IMG/VR virus record: IMGVR_UViG_3300049783_001292
Span: 1 to 56,799 of that record
Length of the DNA stretch: 56,799 nucleotides
Direction: 5' to 3' (one strand)
Origin: a virus
Lineage: Duplodnaviria > Caudoviricetes
This document shows positions 1 through 56,799 of the stretch, piece after piece. Under the pieces are notes generated by a model. The model was given only the letters and a program-made list of their open reading frames with translations. It did no database searches and was not told the origin of the DNA. Within the stretch, counting starts at the first letter, position 1, and each line of letters opens with the position of its first letter. The translations under genes and the position numbers were made by a program.

Positions 1-105
1 ATGTAGTTACAGTGTAGTTGAGGTGCGTTTTATATGAAAAAACCCTTTAAAAACAAGCGCTTTTAAAGGGTTTTGTGTGGTGGAGCGGGGGGGAATCGAA
101 CCCCC
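1..105. repeat. Left att direct repeat; 78-105 is the tmRNA 3'-end core
   Basis: 1-105 is identical to 56624-56728 and includes TGGTGGAGCGGGGGGGAATCGAACCCCC. Confidence 0.95.
37..74 (-). terminator. Intrinsic terminator downstream of the tmRNA 3' fragment (second copy at 56660-56697)
   Basis: AAAACCCTTTAAAA / TTTTAAAGGGTTTT inverted repeat with A/T tails. Confidence 0.8.
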
Positions 106-143
106 CAGCTAAACCTCTACAGCCCCCTGTTTATGGCAATCTG

Positions 144-1334
144 TTATTTCGAGTGCCAGATCGGTGCCATATCGTTCGCTTTTTCCTTTTCTGTTTTCTC
201 GTATGCTTCGATAAAACTGCCGTAATGTCGGAAGATCATTTCCGTATTTTTATGGCCCATCCAGTTCGCTATTTTCCATAAATGCACTTCTTGTGAAATA
301 TGCTTAGTAGCGAAAGTGTGGCGCAATTGATAAGGGTAACGATAGCGAACACCTGCCGCTTTTAATATTCTTGTCTGCCATCTATGCTTTCTGAAACTTT
401 CATGTTCCCACTGTTTGCCCTGATCATTAAGGAAAACATATTCGCTATGTAGGAAGGTTAATTCTTTTTGTCGCTTGAGTGCGGTCAGTGCTTCATCGTT
501 TAACGGAATAAAACGTTTATTTTTGGTCTTGGTCGGTTTGGTGATGCCTTGAGAATATGACTCAACAATTTTCACTTGCTCATGTACAAAGTCTACATCA
601 ACCCATTTTAGCGCGGGCCATTCAGCGGAGCGAACACCAGTATTAACCCAAAATTGTATGATGTTTAATTCTGCCGGTTTACAGCGCTGATAAATTTCCT
701 CTAGCTCTGTTGGGGTGAATACGTCAATATCATCATCATCTTCGTTACGCGCATCAACAATTTTTTGAGTAATGTATTGATTAGTGTTTACCTGGCGTGA
801 TGGATTGAATTGTATTACCTGGTCAGTCACGGCTTGATCTAAAGCAAGATCAAGCACACTTTTCTGATTAGTGATGGTTTTTTGCTTAACGGTTTTGTTT
901 CGCTCTTTGATCCAATTGGCTATTTCTTTCGGTGTGATCTTGGCAACCAAGAGATCATGCAAAGGTTTAAGGGCGTTTTTGCCCTTGATATAACCTTCGA
1001 TAGTGGTGTGGGAAAGTTTACGAACCGTTTCGCCCTGGTGGATAAGCTCTTCTATATAAGAGAGGACGGTTGTTTTACTTGTTGCTACGCCGAATACTTT
1101 AAGCTTTGGCGAGTTAGGGAAGTATTCAGCATAGTGAAAGGTTTCGCGTTCTATGTTGTTTCTGATTTCACCAGCCAAGTTACCGGCCCAGGCAATGTTG
1201 GCCTTTGTAACATCAAGGGCTAATATCTCACGACACCTAACCCCTTTGTAGAAAAAATCAACCCGTATTGATTGACTCTTGGCATTCTCACGAACCGTTA
1301 TGCCGCTCGGAAGCCTCCCCCATTTCTTACCCAT
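144..1334 (-). CDS. int: Tyrosine integrase with N-terminal arm-binding domain
   Basis: TGVRSAE (catalytic Arg), YQLRHTFAT, MGH and terminal HY motifs; adjacent to att. Confidence 0.96.
   Translation of the reverse strand: MGKKWGRLPSGITVRENAKSQSIRVDFFYKGVRCREILALDVTKANIAWAGNLAGEIRNNIERETFHYAEYFPNSPKLKVFGVATSKTTVLSYIEELIHQGETVRKLSHTTIEGYIKGKNALKPLHDLLVAKITPKEIANWIKERNKTVKQKTITNQKSVLDLALDQAVTDQVIQFNPSRQVNTNQYITQKIVDARNEDDDDIDVFTPTELEEIYQRCKPAELNIIQFWVNTGVRSAEWPALKWVDVDFVHEQVKIVESYSQGITKPTKTKNKRFIPLNDEALTALKRQKELTFLHSEYVFLNDQGKQWEHESFRKHRWQTRILKAAGVRYRYPYQLRHTFATKHISQEVHLWKIANWMGHKNTEMIFRHYGSFIEAYEKTEKEKANDMAPIWHSK
149..170. promoter_or_regulatory. Integrase arm-type sites (left arm, inside the int 3' end)
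   Basis: GTGCCAG-ATCGGTGCCAT matches the 11-bp ATCGGTGCCAG repeats at the right end. Confidence 0.7.
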
Positions 1335-1495
1335 TCTTCAACTTCCCTCAAATCAACAAAGCGTTCTTTAACGTTTTTAACTTTGTAAACATGCGTACCT
1401 TCTACCCATACGCCCTTGGTAATACGTGCCTGAACTGCTCTAACATTCTCGCCTGACAGTTCGCAGTATTTTGATAGTGGCACCACTGACAGCAT
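1298..1495 (-). CDS. xis: Excisionase (Xis-like winged HTH)
   Basis: 65 aa, overlaps the int start; VPLSKYCELSGE...VWVEG...FVDLREVEEW pattern. Confidence 0.85.
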   Translation of the reverse strand: MLSVVPLSKYCELSGENVRAVQARITKGVWVEGTHVYKVKNVKERFVDLREVEEWVRNGGGFRAA

Positions 1496-1565
1496 TTTAC
1501 CATCCCTTCTATAAAATTATTGGATTCAGTTCCCTTTTTGGGAGCTGAATCCGCGTCCGAAAAAC

Positions 1566-1688
1566 CTACTTTTGTTTAAGTTCTTTTCCAATGTACCAGG
1601 CGCTAGTTATACTACTAGGCATTTTAGTCACTTCGGATTCGTCAAAGTCTTCGTATATGTCGATACATGCTTGCTCTGATTCACTCAT
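1566..1688 (-). CDS. Small hypothetical protein, 40 aa (MSESEQACID...), not in the ORF track
   Basis: Translated by hand; GAGGT SD upstream; same strand as the operon. Confidence 0.5.
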   Translation of the reverse strand: MSESEQACIDIYEDFDESEVTKMPSSITSAWYIGKELKQK

Positions 1689-1700
1689 GATCACCTCTAC

Positions 1701-2030
1701 TTATTCGCAATGATTATGAAGTTCGTCTATTTGACTCTGCAGACTATCAACCTTCTTCATAAACGCGCTAACAGCTCTGTCTTCATATTTAACCGATAGC
1801 TTTTCTGTAGCTTGTGTTGCAATCGCTTTAATTAAGTCGCGGTTATAAGCAAACATATCCGTAGCATCGCGTTTATCTTTAGTGCTAAAGGCAACAACAG
1901 AAACAACATCAGTTGTTCCTTGTATCTCAATCAGGCTCATTAGATTATTGGCGGCAGTGTGAATGTCTTGTGATAATTTTTCTCTTGCGCCCTTTCTGAT
2001 TCTTTCGTCAATAGTGTTTATTTTGCTCAT
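1701..2030 (-). CDS. Hypothetical phage protein
   Basis: TAATG coupling to the upstream MTase. Confidence 0.7.
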   Translation of the reverse strand: MSKINTIDERIRKGAREKLSQDIHTAANNLMSLIEIQGTTDVVSVVAFSTKDKRDATDMFAYNRDLIKAIATQATEKLSVKYEDRAVSAFMKKVDSLQSQIDELHNHCE

Positions 2031-2635
2031 TACGCAGCTCTCCCTAACTTAACTTTCTTATCTAAATCACTACGAACAAAATCAACGTATTCAGTGATGT
2101 TAAAATAACGGGGCGAAAACTCTACAAAGCAGCTAGAAAAATTAACACCTGACTTTTGCGTTACACCGTCAATATCAAGGAAAGGATAGCGGCCATCCGG
2201 AACAAAAACGCGACTTGCTTTGTTGCTGATAGTGTCACGCCACCAGCCCGTTGTTCGCTCAAATGGCAATAGCATGACGCTCGTTATTCCTTGCTTGCTG
2301 TACCGGTAACACTCGTCAATAAACTCAACTTTGTTATCAAAAGGAGGATTACACCAGACTGCTGATTGCCTAAAAGGGGTGCGAACCGCTTCTATTTTGC
2401 TAATGCTTCTTTCGATGTTTGATAAACGGTTGGCCCAATCAACATTAAGCGAGTCTTCTTCAGGGCTAATGAAGTTTGCGCACTTAGCTGTTGCTTTTTC
2501 GGCACAAGCGTCAAGAATAAACGCATGACCAGTTAAATGTGCTGCGTGATTATTACAGCGCCAGGTAGTACCCCAGCGGTTTTTTTCTTCACTCTTGGTA
2601 TTGCTTCTAACTAAAATGGCCACCTTAACCACCAA
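2030..2635 (-). CDS. Phage N6-adenine DNA methyltransferase (phage Dam family)
   Basis: WGT, FILDACA and VWCNPPF motifs; TTGWW. Confidence 0.9.
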   Translation of the reverse strand: MVVKVAILVRSNTKSEEKNRWGTTWRCNNHAAHLTGHAFILDACAEKATAKCANFISPEEDSLNVDWANRLSNIERSISKIEAVRTPFRQSAVWCNPPFDNKVEFIDECYRYSKQGITSVMLLPFERTTGWWRDTISNKASRVFVPDGRYPFLDIDGVTQKSGVNFSSCFVEFSPRYFNITEYVDFVRSDLDKKVKLGRAA

Positions 2636-3476
2636 TCACTTGCAGATCATCAACCTGAACGGTCCAACCATTCTTCTTAAACTTGCGCAGTAACATACCG
2701 GCATGTGCTTTGGTATCGGCTTTAGGACGAATAGGGGCTTTGCCTAGAACAATCTCGCCATCTTCATCAAGGGTCATTAAACAGCCTCGGCCATCGTCGT
2801 TTAAGTAAAGAAAGCAAATCTCTTTATCAGCCATGCCACGGTTAGTAATTTGCATTACCTTTGGGAATAACCACAAGTGATCGCCATTTTGGTTGTACGC
2901 TTCGGTCATATCGACTTCACGCAAGCGGTAGGTGATTTCTTTAATGGCTTCTTCAGCTTTGACAATAGAATGGCGGTACTTTTTTATTTCAAGCTTATGT
3001 TGTTTCTCACCAGCTAAGTGCTTGGCTATGCGCTCTTGATAGTCTTTGCGCTGATCACGGATTTTTTTAGGTGAGCCAATTTCTTTATATGAAGCAACGG
3101 TAAGTATTGCATCATTGAGTTTGATTTCTATTTGAGCCTTTTCTCTGTTGGCTTGTTCAAGTCTTTGCATGTGATTTTTAGCGTTGTCAGATACCATTTG
3201 CGCTTTCTTCTCAAAATCTTTTTCTTTTGCTTCATCACGTTTTCTCGCTGCTATTAATTTTTCATTTTCATCGATAACACCGTCTAATCTGTTAGATAAG
3301 TTAGATAGTTGAAGCTTCAAGAAGGTGTTTTCTTGCTCGGCTTTATTTAATTCATCAATGATGCTGTTCGACTCTTGTGCGTCAGCTTCATAAGAGGCGA
3401 TAAGTTGATTAATAGCGTCAGCTAGCACTAATGGTAAGGCTTGTTCAGCGCTCTGTACTGCTTGTTGTGTGTTCAT
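2625..3476 (-). CDS. Coiled-coil hypothetical protein (start likely MNTQQ at 3476)
   Basis: GGAG SD before 3476; heptad-rich sequence. Confidence 0.75.
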   Translation of the reverse strand: MNTQQAVQSAEQALPLVLADAINQLIASYEADAQESNSIIDELNKAEQENTFLKLQLSNLSNRLDGVIDENEKLIAARKRDEAKEKDFEKKAQMVSDNAKNHMQRLEQANREKAQIEIKLNDAILTVASYKEIGSPKKIRDQRKDYQERIAKHLAGEKQHKLEIKKYRHSIVKAEEAIKEITYRLREVDMTEAYNQNGDHLWLFPKVMQITNRGMADKEICFLYLNDDGRGCLMTLDEDGEIVLGKAPIRPKADTKAHAGMLLRKFKKNGWTVQVDDLQVIGG

Positions 3477-3545
3477 AATTACTCCACCAAGAATTATTAT
3501 ATAAAATTTTGGCACCGCGCATGCAGTGCCGGTTAATCTAATCGT

Positions 3546-4685
3546 TTACGCTGCAGCTAATACTTCTCTTGATCCGTTAAGGCCAGGCTCAGAAACTACG
3601 TCGTTACCCTCAAGTTCTTCAACAATACGGGCGGCTCGGTTATAGCCAATTCTGAACTTGCGCTGAATGCTTGAGATTGAAACGCGACGAGTTTCAGTGA
3701 CGAACTCGACAACTTCAGGGTAAAGGAAGTCTGGTGTTTCTTCATTGGCACTCTCGACGCTATCGACGGCTACTGGTTGGTTAATAGCGCTAGTTTCATC
3801 GTCACTGTTTTGGTCAAAAAAGTTCTTAAGGGCTTCGCAATGATTAACGATTATCTCTAGTTCAACGGCTTCTTCATGCAAGAATAGATCTTCAGCATCA
3901 CCAGATCCGCCATCCTCTTCAATTTCATAGCTGGTTGATATTTGCTTGATCTTGAACTTCTCAGTTAGCGTGAATGCGACACCATCTTTAGATAAGTTCA
4001 CTTGTTTGATGCTGTAACCTTCATCGAGCAATGTTTTTACCTGGTCAAGCGGGTAGTCACCTTTAAAGCGCACAACGTCTTTATTTGTATTAGCTAAAAC
4101 GAGCAAGTCACCTGTGCTAAAACCGGCGAACTGGATACCTTCAAAACGCGCCTGTTCGTCATTCAATGATTCAATCATGTTAGTTGTTAATGAGTTTGAT
4201 ATGCCTGAGCAATGAAGCGTTGCTGTCTCTAACGAGCCAAGCACCTTGATTAAGAATGAAAGCGCCATTTGTGCGTATGCCTCTTTAGCATCGACAATTA
4301 GCTTCTGGCTTTTTGTGTGATAATAAAGGCTGAAAAAATTTGTTTCTGGTAATACTTTGGCGCAATACTCGGCAAAAACCTCTTCTGCAACTTTTTGTTG
4401 AAGTTCTTCTATCTGAATATCAATAAGATCTTCAATAAGTGTTGCTTCGACTCTTCGGGCCACTTCTTGCGCTAGCGATGCTTTAGGAAGTTTTTTCCAG
4501 CTAAAAACAAAGTTGATTTTATAACCATTTTCAAGCTTTACGATGGGGTCGTTAGGGTTAAGACCAAGTTTTGCTGATTGACTTTCAAGTAAAGGTGAGA
4601 ACATTAAACCTTCTTCTTGTGTGATTTTTTCTTCAATTACTGCGATTACCGGTAACTCTGCTTGAAACACTTGGATATTTTTCAT
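3546..4685 (-). CDS. rdgC: RdgC-like recombination-associated protein fused to a C-terminal FtsK gamma domain
   Basis: MKNIQVF and KKLPKASL RdgC-like motifs; C-terminus LYPEVVEFV...[24 protein letters not shown]...GSREVL is a canonical FtsK-gamma. Confidence 0.85.
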
Positions 4686-4694
4686 TTTACTGCC

Positions 4695-4739
4695 TTTGAA
4701 TTATTTGAATTATTTGAATTATTTGAATTATTTGAATTA
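4695..4739. repeat. 9-bp tandem repeat (TTTGAATTA)x5
   Basis: Five perfect copies directly upstream of the rdgC start. Confidence 0.95.
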
Positions 4740-4799
4740 ATTTAGCCCGTTAGGGGCAGCACTTGCCGGAGTAAACAAGTGCCGCATTGGTGGAACTGG

Positions 4800-6590
4800 T
4801 TAAGCTGCGTCGCTTTCTTGCTCTTCAAGATAAGCATGCTGATTAATAATGTTTAGTAAGTCGGTAAACTCAGAGTTACGAACTCCGTACTCTTCTTTCC
4901 AAAAACTAAGTTGACGCAGCATTTCTGATCTGCCGCTTTGAGTTGTGCTGGAAAATCGCGTTGATAGCCGTTGCTTGACGGGTGATTCTTCTTTAATTGG
5001 GGCGGCTTCCTTGCCTACGCTAGTTTGCGAATCTTGTTGTGCGGTTAGTCGCTGCTCAGTTGCTTTCGCTGAACCTTCGTTATTAACAGCGTGATTTCCA
5101 ATTGAGGGGGCTTGTTCTGCTTGTTGTCGTGCAATAACTGCTTGTTGCTGTTGCGCGATAGCATCTTGCTCTGCCTGGGCTTTAGCACGTTCTTCACTGC
5201 GAATGCGCTGTTCTTCTGCCGCGGCTCTTGCTTGCACTTCACGTTCAGCTTTTTCCTGGGCTGCTTGCTCCATGCGTAATTGTTCTACACGTTTGCGCTC
5301 AGTTTCAGCCTGATCATGCTCTGTTATGCGCATTTTTATTAAGTTGATTAAATCTTCAGTAGGCTTTAACACTAACTGAGCAAAGTCGTTGAATAAAAAT
5401 TTATGGCTTGACGCATGCGCTGTTAAAGCGGCAATGTTCGCATCAATTAATTTACCGGCCTCGGTTAGCTTTTCTGTTGCTTGCGATAATTCGGTATCAA
5501 CCGCAGTTTTTAGTGAGTCAACTTTACTTTTGCCTTTCATTACGCTGTCAAAATCAGGGCGGATAGTAATTACTTGAAAGCCAACTTTACCGTTAACCGC
5601 TGAAACGCGCTGATCCCACTCAGTTTGAGCGTTGGCTTTTAAGTTTTCTTTTAGTTCAAGTTTTCGCGCTTTAATCTCTTTTTCACCAGCACTAATCGTT
5701 TTCTGTAAAACGCTATCAAGTTCAGCCGCCACCAAGTCAAAGTCAGCCAGGCTTGCAAAGCCGTTTTTAACATTTTCGCGTTTTACTTTTAATTCTGCCC
5801 TGGCTAATTTGTAATTTTTAATACGAGCATCTTTATCAATAAAATCCTGATCACTTTCAAGAACAATGCTTTTCTCAAAGTTCGCTTTATCTTTAACGGC
5901 CATAAGGACTTGCTGTAAATTGGTGGTGATTACAGAACCGGCTACATCACACTGAATCGCCGGTAGGTTTTCCACTTCATTAGCAACTAGTTTTTCTGCT
6001 TTTGCTACCACTTCATGATTTGCTAAGTCGATGGCGAACTGCTTCCAACCGGCGATTAACTCTGCTCGACGCTCTGGTACTGACTCGTAGTACATTGAAG
6101 CAAAGTTTCCTGTGGTGCCGTCACTGGTGATAAATAATACCTTTTCAGCGCCGGACACTAGCAATTGTTGCTCTAACTGCCAGTAGTGAGCCGGACCTAA
6201 GACGTTATTTCTTACGTTTTCAGCAAGCGTTTTGTTAAAAAGCTTATGCTCAAAAACAACGTCTTCCATCATTGTTAAGCCATCAAATGACGCGCCGATC
6301 TTCTCGTTTTCTAACAAGCCAGTGACAGGGTAAAAATCACCCACACCATCATCAAGCATGCCCTCAGCGATAGGTCTTGCCATTTCCTCGGTTGCGTGAC
6401 CTTTATCAAACAGCTTTTGTTGCATTGAGGATACGGGCTTAGATATGCCTGTTTTCTTCATATCAAGCAATTCGTTACGGCTCATGTACGGAGAATCACC
6501 CTTCATAGCTGCTGCTTCACTAGCCATGAAGTTTTCTAAGCGAAATTCTAGCCACTGTTGACTGCCTTGCTTTAGCGATAAGATGATCAT
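4800..6590 (-). CDS. YqaJ/lambda-Exo-family exonuclease with long coiled-coil C-terminus
   Basis: QGSQQWLEFR, ASEAAA, GASFDGL, FEHK and YWQLEQQLLV motifs. Confidence 0.9.
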   Translation of the reverse strand: MIILSLKQGSQQWLEFRLENFMASEAAAMKGDSPYMSRNELLDMKKTGISKPVSSMQQKLFDKGHATEEMARPIAEGMLDDGVGDFYPVTGLLENEKIGASFDGLTMMEDVVFEHKLFNKTLAENVRNNVLGPAHYWQLEQQLLVSGAEKVLFITSDGTTGNFASMYYESVPERRAELIAGWKQFAIDLANHEVVAKAEKLVANEVENLPAIQCDVAGSVITTNLQQVLMAVKDKANFEKSIVLESDQDFIDKDARIKNYKLARAELKVKRENVKNGFASLADFDLVAAELDSVLQKTISAGEKEIKARKLELKENLKANAQTEWDQRVSAVNGKVGFQVITIRPDFDSVMKGKSKVDSLKTAVDTELSQATEKLTEAGKLIDANIAALTAHASSHKFLFNDFAQLVLKPTEDLINLIKMRITEHDQAETERKRVEQLRMEQAAQEKAEREVQARAAAEEQRIRSEERAKAQAEQDAIAQQQQAVIARQQAEQAPSIGNHAVNNEGSAKATEQRLTAQQDSQTSVGKEAAPIKEESPVKQRLSTRFSSTTQSGRSEMLRQLSFWKEEYGVRNSEFTDLLNIINQHAYLEEQESDAA

Positions 6591-7339
6591 GAGTCTTCTC
6601 CTATTTTAATACTTTCGATGATGGATTGTTTCTCTGGCGTTAGTAGCCCTTTGAATTCAACCGTTTGAATTATTTCGCTTGCCGTTTTCTTTTTCTTCTC
6701 GATGAGAGTGCGCCACAGCGGTAAGTTTTTAACAAAGTCAGCGTCAGGGTAGTAATCATCACTAACCTCTTCTGCGGGAGCTGTTGATTGAGCGGGGGTA
6801 ACATCCTTTTCAATCGGCATATCTTGTTGTTCTTCTGCTACAGCAAGTCCTTTGAGTACGTCGGCAAATTCATCTCTAGCCGCAAAGCCACGAGAGCGCA
6901 TTTGAAGCATACGTTTAGGGTATTGCGTCCACGGTCCAGCTTTACCCCATAACTTTGCCGCTTCAGCGTCTTTCCTTGAAAAAGAAACTGTCTTTTCTTC
7001 ATGACCTTTACGCTTAACCTTTGTGTAAGCGGTCATAGTATTTTCATCAAGAGTTTCTTCAAACTTTTCACATAAGGGGGAGGCTAAAACAATCGCTTTT
7101 ATTGCGTCACCCCATAAAGCCGGTCTGCCATTGATAACTGCAATGTTTTGGATTGCTTGCATTGGGGCTAAGCCAATGTCAGCGCCCATTTGAACAGCAA
7201 CAAGCACGTTACCTGGCTTGCCTTGAAAATCTTTAGGGACCATTTCACTGTCAGCCATGATTTGAGCCAATTGCATGGCTTCATTTAGGCTTTGAGGTGA
7301 TAGGTTGAAACTACCGTTGGTTGTCATTTGATTAGACAT
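6587..7339 (-). CDS. recT: RecT-family single-strand annealing protein
   Basis: PMQAIQNIAVINGRPALWGD and PWTQYPKRML motifs; paired with the exonuclease. Confidence 0.85.
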   Translation of the reverse strand: MSNQMTTNGSFNLSPQSLNEAMQLAQIMADSEMVPKDFQGKPGNVLVAVQMGADIGLAPMQAIQNIAVINGRPALWGDAIKAIVLASPLCEKFEETLDENTMTAYTKVKRKGHEEKTVSFSRKDAEAAKLWGKAGPWTQYPKRMLQMRSRGFAARDEFADVLKGLAVAEEQQDMPIEKDVTPAQSTAPAEEVSDDYYPDADFVKNLPLWRTLIEKKKKTASEIIQTVEFKGLLTPEKQSIIESIKIGEDS

Positions 7340-7515
7340 TACGCTGCGCTCCTTACTTGGGCTTTTGCTTTATAATCGTTGCGGTTGGCACCTTCTTTTT
7401 GCATATCAATAGCCGCATTAATTTGTGCTTCCTTGCCATTGGTGGCTTCAACTGCATACACAAGGGAGAATTTCCCCTTTGATTTAGGCGAAAAAGTTAC
7501 GTTGAATTTTTTCAT
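7339..7515 (-). CDS. Small hypothetical protein, 58 aa (MKKFNVTFSPK...), not in the ORF track
   Basis: Open frame with TAATG coupling at both ends. Confidence 0.75.
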   Translation of the reverse strand: MKKFNVTFSPKSKGKFSLVYAVEATNGKEAQINAAIDMQKEGANRNDYKAKAQVRSAA

Positions 7516-7766
7516 TAGCTTGCTCCATTCATAGCAGCTTGAGCCGGAAGAATAGATTCAAGCTCTTTTTTTACGCAGCTAAGACGGGACATAGCATCTG
7601 AGGCATCTAAATTAACCACACGATTCATGTTTTCTGCTACACAAATTACGCTGATGTAGTTTTCCAAAGGGGCGATATCAACATTGATACCAGCAGCAGT
7701 ACAAGCTGATGCTAAGGTACAAATTTGCTCTAATAGAGGGTTAATAATTGCAGTTGTGTTCGACAT
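7515..7766 (-). CDS. Hypothetical protein, first gene of the leftward early operon
   Basis: GGAG SD; translational coupling to the next gene. Confidence 0.7.
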   Translation of the reverse strand: MSNTTAIINPLLEQICTLASACTAAGINVDIAPLENYISVICVAENMNRVVNLDASDAMSRLSCVKKELESILPAQAAMNGAS

Positions 7767-7935
7767 GGTTTACGCTCCGTTTTGTTAGTCCGACAAGCGC
7801 TTGCTTATCGGTAGTTAATGGCCCTTTACTCCACCAAGAATCGAGGGCCGTTTTCTTAATGACTATCTCTAGCCAAAATTTTAAACTTCATCTAGTTCCG
7901 AACAGCCTTTCTTTCTAGCCATTCGCTAAGTTGAA

Positions 7936-7999
7936 TCTAGAATAGTAGACTTTTAAGTGATTATCAATACATTTAGATAAATAAATCTAATTATTTAGA
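7936..7999 (-). promoter_or_regulatory. PL-like promoter (TTGATA-17-TATTCT) with three operators
   Basis: -35 at 7967-7962, -10 at 7944-7939; TCTA/TCAA-N6-TAGA at 7936, 7964 and 7986. Confidence 0.75.
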
Positions 8000-8215
8000 T
8001 TTATAGTGGGAGCGGGGTTGTCAATGGTTTGTAAATAAGAGGGCTTTTTGCTGGCCTGCTGGATATATGGCTTTGTTTTTGCATGTGTTATCTGTTTTTT
8101 ATTTTGTATTTACTTTACTTATCCTAATTATGTTCTGATTTATTGACAGTTACAGTATAGGGAGTAATTCGCGGCTGATTGTTTAAGCCACGCCTAAATA
8201 AAAGACTTCCATAAC

Positions 8216-8229
8216 TCTAGAATAATAGA
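8216..8229. promoter_or_regulatory. Operator copy upstream of the membrane protein gene
   Basis: TCTA-GAATAA-TAGA. Confidence 0.6.
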
Positions 8230-8376
8230 TATAGTCTATTTTTTAGTTAAAGCAAGGAGGATTTATTATTATATTTTGCAGTATCCAGGGTAGTAAGCAG
8301 TGAAACAAAAAGCACACAGCGGTAAGTGCGCAATTTATAGATCACCTTTAACGACTAACCTTTAGGATAAGATAGA

Positions 8377-8655
8377 ATGATAGAATATATGGCAGCGGCA
8401 GCAGCGGCATTTGTGCTTTTTCAATTAATATTTGTTGGATTGGTTATTATGTACAAGAAGAAAGAAGGGCGAGAAGAAGCGGCGCTGAACTTAGGCACTG
8501 TTCGCGTATCAGCAGGGCTTATTGAGAGCGCAGTGGAGGTTAGTGACATTATGCTGGACTCCCCATCAAAAGAAGCCCAACGGAAAAGCTTACCAGGAGC
8601 GCTTTATAGTTTAGAGAAGGAAGTGCTTAGGTTTAGGCGAGTTAAAGCAAGATAG
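8377..8655 (+). CDS. Small membrane-anchored protein in the immunity region
   Basis: N-terminal hydrophobic helix followed by KKK; convergent with the repressor. Confidence 0.6.
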   Translation: MIEYMAAAAAAFVLFQLIFVGLVIMYKKKEGREEAALNLGTVRVSAGLIESAVEVSDIMLDSPSKEAQRKSLPGALYSLEKEVLRFRRVKAR

Positions 8656-8671
8656 GATTTTGGGGTAAAAG

Positions 8672-9124
8672 TTAAAGCCTGGGCTGATAGTTAGCTAACT
8701 GCTTTTGCCATTCAAGATCTGCAACATCCAACCCCTTGTCGGCTGCTACTTTAATAACCGCAGCAGTAGCCGATGCTTGAAAATCTAGATCATCTATTTC
8801 CATGTGCGACAATGCGAGTGTTATTTTCTTAACAGCCCACTTTACAGCCGATAAAGGCACACTGTTGCCGACACCGATAGGCTTTCCATCACTGTCGAAA
8901 CCCGCAGACCATAAAAGGAAGGCTGGTTCTATATCGAAAACATACCCCAAAGCGTCTAGCTTCTCAGAGCGAAAGTCATGACCCATTTCTACAATATTTT
9001 TAACGGTAGATGAATGGAGCTTAAAACCACCCTCTGATGCCTTTCTCGACATTTGGGCGTTGTTCATGCCTTTAATTTCTTTTAGCTTCGATACGTTCAG
9101 AGCTAATAAGTTGTTTGAATTCAC
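8672..9124 (-). CDS. CI-like XRE HTH repressor without an S24 autoproteolysis domain
   Basis: N-terminal XRE-like HTH (LALNVSKLKEIKGM...STVKNIVE...KLDALGYVFDIEPAFLL); divergent from cro; only 150 aa. Confidence 0.75.
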   Translation of the reverse strand: MNSNNLLALNVSKLKEIKGMNNAQMSRKASEGGFKLHSSTVKNIVEMGHDFRSEKLDALGYVFDIEPAFLLWSAGFDSDGKPIGVGNSVPLSAVKWAVKKITLALSHMEIDDLDFQASATAAVIKVAADKGLDVADLEWQKQLANYQPRL

Positions 9125-9181
9125 TATTTTACGCTTCTCATGTTATTTCATCGTACAAGTGTAAACTTTATAGTGAATAAG

Positions 9182-9212
9182 TCTAGTCCACTAGAACTGT
9201 TTATTTATACAG
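9182..9212. promoter_or_regulatory. Operator (9182-9195) abutting a LexA/SOS box (9197-9212)
   Basis: TCTA-GTCCAC-TAGA followed by CTGT-TTATTTAT-ACAG. Confidence 0.75.
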
Positions 9213-9362
9213 TGGTATTGGCTGATTAATTGACCTGTACCAAAAGTTACATTTACTTTGTTGATTTTTAAGTGAAAATACCGCCCTAAACCAGTGTCGC
9301 CTTGTTTACATGGCGTTAATATTATTTTCAAAACCTCGATAAAAATAATATTCAAATACCGG

Positions 9363-9419
9363 TTGATCTTTAATGCTGGAATATCTAGAATGTTAGACTT
9401 TAAAGTCGATCAAAGTAGA
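9363..9419 (+). promoter_or_regulatory. PR-like promoter (TTGATC-17-TAGAAT) with two operators
   Basis: -35 at 9363-9368, -10 at 9386-9391; operators at 9384 and 9406. Confidence 0.75.
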
Positions 9420-9423
9420 TTAA

Positions 9424-9666
9424 ATGAAAACAGCTACCCTGAATGTATTAATGCAAAGTTTAGTGAAAGAAGCGGTAGACAATAAACAAGCTTATGCACT
9501 CGCTAAAAAATCGGGTTTATCTGTCCATTGGTTTTATGAAGTAGCCAAAGGCCGCATAAAAGACCCGCGCAGCTCGGCTGTAGAAAAGTTTCTCCAGGCG
9601 ATAGACCACCCCCTTTATAGCGAAATAAAAAAACACTGCTCTGCTCAGTTAGATTTGGCTGCGTAA
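9424..9666 (+). CDS. Cro-like HTH regulator
   Basis: LAKKSGLSVHWFYEVAKGRIKDP HTH; position downstream of PR. Confidence 0.8.
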   Translation: MKTATLNVLMQSLVKEAVDNKQAYALAKKSGLSVHWFYEVAKGRIKDPRSSAVEKFLQAIDHPLYSEIKKHCSAQLDLAA

Positions 9667-10121
9667 TGGAAAATATAACGCGACTAACGATACGACAACA
9701 AGCAGCGATGCGAACGCTTTTTAAATTAGAGCATCCATCTAGTTTGCGTAAGATTATTGCTAACTCTGAAGCTGCGTTTGATGGCATGAGCCAACTTAGA
9801 ACTGTTTTAGATCAGTTAATCTCACGGAATGAAGTGTCATTGCAAAGTAACAATCAATACCGCATATCAACGCCCCGCAGAGACTACGAACGCAGTATAG
9901 CAAAAGACTTAGGTATTAAAGTAGGCGCTATCACTGAGGTAGAGATAGAAGAAATCAAACTGTTGGATTTGCCAAACTTGGCAGTAGGCAGAGGAAGATT
10001 AAAAGTAAAGACAGACTTATTAAAACGCCTGGCAGAAGTGCTTGGTAACGATGTTGGCCAGGTATTGCTAAGCATTACTGACGATCTAGCTGTTGCTAGT
10101 AGATGCGCAGACGAAGAGTAA
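9666..10121 (+). CDS. Hypothetical protein in the CII position, possibly winged helix
   Basis: Coupled to cro; LDQLISRNEVS...YRI wing-like motif. Confidence 0.6.
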   Translation: MENITRLTIRQQAAMRTLFKLEHPSSLRKIIANSEAAFDGMSQLRTVLDQLISRNEVSLQSNNQYRISTPRRDYERSIAKDLGIKVGAITEVEIEEIKLLDLPNLAVGRGRLKVKTDLLKRLAEVLGNDVGQVLLSITDDLAVASRCADEE

Positions 10122-10217
10122 AAAGGTGTCTGGTGTTTTACCACCAGACGGAAACAAAAAAACCGCTTCAATCCGACCAAAGATTTCAAAAGCGGTTAAT
10201 AAGTAACGGGAAATATT

Positions 10218-11147
10218 ATGACAAATATTACACGACTAATCAAGCCGCCCATTCCGGTAAAGGAAAAGAAGATGAACGATGGCTTTATTTTGTTTTATCG
10301 TTCAATTCAAGAACAGGATTGGTACAACGCAGACATACCTAAAACGATGCTGTTTAACTATTGCTTGCTAAATGCTAGTCACACTATGTATGAGTCTGCT
10401 TTTCGCGGTAAAACGCTCTTATTAGAAGCAGGGCAGCTTCATTCAACCTACAAAAAGATAGCGGAAGAATCGGGAATACTTAGATTGTACGGCCAGTATG
10501 TCAAGTCTAAAAATCCGCTAGGTTCAAGTAAAAAAGCCATCAATAAATGTTTGGAAGCTTTCACCAAAGAAGGGACGTTATCCTATTATGTTGAAGGTAA
10601 TGGACGGCTACAAAGCACTGTAATTACGATCAGTAATTGGGCTAAATTCCAATCGTTACCAGTAACGAAAGAAGTAACGCAGCTAGTAACGAAAGATAGC
10701 CTTACACACCAAGGGCTAGAGAGTAGCGCGGTAACGAAGCTAGTAACGAAAAAGGTAACCAAGAACAACAATACTCTATCTAAAGATAGAGTAGATCCTA
10801 CGTTGACGAATAAATTCTCAACGGAAGATTTAACCGCAGCAGAATACATTTTAAGTAAGATCATTCAACTCAAGCCAAACTTAAAAAAACCCAATATTAA
10901 CAGTTGGGCAGATCAAGTAAGACTTATGCGAGAGCAAGATAAAAAAACCCATCGTGAGATATGTGAGTTATTCAAATGGGCAAATAAAGATTCGTTCTGG
11001 CAAGCCAATATTCTTAGCCCTAAAAAACTTAGGTCGCAATGGGATGAACTTGAAATAAAAAGCAAGGCGACACCAAGCACTAAAAACACAAAGAATCTTG
11101 ATCCTAACGATACCTCCTGGGGTGATGGCTTGAAGGTGACACTATGA
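10218..11147 (+). CDS. Replication initiator (O-like)
   Basis: GFILFYRSI N-terminus, TVITISNWAKFQ, FWQANILSPKKLRSQWDEL C-terminus. Confidence 0.88.
   Translation: MTNITRLIKPPIPVKEKKMNDGFILFYRSIQEQDWYNADIPKTMLFNYCLLNASHTMYESAFRGKTLLLEAGQLHSTYKKIAEESGILRLYGQYVKSKNPLGSSKKAINKCLEAFTKEGTLSYYVEGNGRLQSTVITISNWAKFQSLPVTKEVTQLVTKDSLTHQGLESSAVTKLVTKKVTKNNNTLSKDRVDPTLTNKFSTEDLTAAEYILSKIIQLKPNLKKPNINSWADQVRLMREQDKKTHREICELFKWANKDSFWQANILSPKKLRSQWDELEIKSKATPSTKNTKNLDPNDTSWGDGLKVTL
10654..10760. repeat. Probable replication origin iterons within O
   Basis: GTAACG/C at 10662, 10674, 10686 and 10731, 10743, 10755 (12-bp period); inverted CGTTAC at 10654. Confidence 0.75.
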
Positions 11148-11794
11148 GAAATCAACCTAAGCCACTATCAAGCATCGCAAACGGGTTAAATTTTCAGACG
11201 CGCTATGAAGCGCCACAAGAGTTTGAATTACCTCCGCAAGCCATAGCCATCGTTAACAACTTGTTTAATGATTTAAAGGGTATCTGCACTGCTTGGCAGC
11301 ACACCTTCACAGATGCAGCCATCGAACAAGCCGCGAAAAAGCAATGGGTACAAGCATTATTTGAAAATGACGTGGTGAATCAGCATCAAATTAACATCGG
11401 CATGAAAAAAGCACGAAGACTTTCTAAACCTTGGTTCCCGTCCTCTGGTGAGTTCATCGAATGGTGCAAGCCAAGCCTAGAAGACTATGGTTTGCTCCCT
11501 GTTGACGAGGCATTAAGGGTGTGGATTGACAGGAAAAGCAAAAACTATCCAGCAATCTATGTAGCGGCCAAAGCAACCGGTTCATGGGCATTAAATAGCA
11601 TGAGTCATAAAAACCTGTTTTCCTTATTTTCTCGCAACTATGAGATTTCGTGTAATCGCGTGATGGCAGGGGAAGATTTATCTAATGAAATTCCGCTAGC
11701 ACTACCGCCTAAAGTTTTTGTACCGGTACCGGCAACCAGTGACTTTAAAACGGCGCGTGAAAAGCTCAAAAAAACCATAGGGGCTGACTCATGA
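11144..11794 (+). CDS. Replication protein P (helicase loader, lambda P family)
   Basis: KKQWVQALFEN and PWFPSSGEFIEWC motifs. Confidence 0.88.
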   Translation: MRNQPKPLSSIANGLNFQTRYEAPQEFELPPQAIAIVNNLFNDLKGICTAWQHTFTDAAIEQAAKKQWVQALFENDVVNQHQINIGMKKARRLSKPWFPSSGEFIEWCKPSLEDYGLLPVDEALRVWIDRKSKNYPAIYVAAKATGSWALNSMSHKNLFSLFSRNYEISCNRVMAGEDLSNEIPLALPPKVFVPVPATSDFKTAREKLKKTIGADS

Positions 11795-11994
11795 TGTACG
11801 AGAGCGGATTAATTTGCTTTATCGCAGCATTTTTCTATTGGCTAGGCTGTAAGCGCACAAAAATCAAACTTGAACTGATCAGCTTAATGACACCGGTTCA
11901 ATATCGTGGATTTACTGAGATAAAGCTCTGTATCGCCAAGTTCATAATTATCCTGTTGATCACCTTACTTTTTTGGATGAAGCACAATGCCTGA
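11791..11994 (+). CDS. Small membrane protein
   Basis: Two hydrophobic stretches; overlapping starts and stops. Confidence 0.55.
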   Translation: MMYESGLICFIAAFFYWLGCKRTKIKLELISLMTPVQYRGFTEIKLCIAKFIIILLITLLFWMKHNA

Positions 11995-12373
11995 TTTAAA
12001 TAAACTTGTTGCGGCTCATGCCTATTGGTCCGATAAAAAACGCGATCTAAAAGCACAGGGCGCTCATGAAGCTAGTTCTTGTGAAGGCTTGGATACTTGC
12101 GAAGATAATCACAATCAGATTGTTAATATCGGGACGACTTGTATTGATAGAGTCATCGAGCAAATGCGTGACAGTAACAAAGACAACCCTTATGACGGAT
12201 ATGACTTTGAAGAAACATGGGCCGTTATGTGTGGCGATGATGAAGTATGTCAGCACTGTAAAAACGTAAGAACTCTAAAAGCTCAGCGCGTTAAAGCTTC
12301 ACAGAGATTAGGCGCTGTTCGTGGAGCAATGACTCGCATAGGTCGAACTTTAGAATACAAAGGCGATAAATAA
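11987..12373 (+). CDS. Hypothetical Cys-containing protein
   Basis: ORF within the operon; CQHC motif. Confidence 0.65.
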   Translation: MPDLNKLVAAHAYWSDKKRDLKAQGAHEASSCEGLDTCEDNHNQIVNIGTTCIDRVIEQMRDSNKDNPYDGYDFEETWAVMCGDDEVCQHCKNVRTLKAQRVKASQRLGAVRGAMTRIGRTLEYKGDK

Positions 12374-12380
12374 TGCCTGA

Positions 12381-12860
12381 TTGTTACCGATGAAAGATTA
12401 CCAGGTGTCCACTCATAACTTAGATGCTTTTATTGACGAACTTCAAGATGAACTCAGTAAAAACAAATTAATGATTATTACTACTCAGCAAGCGAGGACC
12501 GGCAAATGGGGAATGGCAAGGCTTTGGCGAAAATGGATGGCAACAACCGCATCGTTCATGGCTAAAAATGGCGCAAAAATGCCATTGATGCTTAGTGTTA
12601 GCGGTGAGAATTACGGGTCTAGGGCTTTTAATTCAGATGATGCTCACGAACTGTTTACCTCGCACCACCTGGGTCTTGATGAAAAAGGTTACCGGTTAAG
12701 TTGGAGTAAATCAGGAAGTGATGATTCAAGAGCGGCAACCAAGGGCGAAAGGTTTGATGCTTTAAGGAAACATGAAAACTGGTGCGTTGAAAAAGGCATT
12801 AGATTATTTAAACCTCGTGATTGTGAATATGAGTTATTGAGCAAGGAGCAGTCTTCATGA
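12381..12860 (+). CDS. NinB/YbcN-like protein
   Basis: LWRKWM...DDAHELF...W.VEKGIRL..P pattern; nin-region position. Confidence 0.6.
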   Translation: MLPMKDYQVSTHNLDAFIDELQDELSKNKLMIITTQQARTGKWGMARLWRKWMATTASFMAKNGAKMPLMLSVSGENYGSRAFNSDDAHELFTSHHLGLDEKGYRLSWSKSGSDDSRAATKGERFDALRKHENWCVEKGIRLFKPRDCEYELLSKEQSS

Positions 12861-13069
12861 ATAAAATGATTTCAATAAAAGAACTTTCATACGAACAAAA
12901 TTTCTATTGGCAGGGTACGCAGTATCGACAAGTGATAAGACCTAAACGTCCGAGAGGCCCATTTAAAATTTATGCGTGTGACGTAACCCTTAGTAATTAC
13001 AACGCCGTGGAAATGCCATCGGGCCGGAAAGTTAAGCCAGTGCTAAGGATCGTTAATGAAGCAAACTAA
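12857..13069 (+). CDS. Hypothetical protein
   Basis: ATGA overlap with the previous gene. Confidence 0.6.
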   Translation: MNKMISIKELSYEQNFYWQGTQYRQVIRPKRPRGPFKIYACDVTLSNYNAVEMPSGRKVKPVLRIVNEAN

Positions 13070-13349
13070 AATAACAAAAAGCGCTAGAGATATGGATTGC
13101 CAAATCAGATTACCATTTATTTGTAATTTTGACTCTACGACTACTGTTTTTGCTCACGTTGGTATCGATAGTGGTATGGGCGGCAAGTCGAGTGACATTG
13201 AAGGGACTTATTCTTGCTCTAGTTGTCACGATGAAATTGACGGTAGGACAATGAAAATGGCAGACCGTCAAGAAGTTAAGTTGTTTGCTTATGAAGGGGC
13301 TATGCGAACTAGAGAAATATTGACTTGTATGGAGCTAATAAAAACCTAA
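13056..13349 (+). CDS. DUF1364/YbcO-like zinc-binding nuclease-domain protein
   Basis: ARDMDCQIRLPFIC...TTVFAH...CSSCHDEIDGR. Confidence 0.85.
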   Translation: MKQTKITKSARDMDCQIRLPFICNFDSTTTVFAHVGIDSGMGGKSSDIEGTYSCSSCHDEIDGRTMKMADRQEVKLFAYEGAMRTREILTCMELIKT

Positions 13350-13543
13350 TGAGCGACATAACAATGTGTACAAATCACGACTGCCCCATGCAAGATAACT
13401 GTTGGCGATTACTGGCTCCACCGGACAAGATCAGGCAAGCATATCAAGACTTTAAATTTGATTATGACGGTTTTAATGACGGCACTAATGACAAGGGGTG
13501 TGATTTATACATAGCTATGGACGAATTAAATGACTTTTCATAA
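13349..13543 (+). CDS. Small Cys-rich phage protein (start MSDITMC)
   Basis: DITMC...CP...CWR motif; TAATG coupling. Confidence 0.7.
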   Translation: MSDITMCTNHDCPMQDNCWRLLAPPDKIRQAYQDFKFDYDGFNDGTNDKGCDLYIAMDELNDFS

Positions 13544-13733
13544 CGCGAGTAAGTTCGGGCCGCAATCGGAAGATGAAGCAAAAAAAATGAACTGGCAGAG
13601 AATGGACTGTTTGGCTGCTAATCAACTAAGGGTTGAACGTGATAGCTCAAAGTTAAAAGCCTGGTTCGCTGCGCAAGATGAAGAATGGCAAGTGGCTCGT
13701 AAAGTTCGGTTTATGTCTCGGTTAAGAGGGTAG
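13530..13733 (+). CDS. Hypothetical protein
   Basis: ORF within the operon. Confidence 0.6.
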   Translation: MTFHNASKFGPQSEDEAKKMNWQRMDCLAANQLRVERDSSKLKAWFAAQDEEWQVARKVRFMSRLRG

Positions 13734-13736
13734 TTA

Positions 13737-14141
13737 ATGGAATCTATCAGTATTGACGATTATCGGGCTATGACAGCGCCAAAGGCCACGAACAAGGCCA
13801 AAGCGAAAGAGCAAGCTCGAAAATTAGCGGCGCTGGTAGAGGTTAATTTAATTGATTTACCTGGTTACACCAAAGAGCATATTTTTCACCCCACACGAAA
13901 ATGGCGCTTTGATTATGCCTGGTTAGATTTGAAAGTTGCGTTAGAGATTCACGGTGGGGTTTTTACCAATGGTAGGCACACTCGCGGTAAAGGTTTTAGT
14001 GAAGACAAAGTAAAGATGAATAGCGCCCAGCTACTAGGGTGGATAGTTATTGAGGCTACAACAGCACAAGTGAAAGATGGGCAAATGCTCACATGGATTA
14101 AAACTGCAATCAACACTAGGAATAAATGTGCATCCAATTAA
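13737..14141 (+). CDS. PD-(D/E)xK endonuclease (DUF559/Vsr-like; putative resolvase)
   Basis: EHIFHPTRKWRFDYAW...ALEIHGG...D.VKMNSAQLLGW. Confidence 0.85.
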   Translation: MESISIDDYRAMTAPKATNKAKAKEQARKLAALVEVNLIDLPGYTKEHIFHPTRKWRFDYAWLDLKVALEIHGGVFTNGRHTRGKGFSEDKVKMNSAQLLGWIVIEATTAQVKDGQMLTWIKTAINTRNKCASN

Positions 14142-14685
14142 GTTACTAGCAAAAATGACACCAAAAACTTTAAACCTGGGCGCAATTGGCGGTGGTACAT
14201 CACTTGATACAATAGATTGGCGGGATGCGGCTCACTCATTAGTGGGGTTAAACAAAGATGCGTATAATTGGGCACTGTTTAGATTCGCAGGGCATGACGA
14301 TAAAGAGAGATCTATCGTTAGAGTGTTAACAATGACAGTAACGCTATTGATAAAGATTAAACGATTTAAAATAAAGCCTGATACGTTAGATGGAATCGTT
14401 AGAGCGGCAATGCTTGAGTTCACTCAACCGGTCTGTGTTGAATGCTCAGGTAGTGGGTGGTCAGTTGATTCAAGCATACAAAAGGAATGCTCACACTGTA
14501 ACGGCAGGGGCAAGAAAGCCATATCAAAAAGAGAAAGATGTAAGGTTATCGGTATAAGCAATAGAAGTTATACAAACAATCATGATGAAGTCTCAAAAGA
14601 GTTGATGAATATTATTTCAACCTGGGAACAACAGATTATTAAAAACGTTAATGAAAAAATGGGCGAAGACGAGGAAGTAGCATGA
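14128..14685 (+). CDS. Late antiterminator Q (zinc-finger, lambda-type); GTG start likely
   Basis: CVECSGSG...CSHCNGRG zinc finger; upstream of the late promoter and lysis genes. Confidence 0.8.
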   Translation: MHPIKLLAKMTPKTLNLGAIGGGTSLDTIDWRDAAHSLVGLNKDAYNWALFRFAGHDDKERSIVRVLTMTVTLLIKIKRFKIKPDTLDGIVRAAMLEFTQPVCVECSGSGWSVDSSIQKECSHCNGRGKKAISKRERCKVIGISNRSYTNNHDEVSKELMNIISTWEQQIIKNVNEKMGEDEEVA

Positions 14686-15158
14686 TTAAATCAACAGAAG
14701 AACAACTATTAGAGAAAATCAACGTATTCGCGGATAGTGCTGTGATATGTAGGCAATTAGATAGTTTAGCGAAAGAGCTAACAGAAGAAATCGATTACTC
14801 ACCAGAAAAAACTTACTGGATAAAGGAAGCTCAAGAAAATCTTTACGGTATGTTTGAGTTGTTAATGGATATAAAAAAACAACACCTACTTGATAACAAC
14901 GATAACAACGATAAGAGCGATGAAGAGCATAAAATATTCACCATAGCTAATTTGAATTTATCTGAAGAAGCTACGGATGCGTTAAAAGTTGCTGATCTTC
15001 ACTGTGTATTGGCGCTATTTAACAGCACTGAAGTTGAAGTGCTTAAGGCTTTTAATTACAGTAACATAAGAAACAGAAAGATAATCTTTGAAGAAATAAA
15101 GTATGCGCTTGAAAATTTAGGGTTATTTATTGGCTGTGACTTACAATATAAAGCATAA
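14682..15158 (+). CDS. Protein with a novel helical N-domain plus an RNAP alpha-CTD-like domain (paralog 1)
   Basis: IANLNLSEEATDALKVADLHCVLALFNSTEVEVLK...EEIKYALENLGL resembles alpha-CTD; N-domain closely similar to that of 54446-55084. Confidence 0.7.
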   Translation: MIKSTEEQLLEKINVFADSAVICRQLDSLAKELTEEIDYSPEKTYWIKEAQENLYGMFELLMDIKKQHLLDNNDNNDKSDEEHKIFTIANLNLSEEATDALKVADLHCVLALFNSTEVEVLKAFNYSNIRNRKIIFEEIKYALENLGLFIGCDLQYKA

Positions 15159-15262
15159 AAAATATCGAAAGTACGATGCTTGAACTATCCAACAATCTGC
15201 GCAAAACTCTGCGCAATAAGCGAATGCGCAACAACAGACTGCGCATTGCGCAAAGGTGATTT

Positions 15263-15541
15263 ATGTTTGATAATCCAATAGTGCAAGAAGTTACAAAATT
15301 AAAGCCAGGCCAAGCAATAAAGTTCAATGGAAGGGAGTTAGATGCCGAAGTACCTAGATTTTATCATAATGACTCAACGTTCACTTCAGCGGATCGTGTG
15401 CTTGAAAATATAATAGGCGCTTCTTATGAGTATTATTACGAAGAAAACTTAATGAGTCCTGGCCGCGATGTAACATTTTACAGATTAAAAGAGCCGTTAC
15501 GTGATGGCCGTAGATGTTACGTTTCTCCGGATAGAAGGTGA
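15263..15541 (+). CDS. Hypothetical protein
   Basis: AAGGTG SD; ORF within the operon. Confidence 0.65.
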   Translation: MFDNPIVQEVTKLKPGQAIKFNGRELDAEVPRFYHNDSTFTSADRVLENIIGASYEYYYEENLMSPGRDVTFYRLKEPLRDGRRCYVSPDRR

Positions 15542-15903
15542 TTGCCACCAGAGAACAGCTAAAGCAGTGGGAAGATGAAAGGGCCGTAAAGCTTATGGTT
15601 GGCACTATGGATACAAATAGGCCGATTGTTTACATTGAGACTACGCCGTTTAGCGCGAGAATATCAGAAAAATTACGTGGTATTGCCTATGTAATCATTG
15701 TTGATAAACTTCCTGATTATTGCAGCCAAGTAGACGAACTGGTCGATTACGCCACTGTGTTTGATTCTCATGCTGTGCTACAAAAGTCAAGGCTAGGGGT
15801 TGATATGATTAACTGTTCGAGCAATAACCAGACAAAAAAGCGGTCACATGGTTGGTATCGTCAATTCGATAAAAGCAGTAAGAAGCGAAATTTAAGGGGT
15901 TAA
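15538..15903 (+). CDS. Hypothetical protein
   Basis: GTGA overlap with the previous gene. Confidence 0.6.
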   Translation: MIATREQLKQWEDERAVKLMVGTMDTNRPIVYIETTPFSARISEKLRGIAYVIIVDKLPDYCSQVDELVDYATVFDSHAVLQKSRLGVDMINCSSNNQTKKRSHGWYRQFDKSSKKRNLRG

Positions 15904-15904
15904 T

Positions 15905-16306
15905 ATGAAGCGTAGAGTAATTGAAACAGTGAGCAATCATTATTGCGATAAAACCCAACATGAGGCCTTGGAAAGTGTAAGGCTAGATTACCCTGATATT
16001 GATTGGGTTTACTACGGCTGGAGTTCACATAACGACTCTTATGTATTTGATGCTGTGACCGATGTAAGCAACATACCTGAAGGGCTAGAATCTTATGAAA
16101 CAGACGAAGATGCAGTTACAAGGGTAATAGAGGCCAAGTCCACAGGAAAGGCCTGCAAAGACTGCAGGTATTTCAATGGCGTTGATACATGCAATCACAT
16201 TGCAAATACACAAGTAGTTGAATCTACATTTCACAGCCCAAACCCTTATAGAAAATTAAAGGTTTCACCAAATCATATGTGTGACTACTTTGAGTTAAGA
16301 GGTTAA
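15905..16306 (+). CDS. Hypothetical protein with C-terminal CKDCRYF...C...C motif
   Basis: ORF with SD; Cys motif. Confidence 0.65.
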   Translation: MKRRVIETVSNHYCDKTQHEALESVRLDYPDIDWVYYGWSSHNDSYVFDAVTDVSNIPEGLESYETDEDAVTRVIEAKSTGKACKDCRYFNGVDTCNHIANTQVVESTFHSPNPYRKLKVSPNHMCDYFELRG

Positions 16307-16307
16307 T

Positions 16308-16586
16308 ATGAAAGAATATTTAGTCCTCGACATAGTGACAAGAATAAACGAAGTGGCGGGTAAAGACGGGGTTCGCGCAATGGTTAATTACACGCCAGGT
16401 ATATTCAGAAGCATACCAAACTCAATGACGATTTGGGACGTAGAGATAGAGCACAAGGGCTATCATCTAGTTGAACGATTTAATAATTCTATGAATATAA
16501 CTGATAGTGACGTTGACCTTGTGGCTAAAAATTTATTGGGTGACTTATTTCGTGACTACTTCAGTGCAAAGATTAGGTATAAATAA
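16308..16586 (+). CDS. Hypothetical protein
   Basis: GAGG SD. Confidence 0.6.
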   Translation: MKEYLVLDIVTRINEVAGKDGVRAMVNYTPGIFRSIPNSMTIWDVEIEHKGYHLVERFNNSMNITDSDVDLVAKNLLGDLFRDYFSAKIRYK

Positions 16587-16606
16587 AACAACTGAGCTTT
16601 TGCATC

Positions 16607-16636
16607 TTGCACACCTCCCGTTATTAGTGTTATATT
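16607..16636 (+). promoter_or_regulatory. Late promoter, pR'-like (TTGCAC-18-TATATT, extended -10 TG)
   Basis: Consensus match upstream of terminators and lysis genes. Confidence 0.65.
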
Positions 16637-16649
16637 TCCCATCTTGCAG

Positions 16650-16680
16650 AAATCCGCTCATTTATTGAAGCGGATTTTTT
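16650..16680 (+). terminator. tR'-like intrinsic terminator
   Basis: AATCCGCT...AGCGGATT followed by a T-run. Confidence 0.75.
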
Positions 16681-16781
16681 GCGTTCAGGGCTAAAGTTAT
16701 TCATTGAGAATATCACAGCATAGAATTAGCGACTCTTTAACCAATACCTTAGCTCACATACATAGCCTTACAACCTTGCTT

Positions 16782-16813
16782 GCCTCACCTTAACCGGTGG
16801 GGCTTTTTTATTT
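16782..16813 (+). terminator. Second late-leader terminator
   Basis: GCCTCACC-TTAACC-GGTGGGGC-TTTTTT. Confidence 0.75.
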
Positions 16814-16824
16814 GGGAAACTATC

Positions 16825-17253
16825 ATGCCTAGCTTCGGGAAATCATCAAGAGAACGGTTAGCAACATGCCATCCAGATCTACAGTTGATCTTCAATACCG
16901 CTATCAAGACGGTTGATTGCTCTATCTTTTGCGGTCACAGACCTAAAGTTAGTCAGAACAAAGCGTTCAACGATGGGTTTTCTCAATTAAAATGGCCGGA
17001 TTCAAAGCACAACTCAACTCCATCCGTAGCCGTTGATGCTGGTCCTTACTTTCCTGAGCTAAGGAATACCGATTGGGCAGATCATAAAGCCTTTGCTGTT
17101 TTTGCTGGTTATTGTATGCGCGTTGCTGACGAACTATTAGAAAAGAAATTAATCTCGCACCGCCTTAGATGGGGCGGTGATTGGGATGGTGATGGAAGAA
17201 CACTAGACGAAGGTTTTGTTGACCTACCGCATTTTGAACTGATGAAGATATGA
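16825..17253 (+). CDS. Endolysin, peptidase M15 family (L-Ala-D-Glu peptidase)
   Basis: SKHN...AVD, RWGGDW and DLPHFEL motifs. Confidence 0.92.
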   Translation: MPSFGKSSRERLATCHPDLQLIFNTAIKTVDCSIFCGHRPKVSQNKAFNDGFSQLKWPDSKHNSTPSVAVDAGPYFPELRNTDWADHKAFAVFAGYCMRVADELLEKKLISHRLRWGGDWDGDGRTLDEGFVDLPHFELMKI

Positions 17254-17732
17254 GTAACTTACTAGCAAAGGCCGCTGACTTTTTCAGTGGCGGTTTAGGC
17301 TCGGCGATTGTTGATGGCGTTAAAAGCTATTTCCCACCATCAATGAGTGATCAAGAAAAAGCCGAGCTATCAGAGCGAATAAACAGAGAAGCTAACATAC
17401 AAGCTAATGAAGCAGCCCGTATTGTCAATGAAGAACGTGCTGAGTTCAATCAACGTATTCAAGAGATGGAAGGAACAGCGAGTGATCTTAAGTCTATTGC
17501 GTTTTTTGGTCCTATTGTTATTTTTCTGCGTGGTTGTCAGCGCCCTGTTTGGGGTTACGCTACATTATATATGGACTTCATGGTGTTTAGCGGCCGTTGG
17601 AAAGAGCTTAGCGAAATGCAAGAAAGTGCTTTGTGGGTCATTAATTTACTTGTGCTTGGTTTTTTATTTGGTGAACGTGCAGTTAAAAATATTATGCCAT
17701 TAGTCGCTCAATATTTTAAAGGCGGTAAGTAA
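17250..17732 (+). CDS. Holin-like protein (3TM/GTA-release holin family)
   Basis: RPVWGY...LVLGFLFGER; TM segments. Confidence 0.75.
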   Translation: MSNLLAKAADFFSGGLGSAIVDGVKSYFPPSMSDQEKAELSERINREANIQANEAARIVNEERAEFNQRIQEMEGTASDLKSIAFFGPIVIFLRGCQRPVWGYATLYMDFMVFSGRWKELSEMQESALWVINLLVLGFLFGERAVKNIMPLVAQYFKGGK

Positions 17733-18064
17733 TGCCAGATCAAGGTATATCATTTTTCAAACAATTATTTGGTAATGGATTTGGCTATCTTTGGTTTGTT
17801 TTCCTAGCAGCATGGGGAGGCACAGTGAGTTACATCACTCGAAAGAAAAGCGACAAGTCTCCCTTTTCAATTTTTGAGTTAATCGGCGAATGGGTTATCT
17901 CCGGCTTTTCTGGCCTGATCACAGCGTTTATCTGCCAAGAAATGAATATCCCTTTTATGTATACGGCTGCGGCGGCCGGTGTTGCTGGTCACATGGGCGG
18001 CAGAGGAATATATTTAATTGAAGCATTCCTCAGAAAGCGCATTGGGCTACCTGGTGACAAATAG
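17732..18064 (+). CDS. Phage holin (LydA-like)
   Basis: AAWGGTVSY, ISGFSGL, AGVAGHMGGR; three TM segments. Confidence 0.85.
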   Translation: MPDQGISFFKQLFGNGFGYLWFVFLAAWGGTVSYITRKKSDKSPFSIFELIGEWVISGFSGLITAFICQEMNIPFMYTAAAAGVAGHMGGRGIYLIEAFLRKRIGLPGDK

Positions 18065-18753
18065 TGGCGAACAACTGGCAGGCATTACAGGCTGAGTTTA
18101 CCAAAGCGCATGCTGAAACGGGCATCAAAGTAAAAGAATGGTGCGAGTCAAAAGGCATAAACTATTCTTCAGCACGACGCTACATCAAGATAACCAAGGC
18201 CAAGGCTAAAGTTAAAACTCAAGTCAAAGCAAGAGCAATGGCTGAGAATAAAAATTTAGGCGCATTAAAGCATGGCGGCTACAGCAAATATTTTAACACT
18301 GACATAACAGCATTAGTTTCAGATACAGATTTAACTGACGAACTAGCGTTATGCCGATCGCGCATTCATTTAGTTGTTTGCACGATTGAAGAAATTCAAC
18401 GTCGACTAGAACAACGCCCTAGGGTTGAAGTTGACATAGCGGCTAGCCTGTTCGATTCATTGCTAAAAGCTGATATTGCACTCGATAGAAACGTTGCCCG
18501 AGCAGAATCGATAACCAAAACATTATCCTCTATTCGCCTGGACGATTTAAACGAATATAAAATCATGGCTGATACGGATCGTAGCATTCAGATAACAAAA
18601 TCAACGATAATTAATACTAAGAAATCTATTGTACAAACTGAGCTAGTCGAATTACAAATCAAGAAAGCTGAAAAAGAAATGGGCGGCACAAGTAAGCTTG
18701 ATAAGTACATTGATAGCTTAACCGGTAACGGTGTTGATGTGGTGGTCGGGTAA
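18064..18753 (+). CDS. Terminase small subunit
   Basis: N-terminal HTH (WCESKGINYSSARRYI), ALKHGGYS; precedes TerL. Confidence 0.85.
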   Translation: MANNWQALQAEFTKAHAETGIKVKEWCESKGINYSSARRYIKITKAKAKVKTQVKARAMAENKNLGALKHGGYSKYFNTDITALVSDTDLTDELALCRSRIHLVVCTIEEIQRRLEQRPRVEVDIAASLFDSLLKADIALDRNVARAESITKTLSSIRLDDLNEYKIMADTDRSIQITKSTIINTKKSIVQTELVELQIKKAEKEMGGTSKLDKYIDSLTGNGVDVVVG

Positions 18754-20486
18754 TGCAGCCCAATACCGCTAAATACTCAACAGATACTTGGCTAACGAGT
18801 GAAGAACGTTTTGAACTCGATGAAGCAGAGCTATTAGAACGGTGCGGCCCTTATTTAGATTGCTGGTGGTGGCGTATGAATAACTTATACATCATTGCTA
18901 ACGAGTATGGCCAACCTGTGCTGTTTCGTTGTCGTAAAGCGCAAGCCTTTTTGTTTTGTGTGATGTGGTTTTTAAACATCATATTAAAAGCGAGGCAACT
19001 CGGATTCAGTACAGCGATTCAAATTTTTATCTTAGACCATGCGCTATTTAATAATGATAGACAGTGCGGCGTTATCGCCCAAGGGCTAAGTGAAGCAACG
19101 GCAATATTTGCCAGTAAAATTTTATACCCTTACGTTCGACTCCCTTCCTGGTTAAAGACCGGTAGCAGGGCTGTTACTTCTAAAACATCGACGAGTATTT
19201 ATTTTGCTAATGATTCTTATGTGCGTATCGCTGTTAGTTTCCGATCTGGAACCTTACAAGTGCTGCACGTTTCAGAATATGGAAAAATTTGCGCTCAATA
19301 TCCGCTTAGGGCCGATGAAGTGCAAAGCGGCTCCCTCAACGCTATACATAAAGGCAGTTTATTATTCGTTGAAAGCACCGCTGAAGGTGCGGCGGGGAAC
19401 TTTTTTGATATGTCGGTTGAAGCTATGGAGCTATTGGCAGCAAGCATACCGCTGACGCACCAGGACTTTAAGTTTCACTTCTTTCCGTGGTTTGATGATC
19501 CCAAGTATGTTTTAGCCGCACCCGACAGCGGTTTAAAACTCACCAAGCCACAAATAAAATATTTCACGGCAGTAGAAGTTGCCATGAAAGTCACACTTAG
19601 CGACGAACAGAAGAACTGGTATATCGCTAAAGAACGTACACAAAAGCAAAAAATGAAGCAAGAATTCCCATCCACTGCGATGGAAGCATTCTTAACGTCT
19701 GGCCGCAAAGTCTTTGATACCGATGATTTGATGCGTGTTGAAGGTCGTTGTAGTAAACCGCTCATTGTTTATGACATAGAGCCAACAACCGGCAAGATGA
19801 AAAAAGTTACTGCCAAGGTCGATTTAACCTCTAAAGCGACTGATAAATTAAACATGGCCGCTGCGGGTTATCTTTTAGTGTGGGAATTGCCCGACAAAGA
19901 TGAAGACTACGCTATTGGCGGCGATGTAGCTGAAGGTTTAGAACATGGCGATAGAAGTTCACTTGATGTTGTTGCTAAAAGTGATGGCAGACAAGTGGCG
20001 CATTGGTTTGGTCATATTGATACCAAGCGTTTCGCAAGATTAATGGCGCACGTTGGCCGACTTTACAACATGGCATACCTTGGGCCTGAACGAAATAATC
20101 ATGGTCACGCCGTATTGCAAGAACTGGTAGAAATTTATCCAGTGGCCCGAATTTATAAAGAAGAACACATAGATCGTGAAGATGCCGATGAAGAAACCGC
20201 AAAAGTGGGTTGGCATACCTCGGCACAATCCAAACCTATGCTGACCGGCTCGTTTGAAGATTTACTCGCTAATGATGCTGATGGCCTTAGATGGCGCGGC
20301 ACGTTAGCTGAATTTAATATATTTGTTTACGACAAAAAAGGACGAATGGGCGCTCAATCTGGTGGTTTTGATGATCAGGTTATGAGTTATCTTATCGCAC
20401 AAGAAATGCGGGCAAGAATGCCAAAACGTCACATTGTCGATGATTCTAATGCTGAACATAACCCTAATCACTGGATGGCCCGTTAA
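18753..20486 (+). CDS. Terminase large subunit
   Basis: ILKARQLGFST Walker A, LHVSE Walker B, ESTAEG, GGDVAEG and DDQVMS nuclease motifs. Confidence 0.95.
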   Translation: MQPNTAKYSTDTWLTSEERFELDEAELLERCGPYLDCWWWRMNNLYIIANEYGQPVLFRCRKAQAFLFCVMWFLNIILKARQLGFSTAIQIFILDHALFNNDRQCGVIAQGLSEATAIFASKILYPYVRLPSWLKTGSRAVTSKTSTSIYFANDSYVRIAVSFRSGTLQVLHVSEYGKICAQYPLRADEVQSGSLNAIHKGSLLFVESTAEGAAGNFFDMSVEAMELLAASIPLTHQDFKFHFFPWFDDPKYVLAAPDSGLKLTKPQIKYFTAVEVAMKVTLSDEQKNWYIAKERTQKQKMKQEFPSTAMEAFLTSGRKVFDTDDLMRVEGRCSKPLIVYDIEPTTGKMKKVTAKVDLTSKATDKLNMAAAGYLLVWELPDKDEDYAIGGDVAEGLEHGDRSSLDVVAKSDGRQVAHWFGHIDTKRFARLMAHVGRLYNMAYLGPERNNHGHAVLQELVEIYPVARIYKEEHIDREDADEETAKVGWHTSAQSKPMLTGSFEDLLANDADGLRWRGTLAEFNIFVYDKKGRMGAQSGGFDDQVMSYLIAQEMRARMPKRHIVDDSNAEHNPNHWMAR

Positions 20487-22582
20487 TGGTTGATCACGTT
20501 AAAAAATTAGAAGAAGGCTTCACTCTCAAGCAGTTAATGGACTTAATGGGCGCTGTTGATATTCAACCGGATTGGCGCACCCCTGCCAATATTGCTTGTG
20601 CTTATTATGATGGTGATCAGCTTAGCGATATGATCCGCCAGGTATTGCAAGAGCGTGGACAGCCCGAAATCGTTCATAACATGATTGGTCCTACAATCGA
20701 TGGCGTATTAGGCATGGAAGCTAGAACCCGTAATGACCTGTTGATCAGTGCTGATGATGATGAAGGTGAAGAACTTGCTCAAGCTATTAATGAAAAGTTT
20801 AAAGATGCGTGGCGTTTAGCCGGTGCAGATAGAGCCTGTTCGGATGCGTATGCCTCACAATTAAAAGCAGGGTTAGGCTGGGTTGAAGTTACACGAAACC
20901 CGATACCCTTTGAAGCGGCGTACCGCATTAAATACATTCACCGACGTAATATCTGGTGGGATTGGCATTCTACAGAGATTGATAGAGCCGATGCTCGATG
21001 GAAGATGCACAAAAAATGGGTTGATCTTGATGAAGCTACCGCGACGTTTCCGGACCATGCTGAAATCCTAAAAAACTCAGTTAATGAGTGGCAAGACTTT
21101 ATTCAATCCGAAGATTTTAACGGCCAAGATCCGAACTTACATGCCGCATGGCATGAGTTTGACAGTTGGGACAGAACACAAGCGGAATGGCTAGACAGTG
21201 AGCGCAAGCGCGTATTGCTGCAAGTTGTTCAGTATAAAGTATGGAAACGTGCGCATGTTATTAAACTCTCTGATGGCCAAGTGCTTGAGTTCGATAAAGA
21301 CAACGAGGTTCATGTAGCTGCAGTACAGTCGGGTAAAGTAAAGCTCGAGTATGCAGCATTCCCTAAAATGCGTGAAGCCTGGTTCGTTGGTCCACATCGC
21401 ATTACTGATAGAGCAAGCCTAGCACCGGATGGCAAAGATTCATTAACCGCTTTTATTGGCTATCAAAAAGATTCAAGTGGCGAACCTTATGGCTTAGTCA
21501 GTCGCATGATACCGGCTCAAGACGGTATTAACGCCAGGGTAATTCGCCTTAACTTTTTATTACAAGCGCGTCGTATTATTGCTGACAGTGATGCGACTGA
21601 CTTAAGTGAGCGTCGATTAAAAGAAGAAGTTGAAAAGCCTGATGGTTATATATCGCTAAACCCCGATCGTAAAAACAAGAACTCGGCAAGTGATGCGTTC
21701 AGCGTTCAAAATGATATAGGTATCGCAGCGCAACAATTTAACTTGATGCAAAACGATATGAAGTTAATCCAAGATTGTGCGGGTGTTTACTCGTCAATGT
21801 TGGGCCAAGACTCTAACGCAACGTCGGGTGTGGCTATATCGAACTTAGTCGAGCAAGGCACGACAACGCTTGCTGAAGTTAACGATAACTTTCATTACTC
21901 ACGGAACAAAGTCGCTGACATACTCATGGCGTACATTATTGAAGATATGAGCGGTCGTGACAACATCGACGTTACTGTTAACCGAAACGATAAAGCCCGT
22001 AAAAAAGTCATTCGAGTTAATGGTATTGAAGAAGGGAGTGATAAGCGCACGAACGATGTGACACGTTTTAAAGGTCATATTGCGTTAGTGCCTGTACCTA
22101 CAACGCCAACATATCGACAACAGCAAGCTAATTTGTTGACGCAAGCGATGGGTAAGCTACCGGAATCCGCACAAGCGGCCGTCGTGCCAATGCTCGTTGA
22201 ATTGATGGACTTACCCAATAAGGAAGAGTTCTTAAGCACCATTCGTCAAGCGCTTAACATTCCAAAAGCTCAAGAAGATATGAGTGAAGAAGAGTTAGCA
22301 GCACAAGGCCAGGAGAAAGAAAAAGCCGATATGCTTGAGCAAATGCAAATGCAAGAAATGCAAACGCAAATGAAAAAAATCGTGCTTGAAAACGAAAAGC
22401 TAGGTGCGCAAATACTTGAGATACAAAGTAAAGCGGAAACTGAGCAAGTCAAAGACGACAAGTTAGTCGCTGAAACTGAGCAAATCCTTACTAACATTGA
22501 GAAAAACAAAGCTGAAATTGCGGCTATGCGCTCAACTATAACCAATGACATTAATTCTAAACTAGACGAGATACAGGCTTAG
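20486..22582 (+). CDS. Portal protein (P22-like)
   Basis: 698 aa following TerL; YYDGDQ, NMIGPTID, SGVAI motifs; C-terminal coiled coil. Confidence 0.92.
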   Translation: MVDHVKKLEEGFTLKQLMDLMGAVDIQPDWRTPANIACAYYDGDQLSDMIRQVLQERGQPEIVHNMIGPTIDGVLGMEARTRNDLLISADDDEGEELAQAINEKFKDAWRLAGADRACSDAYASQLKAGLGWVEVTRNPIPFEAAYRIKYIHRRNIWWDWHSTEIDRADARWKMHKKWVDLDEATATFPDHAEILKNSVNEWQDFIQSEDFNGQDPNLHAAWHEFDSWDRTQAEWLDSERKRVLLQVVQYKVWKRAHVIKLSDGQVLEFDKDNEVHVAAVQSGKVKLEYAAFPKMREAWFVGPHRITDRASLAPDGKDSLTAFIGYQKDSSGEPYGLVSRMIPAQDGINARVIRLNFLLQARRIIADSDATDLSERRLKEEVEKPDGYISLNPDRKNKNSASDAFSVQNDIGIAAQQFNLMQNDMKLIQDCAGVYSSMLGQDSNATSGVAISNLVEQGTTTLAEVNDNFHYSRNKVADILMAYIIEDMSGRDNIDVTVNRNDKARKKVIRVNGIEEGSDKRTNDVTRFKGHIALVPVPTTPTYRQQQANLLTQAMGKLPESAQAAVVPMLVELMDLPNKEEFLSTIRQALNIPKAQEDMSEEELAAQGQEKEKADMLEQMQMQEMQTQMKKIVLENEKLGAQILEIQSKAETEQVKDDKLVAETEQILTNIEKNKAEIAAMRSTITNDINSKLDEIQA

Positions 22583-22584
22583 AT

Positions 22585-23298
22585 ATGACTGAATTAAAAG
22601 AAACAATCAACGTAATTATTGACGGTGACGAACAGGCTGTTGTCCATATCCGTGAAGTGATGGCTGAGTTTCAGTGTCATAAAGTGGTGATGGCAGCAAA
22701 AATAACCGAAATTGATGAATCTAACGGTAACTGTGATACTTCCATGGAGCTTACCCTACCTGATACTGATATCTCCATGACGTATATTGCGCCACTTGAA
22801 GTGATTGCTCGTTACATGCCTGTAGTTGGTGACTATGTTGTTCTATATGAAAACGATTATGTTTCCATTAGCCCTAAACAGGCATTTGAAGATGGTTATA
22901 GTCAAATTCAGTTTACTAACCTTGGTGATGAATTAAATATCCCCACTGAAAACATGGACCAAATCACGGCGATTGCTAAAATGTGCCATGAAGTATTAAG
23001 CGCCTATTGCTTGGCATTGCGCGAAGAACAAACGCTCTGGTCTGAATTAAGTGATGAAGCGCGAGATAAAATTATTGGTCGTGTCGCTTTTATTATTCTT
23101 AACCCTGATGCCAAAGCTCAAGCTAATCATGATGTTTGGATGCTTAAGATGCTATCGAATGGTTGGACATACGGAAAAGCTAATGACACTGCTAAGAAAA
23201 AGCATTCGAGCCTAGTGCCGTTTCATCATTTACCCACTGAGCAACAAGCCAAGGACCATATCTTTAACGCGATAGTTCGACAAGCTATCGATAGTTAG
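22585..23298 (+). CDS. Two-domain protein: SPKxxFExxY-type domain plus RyR domain
   Basis: GDYVVLYENDYVSISPKQAFEDGY; HDVWMLKMLSNGWTYG...KKHSSLVPFHHLPTEQQAKD. Confidence 0.75.
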   Translation: MTELKETINVIIDGDEQAVVHIREVMAEFQCHKVVMAAKITEIDESNGNCDTSMELTLPDTDISMTYIAPLEVIARYMPVVGDYVVLYENDYVSISPKQAFEDGYSQIQFTNLGDELNIPTENMDQITAIAKMCHEVLSAYCLALREEQTLWSELSDEARDKIIGRVAFIILNPDAKAQANHDVWMLKMLSNGWTYGKANDTAKKKHSSLVPFHHLPTEQQAKDHIFNAIVRQAIDS

Positions 23299-23355
23299 TT
23301 TACCCCAAGGGCTAGCCTTTACCATCAAGGGCTAGCCTTTGCCCTAAGCAAATAC

Positions 23356-23392
23356 AAAAAAGCCACCTTTGAATTTTTCGAGGTGGCTTTTT
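23356..23392. terminator. Bidirectional intrinsic terminator
   Basis: AAAAAGCCACCT...AGGTGGCTTTTT. Confidence 0.75.
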
Positions 23393-23466
23393 TGTGGCTG
23401 TTTTTTAGCACAATTCGCAATGGCAGCGATACGCCTGAACTTAATAAATTCGTAACCATACGATAA

Positions 23467-24531
23467 ATGGTCGAGGAAACAAACGTGAGTAAAGACTTTG
23501 ATGAAATTTTAGCATCTGGTGATGAAGCCGCAATTGAAGCAGCTTTGGCAGAAATGGAAACCAGTGGTGACGTTCTCTTTAGTGAAGAAGATGACGAAAC
23601 CGCACCGGTAGAAGCTCCAGTAGAAGCACCAGCAGTTGTTGAACCTATCGCAGAAAATGACGTAGCAACACCGGAACCGTCACCCGCTGACACGACAGTT
23701 AAACAACCAGGCGTTAGAGAAATAGATGGCAAGCTTTACGCTGAAATCTCAGCCGATAACGCAGTAATACAATCGAAAAACGGTAAACACCATGTTCCTT
23801 ACGATGTGCTAGCAAACGCACGACAAGAGACTATGAGCACCAAAGCGCAATTGGATGAACTCACACAAGCGAATTCCAAGCTACAAGTTAGCTTCGACGA
23901 AACAAAACGCGTCAGTGAATTATATTCAAAGCAATTAGGTGATGCCGGTTTAGATCCAGAATTACTACCCGAACAAATGCTAAAAGACCCTGCGCTCATG
24001 GCGCAAATCAAAGAAGACTATCCACAAATCGGTGAATTGGTTGGCGCACTAGCAAGTCAGTTAGAGCAAAAATCAGCGCAAGCGGCAGCTTCACAAGCAG
24101 AAGCCCCGCAAGCACAAGCACCGGTTGCCGCAGATCCCTTTCGAGCAGCATTTGAGCAAACAGCCCACTTAAAAGCGTGGCAAGCAGATGATATTGACCG
24201 CTGGGATTTTGCGCAAAAAGTGGATAGCCGACTCGCTGAAGATCCCTTGTTTGAAAGCAAACCCTTAGCGGAGCGCTTGGCAGAAGTAGAACGTCGCACA
24301 ATGGCGGCGTTTGGTGATGAATTACCGGCATTAGCTGAAAAACAATCACCCTCTACCAACCCTAAAGCTCCAATCCCAAATACCCCGACTGACATAGGAC
24401 ACCAGGGCAGCGATACGAACCCTCATGCTCATATTTTAGACCAGGACGCAGGGTCAATGACCACGCAAATGGAAAGTATGACTGAAGCACAAATCGAAGC
24501 CCTGTTGTCTGATGCGTCGAATTTTCTCTAG
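23467..24531 (+). CDS. Capsid scaffolding protein (start possibly GTG 23485)
   Basis: Acidic, Pro/Ala-rich; KNGKHHVPYDVL; immediately precedes the capsid gene. Confidence 0.8.
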   Translation: MVEETNVSKDFDEILASGDEAAIEAALAEMETSGDVLFSEEDDETAPVEAPVEAPAVVEPIAENDVATPEPSPADTTVKQPGVREIDGKLYAEISADNAVIQSKNGKHHVPYDVLANARQETMSTKAQLDELTQANSKLQVSFDETKRVSELYSKQLGDAGLDPELLPEQMLKDPALMAQIKEDYPQIGELVGALASQLEQKSAQAAASQAEAPQAQAPVAADPFRAAFEQTAHLKAWQADDIDRWDFAQKVDSRLAEDPLFESKPLAERLAEVERRTMAAFGDELPALAEKQSPSTNPKAPIPNTPTDIGHQGSDTNPHAHILDQDAGSMTTQMESMTEAQIEALLSDASNFL

Positions 24532-24540
24532 GAAAAAACA

Positions 24541-25752
24541 ATGACAACTATTACCAAAGCTCAGGCAGCTAAAGCGTTTGGTGCTGCGTTATTCACGCAC
24601 ACTCGTCGTCAAAACTCATTCGTTAACATGCTTACTGGCTCTGCTCCACAAGCCGCTAAGAAAGATGGTAACAAAGGCAAAAACCAAACGGAAAAGGGCG
24701 CACCTATCGTTATGATTAACGATTTAGCGTCACAAGCCGGTGATGCGGTTGAAATGGATTTATTCCACAACCTAAACGGTTTGCCGACTATGGGTGATCG
24801 TAAGTTAGAAGGTCGCGGTGAAGATTTATCGAAAACAACGTTCGAGCTTGGCATTAACCAAGGCCGTAAGATGGTAGATAGCGGCGGTAAAATGTCGCAA
24901 AAGCGTACTAAGCATAACTTACTTAGCACTGCCAAAACCTTACTTGGTAACTTCTTCAATGATTATCAAGATGAAATCTCTATGTACCATTTAGCCGGTG
25001 CGCGTGGCTCATTTGCGGGTGATGATATTATTATCCCACTAAGTAATCATGAAGAATTTGAAGACATTATGGTTAACCCTGTAATGGCGCCAACGTATGA
25101 CCGTCATATTTTTGGTGGTGATGCGACGAACTTTCAATCCCTTGATGCTGCCGACATTATGACAATGGATAAGTTAGATGATTTAGCGTTGATTTTGGAA
25201 GAGCAAAGTCACCCAATCAAACATATTCAGTTTGAAGCCGATCAAATGTCAAATGAAGACCCGTTCTTCTTGTTGTTCGTCACCCCTCGCCAGTGGCGCG
25301 ATCTGTACGCTTCTGCAACGGATAAAAAATTACAAGAGTTACAGGCTCGTGCAATGAAGCGTGGTAGCGGCTTTAATCATGCCGTATTCAAAGGTGATGT
25401 AATCATGTGGCGCAACATTCTTGTGCGTCAGTATCGCAAGCCAGTACGTTTCTATGCCGGTGATGAAGTCGCTGTATCGAACAACAACAAGCTAGCAACA
25501 ACCTCAATACAAACAGCCAGTGTTGATATTGATCGCGCTATTTTGTTAGGCGGTCAGTCATTAGCGAATGCTTACGGTGGTTCAAGCTCAGGCTCTCACT
25601 TTTCAATGACTACTGAAAAAACCGATCATGGTAATGGTCGCGAAACTTCAATTGGTTGGATGAACGGTTGTAAGAAAGTGCGCTTTGCTGAAAAGTCTGG
25701 TCGCATTAACGATTACGGTACCATGATTTTAGATACGGCTGTCACGCTGTAA
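24541..25752 (+). CDS. Major capsid protein (N4-gp56/DUF4043-like)
   Basis: 403 aa; PTMGDRKLEGRGE, DYGTMILDT; position after scaffold. Confidence 0.92.
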   Translation: MTTITKAQAAKAFGAALFTHTRRQNSFVNMLTGSAPQAAKKDGNKGKNQTEKGAPIVMINDLASQAGDAVEMDLFHNLNGLPTMGDRKLEGRGEDLSKTTFELGINQGRKMVDSGGKMSQKRTKHNLLSTAKTLLGNFFNDYQDEISMYHLAGARGSFAGDDIIIPLSNHEEFEDIMVNPVMAPTYDRHIFGGDATNFQSLDAADIMTMDKLDDLALILEEQSHPIKHIQFEADQMSNEDPFFLLFVTPRQWRDLYASATDKKLQELQARAMKRGSGFNHAVFKGDVIMWRNILVRQYRKPVRFYAGDEVAVSNNNKLATTSIQTASVDIDRAILLGGQSLANAYGGSSSGSHFSMTTEKTDHGNGRETSIGWMNGCKKVRFAEKSGRINDYGTMILDTAVTL

Positions 25753-25761
25753 CTAACAACG

Positions 25762-25798
25762 AAAGGCTAGTCTTTTAAAGGGCTAGTCTTTTATTTTT
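25762..25798 (+). terminator. Terminator after the capsid gene
   Basis: AAAGGCTAGTCTT...GGGCTAGTCTTTT plus T-run. Confidence 0.65.
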
Positions 25799-25820
25799 GA
25801 TATTTTTTGGAGAAAATCCG

Positions 25821-26204
25821 ATGAAAAGAACATTTTATAAAGGCGCAATGGGCAACCTTTCGCTACACACCATGACCGTATCGTTAGCAGCATTGGCTGC
25901 GTCTGCAAAAGAAGTGTTGGAAGGTGAGTTGCCAATTGGCGCTGAAATTACCGGCGTTCGCTTTAACGTTGACGCATTGGGCGCAGATACGGAATTCAAA
26001 GTTGACTTAGTTGATAAGTCTAGTGGCTCTCGCGCTATTTTAGCGGCCACTACTTCAACCAGTGCAACCTCTGGCATTAATTCCATTAAGCCTGTGTACA
26101 TTGGCGATGAAGGTGTTTGCGATTTAGTGCTGCAAAATACGGGTACAGGTCCGGCAAGCGGTGAAGTGAGCATTAGTATTGAGTATCGCTTTAAAGGTTA
26201 CTAA
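25821..26204 (+). CDS. Putative capsid decoration/structural protein
   Basis: GGAG SD at ~25809; beta-rich; follows the capsid gene. Confidence 0.7.
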   Translation: MKRTFYKGAMGNLSLHTMTVSLAALAASAKEVLEGELPIGAEITGVRFNVDALGADTEFKVDLVDKSSGSRAILAATTSTSATSGINSIKPVYIGDEGVCDLVLQNTGTGPASGEVSISIEYRFKGY

Positions 26205-26237
26205 GCCTTACCCCGACTGAATTTTAACTTTTTAATT

Positions 26238-26268
26238 AGCCTGGCTTACTGAGTCAGGCTTTTTTATT
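26238..26268 (+). terminator. Intrinsic terminator
   Basis: AGCCTGGCT-TACTG-AGTCAGGCT-TTTTT. Confidence 0.75.
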
Positions 26269-26280
26269 GGGAATAATAAA

Positions 26281-26727
26281 ATGAGCAAGATTGATATTAC
26301 TTACATTGGCACCAAGCCGGTAAAAAAAGACACTGTTACAGGTTCGCGCCTTTTATTTCCTCGCGGCAAGCCAGTACCGGTAGAGTCTGACGTTGCACAC
26401 CAACTGCTTGATTACCCGAAAGTGTGGGCATTGGCCGATGAAGCGGAAGAAATTGTTAAAGAGCAAGCCATTAAAGCTAAAGCGATTGCTGAAAAAATAG
26501 CAAAGGAAGCCGAAGCCGAAAATAAAGCAAATTTAGACCAAAGTATGCTAGTCAATGTTAACGGTGAAACGATTGATATTGCTAAGTTTAGCGGCAACCA
26601 GCTTGAGACATTAGTTGAAGCCAATGATTTAACAATTACCGCCAAGCCTAAGCCTGTTACTCAGTATCGTGAAGCTGTGCGTAATGAATTGCGTGAGTTA
26701 AACGGCAAACCTGAACTAGAAGGTTAG
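26281..26727 (+). CDS. Conserved phage protein in the head-completion region
   Basis: YIGTKPVKKDTVTGSRLLFPRG. Confidence 0.75.
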   Translation: MSKIDITYIGTKPVKKDTVTGSRLLFPRGKPVPVESDVAHQLLDYPKVWALADEAEEIVKEQAIKAKAIAEKIAKEAEAENKANLDQSMLVNVNGETIDIAKFSGNQLETLVEANDLTITAKPKPVTQYREAVRNELRELNGKPELEG

Positions 26728-26736
26728 GAGCAGTAA

Positions 26737-27312
26737 ATGGCACAACTACGTGAACTCTTGCCATTGTTGCGGGAAAAATGCAGTGGCATGTTAGATCAGC
26801 AAGCGATTGACCAAATAAAAAAGGCTTATCGAAATTTTTGCCTTGAGTCTGGTTATCTACAACAAGTTGAAACCGTTACTCGCAGTGCTGACGGGACTAT
26901 CTTATTAACCCCACCGGTTCAGCATTACATTGGCGCTATTCAGGTAGTGATTGAAACCAAAGGCGGCAAAGTGCTTGAAAAAGGTGTGGGTTATAAGGTT
27001 GATTCAAGCCAGAACGTCACTGTCGCTCAAGGCTACGATGAAGTTCACGTTACATATTCTATTGTGCCAAAGCTTCCAATGGACGATGCCATTGATGCTA
27101 ATGATGATATTTTGCAGCGTTGGCCGGACGAGATAGCCGCCGGAGCCGCCGCTTTGTTGCGGATAATACCAGAACGGCCGTGGAGCAACCCACCACTGGC
27201 TGATTTTTATCAACGGGATTTTGTTAAGGGCCACCGCGAAGCGTTTCAACTACGTGTCGCAGCCAATGACGAGATCCAATTTCAACCTCAATCAACTCGG
27301 AACTTCTTCTAA
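26737..27312 (+). CDS. Head-tail adaptor-like protein
   Basis: IAAGAAALL..IPERPWSNP motif; position. Confidence 0.7.
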   Translation: MAQLRELLPLLREKCSGMLDQQAIDQIKKAYRNFCLESGYLQQVETVTRSADGTILLTPPVQHYIGAIQVVIETKGGKVLEKGVGYKVDSSQNVTVAQGYDEVHVTYSIVPKLPMDDAIDANDDILQRWPDEIAAGAAALLRIIPERPWSNPPLADFYQRDFVKGHREAFQLRVAANDEIQFQPQSTRNFF

Positions 27313-27965
27313 TGTCACTAGTCACCTCAAATGAAATAATTCTTAGAGTCAATAAGCTGTTAAATGACAGTGGTTTTATCCGCTGGACTAAAGAGGAACT
27401 GCTTGATTACTTTAACGATGCCCAACGCGCGATAGTTATTCGCCGCCCTGATGCTTACACCGTTGATGTAGACGACTTTGCTTGCAGCTTAGGGACTAAA
27501 CAAACCTTGCCCGCTGACGCATTGCGCTTAATTGATATTACACGCAACAGCAGTGGCCGAGCCATTAAAGGCCCGTTTGATAAAACAGTATTAGATGATA
27601 ATTACCCTAACTGGTATTCGGGTGATACGGCTACAGAAGCCGAGTTGTTTATTTATGACGAGCGCAACCCTAAAACATTTTACGTTTACCCCGGCGTTGT
27701 TGTTGCGACGAAACTAACAGCGGTTTACTCGAAAGCGCCACCGGCAATCACACTCGCGCAAAATGAAGCGCAAGAGGTTATGTCGCTTGATGATATTTAC
27801 GTTAACGCCATTATTGAGTGGATCATGTATCGCTGTTACATGAAAGATGCTGAATATGCGGCTAGCCCGAACAAAAGCATGATGCACCAAAACGCATTTA
27901 AAACGCAGATCGGTGAAAAATCACAAGCGGATAGCGCCGTTGCTGGCCAGGTAATTAAGGACTAA
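27312..27965 (+). CDS. Adaptor/tail tubular-like protein (DUF6682-like)
   Basis: RWTKEELLDYFNDAQRAIVIRRPDA; FYVYP; YRCYMKDAE. Confidence 0.75.
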   Translation: MSLVTSNEIILRVNKLLNDSGFIRWTKEELLDYFNDAQRAIVIRRPDAYTVDVDDFACSLGTKQTLPADALRLIDITRNSSGRAIKGPFDKTVLDDNYPNWYSGDTATEAELFIYDERNPKTFYVYPGVVVATKLTAVYSKAPPAITLAQNEAQEVMSLDDIYVNAIIEWIMYRCYMKDAEYAASPNKSMMHQNAFKTQIGEKSQADSAVAGQVIKD

Positions 27966-27967
27966 TC

Positions 27968-30900
27968 ATGACTGCAAACTCAGGTGCTTGGTATCGCACA
28001 GGTAAAGTTACCCTCGTAAATGGCAGCAAAAGTATTGTTGGCACTGATACCTCTTGGTTATCGGCACTAATAGCGGTTGCTGTTGGTGATATTTTTAGTG
28101 TGGACTCGGCAACCTGGTATGAAGTAACTAGCATCAGTGCTGACGGTAGTCTTGAATTAGATAGAAACTTTGAAGGTGGCTCAGCAGGGCCAATTAACTA
28201 CGCGATTATTCGCAACACTTCAGGCACAGTGCTAACCCGTATTGCTGGGCAAATAGCGGTGCAGTTTAATCAAAAGCAATTATTCCTTGATGAATTGCGC
28301 ACCTGGTTAAACTCGGTTAATACAACTGAGAATGTTACTGATAGTCACGGCGTATCAACAGCCATCACGACACCGGCGCAAATGGAAAGCGAACACTCTG
28401 GCCGCATTGCGCAAGTCGATACCTTAGTAAATGGTATTTCTGCCATGACCAAAGCGGAGTTCTTTGCATTAGCTGAAAAGCGTAAAACGGATAGCGCAGG
28501 GAGTGGGTTTAGTGAGTGGGGTAAAACTTATACAACTAGCTCAGTTTATGAAATTGTTAATGAAGGTATTTGGTCATATAGCTCACAGCCAAATAGGTTA
28601 ATGCTTGGTGATGACTTAGATATGATAGGTAATAGTAGAACACCTTACGCGATTTCAAATGTGAATGGTGTTCAATTAGTTATCAAGGCAGTAAATGAAG
28701 ACAATGACAGAGCCCTTATAAAGTTCCCCAACGCTCCCGATGGCACAGAAACATACGACACAAGCAATGGTAACGTAGTCCAACACTCTAGTACTACATT
28801 AGCGTTTGCTTCTGAAACTGCAACGAATAAAGTGATTACTTCTCGTCAAGACTTTGTATTTTTAGAGTCGTGGCATGAGAAAATCTCTGATAAAGACGTA
28901 GTGTATCCTCTTGGTAACGTCCAGTATGGGGCAACTAGTTATGAAGGTATCGCATTAGCTACTAACGGTATTCCTCAAGGTTACTCAGCGTTTGGTGAAT
29001 GGGATACTGCAACAACTGGTAACGATGCTATATGGTCAACATTATCAGATGCAAATAAAGAAAAGTTCATACAAGACCCTGAGAACAATATTTATAGTGA
29101 TGGTGGTGAGTTAATTCAAGTACGTTATAGAAAACGTGTTGTTAAGGGGTTGGGTGATAATTGGGGTGGGTTAGACTTCTCTACCAATTCAGCTAGTTCA
29201 ATCTTATATAACTCTACAAAAAGAGTACAACCACAAGGGTCTAAAACATCACTACCGACAGGTGATTTAGATACATATACAGTGGCTCAGTTCTATAGAA
29301 ACAATACCTCTGGTACTATATCAACAGGACTCCCTTATGGAGTTAGCGTTGCTACTATTGGTAATGACGGAAGTACTTATACCACATCAGCACACAACGG
29401 CCTATGTTTTGCTATCCCTATCGCCCTTGTGAGTAGACGTAATCAAGGCGGTTATCATCCAGTTTATAATAGTAATGGCTGTATGACTTATGCGGCGGAT
29501 GCTAATAGTGATGGATTGGTTAGTCAAAGGCGTGAATGGTCTGCTATGGAAGCTGGAAGGACTATAAGTAACCAACTTGATTGTTTTAGTGATAAGTTAA
29601 ACTGGAACTCAGCAATACCTTCAACAGGGGTTTTTCGTGGTTATTCTGCCGATGGTGCTATAGCTGGTGGCAATTCAGGAAGACCAGACGATAAGTTCTA
29701 CGATGCTATCTATGCTTCTGACGTAAATGACCTAAGAATGTCATCTAAGAAACTACCTTTAGCTGAAATACGTGAAAAGTATAAGAGAATGGCTATTGCA
29801 GGGGAAGTTAGAGGATTTGAGAGTGTTCCTTATTTGTTAAGGTTCGATACTAACTCATATTCAACAAACCCAGATAAACTTAATGTTTTAATAGGAGATG
29901 CCTCTGACGTTTCTGTTGGTGATATAATTGTAATAGAAAGTAGTAATAATACATATGTCACACGTACAGTGGATGCTATTACTAATGATACCCTATTCTT
30001 CCTTGTACCCTTTGACAGATTAGCTAATGGCATAGTTGCAATCCACAAAGCACAAACCCACAAACAAGCCAACCCAACTTGGACGGATATTATAGGTAGT
30101 CCTGCCAACATAGCCGCTACTTTTCCTGATGGTGTTGAGGGGCAGTGGATACCTGTGATACCTGATGGTACTGGTAATTATAAATTAAACAGGAAATCCA
30201 TTAGCTCAGAAGTATCCGCAGAGTGGTCAAACGACAATGGTGCCTCATGGAGTCAGACAGGTACAGCTACTAACTTAGATACTACCAATAATGATATTGG
30301 GCATCCAAGTGTCCACGCAGCTAATTCTGTATCTCTGAATCACTACGAAACCCAAGCGCATTTCACTAGTGATGTGGGTAGTAGCGGTGATAATAGCAAG
30401 GTGTTGGATTTGGGGGGTGTGTGGTGTCATAATGATTATTGGGTTCCTAATGGAATGATACTTCATTCTAGCTTAATAGGTAAAATAGCAACTTCGGGTG
30501 GTTCAGTTGTGCATAATATTGAGCCATCATTAGAGTATATCGCTTTTGATAGTACGGGAGTGATTAGAAGCGGGGGCGCTTACATTGAACCAACACACCC
30601 TACCATTTCCCTAGAAAACCCTGACAATTCTGCCATAAAAACCCTAGACTACTTATCTCATGATAACAACGTAGCTAAATTGTGTTATGCGTATAAAGAA
30701 ATGATTTGGGATAGTGCTGCTGCTGATGTAACTTATTATACTAATATTACTATGGCTTCAGCGATGAACTCAGTAAATACTGGTGAACATTATAATATTA
30801 CAGGCGGTAATCTTTCAGGTTACTACCAGTGTATGTCGCAGTTTTCAGGTAGTTCGTTTCAGACTCATTATGATTCTGGGATAATACGCCTAGACAACAA

Positions 30901-31084
30901 CGGTAACATAATAAAGTCTTCAGATGGCTCGCTAATTGGTAGTTACATGACAGGGGCTGGTTTTGGTGACAACAACAAGTTTGAAATCACTGATGGTCAA
31001 GAATCATTTACTGATGATAATGGTCAGACAGGTCTACGAGGTTCTGCTTCATTTAATACACAACATTTTATAGTGGAGACATAA
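27968..31084 (+). CDS. Tail fiber/tailspike receptor-binding protein
   Basis: WYRTGKVTLVNGSKSIVGTDTSW anchor domain; long S/T/G/N-rich body. Confidence 0.8.
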   Translation: MTANSGAWYRTGKVTLVNGSKSIVGTDTSWLSALIAVAVGDIFSVDSATWYEVTSISADGSLELDRNFEGGSAGPINYAIIRNTSGTVLTRIAGQIAVQFNQKQLFLDELRTWLNSVNTTENVTDSHGVSTAITTPAQMESEHSGRIAQVDTLVNGISAMTKAEFFALAEKRKTDSAGSGFSEWGKTYTTSSVYEIVNEGIWSYSSQPNRLMLGDDLDMIGNSRTPYAISNVNGVQLVIKAVNEDNDRALIKFPNAPDGTETYDTSNGNVVQHSSTTLAFASETATNKVITSRQDFVFLESWHEKISDKDVVYPLGNVQYGATSYEGIALATNGIPQGYSAFGEWDTATTGNDAIWSTLSDANKEKFIQDPENNIYSDGGELIQVRYRKRVVKGLGDNWGGLDFSTNSASSILYNSTKRVQPQGSKTSLPTGDLDTYTVAQFYRNNTSGTISTGLPYGVSVATIGNDGSTYTTSAHNGLCFAIPIALVSRRNQGGYHPVYNSNGCMTYAADANSDGLVSQRREWSAMEAGRTISNQLDCFSDKLNWNSAIPSTGVFRGYSADGAIAGGNSGRPDDKFYDAIYASDVNDLRMSSKKLPLAEIREKYKRMAIAGEVRGFESVPYLLRFDTNSYSTNPDKLNVLIGDASDVSVGDIIVIESSNNTYVTRTVDAITNDTLFFLVPFDRLANGIVAIHKAQTHKQANPTWTDIIGSPANIAATFPDGVEGQWIPVIPDGTGNYKLNRKSISSEVSAEWSNDNGASWSQTGTATNLDTTNNDIGHPSVHAANSVSLNHYETQAHFTSDVGSSGDNSKVLDLGGVWCHNDYWVPNGMILHSSLIGKIATSGGSVVHNIEPSLEYIAFDSTGVIRSGGAYIEPTHPTISLENPDNSAIKTLDYLSHDNNVAKLCYAYKEMIWDSAAADVTYYTNITMASAMNSVNTGEHYNITGGNLSGYYQCMSQFSGSSFQTHYDSGIIRLDNNGNIIKSSDGSLIGSYMTGAGFGDNNKFEITDGQESFTDDNGQTGLRGSASFNTQHFIVET

Positions 31085-31086
31085 TC

Positions 31087-31689
31087 ATGGACTTATTATA
31101 TTTTGAAACTTTAAATGAAGCGGGTGAAGTTGTTGTTAATCGCCCTGAAACAAAATCTAATACCGATTTAGAGCGAGTTATTGCGTTAAACAAGCCAATC
31201 AGTGTTGTTGAGAGATTCGCTGAAATGGTGGTGTTGGGCGAACAATGGGCATGGTATGACTTATATCAGCAATATCTTATCGATGTTATTGAGCATGACG
31301 AGTTAGTTAATAACCATGTGATTGAATACGATGAAGATGGCGTCGAAATAGAATGGTTAGCGCCAATGCCACCGGTTGAAACTACTCGCCCCGTATTAGT
31401 CACCACTGAGCAGTTATTAGCGAGTGCAAAAGGACATTCCGCTTTAGTAAAAAATCGCGGCGTTGAATTGCTTGGCAAAACAATCAGTTTAAATGAGTCT
31501 AATCAAAACGGCATAGCCGCCGTCTTAACCGGCTTGTCTTTAGCTGAAAGCGTTGGCGCTGATATGTTTCCCTTATCGTTTAAAGCGGAAACATTAAGCG
31601 GCGTGGTGTCTATGCCATTTGCTGACTTAGCAGCGTTTAAAGGCTTTGCTTTGCAGTTTATGGGTGCAAGACAGGCGTTTTTCAAATGA
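31087..31689 (+). CDS. Tail fiber-associated protein (chaperone-like)
   Basis: Directly follows the fiber gene. Confidence 0.6.
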   Translation: MDLLYFETLNEAGEVVVNRPETKSNTDLERVIALNKPISVVERFAEMVVLGEQWAWYDLYQQYLIDVIEHDELVNNHVIEYDEDGVEIEWLAPMPPVETTRPVLVTTEQLLASAKGHSALVKNRGVELLGKTISLNESNQNGIAAVLTGLSLAESVGADMFPLSFKAETLSGVVSMPFADLAAFKGFALQFMGARQAFFK

Positions 31690-32018
31690 TGCCGGTACTT
31701 AGAGCGCTCCGGCAATTGCTCGGTTATGCGTTTTTCGGCTACTTACTATTAGGCACTCCATTAGGGGTGTTTTTTTTGGTCCAGTTTTTCTTTATTAGCA
31801 AATATCCGTACTGCTTTTCGACCTGGCTTGTGCTTGATGTTTTTGCATGCCATGTTTTTCATGGCACAGGGGTTAAGCGAACCATTAGCGGTTGGACGGG
31901 GCAGCACATGCACATAAGTAGGCGTTATTACTATCAAGCCAAAGTTATAGATTTTGCTTTTGGTAAAGCCCATTGCTTTAAAACCTTTAAAAGTGAACGC
32001 GCCAAGGGTTACACGTAA
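31686..32018 (+). CDS. Small membrane protein
   Basis: Hydrophobic N-terminal half; TISG...HC motif. Confidence 0.6.
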   Translation: MMPVLRALRQLLGYAFFGYLLLGTPLGVFFLVQFFFISKYPYCFSTWLVLDVFACHVFHGTGVKRTISGWTGQHMHISRRYYYQAKVIDFAFGKAHCFKTFKSERAKGYT

Positions 32019-32073
32019 CTCATAGCGCGAGTTAACTCACTTCACGCCCTCCTTTCGTCAATAGAGATAACTA

Positions 32074-33702
32074 ATGGCCGCTATTTTTTTAAAATCCTTT
32101 CAAGGTGAAAGACCTAGAATTGATCCTAGACATTTACCTAATGAATTCGCGCAAAAAGCAAAAGGGTGCCACTTCTATCATGGCAACCTTTCACCACTAA
32201 GGCAGTTAGCCACAACGGGCGATAACGTCATTACTAATGCAAAGACTATCTTTAGATACCTTAATGAGCATTGGTTTGCGTGGAACGTTGATGTTGATGC
32301 GGTTAACAGTCCAATAGCCAACGATCCGTGGCAACGGGTTTATTTTACCGGTGATGATTTCCCTAAAGTGACCAACAACGCGACATTTAGCGGGGCAAGC
32401 ATGCCAGCAGTATCTTACCGGTTAGGTATTCAGCCGCCTGAGATACCGGTGATCGGTGTGGTGACGGAAGCTGCAACGGAAGAAGTTGATCCTAATGATG
32501 ATGAAGACAGGTATTACACGCACACCTTTGTCACTGAACAAGGCGAAGAAGGACCACCAGGTGAAGCGTCACAAAAAATAGTCTTACTTTACCCTGAAGA
32601 GGCAGAAACCTTTGTCTCGCTTGCCTTTTCACCGCCAAACGTTAACCAGGCCAACATTACGCGCCGAAGAATTTACCGCACTTCAACCGGTGGTGGTGTG
32701 GCTGATTACTTGTTGGTGGCTGATATACCCATTGCTCAAGCACAATTTGTTGATGATATTGCCAGTGCTGCGCTTGGCGCTCCATTAGAGACATACGACT
32801 ATGAGCGGCCACCAACAGATATGTTTGGTTTAGTGTCTATGGCTAACGGCATTATGGCAGGGTTTACCGGCAATACGGTTTGCTTTAGTAAAGCTTACTT
32901 GCCTTACGCTTGGCCAACTGACTATCAAATGACAACTGAGCATAACATTGTCGGCAGAATTGCTATGGGTAACTCAGTAGCAGTGCTAACGGAAGGGTAT
33001 CCTTATATTTTTTCAGGGGTTACGCCTGAGTCAATGGCCGGTCAAAAGCTAGAGTCTAATCAATCTTGTGTCAGTAAGCGCTCGGCAGTTATCGCCAGTG
33101 GCCGCATTATTTACGCAAGCCCTGATGGTCTTGTCGGGCTTACCAGTGCGGGGGCTGACGTTATCACGGATACCATTATCACTAAGGAGCAATGGCAAGC
33201 TTTTGAACCTAGCACTATTGAGGCGTATTTACAGGAAGGTCGATACTTGGCGTTTTATGGCGCCAACCTTGATAAGTGTTTTATCTTTGATCCAACTAAC
33301 GGGGATTTTCGCACCTTTGATGCAATCGCGACTTGTGGCTTTAACGACTTAATGAGTGATTCACTTTACTTATGCCAAGGCGGGTTCATTACCAAGTGGG
33401 AGGCCAGTGCCGGTCTTATGTCCTTTACATGGCATTCAAAAGAATATCGCCTATCCGATAAGTCGATGGCGCATGTTCGCGTGGACGGTGACGATTTAGG
33501 CAATGTGGGTATTCGTATCTTTTGCGACAAAATAGAAATAGCACATAAAACCCCAGGGCAATTAACGCCATTGTCGTTTAGGTTGCCGACTAATCGCGGT
33601 GATGCTTGGGAGTTTGAATTGTATGGCACAGGCACAGTTAAAAGCGTCATTATCTCTGACTCGGCTAGCGACATTAAGAGGCTGTTAAATGAAGCGCAAT
33701 AA
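32074..33702 (+). CDS. Tail nozzle/stabilisation protein
   Basis: FQGERPR, RRIYRT, YLPYAWP and YASPDGLV motifs typical of 933W-like tail proteins. Confidence 0.8.
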   Translation: MAAIFLKSFQGERPRIDPRHLPNEFAQKAKGCHFYHGNLSPLRQLATTGDNVITNAKTIFRYLNEHWFAWNVDVDAVNSPIANDPWQRVYFTGDDFPKVTNNATFSGASMPAVSYRLGIQPPEIPVIGVVTEAATEEVDPNDDEDRYYTHTFVTEQGEEGPPGEASQKIVLLYPEEAETFVSLAFSPPNVNQANITRRRIYRTSTGGGVADYLLVADIPIAQAQFVDDIASAALGAPLETYDYERPPTDMFGLVSMANGIMAGFTGNTVCFSKAYLPYAWPTDYQMTTEHNIVGRIAMGNSVAVLTEGYPYIFSGVTPESMAGQKLESNQSCVSKRSAVIASGRIIYASPDGLVGLTSAGADVITDTIITKEQWQAFEPSTIEAYLQEGRYLAFYGANLDKCFIFDPTNGDFRTFDAIATCGFNDLMSDSLYLCQGGFITKWEASAGLMSFTWHSKEYRLSDKSMAHVRVDGDDLGNVGIRIFCDKIEIAHKTPGQLTPLSFRLPTNRGDAWEFELYGTGTVKSVIISDSASDIKRLLNEAQ

Positions 33703-36700
33703 AAATCAATTTCCTGGTATCCCAAGAAACCCAAAAACAGATGTAGTACAAAGCACGATAACGGAAAACGTTGAGCTGTTAACGGGGGCGCGAGGCAAAA
33801 ACAGGGCGCTATTGGTTAGTGACTTAGTGAACCTTGACGATATGAAACGCAATTCGTTGATTCAGTCGGCTAAAGGAGGCAATAATGGCGGCTTGCCTAT
33901 TGTGCCAGGTGGAGGCATTGAGCGCCCTCATGCGCCGGTCAACTTACAAGGCACTGGTGGTTTTACTTTTATCGCCTTAACGTGGAATGCGCCTAATTAT
34001 AAAGGCCATGCTTATGCAGAAATATTTAGATCTGACACTAACATTTTTGCTGATGCGATAAGGGTAGCCACGGAAGTCACCGATATTTTCAGTGATAGCG
34101 TTAACATGGGTTCACAGTATTATTATTGGGTTCGCTTTGTTAACAAGGCCGATATGATTGGTCCTACTCAGGGGGCTAATGGCTTATACGTTGAAACCCA
34201 GCGATCAGCCGAACAGATACTTGCGGAAATTGGCGGCCAAATTGAGGATAGTCATTTAGGCGAATTTTTATCGAGTAAAATAGGAAAAATACCAGATTTA
34301 TCGTCGGATATGGAAACCTTTAAGGCCGAAATACCTCAGTTAATTGCTGATGTTGGTCAGTTCAAAGTAGACATACCCGCGCTAAGCTTTGATATTGGCG
34401 AGTTAAAGGCCGACATACCCGCGCTAAGTTTTGATGTTGGCGAACTAAAGGTTGATGTTCCTAACATTAAGGACGCAGTTTTTGGCGTTGATGGGTTGGT
34501 CGATACGGTCAAGCAAGACTCAGAAAACGCCAAGCAAACCGCTAATAATGCTAAAGAAACGGCTGAAATTATTTTAGCTGACAATGAGTCGTTAGCGCGA
34601 AGATTGATAGATTCGGCCCTGGTGGGTGATTTAAACTGGAGAAACAATGCGGTTAGCCTTATATCGCTAGAAGCATCGATTGATGGTGTTAAAGCTACGG
34701 TAGCAAGCGAGTTCTACACCCGAACTGAAGCAAACTCTGCCATTGCCGCCGCTTCAACCACTATCCAAACGATGATAGAAGAGAACGGGCTTGCGTTATC
34801 AGGCGATATAGATTCCACTTACTACACCAAAACAACAACCGACGAGGCGATAGCGCTTGCTGGCTTAACCCTTAAAGCAAGTATTGAAGATCCTGAAGGG
34901 GGTAGCGTAGGCGCGACACTCTTTAATGACTACTACACAAAAGTAGGGGCTAACACTGCCACTGCCGCTGCCGGTGACACGCTAAAAGCACAGATTGAAG
35001 ATCCAACCGGCACAAGCTTAGGGGCAACCTTATTCACTAATTATTACACGCAAGCAAACGCTAATGAGGCCATTGCACAAGCAGATACGGCGTTAAAGGC
35101 TGCCATTGAAGATCCAAGTGGTACAAGTATTGGCGCTGAACTGGTGAACAATTACCGTACCACTGCCGACTCAGACACCGCAATCAGTGAAGCAAACTCA
35201 CTGCTAAGAGCGTCTATTGAAAGTCTAGACGGGGGTAGTATTGGCGCAGAGCTTGTGACTAACTACCGCACATCAGCCGGTACTGACACCGCTATCAGTG
35301 AAGCAAGCGACCTCTTAAAGGCTACGATTGAAAATCCCAACGGCGATAGTATCGGTGCCGAGCTATTTAATCACTATGAAACCAAGGCCGACAGTAACGA
35401 GTCGGTTGCCAAGTCTATTTTTGAACTAAGCAGCACGTTTGATAAAGCGACCGAGGCAACGATAGATAACGCTATTGCTAACGACATTCAAAGTGACCGG
35501 CAAAGGGTGGTTGCCGCGAACCTTATTCAGCAACAGAAAACATTTGCTAACGAAAACCAAGCACTAACAGAAACATTGCAAGTGTTAGAATCTCAATTTA
35601 ATGATAGCAATGCCAGTGTGTTTAATTTGTCGCAAACTATGTCCACCAATATCCAAGCGACAGCTAAGAAAGTGTTATTGCTGACCAGTAACATAGGCAA
35701 CGTTAGTGCTGACGTTTATCATAATTTTTATACTAAGGCTGATGCCAATGAAGCAACGGCAACAGCCGATACCGCGCTAAGGGCGGCAATAGAAAATCCA
35801 ACCGGTGATAGTATTGGCGCTGATCTGCAAACGAATTATTACACAAAGACCACCGCTGACAGTGCTATTTCTGAAGCAACGACACAAGTAAAATCCACGA
35901 TTGAAGATCCCACCGGCTCAAGTATTGGCGCTGACCTAGTGGAAAATTACTACACTAAAGTTACTGCTGATACTGCTATATCAAAGGCTGACACCGCACT
36001 AAAAGCCGCAATAGAAAACCCAGTAGGTGATAGCATTGGCGCTGACTTACAGTTAAATTATTACACTAAAACCACTGCTGATGAAGCCACAGCCGAAGCG
36101 AAAACCCAGCTAAAGGCCGCCATTGAAGATCCAAATGGCACAAGTATTGGCGCTGACGTTTATAATAACTTCTACACTAAAACTACCGCTGACGAAGCTA
36201 TCGCAACAGCCGACACCGCATTGAAAACAGCCATTGAAGACCCCACTGGCTCAAGTATTGGCGCTGATCTGCAAACGAACTATTATACTAAAACCACTGC
36301 TGATGAAGCCACGGCTGAAGCAACAACTCAGCTTAAAGCCGCCATTGAAGACCCCATTGGCACAAGTATCGGTGCTGACTTGGTGGAAAACTTTTACACT
36401 AAAACTACCGCTGACGAAGCTATCGCAACAGCCGACACCGCATTGAAAGCAGCCATTGAAGATCCAGTTGGTTCAAGCATTGGCGCTGATCTGCAAACAA
36501 ACTATTACACCAAAGTTACCGCCGACGAAGCCACAGCCGAAGCGACAAAACAACTCAAGGCCGCCATTGAAGATGTTGATGGTAGTAGCATTGGTGCTGA
36601 TCTGGTGGAAAATTTCTATACAAAAACCACCGCCGACGAAGCCACCGCCAAGGCAACGAAGCAACTTAAAGCGGAGGTCGAAGATCCTGATGGCAACAGT

Positions 36701-38725
36701 GTAGGGGCTGAACTTTACAACCGATATGAGACTAAAGCGGATAACGAGAAGTCAACGGCACAAGCGGTATTTGCATTAAGCAGCACTTTTGGCAAATCCA
36801 TTGAAGCCACACTAGATAACGCTTTGGCAAACGATCTAGAAAGCGATAGGCGGCGAGTCATTTCGGCTGACTTAGTTAAGCAGCAAAAGACATTCGCTGA
36901 TGAAACACAAGCGTTAACTCAAAGCTTATTGCAACTCAAGTCACAGTTTAATGACAGTAACGCGCGTGTATTTAGTTTGACACAAACTATGGCTAACAGC
37001 GTCCAGGCAACGGCTAAAAAAATACTTCTGATCAGCAGTGAGCTAGGCAACGTTAGCGCCGATGTTTACCAAAATTTCTATACTAAAACTACGGCTGATG
37101 AAGCTATCGCTGAAGCCGATACCGCACTAAAGACTGAAATGGAAGATCCTGAAGGTTCAAGCATTGGTGCTGATCTGCAGTTAAATTACTACACTAAAGT
37201 CACGGCCAATGAAGCGGTGGCTGAATCGAGCAAGTTACTTAAGGCTGAAATAGAAAACATTGATGGTGATTCTATAGGCGCTGACCTTTACAACAACCAC
37301 TATACTAAAGTCACAGCTAATGAAGCGGTGGCCGAGACAAATAAGATACTTAAGGCTGAAATAGAAGATGCTGATGGCACAAGTCTTGGCGCTTCACTTC
37401 AAGCGCTAGGAAAAACCGTTGCTAATAATGATGAACAATGGGCAATGTGGGGGGTTAAAACCACTGTCAACGAGTTAACTAGTTCGTTTGGCTTGGTGAA
37501 TGACGGGGTTGATCCTATCTTTGCTATCAAAGGTGCTAAGTTTGCGATTATCACAAGCCAAGACCCAGATAACTTAACACCAGTGTTTGCGGTGGTTGAC
37601 GGTAAAACGGTGATGAATGAAGCGGTAATAGACAGTGCTTTTATTCAGTCACTTGTTACGGATGATTTATTGTCTAATCGCGTGACGGTAGGCTCAGTGC
37701 TGAAAACACCCTCTATTAATTATGATCCTACCCTTGGGCGCAGTCAAAATTTCTCAGTAGATCCCAATGGCAACATGCAAGCCAAAAGCGCCGTTTTAGA
37801 AAGTGTGGTTATCAAGGACTCGCTAGGTAATATTGTCATGAGTTCGACCGGCGCTATTCCATCAACCAGAGTTACAGGACTTGGAGGGTTGGCTTTACTG
37901 GATGCGCTTGGCTATGATTCACTGAGTGGCAGACCTACGCTTGGCGCCTTTGCTGCGCTAGATTCGCTTGGCTACGATTCACTGAGTGGAAAGCCTACGC
38001 TTGGTAGCTTGGCCTCGCAAAACTCTCTCGGCTATAATTCACTAACCGGTAAGCCGACACTTGGATCGCTAGCCGCATTAAGTTCGCTAGCCTATGACAG
38101 CGTGACGGGCAAGCCAACTCTAGGGCCATTTGCGGGTTTAGCTAAATTACTGTCAACCAATGTCAGCACCTATATAGAATCTGGCGCCATTGGTAGCGCA
38201 CAAATAAACCAAGCCTATATTGCTGAATTGTTTGGCAATAACGCGTCTTTTGCAGGGACGGTTTATGCGGAGAATATAGATGGTGATGTGGTCGATGTGG
38301 AGACTTATAGCTATCCAAGCACAAGGTCGATAACAACAAGCGAAACGTTTACCTTGTTTAGTGGTTCTGTGGCTGCTGCTGCATTTGGTCGCAAGCTAAC
38401 CTTTGGCGCTATTCCGCTTCATGCGGTCCTAGATCCGACCTCAAATGATACAGCGACATTGACAGTCACATTAAAATACTATCGAGGTTCCTCACTAATT
38501 TATACGTCACCTAGCCTCACGTTTCTTCATGAGGATGCAGGGGAGGTCAAGAGTAGTTTAGCTTCCCATCCTGTTGTTATTGCCATTGCAAGCTCCGCAT
38601 CAGCTACGAGTTTCAATGTAAAGTGTGCGGTTATCAGGGGGTCAAGCCACTACAGTCACCCCAAACTAAACCAATCACAATCTTGCATGGTTAGTTTATT
38701 TAAAGCTGGGGGTGCGCTGTCTTAA
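33689..38725 (+). CDS. Long tail fiber/host-specificity protein with FN3-like N-terminal part, internal repeats and DUF1983-like region
   Basis: YYYWVRFVN; about 17 repeats of 37 aa; FAVVDGKTVMNEAVI. Confidence 0.85.
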   Translation: MKRNKNQFPGIPRNPKTDVVQSTITENVELLTGARGKNRALLVSDLVNLDDMKRNSLIQSAKGGNNGGLPIVPGGGIERPHAPVNLQGTGGFTFIALTWNAPNYKGHAYAEIFRSDTNIFADAIRVATEVTDIFSDSVNMGSQYYYWVRFVNKADMIGPTQGANGLYVETQRSAEQILAEIGGQIEDSHLGEFLSSKIGKIPDLSSDMETFKAEIPQLIADVGQFKVDIPALSFDIGELKADIPALSFDVGELKVDVPNIKDAVFGVDGLVDTVKQDSENAKQTANNAKETAEIILADNESLARRLIDSALVGDLNWRNNAVSLISLEASIDGVKATVASEFYTRTEANSAIAAASTTIQTMIEENGLALSGDIDSTYYTKTTTDEAIALAGLTLKASIEDPEGGSVGATLFNDYYTKVGANTATAAAGDTLKAQIEDPTGTSLGATLFTNYYTQANANEAIAQADTALKAAIEDPSGTSIGAELVNNYRTTADSDTAISEANSLLRASIESLDGGSIGAELVTNYRTSAGTDTAISEASDLLKATIENPNGDSIGAELFNHYETKADSNESVAKSIFELSSTFDKATEATIDNAIANDIQSDRQRVVAANLIQQQKTFANENQALTETLQVLESQFNDSNASVFNLSQTMSTNIQATAKKVLLLTSNIGNVSADVYHNFYTKADANEATATADTALRAAIENPTGDSIGADLQTNYYTKTTADSAISEATTQVKSTIEDPTGSSIGADLVENYYTKVTADTAISKADTALKAAIENPVGDSIGADLQLNYYTKTTADEATAEAKTQLKAAIEDPNGTSIGADVYNNFYTKTTADEAIATADTALKTAIEDPTGSSIGADLQTNYYTKTTADEATAEATTQLKAAIEDPIGTSIGADLVENFYTKTTADEAIATADTALKAAIEDPVGSSIGADLQTNYYTKVTADEATAEATKQLKAAIEDVDGSSIGADLVENFYTKTTADEATAKATKQLKAEVEDPDGNSVGAELYNRYETKADNEKSTAQAVFALSSTFGKSIEATLDNALANDLESDRRRVISADLVKQQKTFADETQALTQSLLQLKSQFNDSNARVFSLTQTMANSVQATAKKILLISSELGNVSADVYQNFYTKTTADEAIAEADTALKTEMEDPEGSSIGADLQLNYYTKVTANEAVAESSKLLKAEIENIDGDSIGADLYNNHYTKVTANEAVAETNKILKAEIEDADGTSLGASLQALGKTVANNDEQWAMWGVKTTVNELTSSFGLVNDGVDPIFAIKGAKFAIITSQDPDNLTPVFAVVDGKTVMNEAVIDSAFIQSLVTDDLLSNRVTVGSVLKTPSINYDPTLGRSQNFSVDPNGNMQAKSAVLESVVIKDSLGNIVMSSTGAIPSTRVTGLGGLALLDALGYDSLSGRPTLGAFAALDSLGYDSLSGKPTLGSLASQNSLGYNSLTGKPTLGSLAALSSLAYDSVTGKPTLGPFAGLAKLLSTNVSTYIESGAIGSAQINQAYIAELFGNNASFAGTVYAENIDGDVVDVETYSYPSTRSITTSETFTLFSGSVAAAAFGRKLTFGAIPLHAVLDPTSNDTATLTVTLKYYRGSSLIYTSPSLTFLHEDAGEVKSSLASHPVVIAIASSASATSFNVKCAVIRGSSHYSHPKLNQSQSCMVSLFKAGGALS
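34880..37400 (+). repeat. 111-bp (37-aa) coding tandem repeats interrupted by two duplicated ~115-aa blocks
   Basis: IEDPxGxSIGADLxxNYYTKTTADEAxAxAxxxLKAA units. Confidence 0.9.
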
Positions 38726-38790
38726 TGTGCATTCAAATTCAGGGCTTGTTGTGCAGATAAGGGGTTGGGTTACTCCTCATAGTTGATGGT

Positions 38791-39378
38791 TTAAAAGCGC
38801 AACCTTACCCCTGCACTTGGTACTAAGGCGTTAATATCACCGTTTTTATACAGGTCTGCACCAAGGGTAATACTAGAATGACCTGTTCGGTAGGCTAGCC
38901 CTATATAGATATGCGCAGCGGCATTAGAATAATCATAGTAATTCGTAAGCTTTACCTGTTCACTAATGTCAGGTTCGGCATTGTAAATTTCTCGGTAATT
39001 ACTGTTCACTGAAACTTCTGAAATCCCGATTTTAGCAATGATATTGAATGGTTCAGTTAAGCTAAATTCTTTTACTACATCTAAAGTGGTCACTTCAAAT
39101 TTTCGCTTAGTGTTAGAGTCAATAACACCGTCCAGGTAAGGTGCGCTAGACCTGCCTATTGTGTCTTTGTATACCGCATAACCTAACTCAAAGCCTAAGC
39201 CTGATGTTGATAACCATCCGGCTTTAAGCTTTACACCTTTTGCTTTTACGTTTGCTTGATTAGTTACATCTATATCTGCCTGGCCTAGACTCACCTCAAG
39301 CACCGTACCGGCAATACTTGATACAGACGTTACGCAAAGAGCGATTACAATCATTATACTGAATAAAATTTTCTTCAT
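38791..39378 (-). CDS. Outer-membrane beta-barrel protein (OmpA/Lom-like moron)
   Basis: Signal peptide MKKILFS...SIA, GFELGY, C-terminal VRLRF; opposite strand to the late genes. Confidence 0.85.
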   Translation of the reverse strand: MKKILFSIMIVIALCVTSVSSIAGTVLEVSLGQADIDVTNQANVKAKGVKLKAGWLSTSGLGFELGYAVYKDTIGRSSAPYLDGVIDSNTKRKFEVTTLDVVKEFSLTEPFNIIAKIGISEVSVNSNYREIYNAEPDISEQVKLTNYYDYSNAAAHIYIGLAYRTGHSSITLGADLYKNGDINALVPSAGVRLRF

Positions 39379-39525
39379 TAGTGCCTCTTCTCTGTTATTA
39401 ATGACAGTTATGTATACAACTACAGTTATTGTATAAAAAATACAGTATACCAAACTATTCATCTAGGTTGAATTGTAAGACTAGATATAGCCAAACCTCC
39501 CGATTTAAGGTAATATTTCACCACT

Positions 39526-39936
39526 ATGGACAAATTCACTTTGGTTAAATCTGAGTGGTTAGCACATAGGGTCAGACTTAAAGACCAAATAGATCGCATA
39601 GGCGAACTTGCTAACGACAAAGATTTTTATACCAACATCGACAAAGCCTGCTCTAACGAGTGGGCTTTTTTGTTTCTGTCTCCTAATGGTTTCTTGATTT
39701 TAAGGCCAAGGCATAACCAACAAGTCAGTTACATTGATGTTGTAGCCGCGCATTGCCATGAAGGTGATGCTATTTCTAAATACCTTCCTTTTGTTTTAAC
39801 TCTTGCCAAAAAAGGCCAAGCGCAATATCTACGGTTTTACACTGTCCGAAAAGGCTTTGATAAAGTTGCGCTTAACCATGGGTTTACTAAAGTCGGGTTT
39901 CACCACAAATTCGCTGTTTGGCGATACAAAATATAG
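39526..39936 (+). CDS. Putative GNAT-like protein preceding the ejection genes
   Basis: GFLIL, LRFYTVRKGF and HGF motifs; position typical of podophages. Confidence 0.65.
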   Translation: MDKFTLVKSEWLAHRVRLKDQIDRIGELANDKDFYTNIDKACSNEWAFLFLSPNGFLILRPRHNQQVSYIDVVAAHCHEGDAISKYLPFVLTLAKKGQAQYLRFYTVRKGFDKVALNHGFTKVGFHHKFAVWRYKI

Positions 39937-39944
39937 AGGCCATT

Positions 39945-40577
39945 ATGGGTGGTAGTGAAGAAGTAGAAGAAACCGAGTATGAAAAAGAACTCGCCAAAGT
40001 GTATAAGGACCAATGGAACTATTATCAAAAAGACGTAGTGCCGATGGAGGGCGTTGTGATTGACGAAGCCAAGTCGAGCAATGACACGAAGGTCTATGAC
40101 AGTATTTCTGGTGATGTAAATCTAGGTTATCAAAAAGCGTTTAGTAAAGCGGGTGAACAAACGTTAGATAATTTAGCCGCAAGCGGTGTTGATCCAAGCT
40201 CAGGCAAAGCTAAGGGGCTATTAAGCGACTTAAGCAATGAACAAGCTTCAGTGTCGGCAGACGCAACAAGTCGCGCTGAAAGTGATGGTCAAGAGCGATA
40301 CACCGACAAAATGTCGAATGTAATGGCAATGGGGCAAGGTGAAGCGCAACAAGCGGTATCATCACTGAGTGATATTGCAGCGAACTCACAACGAAAAGCT
40401 TTTCAAGATGCCAGTATTTCAGCGAAAAACAAAACCAACACGTTAAGCACTATCGGTGCGGTGGGTGGCGCTATGGCAAGCGGCTCAATGAAGAAGCCAG
40501 GCGTTGACCTGAATTCTCCCGAAATTTTAGCCGGTACGCCGACTAATCAAAGTTATAACGGAACGAGGGTTACGTAG
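39945..40577 (+). CDS. Internal virion/ejection protein
   Basis: MGGS start after GAGG; GVDPSSG; glycine-rich C-terminus. Confidence 0.7.
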   Translation: MGGSEEVEETEYEKELAKVYKDQWNYYQKDVVPMEGVVIDEAKSSNDTKVYDSISGDVNLGYQKAFSKAGEQTLDNLAASGVDPSSGKAKGLLSDLSNEQASVSADATSRAESDGQERYTDKMSNVMAMGQGEAQQAVSSLSDIAANSQRKAFQDASISAKNKTNTLSTIGAVGGAMASGSMKKPGVDLNSPEILAGTPTNQSYNGTRVT

Positions 40578-40579
40578 TC

Positions 40580-41023
40580 ATGATGGAATATACAAAAATT
40601 GAAAGAGAAGATGCTGGCATGATAGCGGGCAAGACTTCAGAGAAAGGCTATCAAGACACGATGGCCGATCTTACGCGCGACCAGTGGAATGACTTTAAAA
40701 CGCGATACTTACCAGTGCAAAAAGACTTATTTAACCTGGCCACTAGTGATCAGTTATTAACGGAGCAGTTAGGGCGTAATAAAGAAAACATTGAAAGCTC
40801 TTTTGCCAACTCAGAGCAAAACGAGTCAATGCGACTAGGTAGATATGGCTTAGACGCTGAAAAATCACAGCAAAACGGCAACAACACTAATCTACTTAAA
40901 AGCCTCACTACCGCATCAGTGAACAATGAGACTCGCGGAGCCGTTGATGATCTGCAAAATAAAATCATTACCGGTCAAGGTGGCGCACCTAAATCACTTG
41001 CTGACATTGGAGGCACAGGATAA
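40580..41023 (+). CDS. Internal virion/ejection protein
   Basis: ADLTRDQWNDFKTRYLP; position. Confidence 0.7.
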   Translation: MMEYTKIEREDAGMIAGKTSEKGYQDTMADLTRDQWNDFKTRYLPVQKDLFNLATSDQLLTEQLGRNKENIESSFANSEQNESMRLGRYGLDAEKSQQNGNNTNLLKSLTTASVNNETRGAVDDLQNKIITGQGGAPKSLADIGGTG

Positions 41024-41259
41024 TGAGCTATAGCATAATGAATGCCGGAGCTAGCACGAAAGCCCAGGCTAAAAATTCTTTAAAAACACTTTCGGATCTA
41101 GAGCAAAACCGAGAGGCCACCAATAAACAGCTAGCCCAACAAAAGAAAGGCAATCAATTAAGCGGCGTTAGTAGCGGTGCAATGATGGGCTTTATGGTTG
41201 GTGGCCCTGCGGGTGCGGCTATCGGGGCCGGTGTTGGCTTAATTGCGGGATCACTTTAG
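41023..41259 (+). CDS. Small glycine-zipper virion protein
   Basis: GAMMGFMVGGPAGAAIGAGVGLIAG. Confidence 0.75.
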   Translation: MSYSIMNAGASTKAQAKNSLKTLSDLEQNREATNKQLAQQKKGNQLSGVSSGAMMGFMVGGPAGAAIGAGVGLIAGSL

Positions 41260-41268
41260 GAGAAAACA

Positions 41269-42606
41269 ATGGGCGCACCACTTTTAGACGGCTTTGAGCG
41301 TGGCTTTAACATGATGGAGCGGCACGATGCTCGAGTCGGCCGTAAAGAACGTTTATCTAGAATGGATGAACAAAACGAAAGTCGATACCAGGCCGGTCAA
41401 ACAAGATTAGCTGATATGGATAAGCAGAACGAAAGTCGCTATCAGGACAATCAAGCAAGGCAAGTCACTAATGACAAAGCTGCCGTTGACTATCGGGCAA
41501 GCATGCTTAGTAGTAGACAAGAGAGCACTGAAAATCAGCAAAAGCATTACAAGTGGCAGCAAAATGTTAAGGAACGCGAACAGAAGTGGAGCCTAATCGC
41601 CCCCCAATTAGAAAATATTCACAACCAATTTTTTGAAACGGGAGCCATGCCAGAACAGGCTGCGCAGTTCTTTAAAGATACCCCGCTGTATAACGATTAC
41701 AACCCTGCCACTTATACAGATAAAAAGCGCAGAGACTCAATTAAACAGCTAGAGGCTAAAACTAAAGGGGCGCTTGATAGTGGTAATTTTTCCGTTTTTA
41801 AAGAGCCTGAATTTTTAAAGCTTTTCAACACCTCCTATCAATCCACTATTAAACGTGGCGTGGGTGATTTTGATGATAAAGAAGGAGCAACAATAGTAGA
41901 CAAGGAGTTATACCGGCTTATTCCAGCCGGTGAGGGTTCTGTATCAATTGAGTTAAACGTTACATACCAAAAGCCTAACGGTGATAAATACACTAAACCT
42001 CAACCTATGACGAAGGGCGGCACTAATGAGGAAGAAGATCCTGTTAACCGCTGGTCTTTGGGTGAAATGATGAACACTATGAAGGTTCGCTCAAGCATGG
42101 CTGACTTAGCCGAAAATGGCGAGAAGTACCGAGCTAGAAGTCAACAAACACTAGGAGCAATGAAAGGGCCAGATAAAAACCCCGATTGGAAAGAAGTGAA
42201 AGGCAACATGGGCGAAACGCTAGGTTACCAGAACTTAAATAACGGCCAGTTCCAGAAGTTAGCCGGTGGCGCTGAAGAAGCGGGGATGAACATTGAAGAG
42301 AAAGCGAACAACAAGCAACAAGTGGCACTAGAGCAAACCAATACATTCCTTTCAGCCGCAGGGGGCATGAGTAAAGATCTTGGTCTTGACTTGAATGATG
42401 ATGATATAGCAACCGTGGTTCAAATGTTTGAAACTCAAGCTAGATCATCTGGTGGTAAAACCGACCTTAATGAGCTAATGACCAGTATGTTAAAGAATCA
42501 TGCGAAAACAAAGGCAGCAACCACCAAGCAAAAAGCTGAACAGCGAACAGCAAGAAAAGCGCATATCGCTGAAAATCCAGATACCTCACCACTTAGCTTT
42601 AAATAG
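41269..42606 (+). CDS. Internal virion/DNA transfer protein
   Basis: LLDGFERGF N-terminus; hydrophilic and helical; position. Confidence 0.7.
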   Translation: MGAPLLDGFERGFNMMERHDARVGRKERLSRMDEQNESRYQAGQTRLADMDKQNESRYQDNQARQVTNDKAAVDYRASMLSSRQESTENQQKHYKWQQNVKEREQKWSLIAPQLENIHNQFFETGAMPEQAAQFFKDTPLYNDYNPATYTDKKRRDSIKQLEAKTKGALDSGNFSVFKEPEFLKLFNTSYQSTIKRGVGDFDDKEGATIVDKELYRLIPAGEGSVSIELNVTYQKPNGDKYTKPQPMTKGGTNEEEDPVNRWSLGEMMNTMKVRSSMADLAENGEKYRARSQQTLGAMKGPDKNPDWKEVKGNMGETLGYQNLNNGQFQKLAGGAEEAGMNIEEKANNKQQVALEQTNTFLSAAGGMSKDLGLDLNDDDIATVVQMFETQARSSGGKTDLNELMTSMLKNHAKTKAATTKQKAEQRTARKAHIAENPDTSPLSFK

Positions 42607-42631
42607 TAGATTATTTACAGGACTTTTTTAA

Positions 42632-45600
42632 ATGACAGATCTTAACAAGTACGCCAAAGACTCAGGCTATTTTGACCAGGTAAAACCAGAAGATGATCGC
42701 TACGAATTCACCAAAGGCGTTACTTCCGCTTTAAGCAGTACGGTATCAGGCGGTAAGGCGTTGGTTGGTGCGGTTACTGGTGATGAAAACTTACAGTTAC
42801 GTTCGCTTGATGATATGCGCCAAAACTCGACAGATAACGCCGGTAAAGTGGGCCGCATTGAGGATATTGAAGGGGTTGGAGATTTTACCGACTGGCTATC
42901 TTATAACCTTGGTTCGGGTACCGCTTCAATTGCGACTATGGTGGCCGGTGGTGGTTTGGGCGGCTTGGCTCTAAAGGGGGCTGCCAAAGGCGCTTTAGTT
43001 AATGCCGGTAAAACATTAGGGGCAACAAGTACAGGTTTTGCGCCTAACTATGGTGAATCATTACAAAGCGCCTACGGCACAACAGGTGAAATCAAGAATC
43101 AAGCGGCGCTTGCGTCTGCCAGTATCAAAACCGCATTAGATTTTATTGTCCCTGCAAAATTATTAAAAGCTGGTATCGGCAAAGAAGCCTCTAAAGAATA
43201 TTCTGAGATTGCAAAGCAGAAGATGATTAATGACAAAGGCTTTGTTACCTGGGCGAAAGAAGCGCTTAAAACAGGTAAGACTGAAGCCTTTACTGAGGGC
43301 TTGCAAACTTACACCGATCAGGTGATGAATAACATACTAACAGAAGGAGATAATCCTCTTGCTGTTCGTAGTGGTTCGGAAATTTTTAACGCTATGGCTG
43401 CCGGTGGTGCCGGTTCTATGGGTATTGGTGCTTATAGTGGTTATCAACAAAATAGAAATGCTGAAGCTTTACGCAATCAATCCAGTGATGTTAATGGCCA
43501 GGTCGATGATTTATGGGAGCTTGCTCAAACCGATGAAGTAGCAAGCAAGCGCGTTAATCAATGGCAGCAAAAGCGCTCTGACGTTGCTAAAACAGGGGTG
43601 CGTGATCTAATTGCTCAAGGTGCTTCACCGGAAGAAGCCAACGCCGAAATGAGAAAATCTTTAATTCTTTCGGCTAAAAAACAAGGTATGTCAGATTTAA
43701 ATGCCATTAGCAGTGCTGACAATGCGTTAACCATGACTGAAGTTGAGATCATGCAAGACAACGCACCGGAGTTTTTTGAAGAACTGAACGGTAGTGAAGC
43801 GTCGGTTGACTATGATGTGCCAACCGCCGCAAGAAATGCCGGAGCTAAAAACGACTTAGAAGCGGGTAAATTTGGTGAGGCGCTAGAGTCTGGTGAACCG
43901 CTAACAATCCCTAATCGAGAAGCGCCTAAAGGCAAAGAGAACGCTGACTATGACGTTCCAGCCGCCGCGAGAAATGCGGGTGCTAAAAATAATGTAGAAG
44001 CGGGTAAGTTTGGTGATTGGATAACAAGCCCTTTGCAAGAGTCATTAGGCACAATGAAGGATCAAACACCGGCTGATATGGTGGGCGAGGCGAGTAGCAA
44101 TACGGGTTATACCCCGCAAGACAGGACAGTGCTTGAAGGTGATGTACTTTCAAAAGAGCAAAGTAGCGAACTCGTTAATCAACGCACCTATACGGGTATT
44201 AATGGTGACTTCATTGAAGGGGAGTCAACGGCGGCAAAAGGTAAGTTTCCTACCGAGCAAGAAGTAAATCAACGACAAGGCCGCGATAAAGCTAAGGCTG
44301 ATTTTTCAGAACAACCCGCACAAGTGACCGATAAAAACATTGTGTATGGCCAAGATAATACGCGAGAAGTTGACGGTAAAGTTGCACAAGAAAAAATGGT
44401 TGATGGCATTAAAAATCAACCCAAGCAAATAACTGACAAGAATATAATTTTTGCTAAAGATACGGATGAATTAGGTAAAGTACACGTTAAAGCCAATGGC
44501 AAACCGTTTAAAAATGAGCGTCTACTTAAAATATCAAGAGGCTATAAAGAAGCGGTTCGTCAAAAAGAACCCGTTGAAGTGATCGCCCATGAAGGTGGGT
44601 TAGCTTGGCGTTATCAGCCGAAGAGTGAAAAATCATCAGAAGCGACCGCACCTATCTCTGGTCCTAAAGCAATCGACGAGGCCGCGCACGAAGCCGCCAC
44701 TTCTCCCATGAATGATCTAGCTGAGCCTACCATTGCTCAGGCGGAAGCCAATAACTACAAGTTAGGCCGAATAGTACATAGTGGCATTAAAATCGGTATT
44801 GAAAACCCGCAAGGCAGCTACCGCAAAGGTATTGATGGTGACGGCAAAAAGTGGTCCAATAAAATCAATCATCATTATGGTGACGTTACCGGCTCAAAAG
44901 GCGCAGACGGTGACGCACTTGATGTATTTGTTAACCCTAATACGGAAAGTAGCACGAATGCTTACATCGTTGACCAAGTAGAGCCGAAAACAGGCGCTTT
45001 TGATGAACATAAAATCATGCTTGGTTTTGACTCTAAAGATGATGCCGAAAAAGCATACTTATCTAATTATGATAAAGGCTGGAAGGGTGTTGGGGCCATT
45101 AGTGAAGTGCCTATTGAAACATTTAAAGGTTGGGTGGAAAAAGGCAACACTATTCAAGCTTATAAAAAGCCCGATACACCCCAAGAACAAACACCACAAG
45201 AAACGGCCTCACAAAAGGCCGTTGTCGTATCTGAAGCTAAAGAAACCGATGTTAACCTTACCAGTGAGGGTGACATACCTCAAGAGACTGATATGTTTGG
45301 AGATAGCGCACCGGTAGAGCCTAAATCTCAATCCAAAATTAAAATTGGAAAAATTGATACCGACGATTGGGCTGAACACCTTGAAGATGCCGATGGTGAT
45401 ATTGAGCAAGCTAAACAGGACTATAACGACAGTTCACTTGAAGCTATTGACTATGGCATTAATGAGATCGACAGTATAGACAGCCCTAGCCAGGTTGCAT
45501 TAGCTGCGGATGAAATACAAAAATACATCGATGCGGGGGTAACTGGTTATGATGAAATCGCCGTTAATCGAATATTAAGAGCAAATAAAAAGCTAAATAA

Positions 45601-48600
45601 AGTTCAGGAACCTGAAACGGCTCAGGACAGCGAACCTTCATGGAAGGAGTGGATGGGCAAAGACGAGCAAGCCCAATTATCTGTCACTGCCAGAGCAATT
45701 GGAGATCTGGAAGAACGCATTGTGTTAGCCAGTGAGCCTTTTTCAAAGAAAAAGTACCAAAAAGAGTTGGCTGAGCGAAACGAACAGAGAGAAATGCTTT
45801 TATCTGGCATGACTATTGAAGAAATACTGAAAAACCAAAAAGCCACTGAAACCCTCGGCGGTGAAACTGGTGTCATTCAAGGCATAGAAAGGACCACCAC
45901 TGAAAGCCTTAACGATGAAGCCGAACAAGCCAGCGGTCCAATTTCCGGAAATAGAAAGCTACTCGACTTCATGGTGCAAGAGATTAAAAAATCTTACATT
46001 GCCAACAACAATGACTTAAAGGCCGTAGGTAAGCGATATTATGGCTTAGAAAAGGCTCTCGACGTTACGCCTCAACAATTAAAATTGCTACAAGAGGCTT
46101 TTGAAACGGTTAACGTGATCAAGCGCAGAGCTAGCACTCAAAACTTGTTAGGAACACTGAAGAACAAAGATGCTGCAGTGTTAAAAGTGTTTAATGGCCA
46201 TGTTAAAGCTTATGAAGGGCAACCCAACCTAGATGTAAGAACTAAAAAATCGGTTGAGTTCCAAGCTTACAGTACCCCTTCACCTATGTCATTTTTAAGC
46301 AATATTGCTGCCGGTGTTGATGCTAATTCTACGGTGTTTGAGCCTACCGCTGGTAACGGATTACTGCTATTAACTTCAGCACCAGAAAACACCTTTGCCA
46401 ACGAGTTAGACCCTGTTCGTGCGGATTCATTAGCCTATACCGGTTTTAATGTTACGATGAAAAACGCCACTAATAGCCCTTTTGATGGTTGGCTAGATGG
46501 ACCGGTTGATGCGGTACTTGCCAACCCTCCTTTTGGGCGTTTACGCGATGATAACGGCAAGCCAACTGATTTTACCTTTACGGACAAGCAAGGTAAGTCG
46601 CGTGTATTTAAAGAAATAGATCATGTGATTGCTTACCAGGCATTGGAGGCCATGAAGGATAACGGCAAGGCTTCGCTGATATTGGGCGCACCAAAAGAGG
46701 CGAGTGATTACAAAGGCAATAACAAAATATTTTTAAATTGGCTTTATCAGAACTATAATGTTCAACATCACATTGAAGCTGATGGTAAACTCTATAAAGG
46801 GCAAGGTGCTGCATGGCCCTTGCAGATGATTACAATTAATGGTCGGGCGCTTGAAGGTACGGGTAAGTTTGCGCCCATCAAAGGACAAATTGAGCGATTA
46901 ACATCGTGGGAAGCTATCTATGAAAACTACAAGCAATCTGGATTACTGGACACCAACAACAAGCAATTTAAGCTTGGAAGAAAAAGCGCTAGTAACTTGC
47001 CGGATAGCCAAGGGGCAAAAGTTGTCCCACTTTCTGATAGAGCAAACGATACAGGACAATCTGATAGCGGAGTTGATGGAAATGCCAGTAGCAGACAGGC
47101 AAGACCTCAAGCCGTATTACCAGACGATAGATCCACAGGAGCTAGCGCAGATGCTAGTGTCGGATTCGACAGTCAACCAGATATTATCGACACTGGATTG
47201 GTCAAAGCAGACAGTAAACCAAAGACCGGAAGAACTGGCAATACAACAAGCGAAGCAACTGACAGTGTGGGATTACCTGGACAACGCCCAAGCGAATCAA
47301 TAGCCGAGCAAAAAGGTCACAGCAAAGCACCAAAGCAAATTTCTACCAAAGTAAAAAAGATAAATGACTTCCAGGCTGAATATCAAACGGCCTCTGACGG
47401 ATTCAACGACAAGGTATTAACACCGGTTAATATCGCCTCTTATACGCAATCAGCATTAATCGACATTCAAACCCGTCACGGCAGTATTGATGATTTTGTT
47501 ATGGCCCGTTTAGGCTACGACAACAAAAAAGATTTACACAAAGCCTTTATGGGGCTGCAAGCCGACTCTGTTGCGCTTGCGGTTGATGCCATTGAAAAAG
47601 GTCGCGGCATTATTATTGGCGATCAGACCGGTGTAGGTAAAGGCCGTCAAGCTGCTGGTATTATCCGCTATGCGCTTGAAAACGGCAAAACGCCTATTTT
47701 TGTTTCTCAAAAGCCGAACTTATTCACTGATATGTACGACGATCTTGAAGATGTTGGTGTGAAGGGCTTTACCCCTTTAATTGTCAATCAAGACAAAGGT
47801 TACATCTCTAAAGATGGTAAAAAGGTTTTTAACCACTCGTCAGCCAACCGTAAAAAGCTAATGGATAAAGTGTCAGCTAACCGCGAACTGCCTAAAGGTT
47901 ACGATGCTTTATTTTTAACTTACTCGCAAATATCATCAGATAAGCAAGGCACAAAAACTAGCATGATTGATGGCTTGTTAGATAACGCTATCTTGGTCAT
48001 GGACGAGTCGCACACTGCTGCCGGTGGTGCGTCTAAGCTTGGTGTTGCCTTTCAAAATTTTGTAAGTAAAGCGGCAGGGGTAACTTACTTGTCGGCTACT
48101 TATGCCAAGCGCCCTGATAACATGTTGCTTTACATGCGCACTGACTTAGGCTTAGCAACCGATAACTACGAAAACTTAGTTAATGCGGTCCAAAATGGCG
48201 GCTTGGGTATGCAAACGTACATTGCCAGTAAACTTGCTGAAGCAGGGCAGATGGTAAGGCGTGAACGCTCTTTTGAAGGTATTAGCATTAAAGATGCCGT
48301 TATCAAAGACGCTTCAGGCGAAACCGCTAAGTTATTTGACCAAACAACCGAAGCACTACGGGCCATTCAAGATACATCGGCTTATTGGCGCTCTTATGTA
48401 GAACGCGACTTAGCCAACGACATACAGCGTGAAACGGGCTTGGATACTCGTATTTCAGGTAATCAGTCAGATACCGCAATCAACGTCACCTTGTTTAGTT
48501 CAGTTGTGCACAACTACATACGTCAACTCACACTAGGGTTAAAAGCAAAAGAATCAGCGCAATTGGCCATTAAAGCCATTAAAGACGGTAAGCGCCCTGT

Positions 48601-51600
48601 TATTGCCCTTGAAAGCACACTAGGATCCGCATTAAAAGCGTACATGGATAAGTACGGGAAAGTGACCGGTGATCATGCCGATAGCTTGAATTTTTCTACC
48701 ATGCTTGAAGCTGTATTGGATAACACGCTTGCTTATTCAACGAAAGAACCTGGTGAGAAAAAAGGCGTTAAAACCGTCGTCAGTATTGATGCGGTTAGCG
48801 ATCCGATGGTGCAAGAAATGTATCAACAAGCTAAGGCCGCTATTAAGCGCATTGATGCCAGTAAAATACCAGCTTCACCTATTGATACAATCCGTCATGA
48901 GATAACCAAGGCCGGTTATAGTGTTGCTGAAATTACAGGTCGAGACTTGATCATTGATTACAACGACAACGCTAAAATCATTAATCGTCCGGCAAGCGAG
49001 GACAATCGACGCGATACTGTTGATAGGTTTAATACCAGTAAGCTTGACGTTATTATTTTAAACCAAGCCGGTTCTACGGGGCTTTCTTTACATGCCAGTG
49101 AAAAGCTTGCTAAAGAACACCAAAAACCTAGATATATGGTCATTGCTGAGCCTTCTCTTGATGTAAATGTTTACATGCAGATGTTAGGTCGCGCAAACAG
49201 AACAGGGCAAGTTGTGCCGCCAAGTTATGATAATGCCTGGCTTGATTTACCTTCTGAAAAACGCCCTGCTGCGGTTATAGCTCGTAAAATGAAAGGCTTG
49301 AACGCCAATACTTCAGGCAATATCGATTCAGCAACCAGTGTTGAATCTATTGATATTTTAAATGAATACGGTGATGAAGTTGTTCGCAATTACGCGGCAG
49401 AGAATCGCAGCATGCTGGCTTCATACAATGCTAAGTTAGTTTCTTTGCCTGAAGAAGATGCGGCAAATTACTTCTTGGGCAAGGTTGCTGTACTTCCTGT
49501 AAAAATTCAAGACAAGGTGTTAAATGAAATTGAAGCCGCTTACAAGGATCACATTGCTTTTCTTGATGCGACAGGGCAAAACCAACTAAATACTAAGTCA
49601 CTTGATTTAGAAGCGCGACCTATTTCACAAAAAATTATCGCTGAAAGTCGCGCCAGTGCGGGTGTCTTTGCTGAGCCGGTCTATTTAACGAAGGTAGAAG
49701 CAAAGGCGCAAGGTAAAGCGCCTAGTTGGTCTGAAGTCAGTGATGCTTTAGCCGAGTCGAGTCAAGCCGAGTTTGATGTAGCCACTCAGGAAATGCAAGA
49801 CGATACTGTTTATAGCGAATCGTTATCTGGTCGTTTAGTTCAGCTACAAGAAAAGGAGGCCGAGGCCCGTTCTGAAGGAAAGAAAACAGATGGCTATGCG
49901 ACACAAATTAACGGCATAAAAGAGCGTCAACGAGATTTTGAAGCCGACAAGCGCCAAATAAAGAATGATTTTAGCGAAGGGGGTACTTACAGTCACGGCG
50001 CATTTATTAATGTTATGCCTAACGAAAGCTTTGAAAAGGCGGTTCATGGCGTAATTGTTGGCTTGGACTACAAGCACGAAACCGGAAACCCTACTGCTAA
50101 ATCAAAATGGAAACTAAAGGTAATGGTTGCCGATAGAATGCGCACCATTCCAATTAACTTAAGCCGCGCCCAAGATGGGGTGATCCAAGGTAAGCGTTGG
50201 GATAGTCAATCAAACATGGCCAAGATGTTTGATCAAATGAGTCAGTTACCACAAACTGAAACGCGACATATTATGACCGGCAACCTTGTTGAAGCAACCA
50301 CATCAACAGCAAAGCAAGGTCGTATCGTGCCATTTTCAACGCATGATAACAGAGTGATTCAAGGGCTGTTGTTACCGGCAAGCTTTAACGCAGACGAAGA
50401 TGTAAAAGCTAAATCTCAAGCGACAACCGAAGAGTCGGTGAAATGGCTGCTTAATGTTGACGATGATATTTTTGCCTCAATGGGTCTTAGCACGAATGAT
50501 AAAGCGGTCACGGTTAGGCGCAAACGATGGGAGGAAGGTTATTCAGTCGAAATGCCTAAGTCAGCCGCCAAAGGTAAGAAGTATTGGGGTAACGAGGCAA
50601 TTGAGGCTGTTATTGGTGAACAAGCGGTTAAAGGTGGTGGTACATTCTCAGTCAACTTGACTAAAGAACAAGTTATGCCTTTTGCCAAAGCCATGAAAGC
50701 GATTAACCCGTTAAGTGTCCAGGGGCAGGTACAAATAAAATCTTTCAATAAAATGTTTGGTAAAGAGTCTAATGATTTTGCCAAACAAGATATTGTCTTT
50801 AGTAGAGATAAATCAGCGGGGGTCGTATCTGATAGTGGGTCCGTGGGCGTTAGTGATGCGACCACCGTTAGTCAAGCTGATGCTGATATAGTCGTCGATC
50901 GTATCATCAGTGATTGGGATGGCGGCTCGTTGCGCAAGGATGATTTTATTGTTGTTTCTACGTTTGACGAACTTCCGCAAAACATAAAAGATGCCGCTAA
51001 AGATCAGGGCGCTGAAAATCAAGTAGGTGGCGTATTCCATCGAGGTAAAACCTATTTAGTTAGAGACAAACTTAAAGATCAACAGGAAGTTGAAACAACA
51101 ATTTTCCATGAAACCTACGGGCATCATGGCATAAGAAAGTTATTCGGTAAAGAAATCGCGCAAAAGCTAAATCAACTACTCGTTGGTATTGGCGGCATGA
51201 AAGGCATGGACAAAATAGCGAAAAAGTATGGTATTGATCTGGATGCTTATAAGGAGGGGCTTGCTGGTTCAACATTAACCAACGCCCAGGCGCAAACTAT
51301 ATTGATGGACGAGTTACTTGCGCATTTAGCGGAAAATAACAAACCGTCAGTGATGCGTAAAGTTAGAGAAATTATTGGCGCTGTTCGTCAGTGGCTTAAA
51401 AACTCTGGCTTTATCAAGCTACAAGGCGTAAGCGATAGCGAGTTGTTTTATATCTTAAAGCAAGCACGAAAAGCGGTTCAAGGTGGCAATGGCAAAGGCG
51501 GCAATGGTGACATTCGCTTTTCAAGAGTCAGTGATGTTGTTGATAAGCTAGCCCCTAAAAAGCAAAGCAATACCCTTATTGCCAATGAAGATGAAGGTAA

Positions 51601-54301
51601 TATCAATAAGTTTATTCGTACCATTCAAGACAAGTTCAAGCCGTTAAAAACCGTTCAAAATATTATCGAGAAGTCGGGCAAAAAAATATCAGACCAAGAA
51701 AATGCTTATGTTGCTGAAGAGCTATTTCACGGTAAGGCCGAGGAAGATTTGCGCAAGATGGAGCAAGATTATGTTCAGCCGTTAGTGGATGCGCTAATGA
51801 AAAGCAAAGTCGATATGAACGAGTTAGATCTTTATCTAATGGCCAAGCATGCCAAAGAGCGTAACGCCGTAGTCTCGAGTAAGAATGATGCGTTTGATGG
51901 TGAAAGCGGTAGTGGTATGACGAACGACGAAGCGCAAGCGATACTTGATAAAGCAACTGGTGACGGTAGAACAAAGGCGCTTGAAGAAGTCGCGCAAAAA
52001 GTTTACGCCATGACCAAAGCAAGGCGCGATATTTTGAGTAAAAACGGGCTACTAAGTGACAATGAACTTGATAGCTGGGAAAGCACCTATGAAAACTACA
52101 TACCATTAAAAGGCTTTGCTAACGATGAAGTGGACAGTAGTGGCAAGGGTATCCCAAGAGCAGGGCAAGGTTTTGCTATTCGTGGTAATGAGTCAATCAG
52201 GGCGCTAGGTCGCAGAACAATGGCCGCAAGCCCGTCAACGCAAGTTATCCAAGACTTAACCGAGTCAATCATTCGTCATAGAAAAAATGAAGTGGGCAAT
52301 GCGTTTCTTAAGCTTGTTAACGGCAATCCAAATAAAGAGTTCTGGCAAGTATTTACTGACAGCAACCCTGAAATTGACAGACGTTACAACAAGCAAACGG
52401 GGCGCGTAGAAGAAACCAGAATGCCTATGGCTATGATGGCAGATCAATACTTCACAACGAAAGTCGATGGTGAAACGCATTACATTAAGATAGAAGATCA
52501 GCGTTTAATGAGCGCAATGAAAAACTTAGGTGTTGATAAAAGCAATGGTGTTGTTCAAACGTTGGGGACAATCAACCGCTATCTATCGACAATCAACACA
52601 AGTTTTAACCCTGAATTTGTTATCTCCAACATGGCGCGTGATGTTCAAACGGCGGTATTTAACGTATTAGCTGAACAAGACTTGCCACAAGGAAAAATCA
52701 AAGGCAAAAATATTGCTAAGGATATGGTCAAAGGTTGGGTCCATGCGCGTAAAGGTATATCGCTAAGTTTATCGAATAAAAAAATAGAGCGGGACAGTAA
52801 CGGCAAGCCGACAACTAAAGCGGGTGAGTATCAAGAGTTGTTCGAGCAGTTCAGACAAGATGGCGCCAAAACGGGTTATTTTGATATGAAGGATATGGAC
52901 CAGCAAGTCAGTGAAATTAACAACATGCTTGAAATGTCTAGCGACTCTAAAAAAGGTGCAGTATTAAGGTTCGCTAAAAAAGCCGGTGACTTTATCGAAA
53001 ACGCTAACCAGGCGGTAGAAAATGCGGTGAGGTTAAGCGCATATAAAGAAGCCATTGATGCAGGGATCAGCAGACAAAAAGCAGCAAGTTTGGCCAAAAA
53101 CTTAACGGTGAACTTTAACCGTAAAGGTGAAGCCGGTACCACAATGAATGCGCTTTATATGTTCGCTAATGCCAGTGTACAAGGTACGGCGCAATTTTTA
53201 CGCAGCATGCAAGGTTACCGCGACACCGAGGGTAACTATAAATTTACTGGCGCACAAAAAGCAGCCGCAGGGTTTGCCGCTGCCGGTTTTGCTTTAGCGG
53301 CCATTAACCGAGCCTTTTCAGATGAAGATGATGATGGTGTCAGTTTTTGGGACAAAGTACCTGATCATGTAAAAGAGCGAAACATTGTCGTTATGAAGTC
53401 TGTTTTCGGCCAAGATGATAAGCCTGGTGATTATTATTCGATACCGCTACCTTACGGCTATAACATCTTTAGCGTGTTTGGCACATCGGCCGAGAGTGTG
53501 GCCCAGGGAAATAAAACAACAATTGAAGCATCAAGTAATATTGTTGGCGCCTTAATTGGTTCATTCTCGCCTATTGGTTCACAAGGCAGTGGTAGCACGA
53601 TCAATGGTGTGGTCAAGTCTATTAGCCCGACAATTATTTCGCCTTTTGTACAGCTAGCCGTAAACGAAAACTTTTATGGTGGCAGTATTTATCGTGAGAA
53701 TTACGAGTTTGGCACTCAACGACCTGATAGTTCACTCGCTAAACGTGGTACCCATGAAGCTTACAAGGCAGTTGCCTCATGGCTAAACGATGCTACTGGT
53801 GGTAGTTATTATCGTAGTGGTGTTATTGATATAAACCCTGAAGTATTCGCGCATTTAATCGATTTTACTACAGGTGCCGCCGGAACATTTGTTACACGAA
53901 CAGCAAATGCCGGTGCAAAATTATCGAAAGGTGAGGATTTTGATTCTAGAGAGGTGCCTTTTTATCGCAAACTTAATGGTGAGGTTAATGATAGTTGGGG
54001 TGATCAAGATAAATTCTACGAGCGCGGTAACCTAATAAAGCAATCGTTTGACGAGTACAGCTCATTAAAAGGCAGTGACCGCAATGAGTTTAAACGAGAA
54101 AATAAAGGTAAGTTAGTTATGATCAATCACGTTAAGGTCACTGAAAAACAACTAACCGCATTAAGAAAGCGCTATAGAGCGGTAGAAGCAAGCAAAACGA
54201 TTTCAGCTAGCGCCAAGATCAAACAGCTTGAAACTATCAGAAAGCATCAGGACCGATTAGTCGATAAGTTTAACTTGAGGTACAACACTATGAATAAATA
54301 A
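42632..54301 (+). CDS. Giant polyvalent virion protein (DarB-like): PPase domain, N6-adenine MTase, strawberry-notch SF2 helicase, zincin metallopeptidase, LPD38-like C-terminus
   Basis: IENPQGS...GADGDALDV...DEHKIMLG; EPTAGNG and NPPF; GDQTGVGKGR, DESH, SAT, AGSTGLSLH, QMLGRANRTGQ; HETYGHH; IPLPYGY...ENFYG. Confidence 0.9.
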   Translation: MTDLNKYAKDSGYFDQVKPEDDRYEFTKGVTSALSSTVSGGKALVGAVTGDENLQLRSLDDMRQNSTDNAGKVGRIEDIEGVGDFTDWLSYNLGSGTASIATMVAGGGLGGLALKGAAKGALVNAGKTLGATSTGFAPNYGESLQSAYGTTGEIKNQAALASASIKTALDFIVPAKLLKAGIGKEASKEYSEIAKQKMINDKGFVTWAKEALKTGKTEAFTEGLQTYTDQVMNNILTEGDNPLAVRSGSEIFNAMAAGGAGSMGIGAYSGYQQNRNAEALRNQSSDVNGQVDDLWELAQTDEVASKRVNQWQQKRSDVAKTGVRDLIAQGASPEEANAEMRKSLILSAKKQGMSDLNAISSADNALTMTEVEIMQDNAPEFFEELNGSEASVDYDVPTAARNAGAKNDLEAGKFGEALESGEPLTIPNREAPKGKENADYDVPAAARNAGAKNNVEAGKFGDWITSPLQESLGTMKDQTPADMVGEASSNTGYTPQDRTVLEGDVLSKEQSSELVNQRTYTGINGDFIEGESTAAKGKFPTEQEVNQRQGRDKAKADFSEQPAQVTDKNIVYGQDNTREVDGKVAQEKMVDGIKNQPKQITDKNIIFAKDTDELGKVHVKANGKPFKNERLLKISRGYKEAVRQKEPVEVIAHEGGLAWRYQPKSEKSSEATAPISGPKAIDEAAHEAATSPMNDLAEPTIAQAEANNYKLGRIVHSGIKIGIENPQGSYRKGIDGDGKKWSNKINHHYGDVTGSKGADGDALDVFVNPNTESSTNAYIVDQVEPKTGAFDEHKIMLGFDSKDDAEKAYLSNYDKGWKGVGAISEVPIETFKGWVEKGNTIQAYKKPDTPQEQTPQETASQKAVVVSEAKETDVNLTSEGDIPQETDMFGDSAPVEPKSQSKIKIGKIDTDDWAEHLEDADGDIEQAKQDYNDSSLEAIDYGINEIDSIDSPSQVALAADEIQKYIDAGVTGYDEIAVNRILRANKKLNKVQEPETAQDSEPSWKEWMGKDEQAQLSVTARAIGDLEERIVLASEPFSKKKYQKELAERNEQREMLLSGMTIEEILKNQKATETLGGETGVIQGIERTTTESLNDEAEQASGPISGNRKLLDFMVQEIKKSYIANNNDLKAVGKRYYGLEKALDVTPQQLKLLQEAFETVNVIKRRASTQNLLGTLKNKDAAVLKVFNGHVKAYEGQPNLDVRTKKSVEFQAYSTPSPMSFLSNIAAGVDANSTVFEPTAGNGLLLLTSAPENTFANELDPVRADSLAYTGFNVTMKNATNSPFDGWLDGPVDAVLANPPFGRLRDDNGKPTDFTFTDKQGKSRVFKEIDHVIAYQALEAMKDNGKASLILGAPKEASDYKGNNKIFLNWLYQNYNVQHHIEADGKLYKGQGAAWPLQMITINGRALEGTGKFAPIKGQIERLTSWEAIYENYKQSGLLDTNNKQFKLGRKSASNLPDSQGAKVVPLSDRANDTGQSDSGVDGNASSRQARPQAVLPDDRSTGASADASVGFDSQPDIIDTGLVKADSKPKTGRTGNTTSEATDSVGLPGQRPSESIAEQKGHSKAPKQISTKVKKINDFQAEYQTASDGFNDKVLTPVNIASYTQSALIDIQTRHGSIDDFVMARLGYDNKKDLHKAFMGLQADSVALAVDAIEKGRGIIIGDQTGVGKGRQAAGIIRYALENGKTPIFVSQKPNLFTDMYDDLEDVGVKGFTPLIVNQDKGYISKDGKKVFNHSSANRKKLMDKVSANRELPKGYDALFLTYSQISSDKQGTKTSMIDGLLDNAILVMDESHTAAGGASKLGVAFQNFVSKAAGVTYLSATYAKRPDNMLLYMRTDLGLATDNYENLVNAVQNGGLGMQTYIASKLAEAGQMVRRERSFEGISIKDAVIKDASGETAKLFDQTTEALRAIQDTSAYWRSYVERDLANDIQRETGLDTRISGNQSDTAINVTLFSSVVHNYIRQLTLGLKAKESAQLAIKAIKDGKRPVIALESTLGSALKAYMDKYGKVTGDHADSLNFSTMLEAVLDNTLAYSTKEPGEKKGVKTVVSIDAVSDPMVQEMYQQAKAAIKRIDASKIPASPIDTIRHEITKAGYSVAEITGRDLIIDYNDNAKIINRPASEDNRRDTVDRFNTSKLDVIILNQAGSTGLSLHASEKLAKEHQKPRYMVIAEPSLDVNVYMQMLGRANRTGQVVPPSYDNAWLDLPSEKRPAAVIARKMKGLNANTSGNIDSATSVESIDILNEYGDEVVRNYAAENRSMLASYNAKLVSLPEEDAANYFLGKVAVLPVKIQDKVLNEIEAAYKDHIAFLDATGQNQLNTKSLDLEARPISQKIIAESRASAGVFAEPVYLTKVEAKAQGKAPSWSEVSDALAESSQAEFDVATQEMQDDTVYSESLSGRLVQLQEKEAEARSEGKKTDGYATQINGIKERQRDFEADKRQIKNDFSEGGTYSHGAFINVMPNESFEKAVHGVIVGLDYKHETGNPTAKSKWKLKVMVADRMRTIPINLSRAQDGVIQGKRWDSQSNMAKMFDQMSQLPQTETRHIMTGNLVEATTSTAKQGRIVPFSTHDNRVIQGLLLPASFNADEDVKAKSQATTEESVKWLLNVDDDIFASMGLSTNDKAVTVRRKRWEEGYSVEMPKSAAKGKKYWGNEAIEAVIGEQAVKGGGTFSVNLTKEQVMPFAKAMKAINPLSVQGQVQIKSFNKMFGKESNDFAKQDIVFSRDKSAGVVSDSGSVGVSDATTVSQADADIVVDRIISDWDGGSLRKDDFIVVSTFDELPQNIKDAAKDQGAENQVGGVFHRGKTYLVRDKLKDQQEVETTIFHETYGHHGIRKLFGKEIAQKLNQLLVGIGGMKGMDKIAKKYGIDLDAYKEGLAGSTLTNAQAQTILMDELLAHLAENNKPSVMRKVREIIGAVRQWLKNSGFIKLQGVSDSELFYILKQARKAVQGGNGKGGNGDIRFSRVSDVVDKLAPKKQSNTLIANEDEGNINKFIRTIQDKFKPLKTVQNIIEKSGKKISDQENAYVAEELFHGKAEEDLRKMEQDYVQPLVDALMKSKVDMNELDLYLMAKHAKERNAVVSSKNDAFDGESGSGMTNDEAQAILDKATGDGRTKALEEVAQKVYAMTKARRDILSKNGLLSDNELDSWESTYENYIPLKGFANDEVDSSGKGIPRAGQGFAIRGNESIRALGRRTMAASPSTQVIQDLTESIIRHRKNEVGNAFLKLVNGNPNKEFWQVFTDSNPEIDRRYNKQTGRVEETRMPMAMMADQYFTTKVDGETHYIKIEDQRLMSAMKNLGVDKSNGVVQTLGTINRYLSTINTSFNPEFVISNMARDVQTAVFNVLAEQDLPQGKIKGKNIAKDMVKGWVHARKGISLSLSNKKIERDSNGKPTTKAGEYQELFEQFRQDGAKTGYFDMKDMDQQVSEINNMLEMSSDSKKGAVLRFAKKAGDFIENANQAVENAVRLSAYKEAIDAGISRQKAASLAKNLTVNFNRKGEAGTTMNALYMFANASVQGTAQFLRSMQGYRDTEGNYKFTGAQKAAAGFAAAGFALAAINRAFSDEDDDGVSFWDKVPDHVKERNIVVMKSVFGQDDKPGDYYSIPLPYGYNIFSVFGTSAESVAQGNKTTIEASSNIVGALIGSFSPIGSQGSGSTINGVVKSISPTIISPFVQLAVNENFYGGSIYRENYEFGTQRPDSSLAKRGTHEAYKAVASWLNDATGGSYYRSGVIDINPEVFAHLIDFTTGAAGTFVTRTANAGAKLSKGEDFDSREVPFYRKLNGEVNDSWGDQDKFYERGNLIKQSFDEYSSLKGSDRNEFKRENKGKLVMINHVKVTEKQLTALRKRYRAVEASKTISASAKIKQLETIRKHQDRLVDKFNLRYNTMNK

Positions 54302-54386
54302 TGGTGGCGAGGGTGCTTGCTATGACTAGCACACCCCACATTATCCAAAGCGCATATGTTAGACGTTGTAAGTATTTTCTTTTCAT
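54288..54386 (-). CDS. 32-aa single-TM peptide MKRKYLQRLTYALWIMWGVLVIASTLATIIYS, not in the ORF track
   Basis: Translated by hand; TTGCAT-16-TATGAT promoter ends 6 nt before the ATG. Confidence 0.55.
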   Translation of the reverse strand: MKRKYLQRLTYALWIMWGVLVIASTLATIIYS

Positions 54387-54445
54387 ACGTCTATCATAGG
54401 CTTTATATCGAAAAATGCAAAACACTAAACCTATGGGGATATTCA

Positions 54446-55084
54446 CTACATCGACAAGCCTTGCTCTGCTAGTTTATCGACTATCTCTGTCATCATCATT
54501 TTAGTTACCACTTTGTCTTGCAGCAGTGCTAGCATGCCATATCCTTGCAAATGATCTAAGGTCCGAATACTCCTTCCCTGTAAAGCCATGCTAGTTTCAG
54601 GTGTAAGTTTGAGAGTGCTAGTATATACAGTGTCAGGGCCACCACTGACTAACTTTAGTCCATAACTAGATAATAATGCCTCTACGTCGGTAAGCGATGA
54701 TTTACCGAACCCCTCAATCGTTAATAGTTCGAGACTAGAACATAATAACAAGTGGCGTAGTGTGAAAATTCCTTGTTTAACCAGGTGGTTTTTAGTTCTT
54801 GCTGTCAAGTCTAAATCTTCAACAGGCATACTTTCGTCGAAGCCACTAGCGTTAGCTGGTTCTATTTTGCTTTCACTTACAAGGCTTTGTTTTTTAATGT
54901 CCATCAAAAGCTCGAACATGCCGTTCATATTATCAATGGCTTCTTTTATCCAGTAGGTTTTTTCGCTTGAGTAATCTAAGTCCTCAGTTAATTCCTTAGC
55001 TAGTTCGTCAAGCGATTTACAGATAACACCATTATCCGCAAATTTTGGTATTTCATTTAACAGATCAGGTAATTGCTTTTTCAT
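54446..55084 (-). CDS. Novel N-domain plus RNAP alpha-CTD-like domain(s) (paralog 2; start MKKQLP)
   Basis: PVEDLDLTARTKNHL...IFTLRHLL...LLTIEGFGKSSLTDV is a clear alpha-CTD; AAGGA SD. Confidence 0.85.
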   Translation of the reverse strand: MKKQLPDLLNEIPKFADNGVICKSLDELAKELTEDLDYSSEKTYWIKEAIDNMNGMFELLMDIKKQSLVSESKIEPANASGFDESMPVEDLDLTARTKNHLVKQGIFTLRHLLLCSSLELLTIEGFGKSSLTDVEALLSSYGLKLVSGGPDTVYTSTLKLTPETSMALQGRSIRTLDHLQGYGMLALLQDKVVTKMMMTEIVDKLAEQGLSM

Positions 55085-55094
55085 TTTTATTTCC

Positions 55095-56111
55095 TTAGTC
55101 ATTACACATACAAGGCATATCCGAGCCAACATTTAGCTCAGGGTTTGATATTACTTCGCGCCACGAATAACTACGGCCTAGCCCCCTAACCTTTGATGGG
55201 GTCCATATTTTTTCAATAGAAACATAAGCAACAGGTTCGGGCTGCATAAAATCAAGATCAAGACCTCCCCCTTTGACATTTACCTCAATGTCACCAAGTA
55301 GAAAATCAACCTCTTTTTTATCCATATCGGCGATGATACCTATTAAAGAATCATCCTCTATGCGCCGTAATAACTTAGCATCTATATGCCGCCCCCTGGC
55401 ATTGTCCGACTTTAAAAAAGCATCTTCAACTTCTAAAGCCTTTTTTAAAGCTTCAGGTTCGTTAAGTGCCATTTCTCTAATTTCTGGCGCTTTCATGTTA
55501 GGACACATATAACAGCTACTTTTTATCGGCAAAGGTAGTGATGATTTTTTTATTATCTCTATACAATCATCACGGTCAATATCCCAATCCATGAGCGGAT
55601 AAATCACATTGTATTTATCGCAATCAGCATCTTTTCTTCGATGATCCTCACCAGCATCAAAACCAACAACCCTTGTTATCTTGTTTTTGATATCAGTGAG
55701 CTTTCTATATTTCCCCCATGCTTCTTTAGCCGGTAAGTGGTTATTAATAAAAATATCAACTTGCTCAACCTTGAAGCGTAACGAACAGCTTTTACCTGCA
55801 AAAGCTGGGGGTGGTAAAGTGGAGGATTTAAGGCATAGTTCATGGAGCTTAACTTGCTCCTTTGTTTTTCCGTCACGCACATGACAGCGTTTTATTTGAG
55901 GCCAACCAATAGAGAGTAGCCAATTATTTATAATGGTTAAATGTTGGTAAGTTCTTTCGCGCTCTGATCCTGTGTCAGCAAAGACAATTAAATCAGGTTT
56001 TTTTAATCCGCGAGAAAACCATTCTAATATCAGTGCGGTGAAATTAACCCCACCACCACAAGTTAAAACGGTAAAGTTGTTTTGCTGTAAAGCCTGTTCA
56101 GTCGTTAGCAT
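55095..56111 (-). CDS. PAPS-reductase/DndC-like PP-loop protein with Cys cluster
   Basis: CGGGVNFTAL, VFADTGSE, CSLRFK, GFDAGE, YPL, SSCYMCP. Confidence 0.85.
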   Translation of the reverse strand: MLTTEQALQQNNFTVLTCGGGVNFTALILEWFSRGLKKPDLIVFADTGSERERTYQHLTIINNWLLSIGWPQIKRCHVRDGKTKEQVKLHELCLKSSTLPPPAFAGKSCSLRFKVEQVDIFINNHLPAKEAWGKYRKLTDIKNKITRVVGFDAGEDHRRKDADCDKYNVIYPLMDWDIDRDDCIEIIKKSSLPLPIKSSCYMCPNMKAPEIREMALNEPEALKKALEVEDAFLKSDNARGRHIDAKLLRRIEDDSLIGIIADMDKKEVDFLLGDIEVNVKGGGLDLDFMQPEPVAYVSIEKIWTPSKVRGLGRSYSWREVISNPELNVGSDMPCMCND

Positions 56112-56130
56112 GGGAACCCTTTTTGATAAT

Positions 56131-56194
56131 ATTACTATGTAATCAACTCTACATGATTAATATGTAATCATCAATATAAATTACTATGTAATCA
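56131..56194. promoter_or_regulatory. Three palindromic operators ATTA(C/A)TATGTAATC between divergent genes
   Basis: Copies at 56131, 56156 and 56180. Confidence 0.75.
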
Positions 56195-56246
56195 GTATTT
56201 AATTTGATAAAGTATTTGTAATGGTTCAAAAGTAGAGATTAACACA

Positions 56247-56465
56247 TTGGTAAGCGATGAACGCAAGAGGCAAATAGCCGCCGCTGTAAAAGCACATAGA
56301 GAAAAGCAGAAAAAGGAGTCTGGTAGAAAACAGGTTCCTTTAATGCTGACTGATATTGATCGCGAAAATATGTCTACTATAAAGGAAAGGGAGGTCAGTG
56401 TTAAAAATCAGGGTGAAGCTGTTAGTGCGGCTCTCTCTGAATACGTGAAAAAGTACGACAGCTAA
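56247..56465 (+). CDS. Small DNA-binding protein, probably ribbon-helix-helix
   Basis: Basic N-terminal helix, then KQVPLML strand plus two helices (NQGEAVSAAL). Confidence 0.65.
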   Translation: MVSDERKRQIAAAVKAHREKQKKESGRKQVPLMLTDIDRENMSTIKEREVSVKNQGEAVSAALSEYVKKYDS

Positions 56466-56488
56466 AACCCGAAGTTTACCCTGAAATC

Positions 56489-56618
56489 ATCGGTGCCAGA
56501 TCGGTGCCAGATCGGTGCCATAAAATTTTTTGCCCTGTATGTATGATCATGATGATCATACGATCAGTTTTGGCCCTTTCAGCCCTTTAAAAATGTATCG
56601 GTGCCAGATCGGTGCCAG
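56489..56618. promoter_or_regulatory. Integrase arm-type sites (right arm): ATCGGTGCCAG x3 and x2
   Basis: 11-bp tandem units at 56489-56521 and 56597-56618. Confidence 0.75.
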
Positions 56619-56623
56619 ATTAA

Positions 56624-56728
56624 ATGTAGTTACAGTGTAGTTGAGGTGCGTTTTATATGAAAAAACCCTTTAAAAACAAGCGCTTTTAAAGGGTTTTGTG
56701 TGGTGGAGCGGGGGGGAATCGAACCCCC
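56624..56728. repeat. Right att direct repeat
   Basis: Identical to 1-105. Confidence 0.95.
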
Positions 56729-56799
56729 GTCCGAAAAGCCTACATCCTTGGTACTACATGCTTAGTCGATCATTTATTTAACCACTTGGACGCCAACCG
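56701..56799 (-). ncRNA. ssrA: tmRNA 3' portion (truncated by the window edge)
   Basis: Reverse complement reads GACTAAGCATGTAGTACCAAGGATGTAGG...TTCGATT...CTCCACCA, matching the gammaproteobacterial tmRNA 3' end. Confidence 0.93.

Follow-up and report, generated by a model that had tools for sequence, protein, structure and literature searches.

Paralogous proteins of a temperate marine phage join a rare helical hairpin to predicted RNA polymerase alpha-CTD folds that differ in their DNA-contact residues

The presence in one phage genome of two genes for small proteins resembling the C-terminal domain (CTD) of the RNA polymerase alpha subunit raises the question of what a phage might gain from such copies. 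Known phage control of host RNA polymerase proceeds by binding or by chemical modification, and free copies of a polymerase domain would represent a different tactic. The genes are located in a stretch of 56,799 nt, hereafter the window, which corresponds to a complete ssrA-integrated lambdoid prophage of a temperate marine phage. The original prediction described them as two paralogues with a common N-terminal domain (N-domain), and they are designated here as follows.

14682..15158, + strand: gene A (P0001), 158 aa, pI 4.6; N-terminal hairpin, acidic linker and a putatively DNA-blind alpha-CTD-fold domain
54446..55084, - strand: gene B (P0002), 212 aa, pI 4.8; N-terminal hairpin, linker, a canonical alpha-CTD by prediction and a degenerate repeat

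Sequence comparison confirmed this relationship: both reading frames were present as stated, and A and B are genuine paralogues of long standing. The BLASTP alignment comprised 44 identical residues out of 62 (71%, E = 6e-29) and extended only over residues 9-70 in A and residues 8-69 in B. Over the N-domains as a whole, 45 of 72 residues were identical, with a nucleotide identity of 67% and 28 of 62 third codon positions matching, and a profile search revealed exactly two N-domain copies in the window. The CTDs exhibited a mutual identity of just 10/74; when compared to the E. coli alpha-CTD, the identity was 23/76 for A and 26/73 for B, so that each CTD is nearer to alpha than to the other. 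We read the conservation of the N-domains as selection on the hairpin. Both proteins are acidic overall, with net charges of -13 (A) and -10 (B), which speaks against the explanation preferred below. Neither the A region nor B had a match in 50,697 phage records (megablast, tblastn). Contigs of four DNA runs from ice and seawater metagenomes covered B with 0-3 differences (53500-56799), and over this interval they contained no bridge or absence telling on the function of B.

The alpha-CTD fold on which the original prediction depended was predicted in the C-terminal part of both proteins, which can be divided into the following domains.

14937..15155, + strand: predicted alpha-CTD-fold domain of A, residues 86-158
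54647..54829, - strand: predicted alpha-CTD 1 (CTD1) of B, residues 86-146, supported by Pfam, Foldseek and the residue map
54449..54646, - strand: second alpha-CTD-like repeat of B, degenerate, residues 147-212

According to the Pfam model RNA_pol_A_CTD (PF03118; gathering cut-off 23.8 bits), B scored 47.1 bits (E = 1.9e-12, residues 85-139), above the cut-off, and A scored 18.6 bits (E = 0.0016), under it; a six-frame search with the same model gave 43.3 bits for B, again over the cut-off, and 19.4 bits for A. Additionally, A matched TIGR02027 rpoA (E = 2.5e-6) and, by phmmer against the PDB, the B. subtilis alpha-CTD 3gfk (E = 7e-4). In Foldseek comparisons, the AlphaFold model of A was superposed on free alpha-CTD chains with a TMt of 0.70-0.80 and an rmsd of 1.8-2.5 Å, and alpha-subunit chains occupied 48 of the first 50 ranks, although the best E-value was only 9e-3. 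The CTD1 model of B was closer to its matches 1z3e, 1lb2, 7vpd_S and 8y5t, with a TMt of 0.86-0.93 and an rmsd of 0.6-0.9 Å. The models of A and B both show the compact fold of an alpha-CTD, which comprises two helix-hairpin-helix motifs, and the first outcome that would have refuted the original prediction, a C-domain of A with another fold, did not arise. The second, degenerate repeat that had been proposed for B was also borne out, as the family CTD profile matched residues 146-212 with 18.8 bits, a value reached by none of 1000 shuffles (best 11.3). The AlphaFold model of B is poor in this repeat, with a pLDDT of 38-57 over residues 150-185.

When the residues were mapped onto E. coli RpoA as the reference, the two proteins differed at the positions that contact DNA. 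The contact surfaces of the alpha-CTD are known as the 265, 261 and 287 determinants, and the DNA-binding 265 determinant includes R265, N268, G296, K298 and S299. CTD1 of B keeps R265, N268, G296, K297 and S299, and its positions 258, 259 and 261 remain acidic (E, D and D); K298 is changed to S and C269 to H. As foreseen, the arginine and the hairpin are both retained (LTARTKN, GFGKSS). In A, the segment reads LSEEATD and the equivalent of Arg265 is lost, as the original prediction had it: R265 is replaced by E, N268 by D, G296 by R, K298 by I and S299 by I, and the hairpin carries a 5-aa insert. A keeps a TEVEVLK segment where alpha has TEVELLK (alpha 285-291). Repeat 2 of B has E, M, T, M and M at positions 265, 268, 296, 298 and 299 and lacks a G-K-x-S hairpin. 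The comparison of eight B-type and four A-type CTDs indicated that R265 is kept in 5/8 of the B-type and 0/4 of the A-type domains, N268 in 6/8 and 0/4, and G296 in 8/8 and 1/4, respectively; E286 follows the opposite pattern, being kept in all four A-type CTDs and in two of the eight B-type CTDs. Since the retention of R265, N268 and G296 differs between the two types, the split into predicted DNA-competent and DNA-blind forms is, at the level of sequence, a property of two conserved subfamilies and no one-off decay. DNA binding by B would still not be assured, given the changes K298 to S and C269 to H and the loss of R265 in 3/8 of the B-type relatives. Because the two proteins are alpha-CTD copies of which one, by its residues, could grip DNA and the other could not, A and B together probably tamper with host transcription.

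The N-domain was modelled as a two-helix hairpin in both proteins, at the following positions.

14682..14897, + strand: N-domain of A, residues 1-72; predicted antiparallel long helices 6-35 and 41-77; profile match 115 bits
54875..55084, - strand: N-domain of B, residues 1-70; predicted helices 5-35 and 40-73; profile match 110 bits

The predicted hairpin is a confident one, with an AlphaFold pLDDT over residues 11-70 of about 86-92 in A and 91-97 in B. As a separate observation, the alignments of the NCBIfam rpoA models extend back into the second helix of the hairpin. The family is rare, since a set of 1.84 billion proteins contained about 18 representatives; this count leaves out P0004, which looks like the product of a chimeric contig, and P0027, a 5409-aa Thr/Ser-rich protein whose match covers 30 residues and was judged spurious. 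When 10 N-domain sequences were compared with Pfam and PHROG, no family was common to more than one member, a search of the ESM Atlas with the N-domain gave no usable match, and scans of viral, genome and metagenome contigs confirmed no locus of a relative. Among the 50,697 phage records, the only sequence relative of the N-domain was a domain-only protein of Pseudoalteromonas phage vB_Pun_Y3, an expanded version of the domain (hhalign 96.3%, E = 1.5e-9), and the record of this phage had no alpha-CTD (PF03118) match at E <= 1. The hairpin can be regarded as a new, rare domain family that occurs in marine phages and in bacteria of the Pseudoalteromonas type. We also considered whether the hairpin derives from the dimerisation helices of the alpha N-terminal domain (alpha-NTD). 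As homology this was rejected, because the N-domain profile did not match residues 1-248 of E. coli RpoA (hhalign probability 0.1%, hmmsearch -1.2 bits); as an analogy, such a likeness is possible.

The original prediction held that the two proteins could heterodimerise through the common domain. The multimer prediction of the A and B hairpins gave ipSAE values of 0.59, 0.61 and 0.59 compared with 0.00 in three controls, with a partner pLDDT of at least 75 and a contact agreement of at least 92%, and the tool rated this outcome "weak support". The check thus came out in the proposed direction (0.59 versus 0.00 for the best control) at a low rating, and it weakly suggests that A and B pair through their hairpins. 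The N-domain may, in addition, have a target of its own and be more than a pairing device, since it occurs alone and, in vB_Pun_Y3, in a record with no alpha-CTD match. This leads to an alternative in which the N-domain would be the working part, binding a specific host or phage protein such as RNA polymerase or the Q-like zinc-finger protein described below, and the alpha-CTD would be an optional add-on that delivers DNA, or a partner of the alpha-CTD, to the bound protein. The expanded vB_Pun_Y3 protein would fit this arrangement, as would the standalone N-domain proteins of 70-80 aa that make up 6 of the 18 representatives, including proteins of Pseudoalteromonas sp., and the polar positions D17, Y44 and E48, which are invariant in 19 sequences. 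However, the two hydrophobic faces of such a hairpin suit simple self-association equally well, and the hairpin-hairpin prediction did pass its mark, if weakly. Taking this together with the gene context given next, we consider the alternative unlikely.

Gene A has a GAGGA sequence 7 nt before its ATG, and it is surrounded by the following elements.

14077..14685, + strand: Q-like gene upstream of A, encoding a CxxC...CxxC zinc finger and ending in a stop codon that overlaps the start of A
16608-16636, + strand: late-promoter-like site downstream of A, from a consensus scan only
16782-16803, + strand: terminator-like hairpin with a T-run following the late-promoter-like site, from a consensus scan only

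Of the predicted translational coupling of A to Q, the overlap itself was confirmed, with 4 nt (ATGA) common to A and the upstream stop, and the identity of Q proved less certain. The upstream gene matched phrog_127 "anti-termination protein Q-like" (E = 3.6e-6) over residues 119-186 only, its best PHROG was a family with no assigned function, and its match to DnaJ_CXXCXGXG (E = 3.6e-4) was under the cut-off. The gene is situated between YbcO and the lysis genes, a position that fits Q, and these features weakly suggest that it is Q. The promoter-like site and terminator-like hairpin at 16608..16803 recall lambda PR'/tR', a function proposed here from the consensus scan, and A is placed by sequence in the early operon upstream of the late-promoter-like site. 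The Q-like gene shares 34% identity over 61 aa with a "DnaJ" gene adjoining the N-domain gene of vB_Pun_Y3. A homologous Q-like/DnaJ-finger gene is found within one gene of the N-domain gene in two of the two phages with readable context, and no other gene among the 12 compared vB_Pun_Y3 genes matches the window, both of which favour a specific partner for the N-domain. Against this, the context consists of two genomes only, and the two vB_Pun_Y3 genes are transcribed in opposite directions.

The start codon of gene B, the ATG at 55084, follows AAGGAA at a distance of 7 nt and the upstream stop at a distance of 10 nt; this start is favoured over 55132 by the N-termini of homologues. Its surroundings comprise the following elements.

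55095..56111, - strand: PAPS-reductase-like gene of 338 aa, directly preceding B
54288..54446, - strand: 52-aa hydrophobic open reading frame (ORF), whose GTG start overlaps the B stop by 1 nt; no family match
56376..56404, - strand: best promoter-like match ahead of the 338-aa/B operon, with the sequence TTAACA-17-TATAGT (10/12), from a consensus scan only
56624..56747, no strand assigned: attR, direct repeat D2 of window 1-124 (attL), 94% over 124 nt, which includes the tmRNA 3' end

The 338-aa gene and B are probably in the same operon, located just inside attR, and the 52-aa ORF may be no real gene. The Rfam tmRNA model matched at 56701-56799 on the - strand with 71.1 bits (E = 9e-28), its 5' side being cut. 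Three exact copies of the motif TATGTAATCA are clustered upstream of the operon; an enrichment of this motif across the window was rejected, as its nine matches at no more than one mismatch are within chance (5 of 100 shuffles reach nine). No RNA runs containing the B operon were listed, and the operon is possibly expressed in the lysogen. A and B are thus located in different transcription units on opposite strands, in agreement with the proposal of an early-lytic copy and a separately regulated one.

The neighbourhood of B offers another explanation, namely that B has nothing to do with RNA polymerase and binds DNA, as a generic (HhH)2 subunit, for the PAPS-reductase-like (DndC/SspD-like) enzyme encoded next to it. 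The enzyme and B would serve DNA modification or a prophage accessory function, resembling an IbrA/IbrB-type pair, and A would have diverged from B and taken on a different role. The 338-aa gene had no Pfam or NCBIfam match and was assigned through phrog_424 (5.5e-23) and PADLOC SspD (9.1e-8). Such a partnership would be consistent with the position of B 10 nt downstream of this gene with its own SD sequence, with the recurrence of alpha-CTD modules in many non-RpoA proteins, and with the location of the operon at the att-proximal end of the prophage, which often holds accessory genes. It is opposed by the CTD1 of B, which keeps the DNA contacts plus the acidic 258/259/261 patch of alpha, and by the two phage records inspected out of 28 with a 338-aa homologue, where no alpha-CTD-like or N-domain neighbour is annotated. 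We regard this explanation as quite unlikely. The proposal that A and B act as a decoy for ADP-ribosyltransferases targeting alpha R265, or as part of an anti-phage (superinfection-exclusion) system, could draw on the Arg at position 265 of B, in a possibly lysogen-expressed operon adjoining attR, and on weak PADLOC matches, including SspD for the neighbour. Yet the copy beside Q, which is A, is without this Arg, and PADLOC 2.0 gave no match for A and for B only PglW (E = 0.0036, 13.2 bits), which is not significant. Such a role appears highly improbable, and no result spoke for binding of either protein to NusA, CRP or Q.

The explanation that we prefer, while granting it slightly less than an even chance, is that A and B are paired "mini-alphas" acting on transcription, B being the DNA-competent member and A a DNA-blind antagonist or titrator. 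Each mini-alpha consists of the hairpin, an acidic flexible linker of 12-15 residues and the alpha-CTD-fold domain, and the hairpins would most likely pair into a four-helix bundle, giving a layout like that of the RNA polymerase alpha dimer with its two tethered CTDs. The domain architecture, the predicted folds, the residue pattern, the separate transcription units and the existence of a family are observed; oligomerisation, DNA binding and an effect on transcription are inferred. Dimeric B would bind A/T-rich, UP-element-like DNA beside promoters, where it could compete with the polymerase's own alpha-CTD or stand in for it. A, produced from the early lytic operon along with the Q-like protein, might pair with B via the near-identical hairpin and lower its grip on DNA, or it might titrate a protein that normally contacts the alpha-CTD. 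A more elaborate form of this mechanism, which we judge decidedly unlikely, would make the two genes a switch that is tied to lysis and lysogeny and assembled from parts of the polymerase. Dimeric B, bound to UP-element-like DNA in the lysogen, would re-tune alpha-CTD-dependent host or prophage promoters; upon induction, the early operon would make A, which would capture B via the hairpin into DNA-poor heteromers and present a DNA-blind alpha-CTD keeping the activator-contact patch (TEVEVLK), so that the targets of B would be released and alpha-CTD-binding activators titrated in one step. If true, this would be a previously undescribed phage control of host RNA polymerase, achieved by subunit-domain mimicry without binding or modifying the enzyme. 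The pair provides a natural contrast within one complete prophage, in which the same putative pairing domain is joined, in separate units, to an alpha-CTD with or without the DNA contacts, and the role of a free alpha-CTD in the cell is therefore directly testable with two small soluble proteins.

When compared to known systems, the CTDs of A and B have the predicted fold of the RpoA C-terminal domain (about 249-329; PF03118; 1LB2, 3N97, 1Z3E) and, likewise, are tethered by a flexible linker to a domain that probably dimerises. They differ from RpoA in the 5-aa insert and lost contacts of A and in the extra degenerate repeat of B, and their NCBIfam rpoA scores of 27-59 bits are below the cut-offs of at least 228. 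Since both lack the alpha-NTD, which in RpoA dimerises and assembles beta and beta', and the hairpin is without detectable homology to RpoA 1-248, A and B are not polymerase subunits. BFVD/UniProt already contains small proteins of phages under the annotation "RNA polymerase, alpha subunit, C-terminal", for instance A0A6J5QDR9 and A0A6J7WD60 of uncultured Caudovirales and proteins of Rhodococcus phage Finch and Mycobacterium phage Mithril, and many uncultured phages have genes with this annotation. These proteins of 110-140 aa also combine an N-terminal helical part with an alpha-CTD and were aligned by Foldseek over 128-134 columns (E = 4e-5 to 2e-4), with only 21-25% identity. The alpha-CTD module is, moreover, widely reused outside RpoA, with 4-11 tandem copies in some proteins, and naming the pair the best candidate for an undescribed system was therefore too strong. 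A and B are a variation on these annotated small phage proteins; a full-text literature search found no functional study of free phage alpha-CTD proteins, and none of them is known to form such a paralogous pair of putatively DNA-competent and DNA-blind members. In SinI/SinR of Bacillus subtilis and Id/bHLH, the antagonist has the helical pairing domain of its partner and cannot bind DNA. By analogy, A and B would have a common short helical domain, one of them DNA-binding-competent by its residues, encoded in different units; in contrast to those systems, with which there is no homology, A keeps a folded, conserved domain that is putatively DNA-blind, and the heteromer is weakly predicted. 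Finally, gp67 of S. aureus phage G1 reportedly blocks the use of alpha-CTD/UP elements, and gp67 and A/B would each alter alpha-CTD-dependent promoter use; gp67, which binds sigma, is related to A and B neither by sequence nor by fold, whereas A and B are phage-encoded copies of the alpha-CTD.

Genes A (14682-15158, plus strand) and B (54446-55084, minus strand) encode paralogous proteins with a common two-helix N-terminal domain (N-domain, or hairpin). BLASTP aligned residues 9-70 of A with residues 8-69 of B (44/62 identical, E = 6e-29) and no further, bearing out the shared domain proposed in the original prediction, and a profile search located exactly two copies in the window, in A and B. 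The hairpins are identical at 45/72 protein positions, while their nucleotide identity is 67% and third codon positions match at 28/62; therefore, the duplication dates far back and strong purifying selection acts on the hairpin. The N-domain had no Pfam or PHROG family and no ESM Atlas neighbour, and an origin from the alpha-NTD was rejected, as no similarity to the latter was detectable.

The C-terminal domains (CTDs) resemble that of the RNA polymerase alpha subunit in both proteins, as had been claimed, with different clarity. Against Pfam RNA_pol_A_CTD (cut-off 23.8 bits), B scored 47.1 bits and A 18.6 bits, below the cut-off; NCBIfam rpoA models gave 5e-16 and 2.5e-6, respectively. Among PDB alpha subunits, B had matches down to 4.7e-8 and A matched the B. 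subtilis alpha-CTD at 7e-4. AlphaFold models built from family alignments (mean pLDDT 81 for B, 83 for A) were confident solely for the N-domains and the linker-flanked CTDs of both proteins. In Foldseek, B residues 86-145 superposed on experimental alpha-CTD structures (TMt 0.86-0.93, rmsd 0.6-0.9 Å). As far as prediction tells, the C-domain of A also adopts the alpha-CTD fold, contrary to the refuting case set out in the original prediction: of the 50 top-ranked Foldseek matches, 48 were alpha-subunit chains, with TMt 0.70-0.80 and rmsd of about 2 Å to free alpha-CTD chains, at a best E-value no lower than 9e-3. The two CTDs share only 10/74 residues, and both are nearer to the E. coli alpha-CTD (A 23/76, B 26/73) than to each other. 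Key positions were mapped as follows.

Residues of E. coli rpoA (245-329, aligned with all family CTDs) and their equivalents in the first CTD of B and the CTD of A
R265: R in B; E in A
N268: N in B; D in A
C269: H in B; alanine (A) in A
G296: G in B; R in A, whose second hairpin carries a 5-residue insert
K297: K in B; K in A
K298: S in B; I in A
S299: S in B; I in A
D258/D259/E261: E/D/D in B, acidic throughout; A/N/N in A
285-291 (alpha TEVELLK): SSLELLT in B; TEVEVLK in A

The predicted loss of the Arg265 equivalent in A and its retention in B were thus confirmed. So was a second, degenerate repeat in B (residues 146-212), which a profile built from the remaining CTDs matched at 18.8 bits, a value reached by 0/1000 shuffled sequences (best 11.3); it has E at the 265 position and no G-K-x-S hairpin, and its AlphaFold model is poor. 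At A/T-rich UP elements, the alpha-CTD sits in the DNA minor groove; it also touches sigma region 4. Structures 3N97 and 1LB2, solved examples of these contacts, were among the best Foldseek matches of B.

The domain profile was searched exhaustively against 1.84 billion cluster representatives, yielding 92 matches at E <= 0.001. In 72 of them the best stretch began at profile position 55 or later, making them essentially alpha-CTD matches, many to proteins with several tandem copies. Seven such metagenomic proteins checked with Pfam (P0006, P0007, P0009-P0012, P0015; 259-1031 aa) carry 4-11 tandem RNA_pol_A_CTD stretches each; here the alpha-CTD is a repeat module reused far from RpoA. The remaining 20 span the N-domain. 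A 5409-aa Thr/Ser-rich protein (a 30-residue match only) and P0004 (an apparent chimera) were excluded, and the family comprises 18 representatives: 11 with a fused alpha-CTD-like domain, six standing alone (70-80 aa), and one with a C-terminal N-domain. This phyletic profile, suggested in the original prediction, divides the fused members into two subfamilies mirroring A and B. The A-type proteins (A itself, P0001; P0005, 90% identical; P0013; P0014) all bear the hairpin insert and have R265 in 0/4, N268 in 0/4, and E286 in 4/4, while the B-type proteins have R265 in 5/8, N268 in 6/8, G296 in 8/8, and E286 in 2/8. The missing DNA contacts of A are therefore conserved across its subfamily and not a product of recent decay.

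The hairpin of A is equally near that of B (45/72) and those of its A-type orthologues (40/70, 41/71), and a loop segment of it is common to B-type sequences and absent from P0013 and P0014. Such closeness, read from sequence, would be expected if both hairpins must remain compatible, without proving it. For the proposed heterodimer through this domain, complex prediction gave ipSAE values of 0.59, 0.61, and 0.59 for the hairpin pair versus 0.00 in three controls, with partner pLDDT of at least 75 and contact agreement of at least 92%, rated by the tool as 'weak support'. In calibration, the mark was reached by 58/80 solved complexes and 2/110 mismatches, but the range at 0.60 or under held 7/80 solved complexes and both mismatches.

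Among the standalone N-domain copies are NCBI-named proteins of Pseudoalteromonas sp. S554 and PS1M3. Pseudoalteromonas phage vB_Pun_Y3 encodes a 147-aa homologue (WPJ21776, L006 5001-5444; hhalign 96.3%, E = 1.5e-9) with an insert of roughly 70 residues between the two conserved helices and no alpha-CTD, and its record gave no alpha-CTD match at E <= 1. Separated from it by one gene position, on the opposite strand, is a zinc-finger gene annotated 'DnaJ', whose product shares 34% identity over 61 aa with that of the Q-like gene preceding A; this gene and the N-domain gene were the only matches to the window among 12 compared vB_Pun_Y3 genes. The standalone copies, and a Q-like neighbour of the N-domain gene in two phages, speak for a hairpin with its own target and the alpha-CTD as an add-on, a reading we consider unlikely.

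The record is 100% complete according to CheckV, and bases 1-124 recur as a direct repeat at 56624-56747 (94% over 124 nt); these are the two attachment sites of a complete prophage. The right copy continues into the 3' portion of a tmRNA gene (RF00023, 56701-56799, minus strand; 71.1 bits, E = 9e-28, 5' side cut), and the phage is thus integrated in ssrA. The gene order is lambdoid.

Main features of the prophage
144-1334, minus: integrase, at the far (left) end
After the integrase, minus: Dam, RdgC/FtsK-gamma fusion, YqaJ-type exonuclease, RecT
13056-13349, rightward early region: YbcO
14077-14685, plus: Q-like zinc-finger gene (phrog_127 'anti-termination protein Q-like', E = 3.6e-6, residues 119-186 only)
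After the Q-like gene: endolysin
16608-16636 and 16782-16803, 3' of A: late-promoter-like site and terminator-like hairpin (consensus matches)
After the endolysin: terminase (best relatives Vibrio phages, 56% identity)
Then: structural genes and a 3889-aa ORF (42632-54301, plus) closing the structural block
Immediately inside attR: short minus-strand block
Overlapping the stop of B: 52-aa hydrophobic ORF
Directly 5' of B, minus: 338-aa PAPS-reductase-like gene (phrog_424 5.5e-23; PADLOC SspD 9.1e-8)
56404-56376, minus: best promoter-like site of the B block (consensus scan)

The RdgC-family protein (3546-4685, minus) of the early-left operon ends in an FtsK gamma (KOPS-reading) domain (1.1e-22), an unusual fusion. 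A 1678-aa ORF contains 111-nt-spaced diverged tandem repeats (35019-37352; eight copies, 60-73% identical to a 300-nt reference) as well as three 60-nt repeats (37880-38059), and is likely a repetitive fibre- or tape-like protein. Tandem ATCGGTGCCAG units near both att repeats (56488-56520, 56596-56620, about 150-170) may be integrase arm-type sites.

Gene A (158 aa, open frame) lies in the early rightward operon, with a good ribosome-binding site, GAGGA, 7 nt 5' of its ATG. The claimed coupling to Q holds for the overlap itself, an ATGA shared with the stop of the preceding gene; that gene is a tentative Q, judged by the partial phrog_127 match. The only late-promoter-like site followed by a terminator-like hairpin is 3' of A and four small ORFs (15263-16586, plus; 92, 121, 133, and 92 aa), for none of which Pfam, PHROG, or PADLOC gave a significant match. 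Gene B (212 aa, open frame) likewise has a good ribosome-binding site, AAGGAA, 7 nt 5' of its ATG at 55084; a longer frame starting at 55132 was not backed by the N-termini of homologues. Its block runs from the attR side toward the phage interior. In the excised, circularised phage this block would also come after int on the early strand read leftward and could therefore be transcribed both in the lysogen and in early lytic growth. DNA runs containing the right-end block are labelled ice, seawater, and brine metagenome, and no RNA run was among them. Three exact copies of TATGTAATCA, 24-25 nt apart (56136-56194), lie in the 135 nt that separate the 338-aa/B operon from a divergent 72-aa ORF (56247-56465) and look like an operator array; one further exact copy is at 15688.

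The ATG of B is 10 nt past the stop of the 338-aa gene, and B might serve this PAPS-reductase-like enzyme as its DNA-binding subunit; this appears quite improbable. Of 28 phage records bearing a homologue of the enzyme, the 2 inspected had no neighbour of this kind annotated. A decoy for ADP-ribosylation or an anti-phage role, also put forward originally, found no defence-family support in PADLOC and is very improbable.

A and B look like cut-down alpha subunits, in which a flexible, acidic linker joins a pairing module to an alpha-CTD. Our tentative preference, held at somewhat below even confidence, is a transcription-modulating pair. B, presumably carrying alpha's features for the UP-element minor groove and sigma region 4, would bind UP-like DNA as a dimer. 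A, presumably produced together with the Q-like protein, would be unable to use alpha's DNA and sigma surface while retaining the helix-3 patch, and might either pair with B as a dominant negative or titrate a protein that binds the alpha-CTD. Overall, the original observation was confirmed and its interpretation partly supported.

Neither A nor B is an RpoA. UniProt and BFVD already hold small phage proteins annotated as carrying an alpha-CTD, and several align with both halves of the B model (128-134 columns, E = 4e-5 to 2e-4, 21-23% identity); full-text literature searches turned up no functional work on an alpha-CTD copy encoded by a phage. The new elements are a rare family of hairpins, a conserved division between DNA-competent and DNA-blind subfamilies, and the occurrence of both kinds, in separate transcription units, within one complete prophage.

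Follow-up and report, generated by a model that had tools for sequence, protein, structure and literature searches.

A phage att-side cassette encoding a PAPS-reductase-like enzyme, an alpha-CTD protein and a probable ribbon-helix-helix regulator

Results

Organization of the cassette at the att boundary

The DNA analysed here (the window) is the whole 56,799-nucleotide stretch of IMG/VR virus record IMGVR_UViG_3300049783_001292 (Duplodnaviria; Caudoviricetes). Toward its right end, the gene of a small regulator diverges from a two-gene operon encoding a PAPS-reductase-like enzyme and a protein with an RNA polymerase alpha-CTD-like domain (Table 1). This arrangement, a 72-aa ORF on the plus strand against 338-aa and 212-aa ORFs on the minus strand, agrees with a previous sequence-only reading. 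The full open frame of the alpha-CTD protein is 228 aa long (54446-55132, minus strand), and its 212-aa form is identical to protein-collection cluster P0035. Between the enzyme stop codon (55095-55097) and the ATG of the alpha-CTD gene (55082-55084) lies the 10-bp gap noted earlier, with an AGGA-like ribosome site.

Table 1. Features of the cassette and its boundaries
Feature	Position in window	Strand	Remarks
Possible two-helix membrane ORF, uncertain	54288..54446	-	52 aa; from the ORF list
Alpha-CTD protein gene	54446..55084	-	212 aa; likely ATG start at 55084
Enzyme gene	55095..56111	-	338-aa ORF
Three operator-like palindromes	56131..56194		15-mers at 56131, 56156 and 56180
Regulator gene	56247..56465	+	72-aa ORF; TTG start
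Right boundary of the cassette	56478..56728		five ATCGGTGCCAG 11-mers around a palindrome, then the att repeat

The GTG start of the possible membrane ORF shares one base with the stop codon of the alpha-CTD gene, and the ORF also overlaps the end of a giant gene. At this place, relatives of the phage have a membrane ORF of 100-120 aa in converging orientation, and alignment gave 12-24% identity between it and the 52-aa ORF.

On the other side, the five ATCGGTGCCAG 11-mers are probable integrase arm sites. The 105-bp att repeat (window 1-105, exactly repeated at 56624-56728) takes in the ssrA terminator and 3' end, and the 3' part of tmRNA was found at 56701-56799 on the minus strand (71 bits). 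The whole cassette thus sits immediately inside attR, in ssrA, which confirms that it adjoins att. All seven related-phage loci that we fetched are without the enzyme, the alpha-CTD protein and the regulator. The cassette is therefore variable cargo of the phage, and the earlier description of a self-contained module beside att holds.

Operators in the divergent spacer

The spacer between the enzyme and regulator genes is 135 bp long with 24% G+C and contains three ATTACnnnGTAAT operators, 25 bp and then 24 bp apart, as expected from the 24-25 bp reported previously. The palindromes read ATTACTATGTAATCA at 56131 and 56180 and ATTAATATGTAATCA at 56156; each is an ATTAC/GTAAT inverted repeat around 3 bp, with one mismatch in the middle copy. 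Allowing at most one mismatch, ATTACWATGTAAT had three matches in the 56.8 kb, all in the spacer, against 0.27 expected, and one of 100 shuffles attained three. The confinement of the motif to the spacer within the window fits local control and supports the proposal that the cassette is under its own control. In IMG/VR, the operator 15-mer had at least 118 single matches, which we attribute to chance; among the 80 listed loci that were searched, none encodes the regulator, the enzyme or the partner.

Visual inspection suggested a weak sigma-70-like promoter on the minus strand that would serve the enzyme gene (-35 at 56169-56174, -10 at 56146-56151; 8/12 matches); it was not listed by the promoter scan. 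Its position would put one operator over the promoter spacer and one over the start region. Another promoter-like site lies within the regulator gene.

The regulator

The 72-aa regulator is small and basic. Its homologues form eight clusters of 60-76% identity with the invariant core GRKQVPL..D..NQGEAVS, and a strand-helix-NQG-helix pattern is visible in their alignment. By ESM Atlas features, the nearest clusters are RHH_1/CopG/RepB (0.93); the 162 features shared with RHH_1/CopG are under the 170 typical of same-family matches. Pfam gave no hit, a VapB-like match appeared only at E 0.2, and neither the single sequence nor a 9-sequence profile retrieved a ribbon-helix-helix (RHH) chain from PDB. 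The regulator is probably an RHH protein, an assignment weakly supported by these comparisons. One regulator homologue (P0192) and one enzyme homologue (P0003, 77% identical) are each encoded on a contig of 1562 bases, and the two contigs share their source, which suggests linkage of regulator and enzyme.

Fold and motifs of the enzyme

An AlphaFold2 model of the enzyme (pLDDT 89) matched PAPS/APS reductases with a Foldseek probability of 1.00. In VIA-align, Z was 12.1 to 7rge (rmsd 3.9, 171 residues aligned), 11.7 to 6vpu and 11.3-11.6 to APS reductases, giving 11.3-12.1 over about 170-180 residues for PAPS/APS reductases together. These were followed by CysD (10.7), NcsA (10.5), TtuA (9.9) and LarE (9.5), and further by TilS (9.3-9.6) and ThiI (7.9). 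Identity to the solved reductases is 13-16%. On the basis of the model, we are confident that the enzyme adopts the predicted PAPS/APS-reductase fold of the PP-loop superfamily. Among profiles, it matched phrog_424 (5.5e-23) and, over residues 16-235, PADLOC SspD (9.1e-8). There was no PF01507 hit in Pfam at E<=1, so the enzyme falls outside that Pfam family; NCBIfam gave no cysH hit at E<=1 and one unrelated match at 0.24, and PADLOC gave no DndC hit. A search of genome contigs with the enzyme found no match.

The sequence motifs listed in the sequence-only reading were all recovered. The variant PP-loop CGGGVNF occupies residues 18-24 and is followed by T. The canonical motif, which lies after strand 1, is SGGxDST (SGGxDS type), and the GGGVNFT of the enzyme's clade has Asn and Phe where it has Asp and Ser; this substitution could weaken the use of ATP. 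In the wider family the loop reads G-x-G-V-[N/D]-S-T, with Asn common at that position. C109, C200 and C203 are invariant across 24 aligned family members, the tail cysteine is also conserved, and the protein ends in a CxC tail formed by C334 and C336; such an arrangement of cysteines is compatible with an Fe-S centre. The insertion before GLGR (about 65 aa) is present only in the seven close-clade rows of the alignment. A MarR-like identity of this insertion was rejected (E 0.0026 is too weak, and the secondary structure of the model does not match).

No Dnd/Ssp component was found among 48 window ORFs of at least 80 aa with PADLOC profiles (E<=1e-5) or in a PHROG scan of 47 window ORFs, and the window contains no cysteine desulfurase or other Dnd/Ssp partner. 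These scans bear out the statement that no other cys or dnd genes are present.

The enzyme family and its surroundings

Phages, plasmids and ICE-like elements all carry members of the very large family to which the enzyme belongs. We counted 8170 cluster representatives at E<=1e-3, 4943 at <=1e-10 and 993 at <=1e-30, more than 424 loci in IMG/VR and 133 plasmid records, 64 of them conjugative. Since the family is this large and has already been discussed in print, "undescribed", the word used of the unit earlier, overstates the case. Most members lie in replication/modification regions of phages, both virulent and temperate, or on conjugative plasmids.

Among 130 ORFs adjoining family members, nine have a DNA methylase domain above the Pfam cut-off and one more has it below; other domains are RusA, RecA-dependent nuclease, PD-(D/E)XK, DnaB, DNA polymerase A and SNF2-methylase fusions. 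A methylase lies directly beside the family member in Pseudoalteromonas phage KB12-38 and in a Pseudomonas plasmid. The 26 long family members include fusions to a polyvalent-type inorganic pyrophosphatase (InPase; three), HTH (two) and an N6/N4 DNA methylase (one), and some of the long members match PF01507 weakly (9.2e-6 to 7.8e-4). The fusions to pyrophosphatase speak for a reaction that releases PPi. One of them, P0074, shares 34% identity with the enzyme (3e-39); the InPase of P0074 and that of the giant protein neighbouring the cassette in the window are 35% identical. General co-occurrence of InPase with the enzyme was dropped as a rule, being found in a single one of the 82 enzyme-bearing viral records; three of six relatives of the phage have the InPase without the enzyme. 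Likewise, the idea of a small DNA-binding protein as a constant downstream neighbour of the enzyme was rejected, with one solid HTH (GerE, L082) and one weak one among 52 downstream ORFs. In one phage record, the annotation places a wHTH gene downstream of a family member.

These surroundings bear on three other readings. The enzyme may be a sulfur-assimilation auxiliary gene, an Fe-S APS/PAPS reductase boosting the supply of sulfite and cysteine in infection or lysogeny. Its top structural matches are PAPS/APS reductases (Z 11.3-12.1), its CxxC pattern resembles that of Fe-S APS reductases and its cysteine tail that of CysH, and PHROG and record annotations name its relatives PAPS reductase. 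However, neither PF01507 nor NCBIfam cysH was hit at E<=1, identity to the solved reductases is only 13-16%, the window has no other cys genes, and the neighbours and fusions of the family are DNA enzymes, HTH and pyrophosphatase rather than sulfur metabolism. PAPS reduction, moreover, releases no pyrophosphate. We consider this reading improbable.

Modification of RNA, probably thiolation of tRNA by an enzyme of the TtuA, NcsA or TtcA type, would retune translation or allow escape from tRNA-targeting defences. The three conserved cysteines would fit the three-Cys Fe-S signature typical of TtuA/NcsA-type thiolases, and the structure resembles NcsA (10.5), TtuA (9.9), TilS (9.3-9.6) and ThiI (7.9), but all of these score below the PAPS/APS reductases. 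The window is also without tRNA genes, and the family keeps company with DNA replication and modification genes and is fused to DNA methylase and HTH domains, all of which makes an RNA substrate rather unlikely.

A gene that lies beside att and runs opposite to the late genes might just as well benefit the lysogen through defence or exclusion, and such a site and orientation are typical of prophage morons. In a toxin-antitoxin-like form of such a unit, the alpha-CTD protein or the regulator would restrain an enzyme harmful to incoming phage or to the cell: RHH proteins are common antitoxins, the regulator has its weak VapB-like match (E 0.2), a small membrane ORF possibly follows the operon, and the copy on an Acinetobacter plasmid lies near a DUF2357 gene. 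Yet the layout is not that of a type II toxin-antitoxin operon. The regulator gene lies on the other strand, 135 bp away from where the operon begins, and diverges from it instead of preceding a toxin gene in a shared transcript; the layout speaks against the toxin-antitoxin-like interpretation proposed before. No PADLOC system was matched beyond weak SspD, and the replication/modification-region and conjugative-plasmid settings of the family suit counter-defence better than lysogen defence. A prophage-borne defence, exclusion or toxin-antitoxin-like unit of this kind is unlikely.

The alpha-CTD protein and its pairing with the enzyme

By sequence comparison, homology of the second operon protein to the RNA polymerase alpha-CTD is solid: it matched Pfam PF03118 with 47.1 bits (cut-off 23.8; 2e-12) and 47 RpoA sequences in PDB at E<=0.01 (best 4.7e-8). 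The protein consists of a helical N-terminal domain (about residues 1-69), a low-confidence linker, the alpha-CTD (about 82-145) and a C-terminal 70 aa; AlphaFold2 was confident for residues 81-145 only. In the PDB alignment, R265, N268, G296 and S299 of RpoA, which are DNA-contact residues, are retained as R96, N99, G127 and S130. A tandem alpha-CTD in the C-terminal 70 aa was rejected, as Pfam matched nothing there and BLASTP showed no similarity with the first alpha-CTD. The N-terminal domain had no usable Atlas match. Directly after a Q-like antiterminator gene lies the gene of a 158-aa paralogue, which has a 71%-identical N-terminal domain and is acidic at the DNA-contact positions.

Relatives of the alpha-CTD protein form only four clusters in the protein collection, and none was found in the phages, IMG/VR or plasmids searched; one narrow literature search found no description of phage-borne alpha-CTD homologues. 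An alpha-CTD was encoded by none of the 130 ORFs adjoining family enzymes and none of the 52 downstream ORFs. Of the 82 enzyme-bearing viral records, one contained an alpha-CTD, about 14 kb from the enzyme. Downstream of a 61%-identical enzyme homologue, the closest with readable downstream DNA, lies a different small gene. On the Acinetobacter plasmid, an unrelated alpha-CTD protein is encoded about 470 bp from a family member; by a rough estimate, a single such co-location in roughly 90 neighbourhoods could arise by chance. Prediction of a complex between the enzyme and the alpha-CTD protein scored 0.00 in two runs and counts neither way. The sequence-only reading had coupled the enzyme to an RNA-polymerase-mimic partner and had named gene-neighbourhood co-occurrence as a check. 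By that check the pairing is not conserved, and an alpha-CTD does not accompany the enzyme family as a rule. We infer that the alpha-CTD protein is a lineage-specific add-on rather than a defining partner.

The same data bear on a transcription-control pair, in which a "mini-alpha" would compete with the RNA polymerase alpha-CTD for UP elements or activators and the enzyme would co-regulate, as in IbrA/IbrB. The latter are co-activators of prophage genes, a PAPS-reductase-like protein with a ParB-like partner. The alpha-CTD homology is genuine and the DNA-contact residues are retained, the paralogue lies right after the Q-like gene, some family members have an N-terminal HTH, and there is the Acinetobacter neighbour. 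Against this stand the absence of an alpha-CTD from the adjacent ORFs and its single distant occurrence in the viral records, the chance level of the Acinetobacter co-location, and the lack of an IbrA-type hit in Pfam or NCBIfam profiles. Pfam found no ParB domain in the three cassette proteins, so an IbrA/IbrB-type pairing is not apparent. Such a pair is doubtful. We hold as equally speculative a version in which the 212-aa mini-alpha (dimerising helical domain, flexible linker, DNA-binding alpha-CTD) would take UP elements or the activators that normally touch RNA polymerase alpha and, in one repressor-gated unit with the Fe-S PP-loop enzyme, couple DNA marking to redirection of host transcription, the Q-adjacent copy being a non-binding partner or antagonist.

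Discussion

We favour the reading that the locus is a repressor-gated accessory cassette in an attP-side variable slot of a temperate, podovirus-like ssrA phage and that its enzyme is DNA-modifying and immunity-related; we give it a probability of about one half. The 72-aa protein, probably as an RHH dimer, would bind the three ATTACnnnGTAAT sites and repress the divergent promoter region, keeping the operon off until that repression is lifted, much like the small regulators that govern phage counter-defence operons. The enzyme would carry a [4Fe-4S] cluster on C109, C200 and C203 and spend ATP to adenylate nucleic acid, most likely DNA, with release of pyrophosphate; sulfur or another group might then be passed via the flexible C-terminal cysteine tail, in the manner of DndC and SspD. 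The outcome may be altered modification of phage or lysogen DNA, to evade or to set up restriction-type immunity. The alpha-CTD protein may bind the DNA minor groove and bring the enzyme to DNA, or separately affect transcription.

A nucleic-acid-modifying, defence or counter-defence role, which had been suggested from the sequence, is the best reading and matches what is suggested for phage PAPS reductases in PMC13551039 and 10.1101/2021.05.05.442762. PMC13551039 lists these proteins as candidate counter-defence genes and describes them as predicted homologues of DndC/SspD whose operons are controlled by small Aca regulators, one of which is of RHH type and binds promoter inverted repeats. 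In 10.1101/2021.05.05.442762, a Vibrio podovirus infects a Dnd-bearing host after transfer of two genes, one of them encoding a PAPS-Dam fusion (p0018, from Vibrio crassostreae podoviruses). The present cassette shares with those proteins the fold, a variable region, a small regulator and promoter inverted repeats, and the enzyme family likewise occurs beside or fused with DNA methylases. In contrast to the PAPS-Dam fusion, the cassette enzyme is a free-standing protein that lacks a methylase domain and has its clade-specific insertion of about 65 aa; unlike the published counter-defence operons, the cassette pairs the enzyme with an alpha-CTD protein and has a divergent regulator with three operators. 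The anti-Dnd PAPS-Dam protein was absent from the 51 phage records matching the enzyme at E<=1, a collection that may not include that phage, so any kinship would be at the superfamily level.

The enzyme has the PP-loop/PAPS-reductase fold of DndC and SspD (SspD match, 9.1e-8), and its cysteines are predicted to fit a centre similar to the three-Cys [4Fe-4S] centre given for DndC in PMC10853773. It differs from them in that there is no DndC profile hit, no DndA/D/E or SspA/B/C partner in the window, Asn-Phe for Asp-Ser in the PP-loop, and a CxC tail where no DndC-type cysteine dyad was identified. With CysH, which provides its best structural matches, it has in common a flexible, cysteine-bearing C-terminal tail, but it is set apart by the 13-16% identity, the lack of a Pfam or NCBIfam match, its mobile-element and DNA-enzyme context, and the pyrophosphatase fusions of its family, which imply other chemistry.

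PAPS reductases of phages and plasmids rank with the commonest unexplained enzymes that mobile elements carry, and they are usually filed as sulfur-metabolism auxiliary genes, whereas their context points to nucleic-acid modification in conflict with host immunity. With an enzyme, a candidate DNA-binding helper and its own switch, the cassette is a compact test case for the substrate and chemistry of the family. Phage alpha-CTD homologues, if decoys, would be a new phage route to host transcription.

In P22, immI (Mnt/Arc-Ant) is an accessory region under small repressors, apart from the main immunity region. The cassette resembles it, and also Aca14 as presented in PMC13551039, in layout (a small, probably RHH regulator, palindromic operators over a promoter and a short accessory operon); it differs from both in its three evenly spaced operators and in its cargo, an enzyme and an alpha-CTD protein instead of an antirepressor or an Acr. 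Compared with RpoA, the phage protein is about 31-35% identical to bacterial alpha-CTDs in the printed alignments and keeps the R, N, G and S. It is without the alpha N-terminal domain, in place of which it has a 70-aa helical domain common to the second phage protein; it also has an extra 70-aa tail, and the equivalent of K298 is Ser.

The enzyme cassette and its control region

All of the sequence features that the sequence-only reading had named near attR were found in the window. A 72-aa regulator ORF with a TTG start diverges from the 338-aa ORF of a PP-loop enzyme with the PAPS/APS-reductase fold, and the enzyme gene is followed by that of an alpha-CTD protein. The likeliest start of the latter is the ATG at 55084, giving a protein of 212 aa that matches cluster P0035 of the protein collection; this ATG lies ten bases past the enzyme stop codon, with an AGGA-like site before it, in agreement with the proposed two-gene operon. 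At 39% G+C, the cassette is slightly below the phage (42.5%).

The divergent spacer (135 bp, 24% G+C) contains three operator-like 15-mers, spaced 25 and 24 bp apart, each with ATTAC and GTAAT on either side of three bases (one mismatch in the middle copy). The motif has 3 matches in the window, all in this spacer, against 0.27 expected, and three were reached in 1 of 100 shuffles. By eye, the enzyme gene has a weak candidate promoter (TTGATG, 17 bases, TAGAGT), absent from the list of the consensus scan; one operator would lie on its spacer and another on its start site. The best sigma-70-like site in the scan (TTAACA, 17 bases, TATAGT; 10/12) is located within the regulator gene, antisense to it and directed toward the enzyme operon.

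No RHH protein was recognized in the regulator by Pfam or by PDB searches with the single sequence or a nine-sequence profile. Its language-model features adjoin RHH_1/CopG/RepB clusters (0.93, a lead-level score), and, when its eight homologue clusters are aligned, a basic helix is visible at the N-terminus, together with an invariant strand-like stretch (GRKQVPL) and a turn-helix (NQGEAVS), a pattern that is compatible with RHH, short of proof. A homologue of the regulator and one of the enzyme (77% identical) are each found on a 1562-base contig from the same source, which suggests that regulator and enzyme travel together.

Features of the provirus ends, the cassette and related genes
Feature	Position	Strand	Remark
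attL	1-105		exact 105-bp direct repeat
Integrase gene	144-1334	-	PHROG profiles
ATCGGTGCCAG, sixth copy	160-170		one mismatch; beside integrase gene
Paralogue of alpha-CTD protein	14682-15158	+	158 aa; directly after Q-like antiterminator gene
Giant protein gene	42632-54301	+	3889 aa; last late gene
Alpha-CTD protein gene	54446-55084	-
Enzyme gene	55095-56111	-
Operator-like 15-mers	56131, 56156, 56180
Regulator gene	56247-56465	+
Best sigma-70-like site in scan	56376-56404	-
ATCGGTGCCAG 11-mers	56489-56618		five copies in two clusters beside attR (region 56478-56620)
21-bp palindrome	56541-56561		between the two ATCGGTGCCAG clusters
attR	56624-56728		repeat covers ssrA 3' end, terminator hairpin and ~38 bp beyond
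ssrA terminator hairpin	56662-56697		inside att repeat
tmRNA gene, 3' part	56701-56799	-	right window end; 71 bits

The enzyme has the PAPS-reductase fold

In the enzyme, the variant PP-loop (CGGGVNF) occupies residues 18-24. C109, C200 and C203 never vary, and the C-terminal cysteine tail recurs, both among ten close homologues (61-84% identity) and across the 24 sequences of a family alignment; the insertion before the conserved GLGR (~65 residues) is restricted to the close clade. The AlphaFold2 model is confident (mean pLDDT 89). In an all-against-representatives structural search, with Foldseek in agreement, the top matches were PAPS and APS reductases (Z 11.3-12.1; about 170-180 residues, 13-16% identity), followed by CysD (Z 10.7), the Fe-S tRNA thiolases NcsA (Z 10.5) and TtuA (Z 9.9), TilS (Z 9.3-9.6) and LarE (Z 9.5). 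The enzyme had no match at E<=1 to PF01507 or NCBIfam, and its sequence is remote from curated families. It matched PHROG 424, 'PAPS reductase' (5.5e-23), and, in PADLOC, the profile of SspD (9.1e-8), the PP-loop enzyme that serves Ssp phosphorothioation. As had been stated, the window contains no other dnd genes: a scan of its 48 ORFs of at least 80 aa detected none of the Dnd or Ssp components.

The PP-loop enzyme DndC has a 4Fe-4S centre with three cysteines (PMC10853773). PAPS reductases predicted to be DndC/SspD homologues are described, in 'several instances', in operons regulated by small Aca proteins, and concentrate in variable regions that serve as hotspots of counter-defence; Aca14 is an RHH regulator that binds promoter inverted repeats (PMC13551039). 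Piel et al. report two genes, one encoding a PAPS-reductase-domain/Dam-methylase fusion, that allow growth of a Vibrio podovirus on a Dnd host (10.1101/2021.05.05.442762). Searches of phage records detected no similarity between that fusion protein and the window enzyme, so the parallel is one of fold and setting. The cassette is centred on a predicted Fe-S enzyme of the PAPS-reductase fold, whose most likely substrate is nucleic acid, in the conflict between phage and host. Of the earlier proposal, the self-contained, separately controlled cassette with such an enzyme stands; its coupling to an RNAP-mimic partner is not borne out by co-occurrence.

A very large enzyme family in phages and plasmids

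The unit had been put forward as possibly undescribed. It is less new than that, because the enzyme family is very large and has already been flagged in print. A 24-member profile picked out, from among 1.84 billion, 8170 cluster representatives with E<=1e-3, of which 4943 reached <=1e-10 and 993 reached <=1e-30. The family is present at more than 424 IMG/VR loci, in 133 records of the plasmid collection (64 conjugative) and in cultured phages of Vibrio, Pseudoalteromonas, Salmonella, Pseudomonas, Klebsiella and others; the only full-length match among cultured phages is in Vibrio phage vB_VpP_BT-1011, confirmed in BFVD (E 5.7e-18).

We surveyed the neighbours at the best 80 of the more than 424 IMG/VR loci, calling same-strand neighbours in 79 (one was without an enzyme ORF) and scanning 67 downstream and 63 upstream ORFs with Pfam. 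DNA methylase domains were above cut-off in 9 of these 130 ORFs (C5, N6/N4, D12 and two SNF2-methylase fusions), and one further ORF had Dam below cut-off. Other adjacent domains were RusA, RecA-dependent nuclease, PD-(D/E)XK, DnaB, IstB-like loader, DNA polymerase A, dUTPase and terminase; ICE-like gene content, with NlpC/P60 and CD1107-like genes, was seen at four loci. A methyltransferase gene precedes the enzyme homologue in Pseudoalteromonas phage KB12-38 and a ligase-like gene follows it, with another PAPS reductase close by; in a Jersey-like Salmonella phage, the homologue stands alone on the opposite strand amid structural genes. A cytosine methylase gene is directly downstream of the homologue in a Pseudomonas plasmid, and SSB, ParB and DUF3768 surround it in other plasmids. 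In three of the six plasmid neighbourhoods viewed, these three being from sphingomonads (L105, L111 and L112), a DUF3768 gene directly follows the homologue; one of these plasmids has an additional PAPS-reductase-family gene 3 kb off.

Among 26 long family members, fusions were found to polyvalent-protein-type inorganic pyrophosphatase (3), HTH (2) and N6/N4 DNA methylase (1). The pyrophosphatase fusions (P0074, P0138 and P0155; 612-2459 aa) join a PAPS-reductase-like domain and a polyvalent-type InPase in one protein, which suggests a PPi-releasing, ATP-dependent reaction. The giant protein encoded next to the cassette is itself polyvalent, with InPase (residues 702-835, 1.6e-50), an Sbno-like helicase (AAA_34 and Helicase_C_4), LPD38 and, by eye, an NPPF-type N6-methylase motif; P0074 shares 34% identity with the enzyme (3e-39) and 35% with the InPase of the giant protein. 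The link between InPase and enzyme is not general: of 82 viral records with the enzyme, one has InPase, as do three of six enzyme-less relatives of the window phage. Injection of the giant protein along with the DNA is probable, as proposed for polyvalent proteins (PMC5512222). By term search, 'PAPS' and 'PP-loop' are absent from that 2017 survey.

The pairing with the alpha-CTD protein is mostly not conserved

The alpha-CTD homology proposed earlier is sound (Pfam, 47.1 bits versus a cut-off of 23.8). Residues 86-145 align with E. coli alpha 254-314 and other RpoA chains (best E 4.7e-8). R265, N268, G296 and S299 of alpha have roles in UP-element contact; their equivalents here are R96, N99, G127 and S130. 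The model is confident for the alpha-CTD domain only, and the first 70 residues, predicted helical, share 71% identity with those at the start of the 158-aa paralogue. The paralogue has a weaker alpha-CTD match (18.6 bits) and, in an alignment read by eye, is acidic at the positions equivalent to R265 and N268. The protein family is tiny: 5.8 billion proteins contain four more clusters of it, and no relatives were found in the phages, IMG/VR or plasmids searched.

Alpha-CTD occurred in none of the 130 adjacent ORFs and none of 52 further downstream ORFs, and a local HMM of the alpha-CTD family had no match among 3663 ORFs. Of 82 viral records that carry the enzyme, one had PF03118 above cut-off, in a gene separated from that of the enzyme by ~14 kb. 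Next to a 61%-identical enzyme homologue with readable downstream DNA, a different 79-aa gene takes the place of the alpha-CTD gene. In Acinetobacter indicus plasmid pB18-1 (L104, 4995-6928), a family member with 39% identity and a gene that converges on it are ~470 bp apart; the product of the latter, 230 aa long, has a C-terminal alpha-CTD and an HTH-like N-terminus, unlike that of the window protein. A second Acinetobacter plasmid carries the same pair in an identical segment, and this was the sole case in the six plasmid neighbourhoods. By rough estimate, one extra co-location is within chance, since ~90 neighbourhoods were inspected and alpha-CTD genes occur in ~1/80 of viral records. Thus, the pairing is mostly not conserved, and phage alpha-CTD homologues remain an unexplained curiosity.

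The cassette is a swappable insert in an ssrA-integrated phage

The record is a 56.8-kb IMG/VR provirus. PHROG profiles identified RecE/RecT-like recombination genes, replication genes, a Q-like antiterminator, lysis genes, terminase, portal and head genes, and podovirus-type internal virion and tail genes. The terminal repeats are the att sites of an ssrA-integrated phage, and the ATCGGTGCCAG copies are probable integrase arm sites. At 105 bp, the repeat is long for an att core. Because the cassette is flanked by the last late gene and attR, its slot in the circular phage is between the late genes and attP/int. Seven IMG/VR loci from phage relatives, with 38-51% identity to the C-terminus of the giant protein, have other small genes between the giant-protein gene and integrase; the enzyme, alpha-CTD protein and regulator are absent from all seven, so the cassette is a swappable insert. 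Amid the tail genes, a lone 223-aa ORF (38791-39462, minus strand) that weakly matches an outer-membrane beta-barrel (E 0.0016, below cut-off) is a possible moron.
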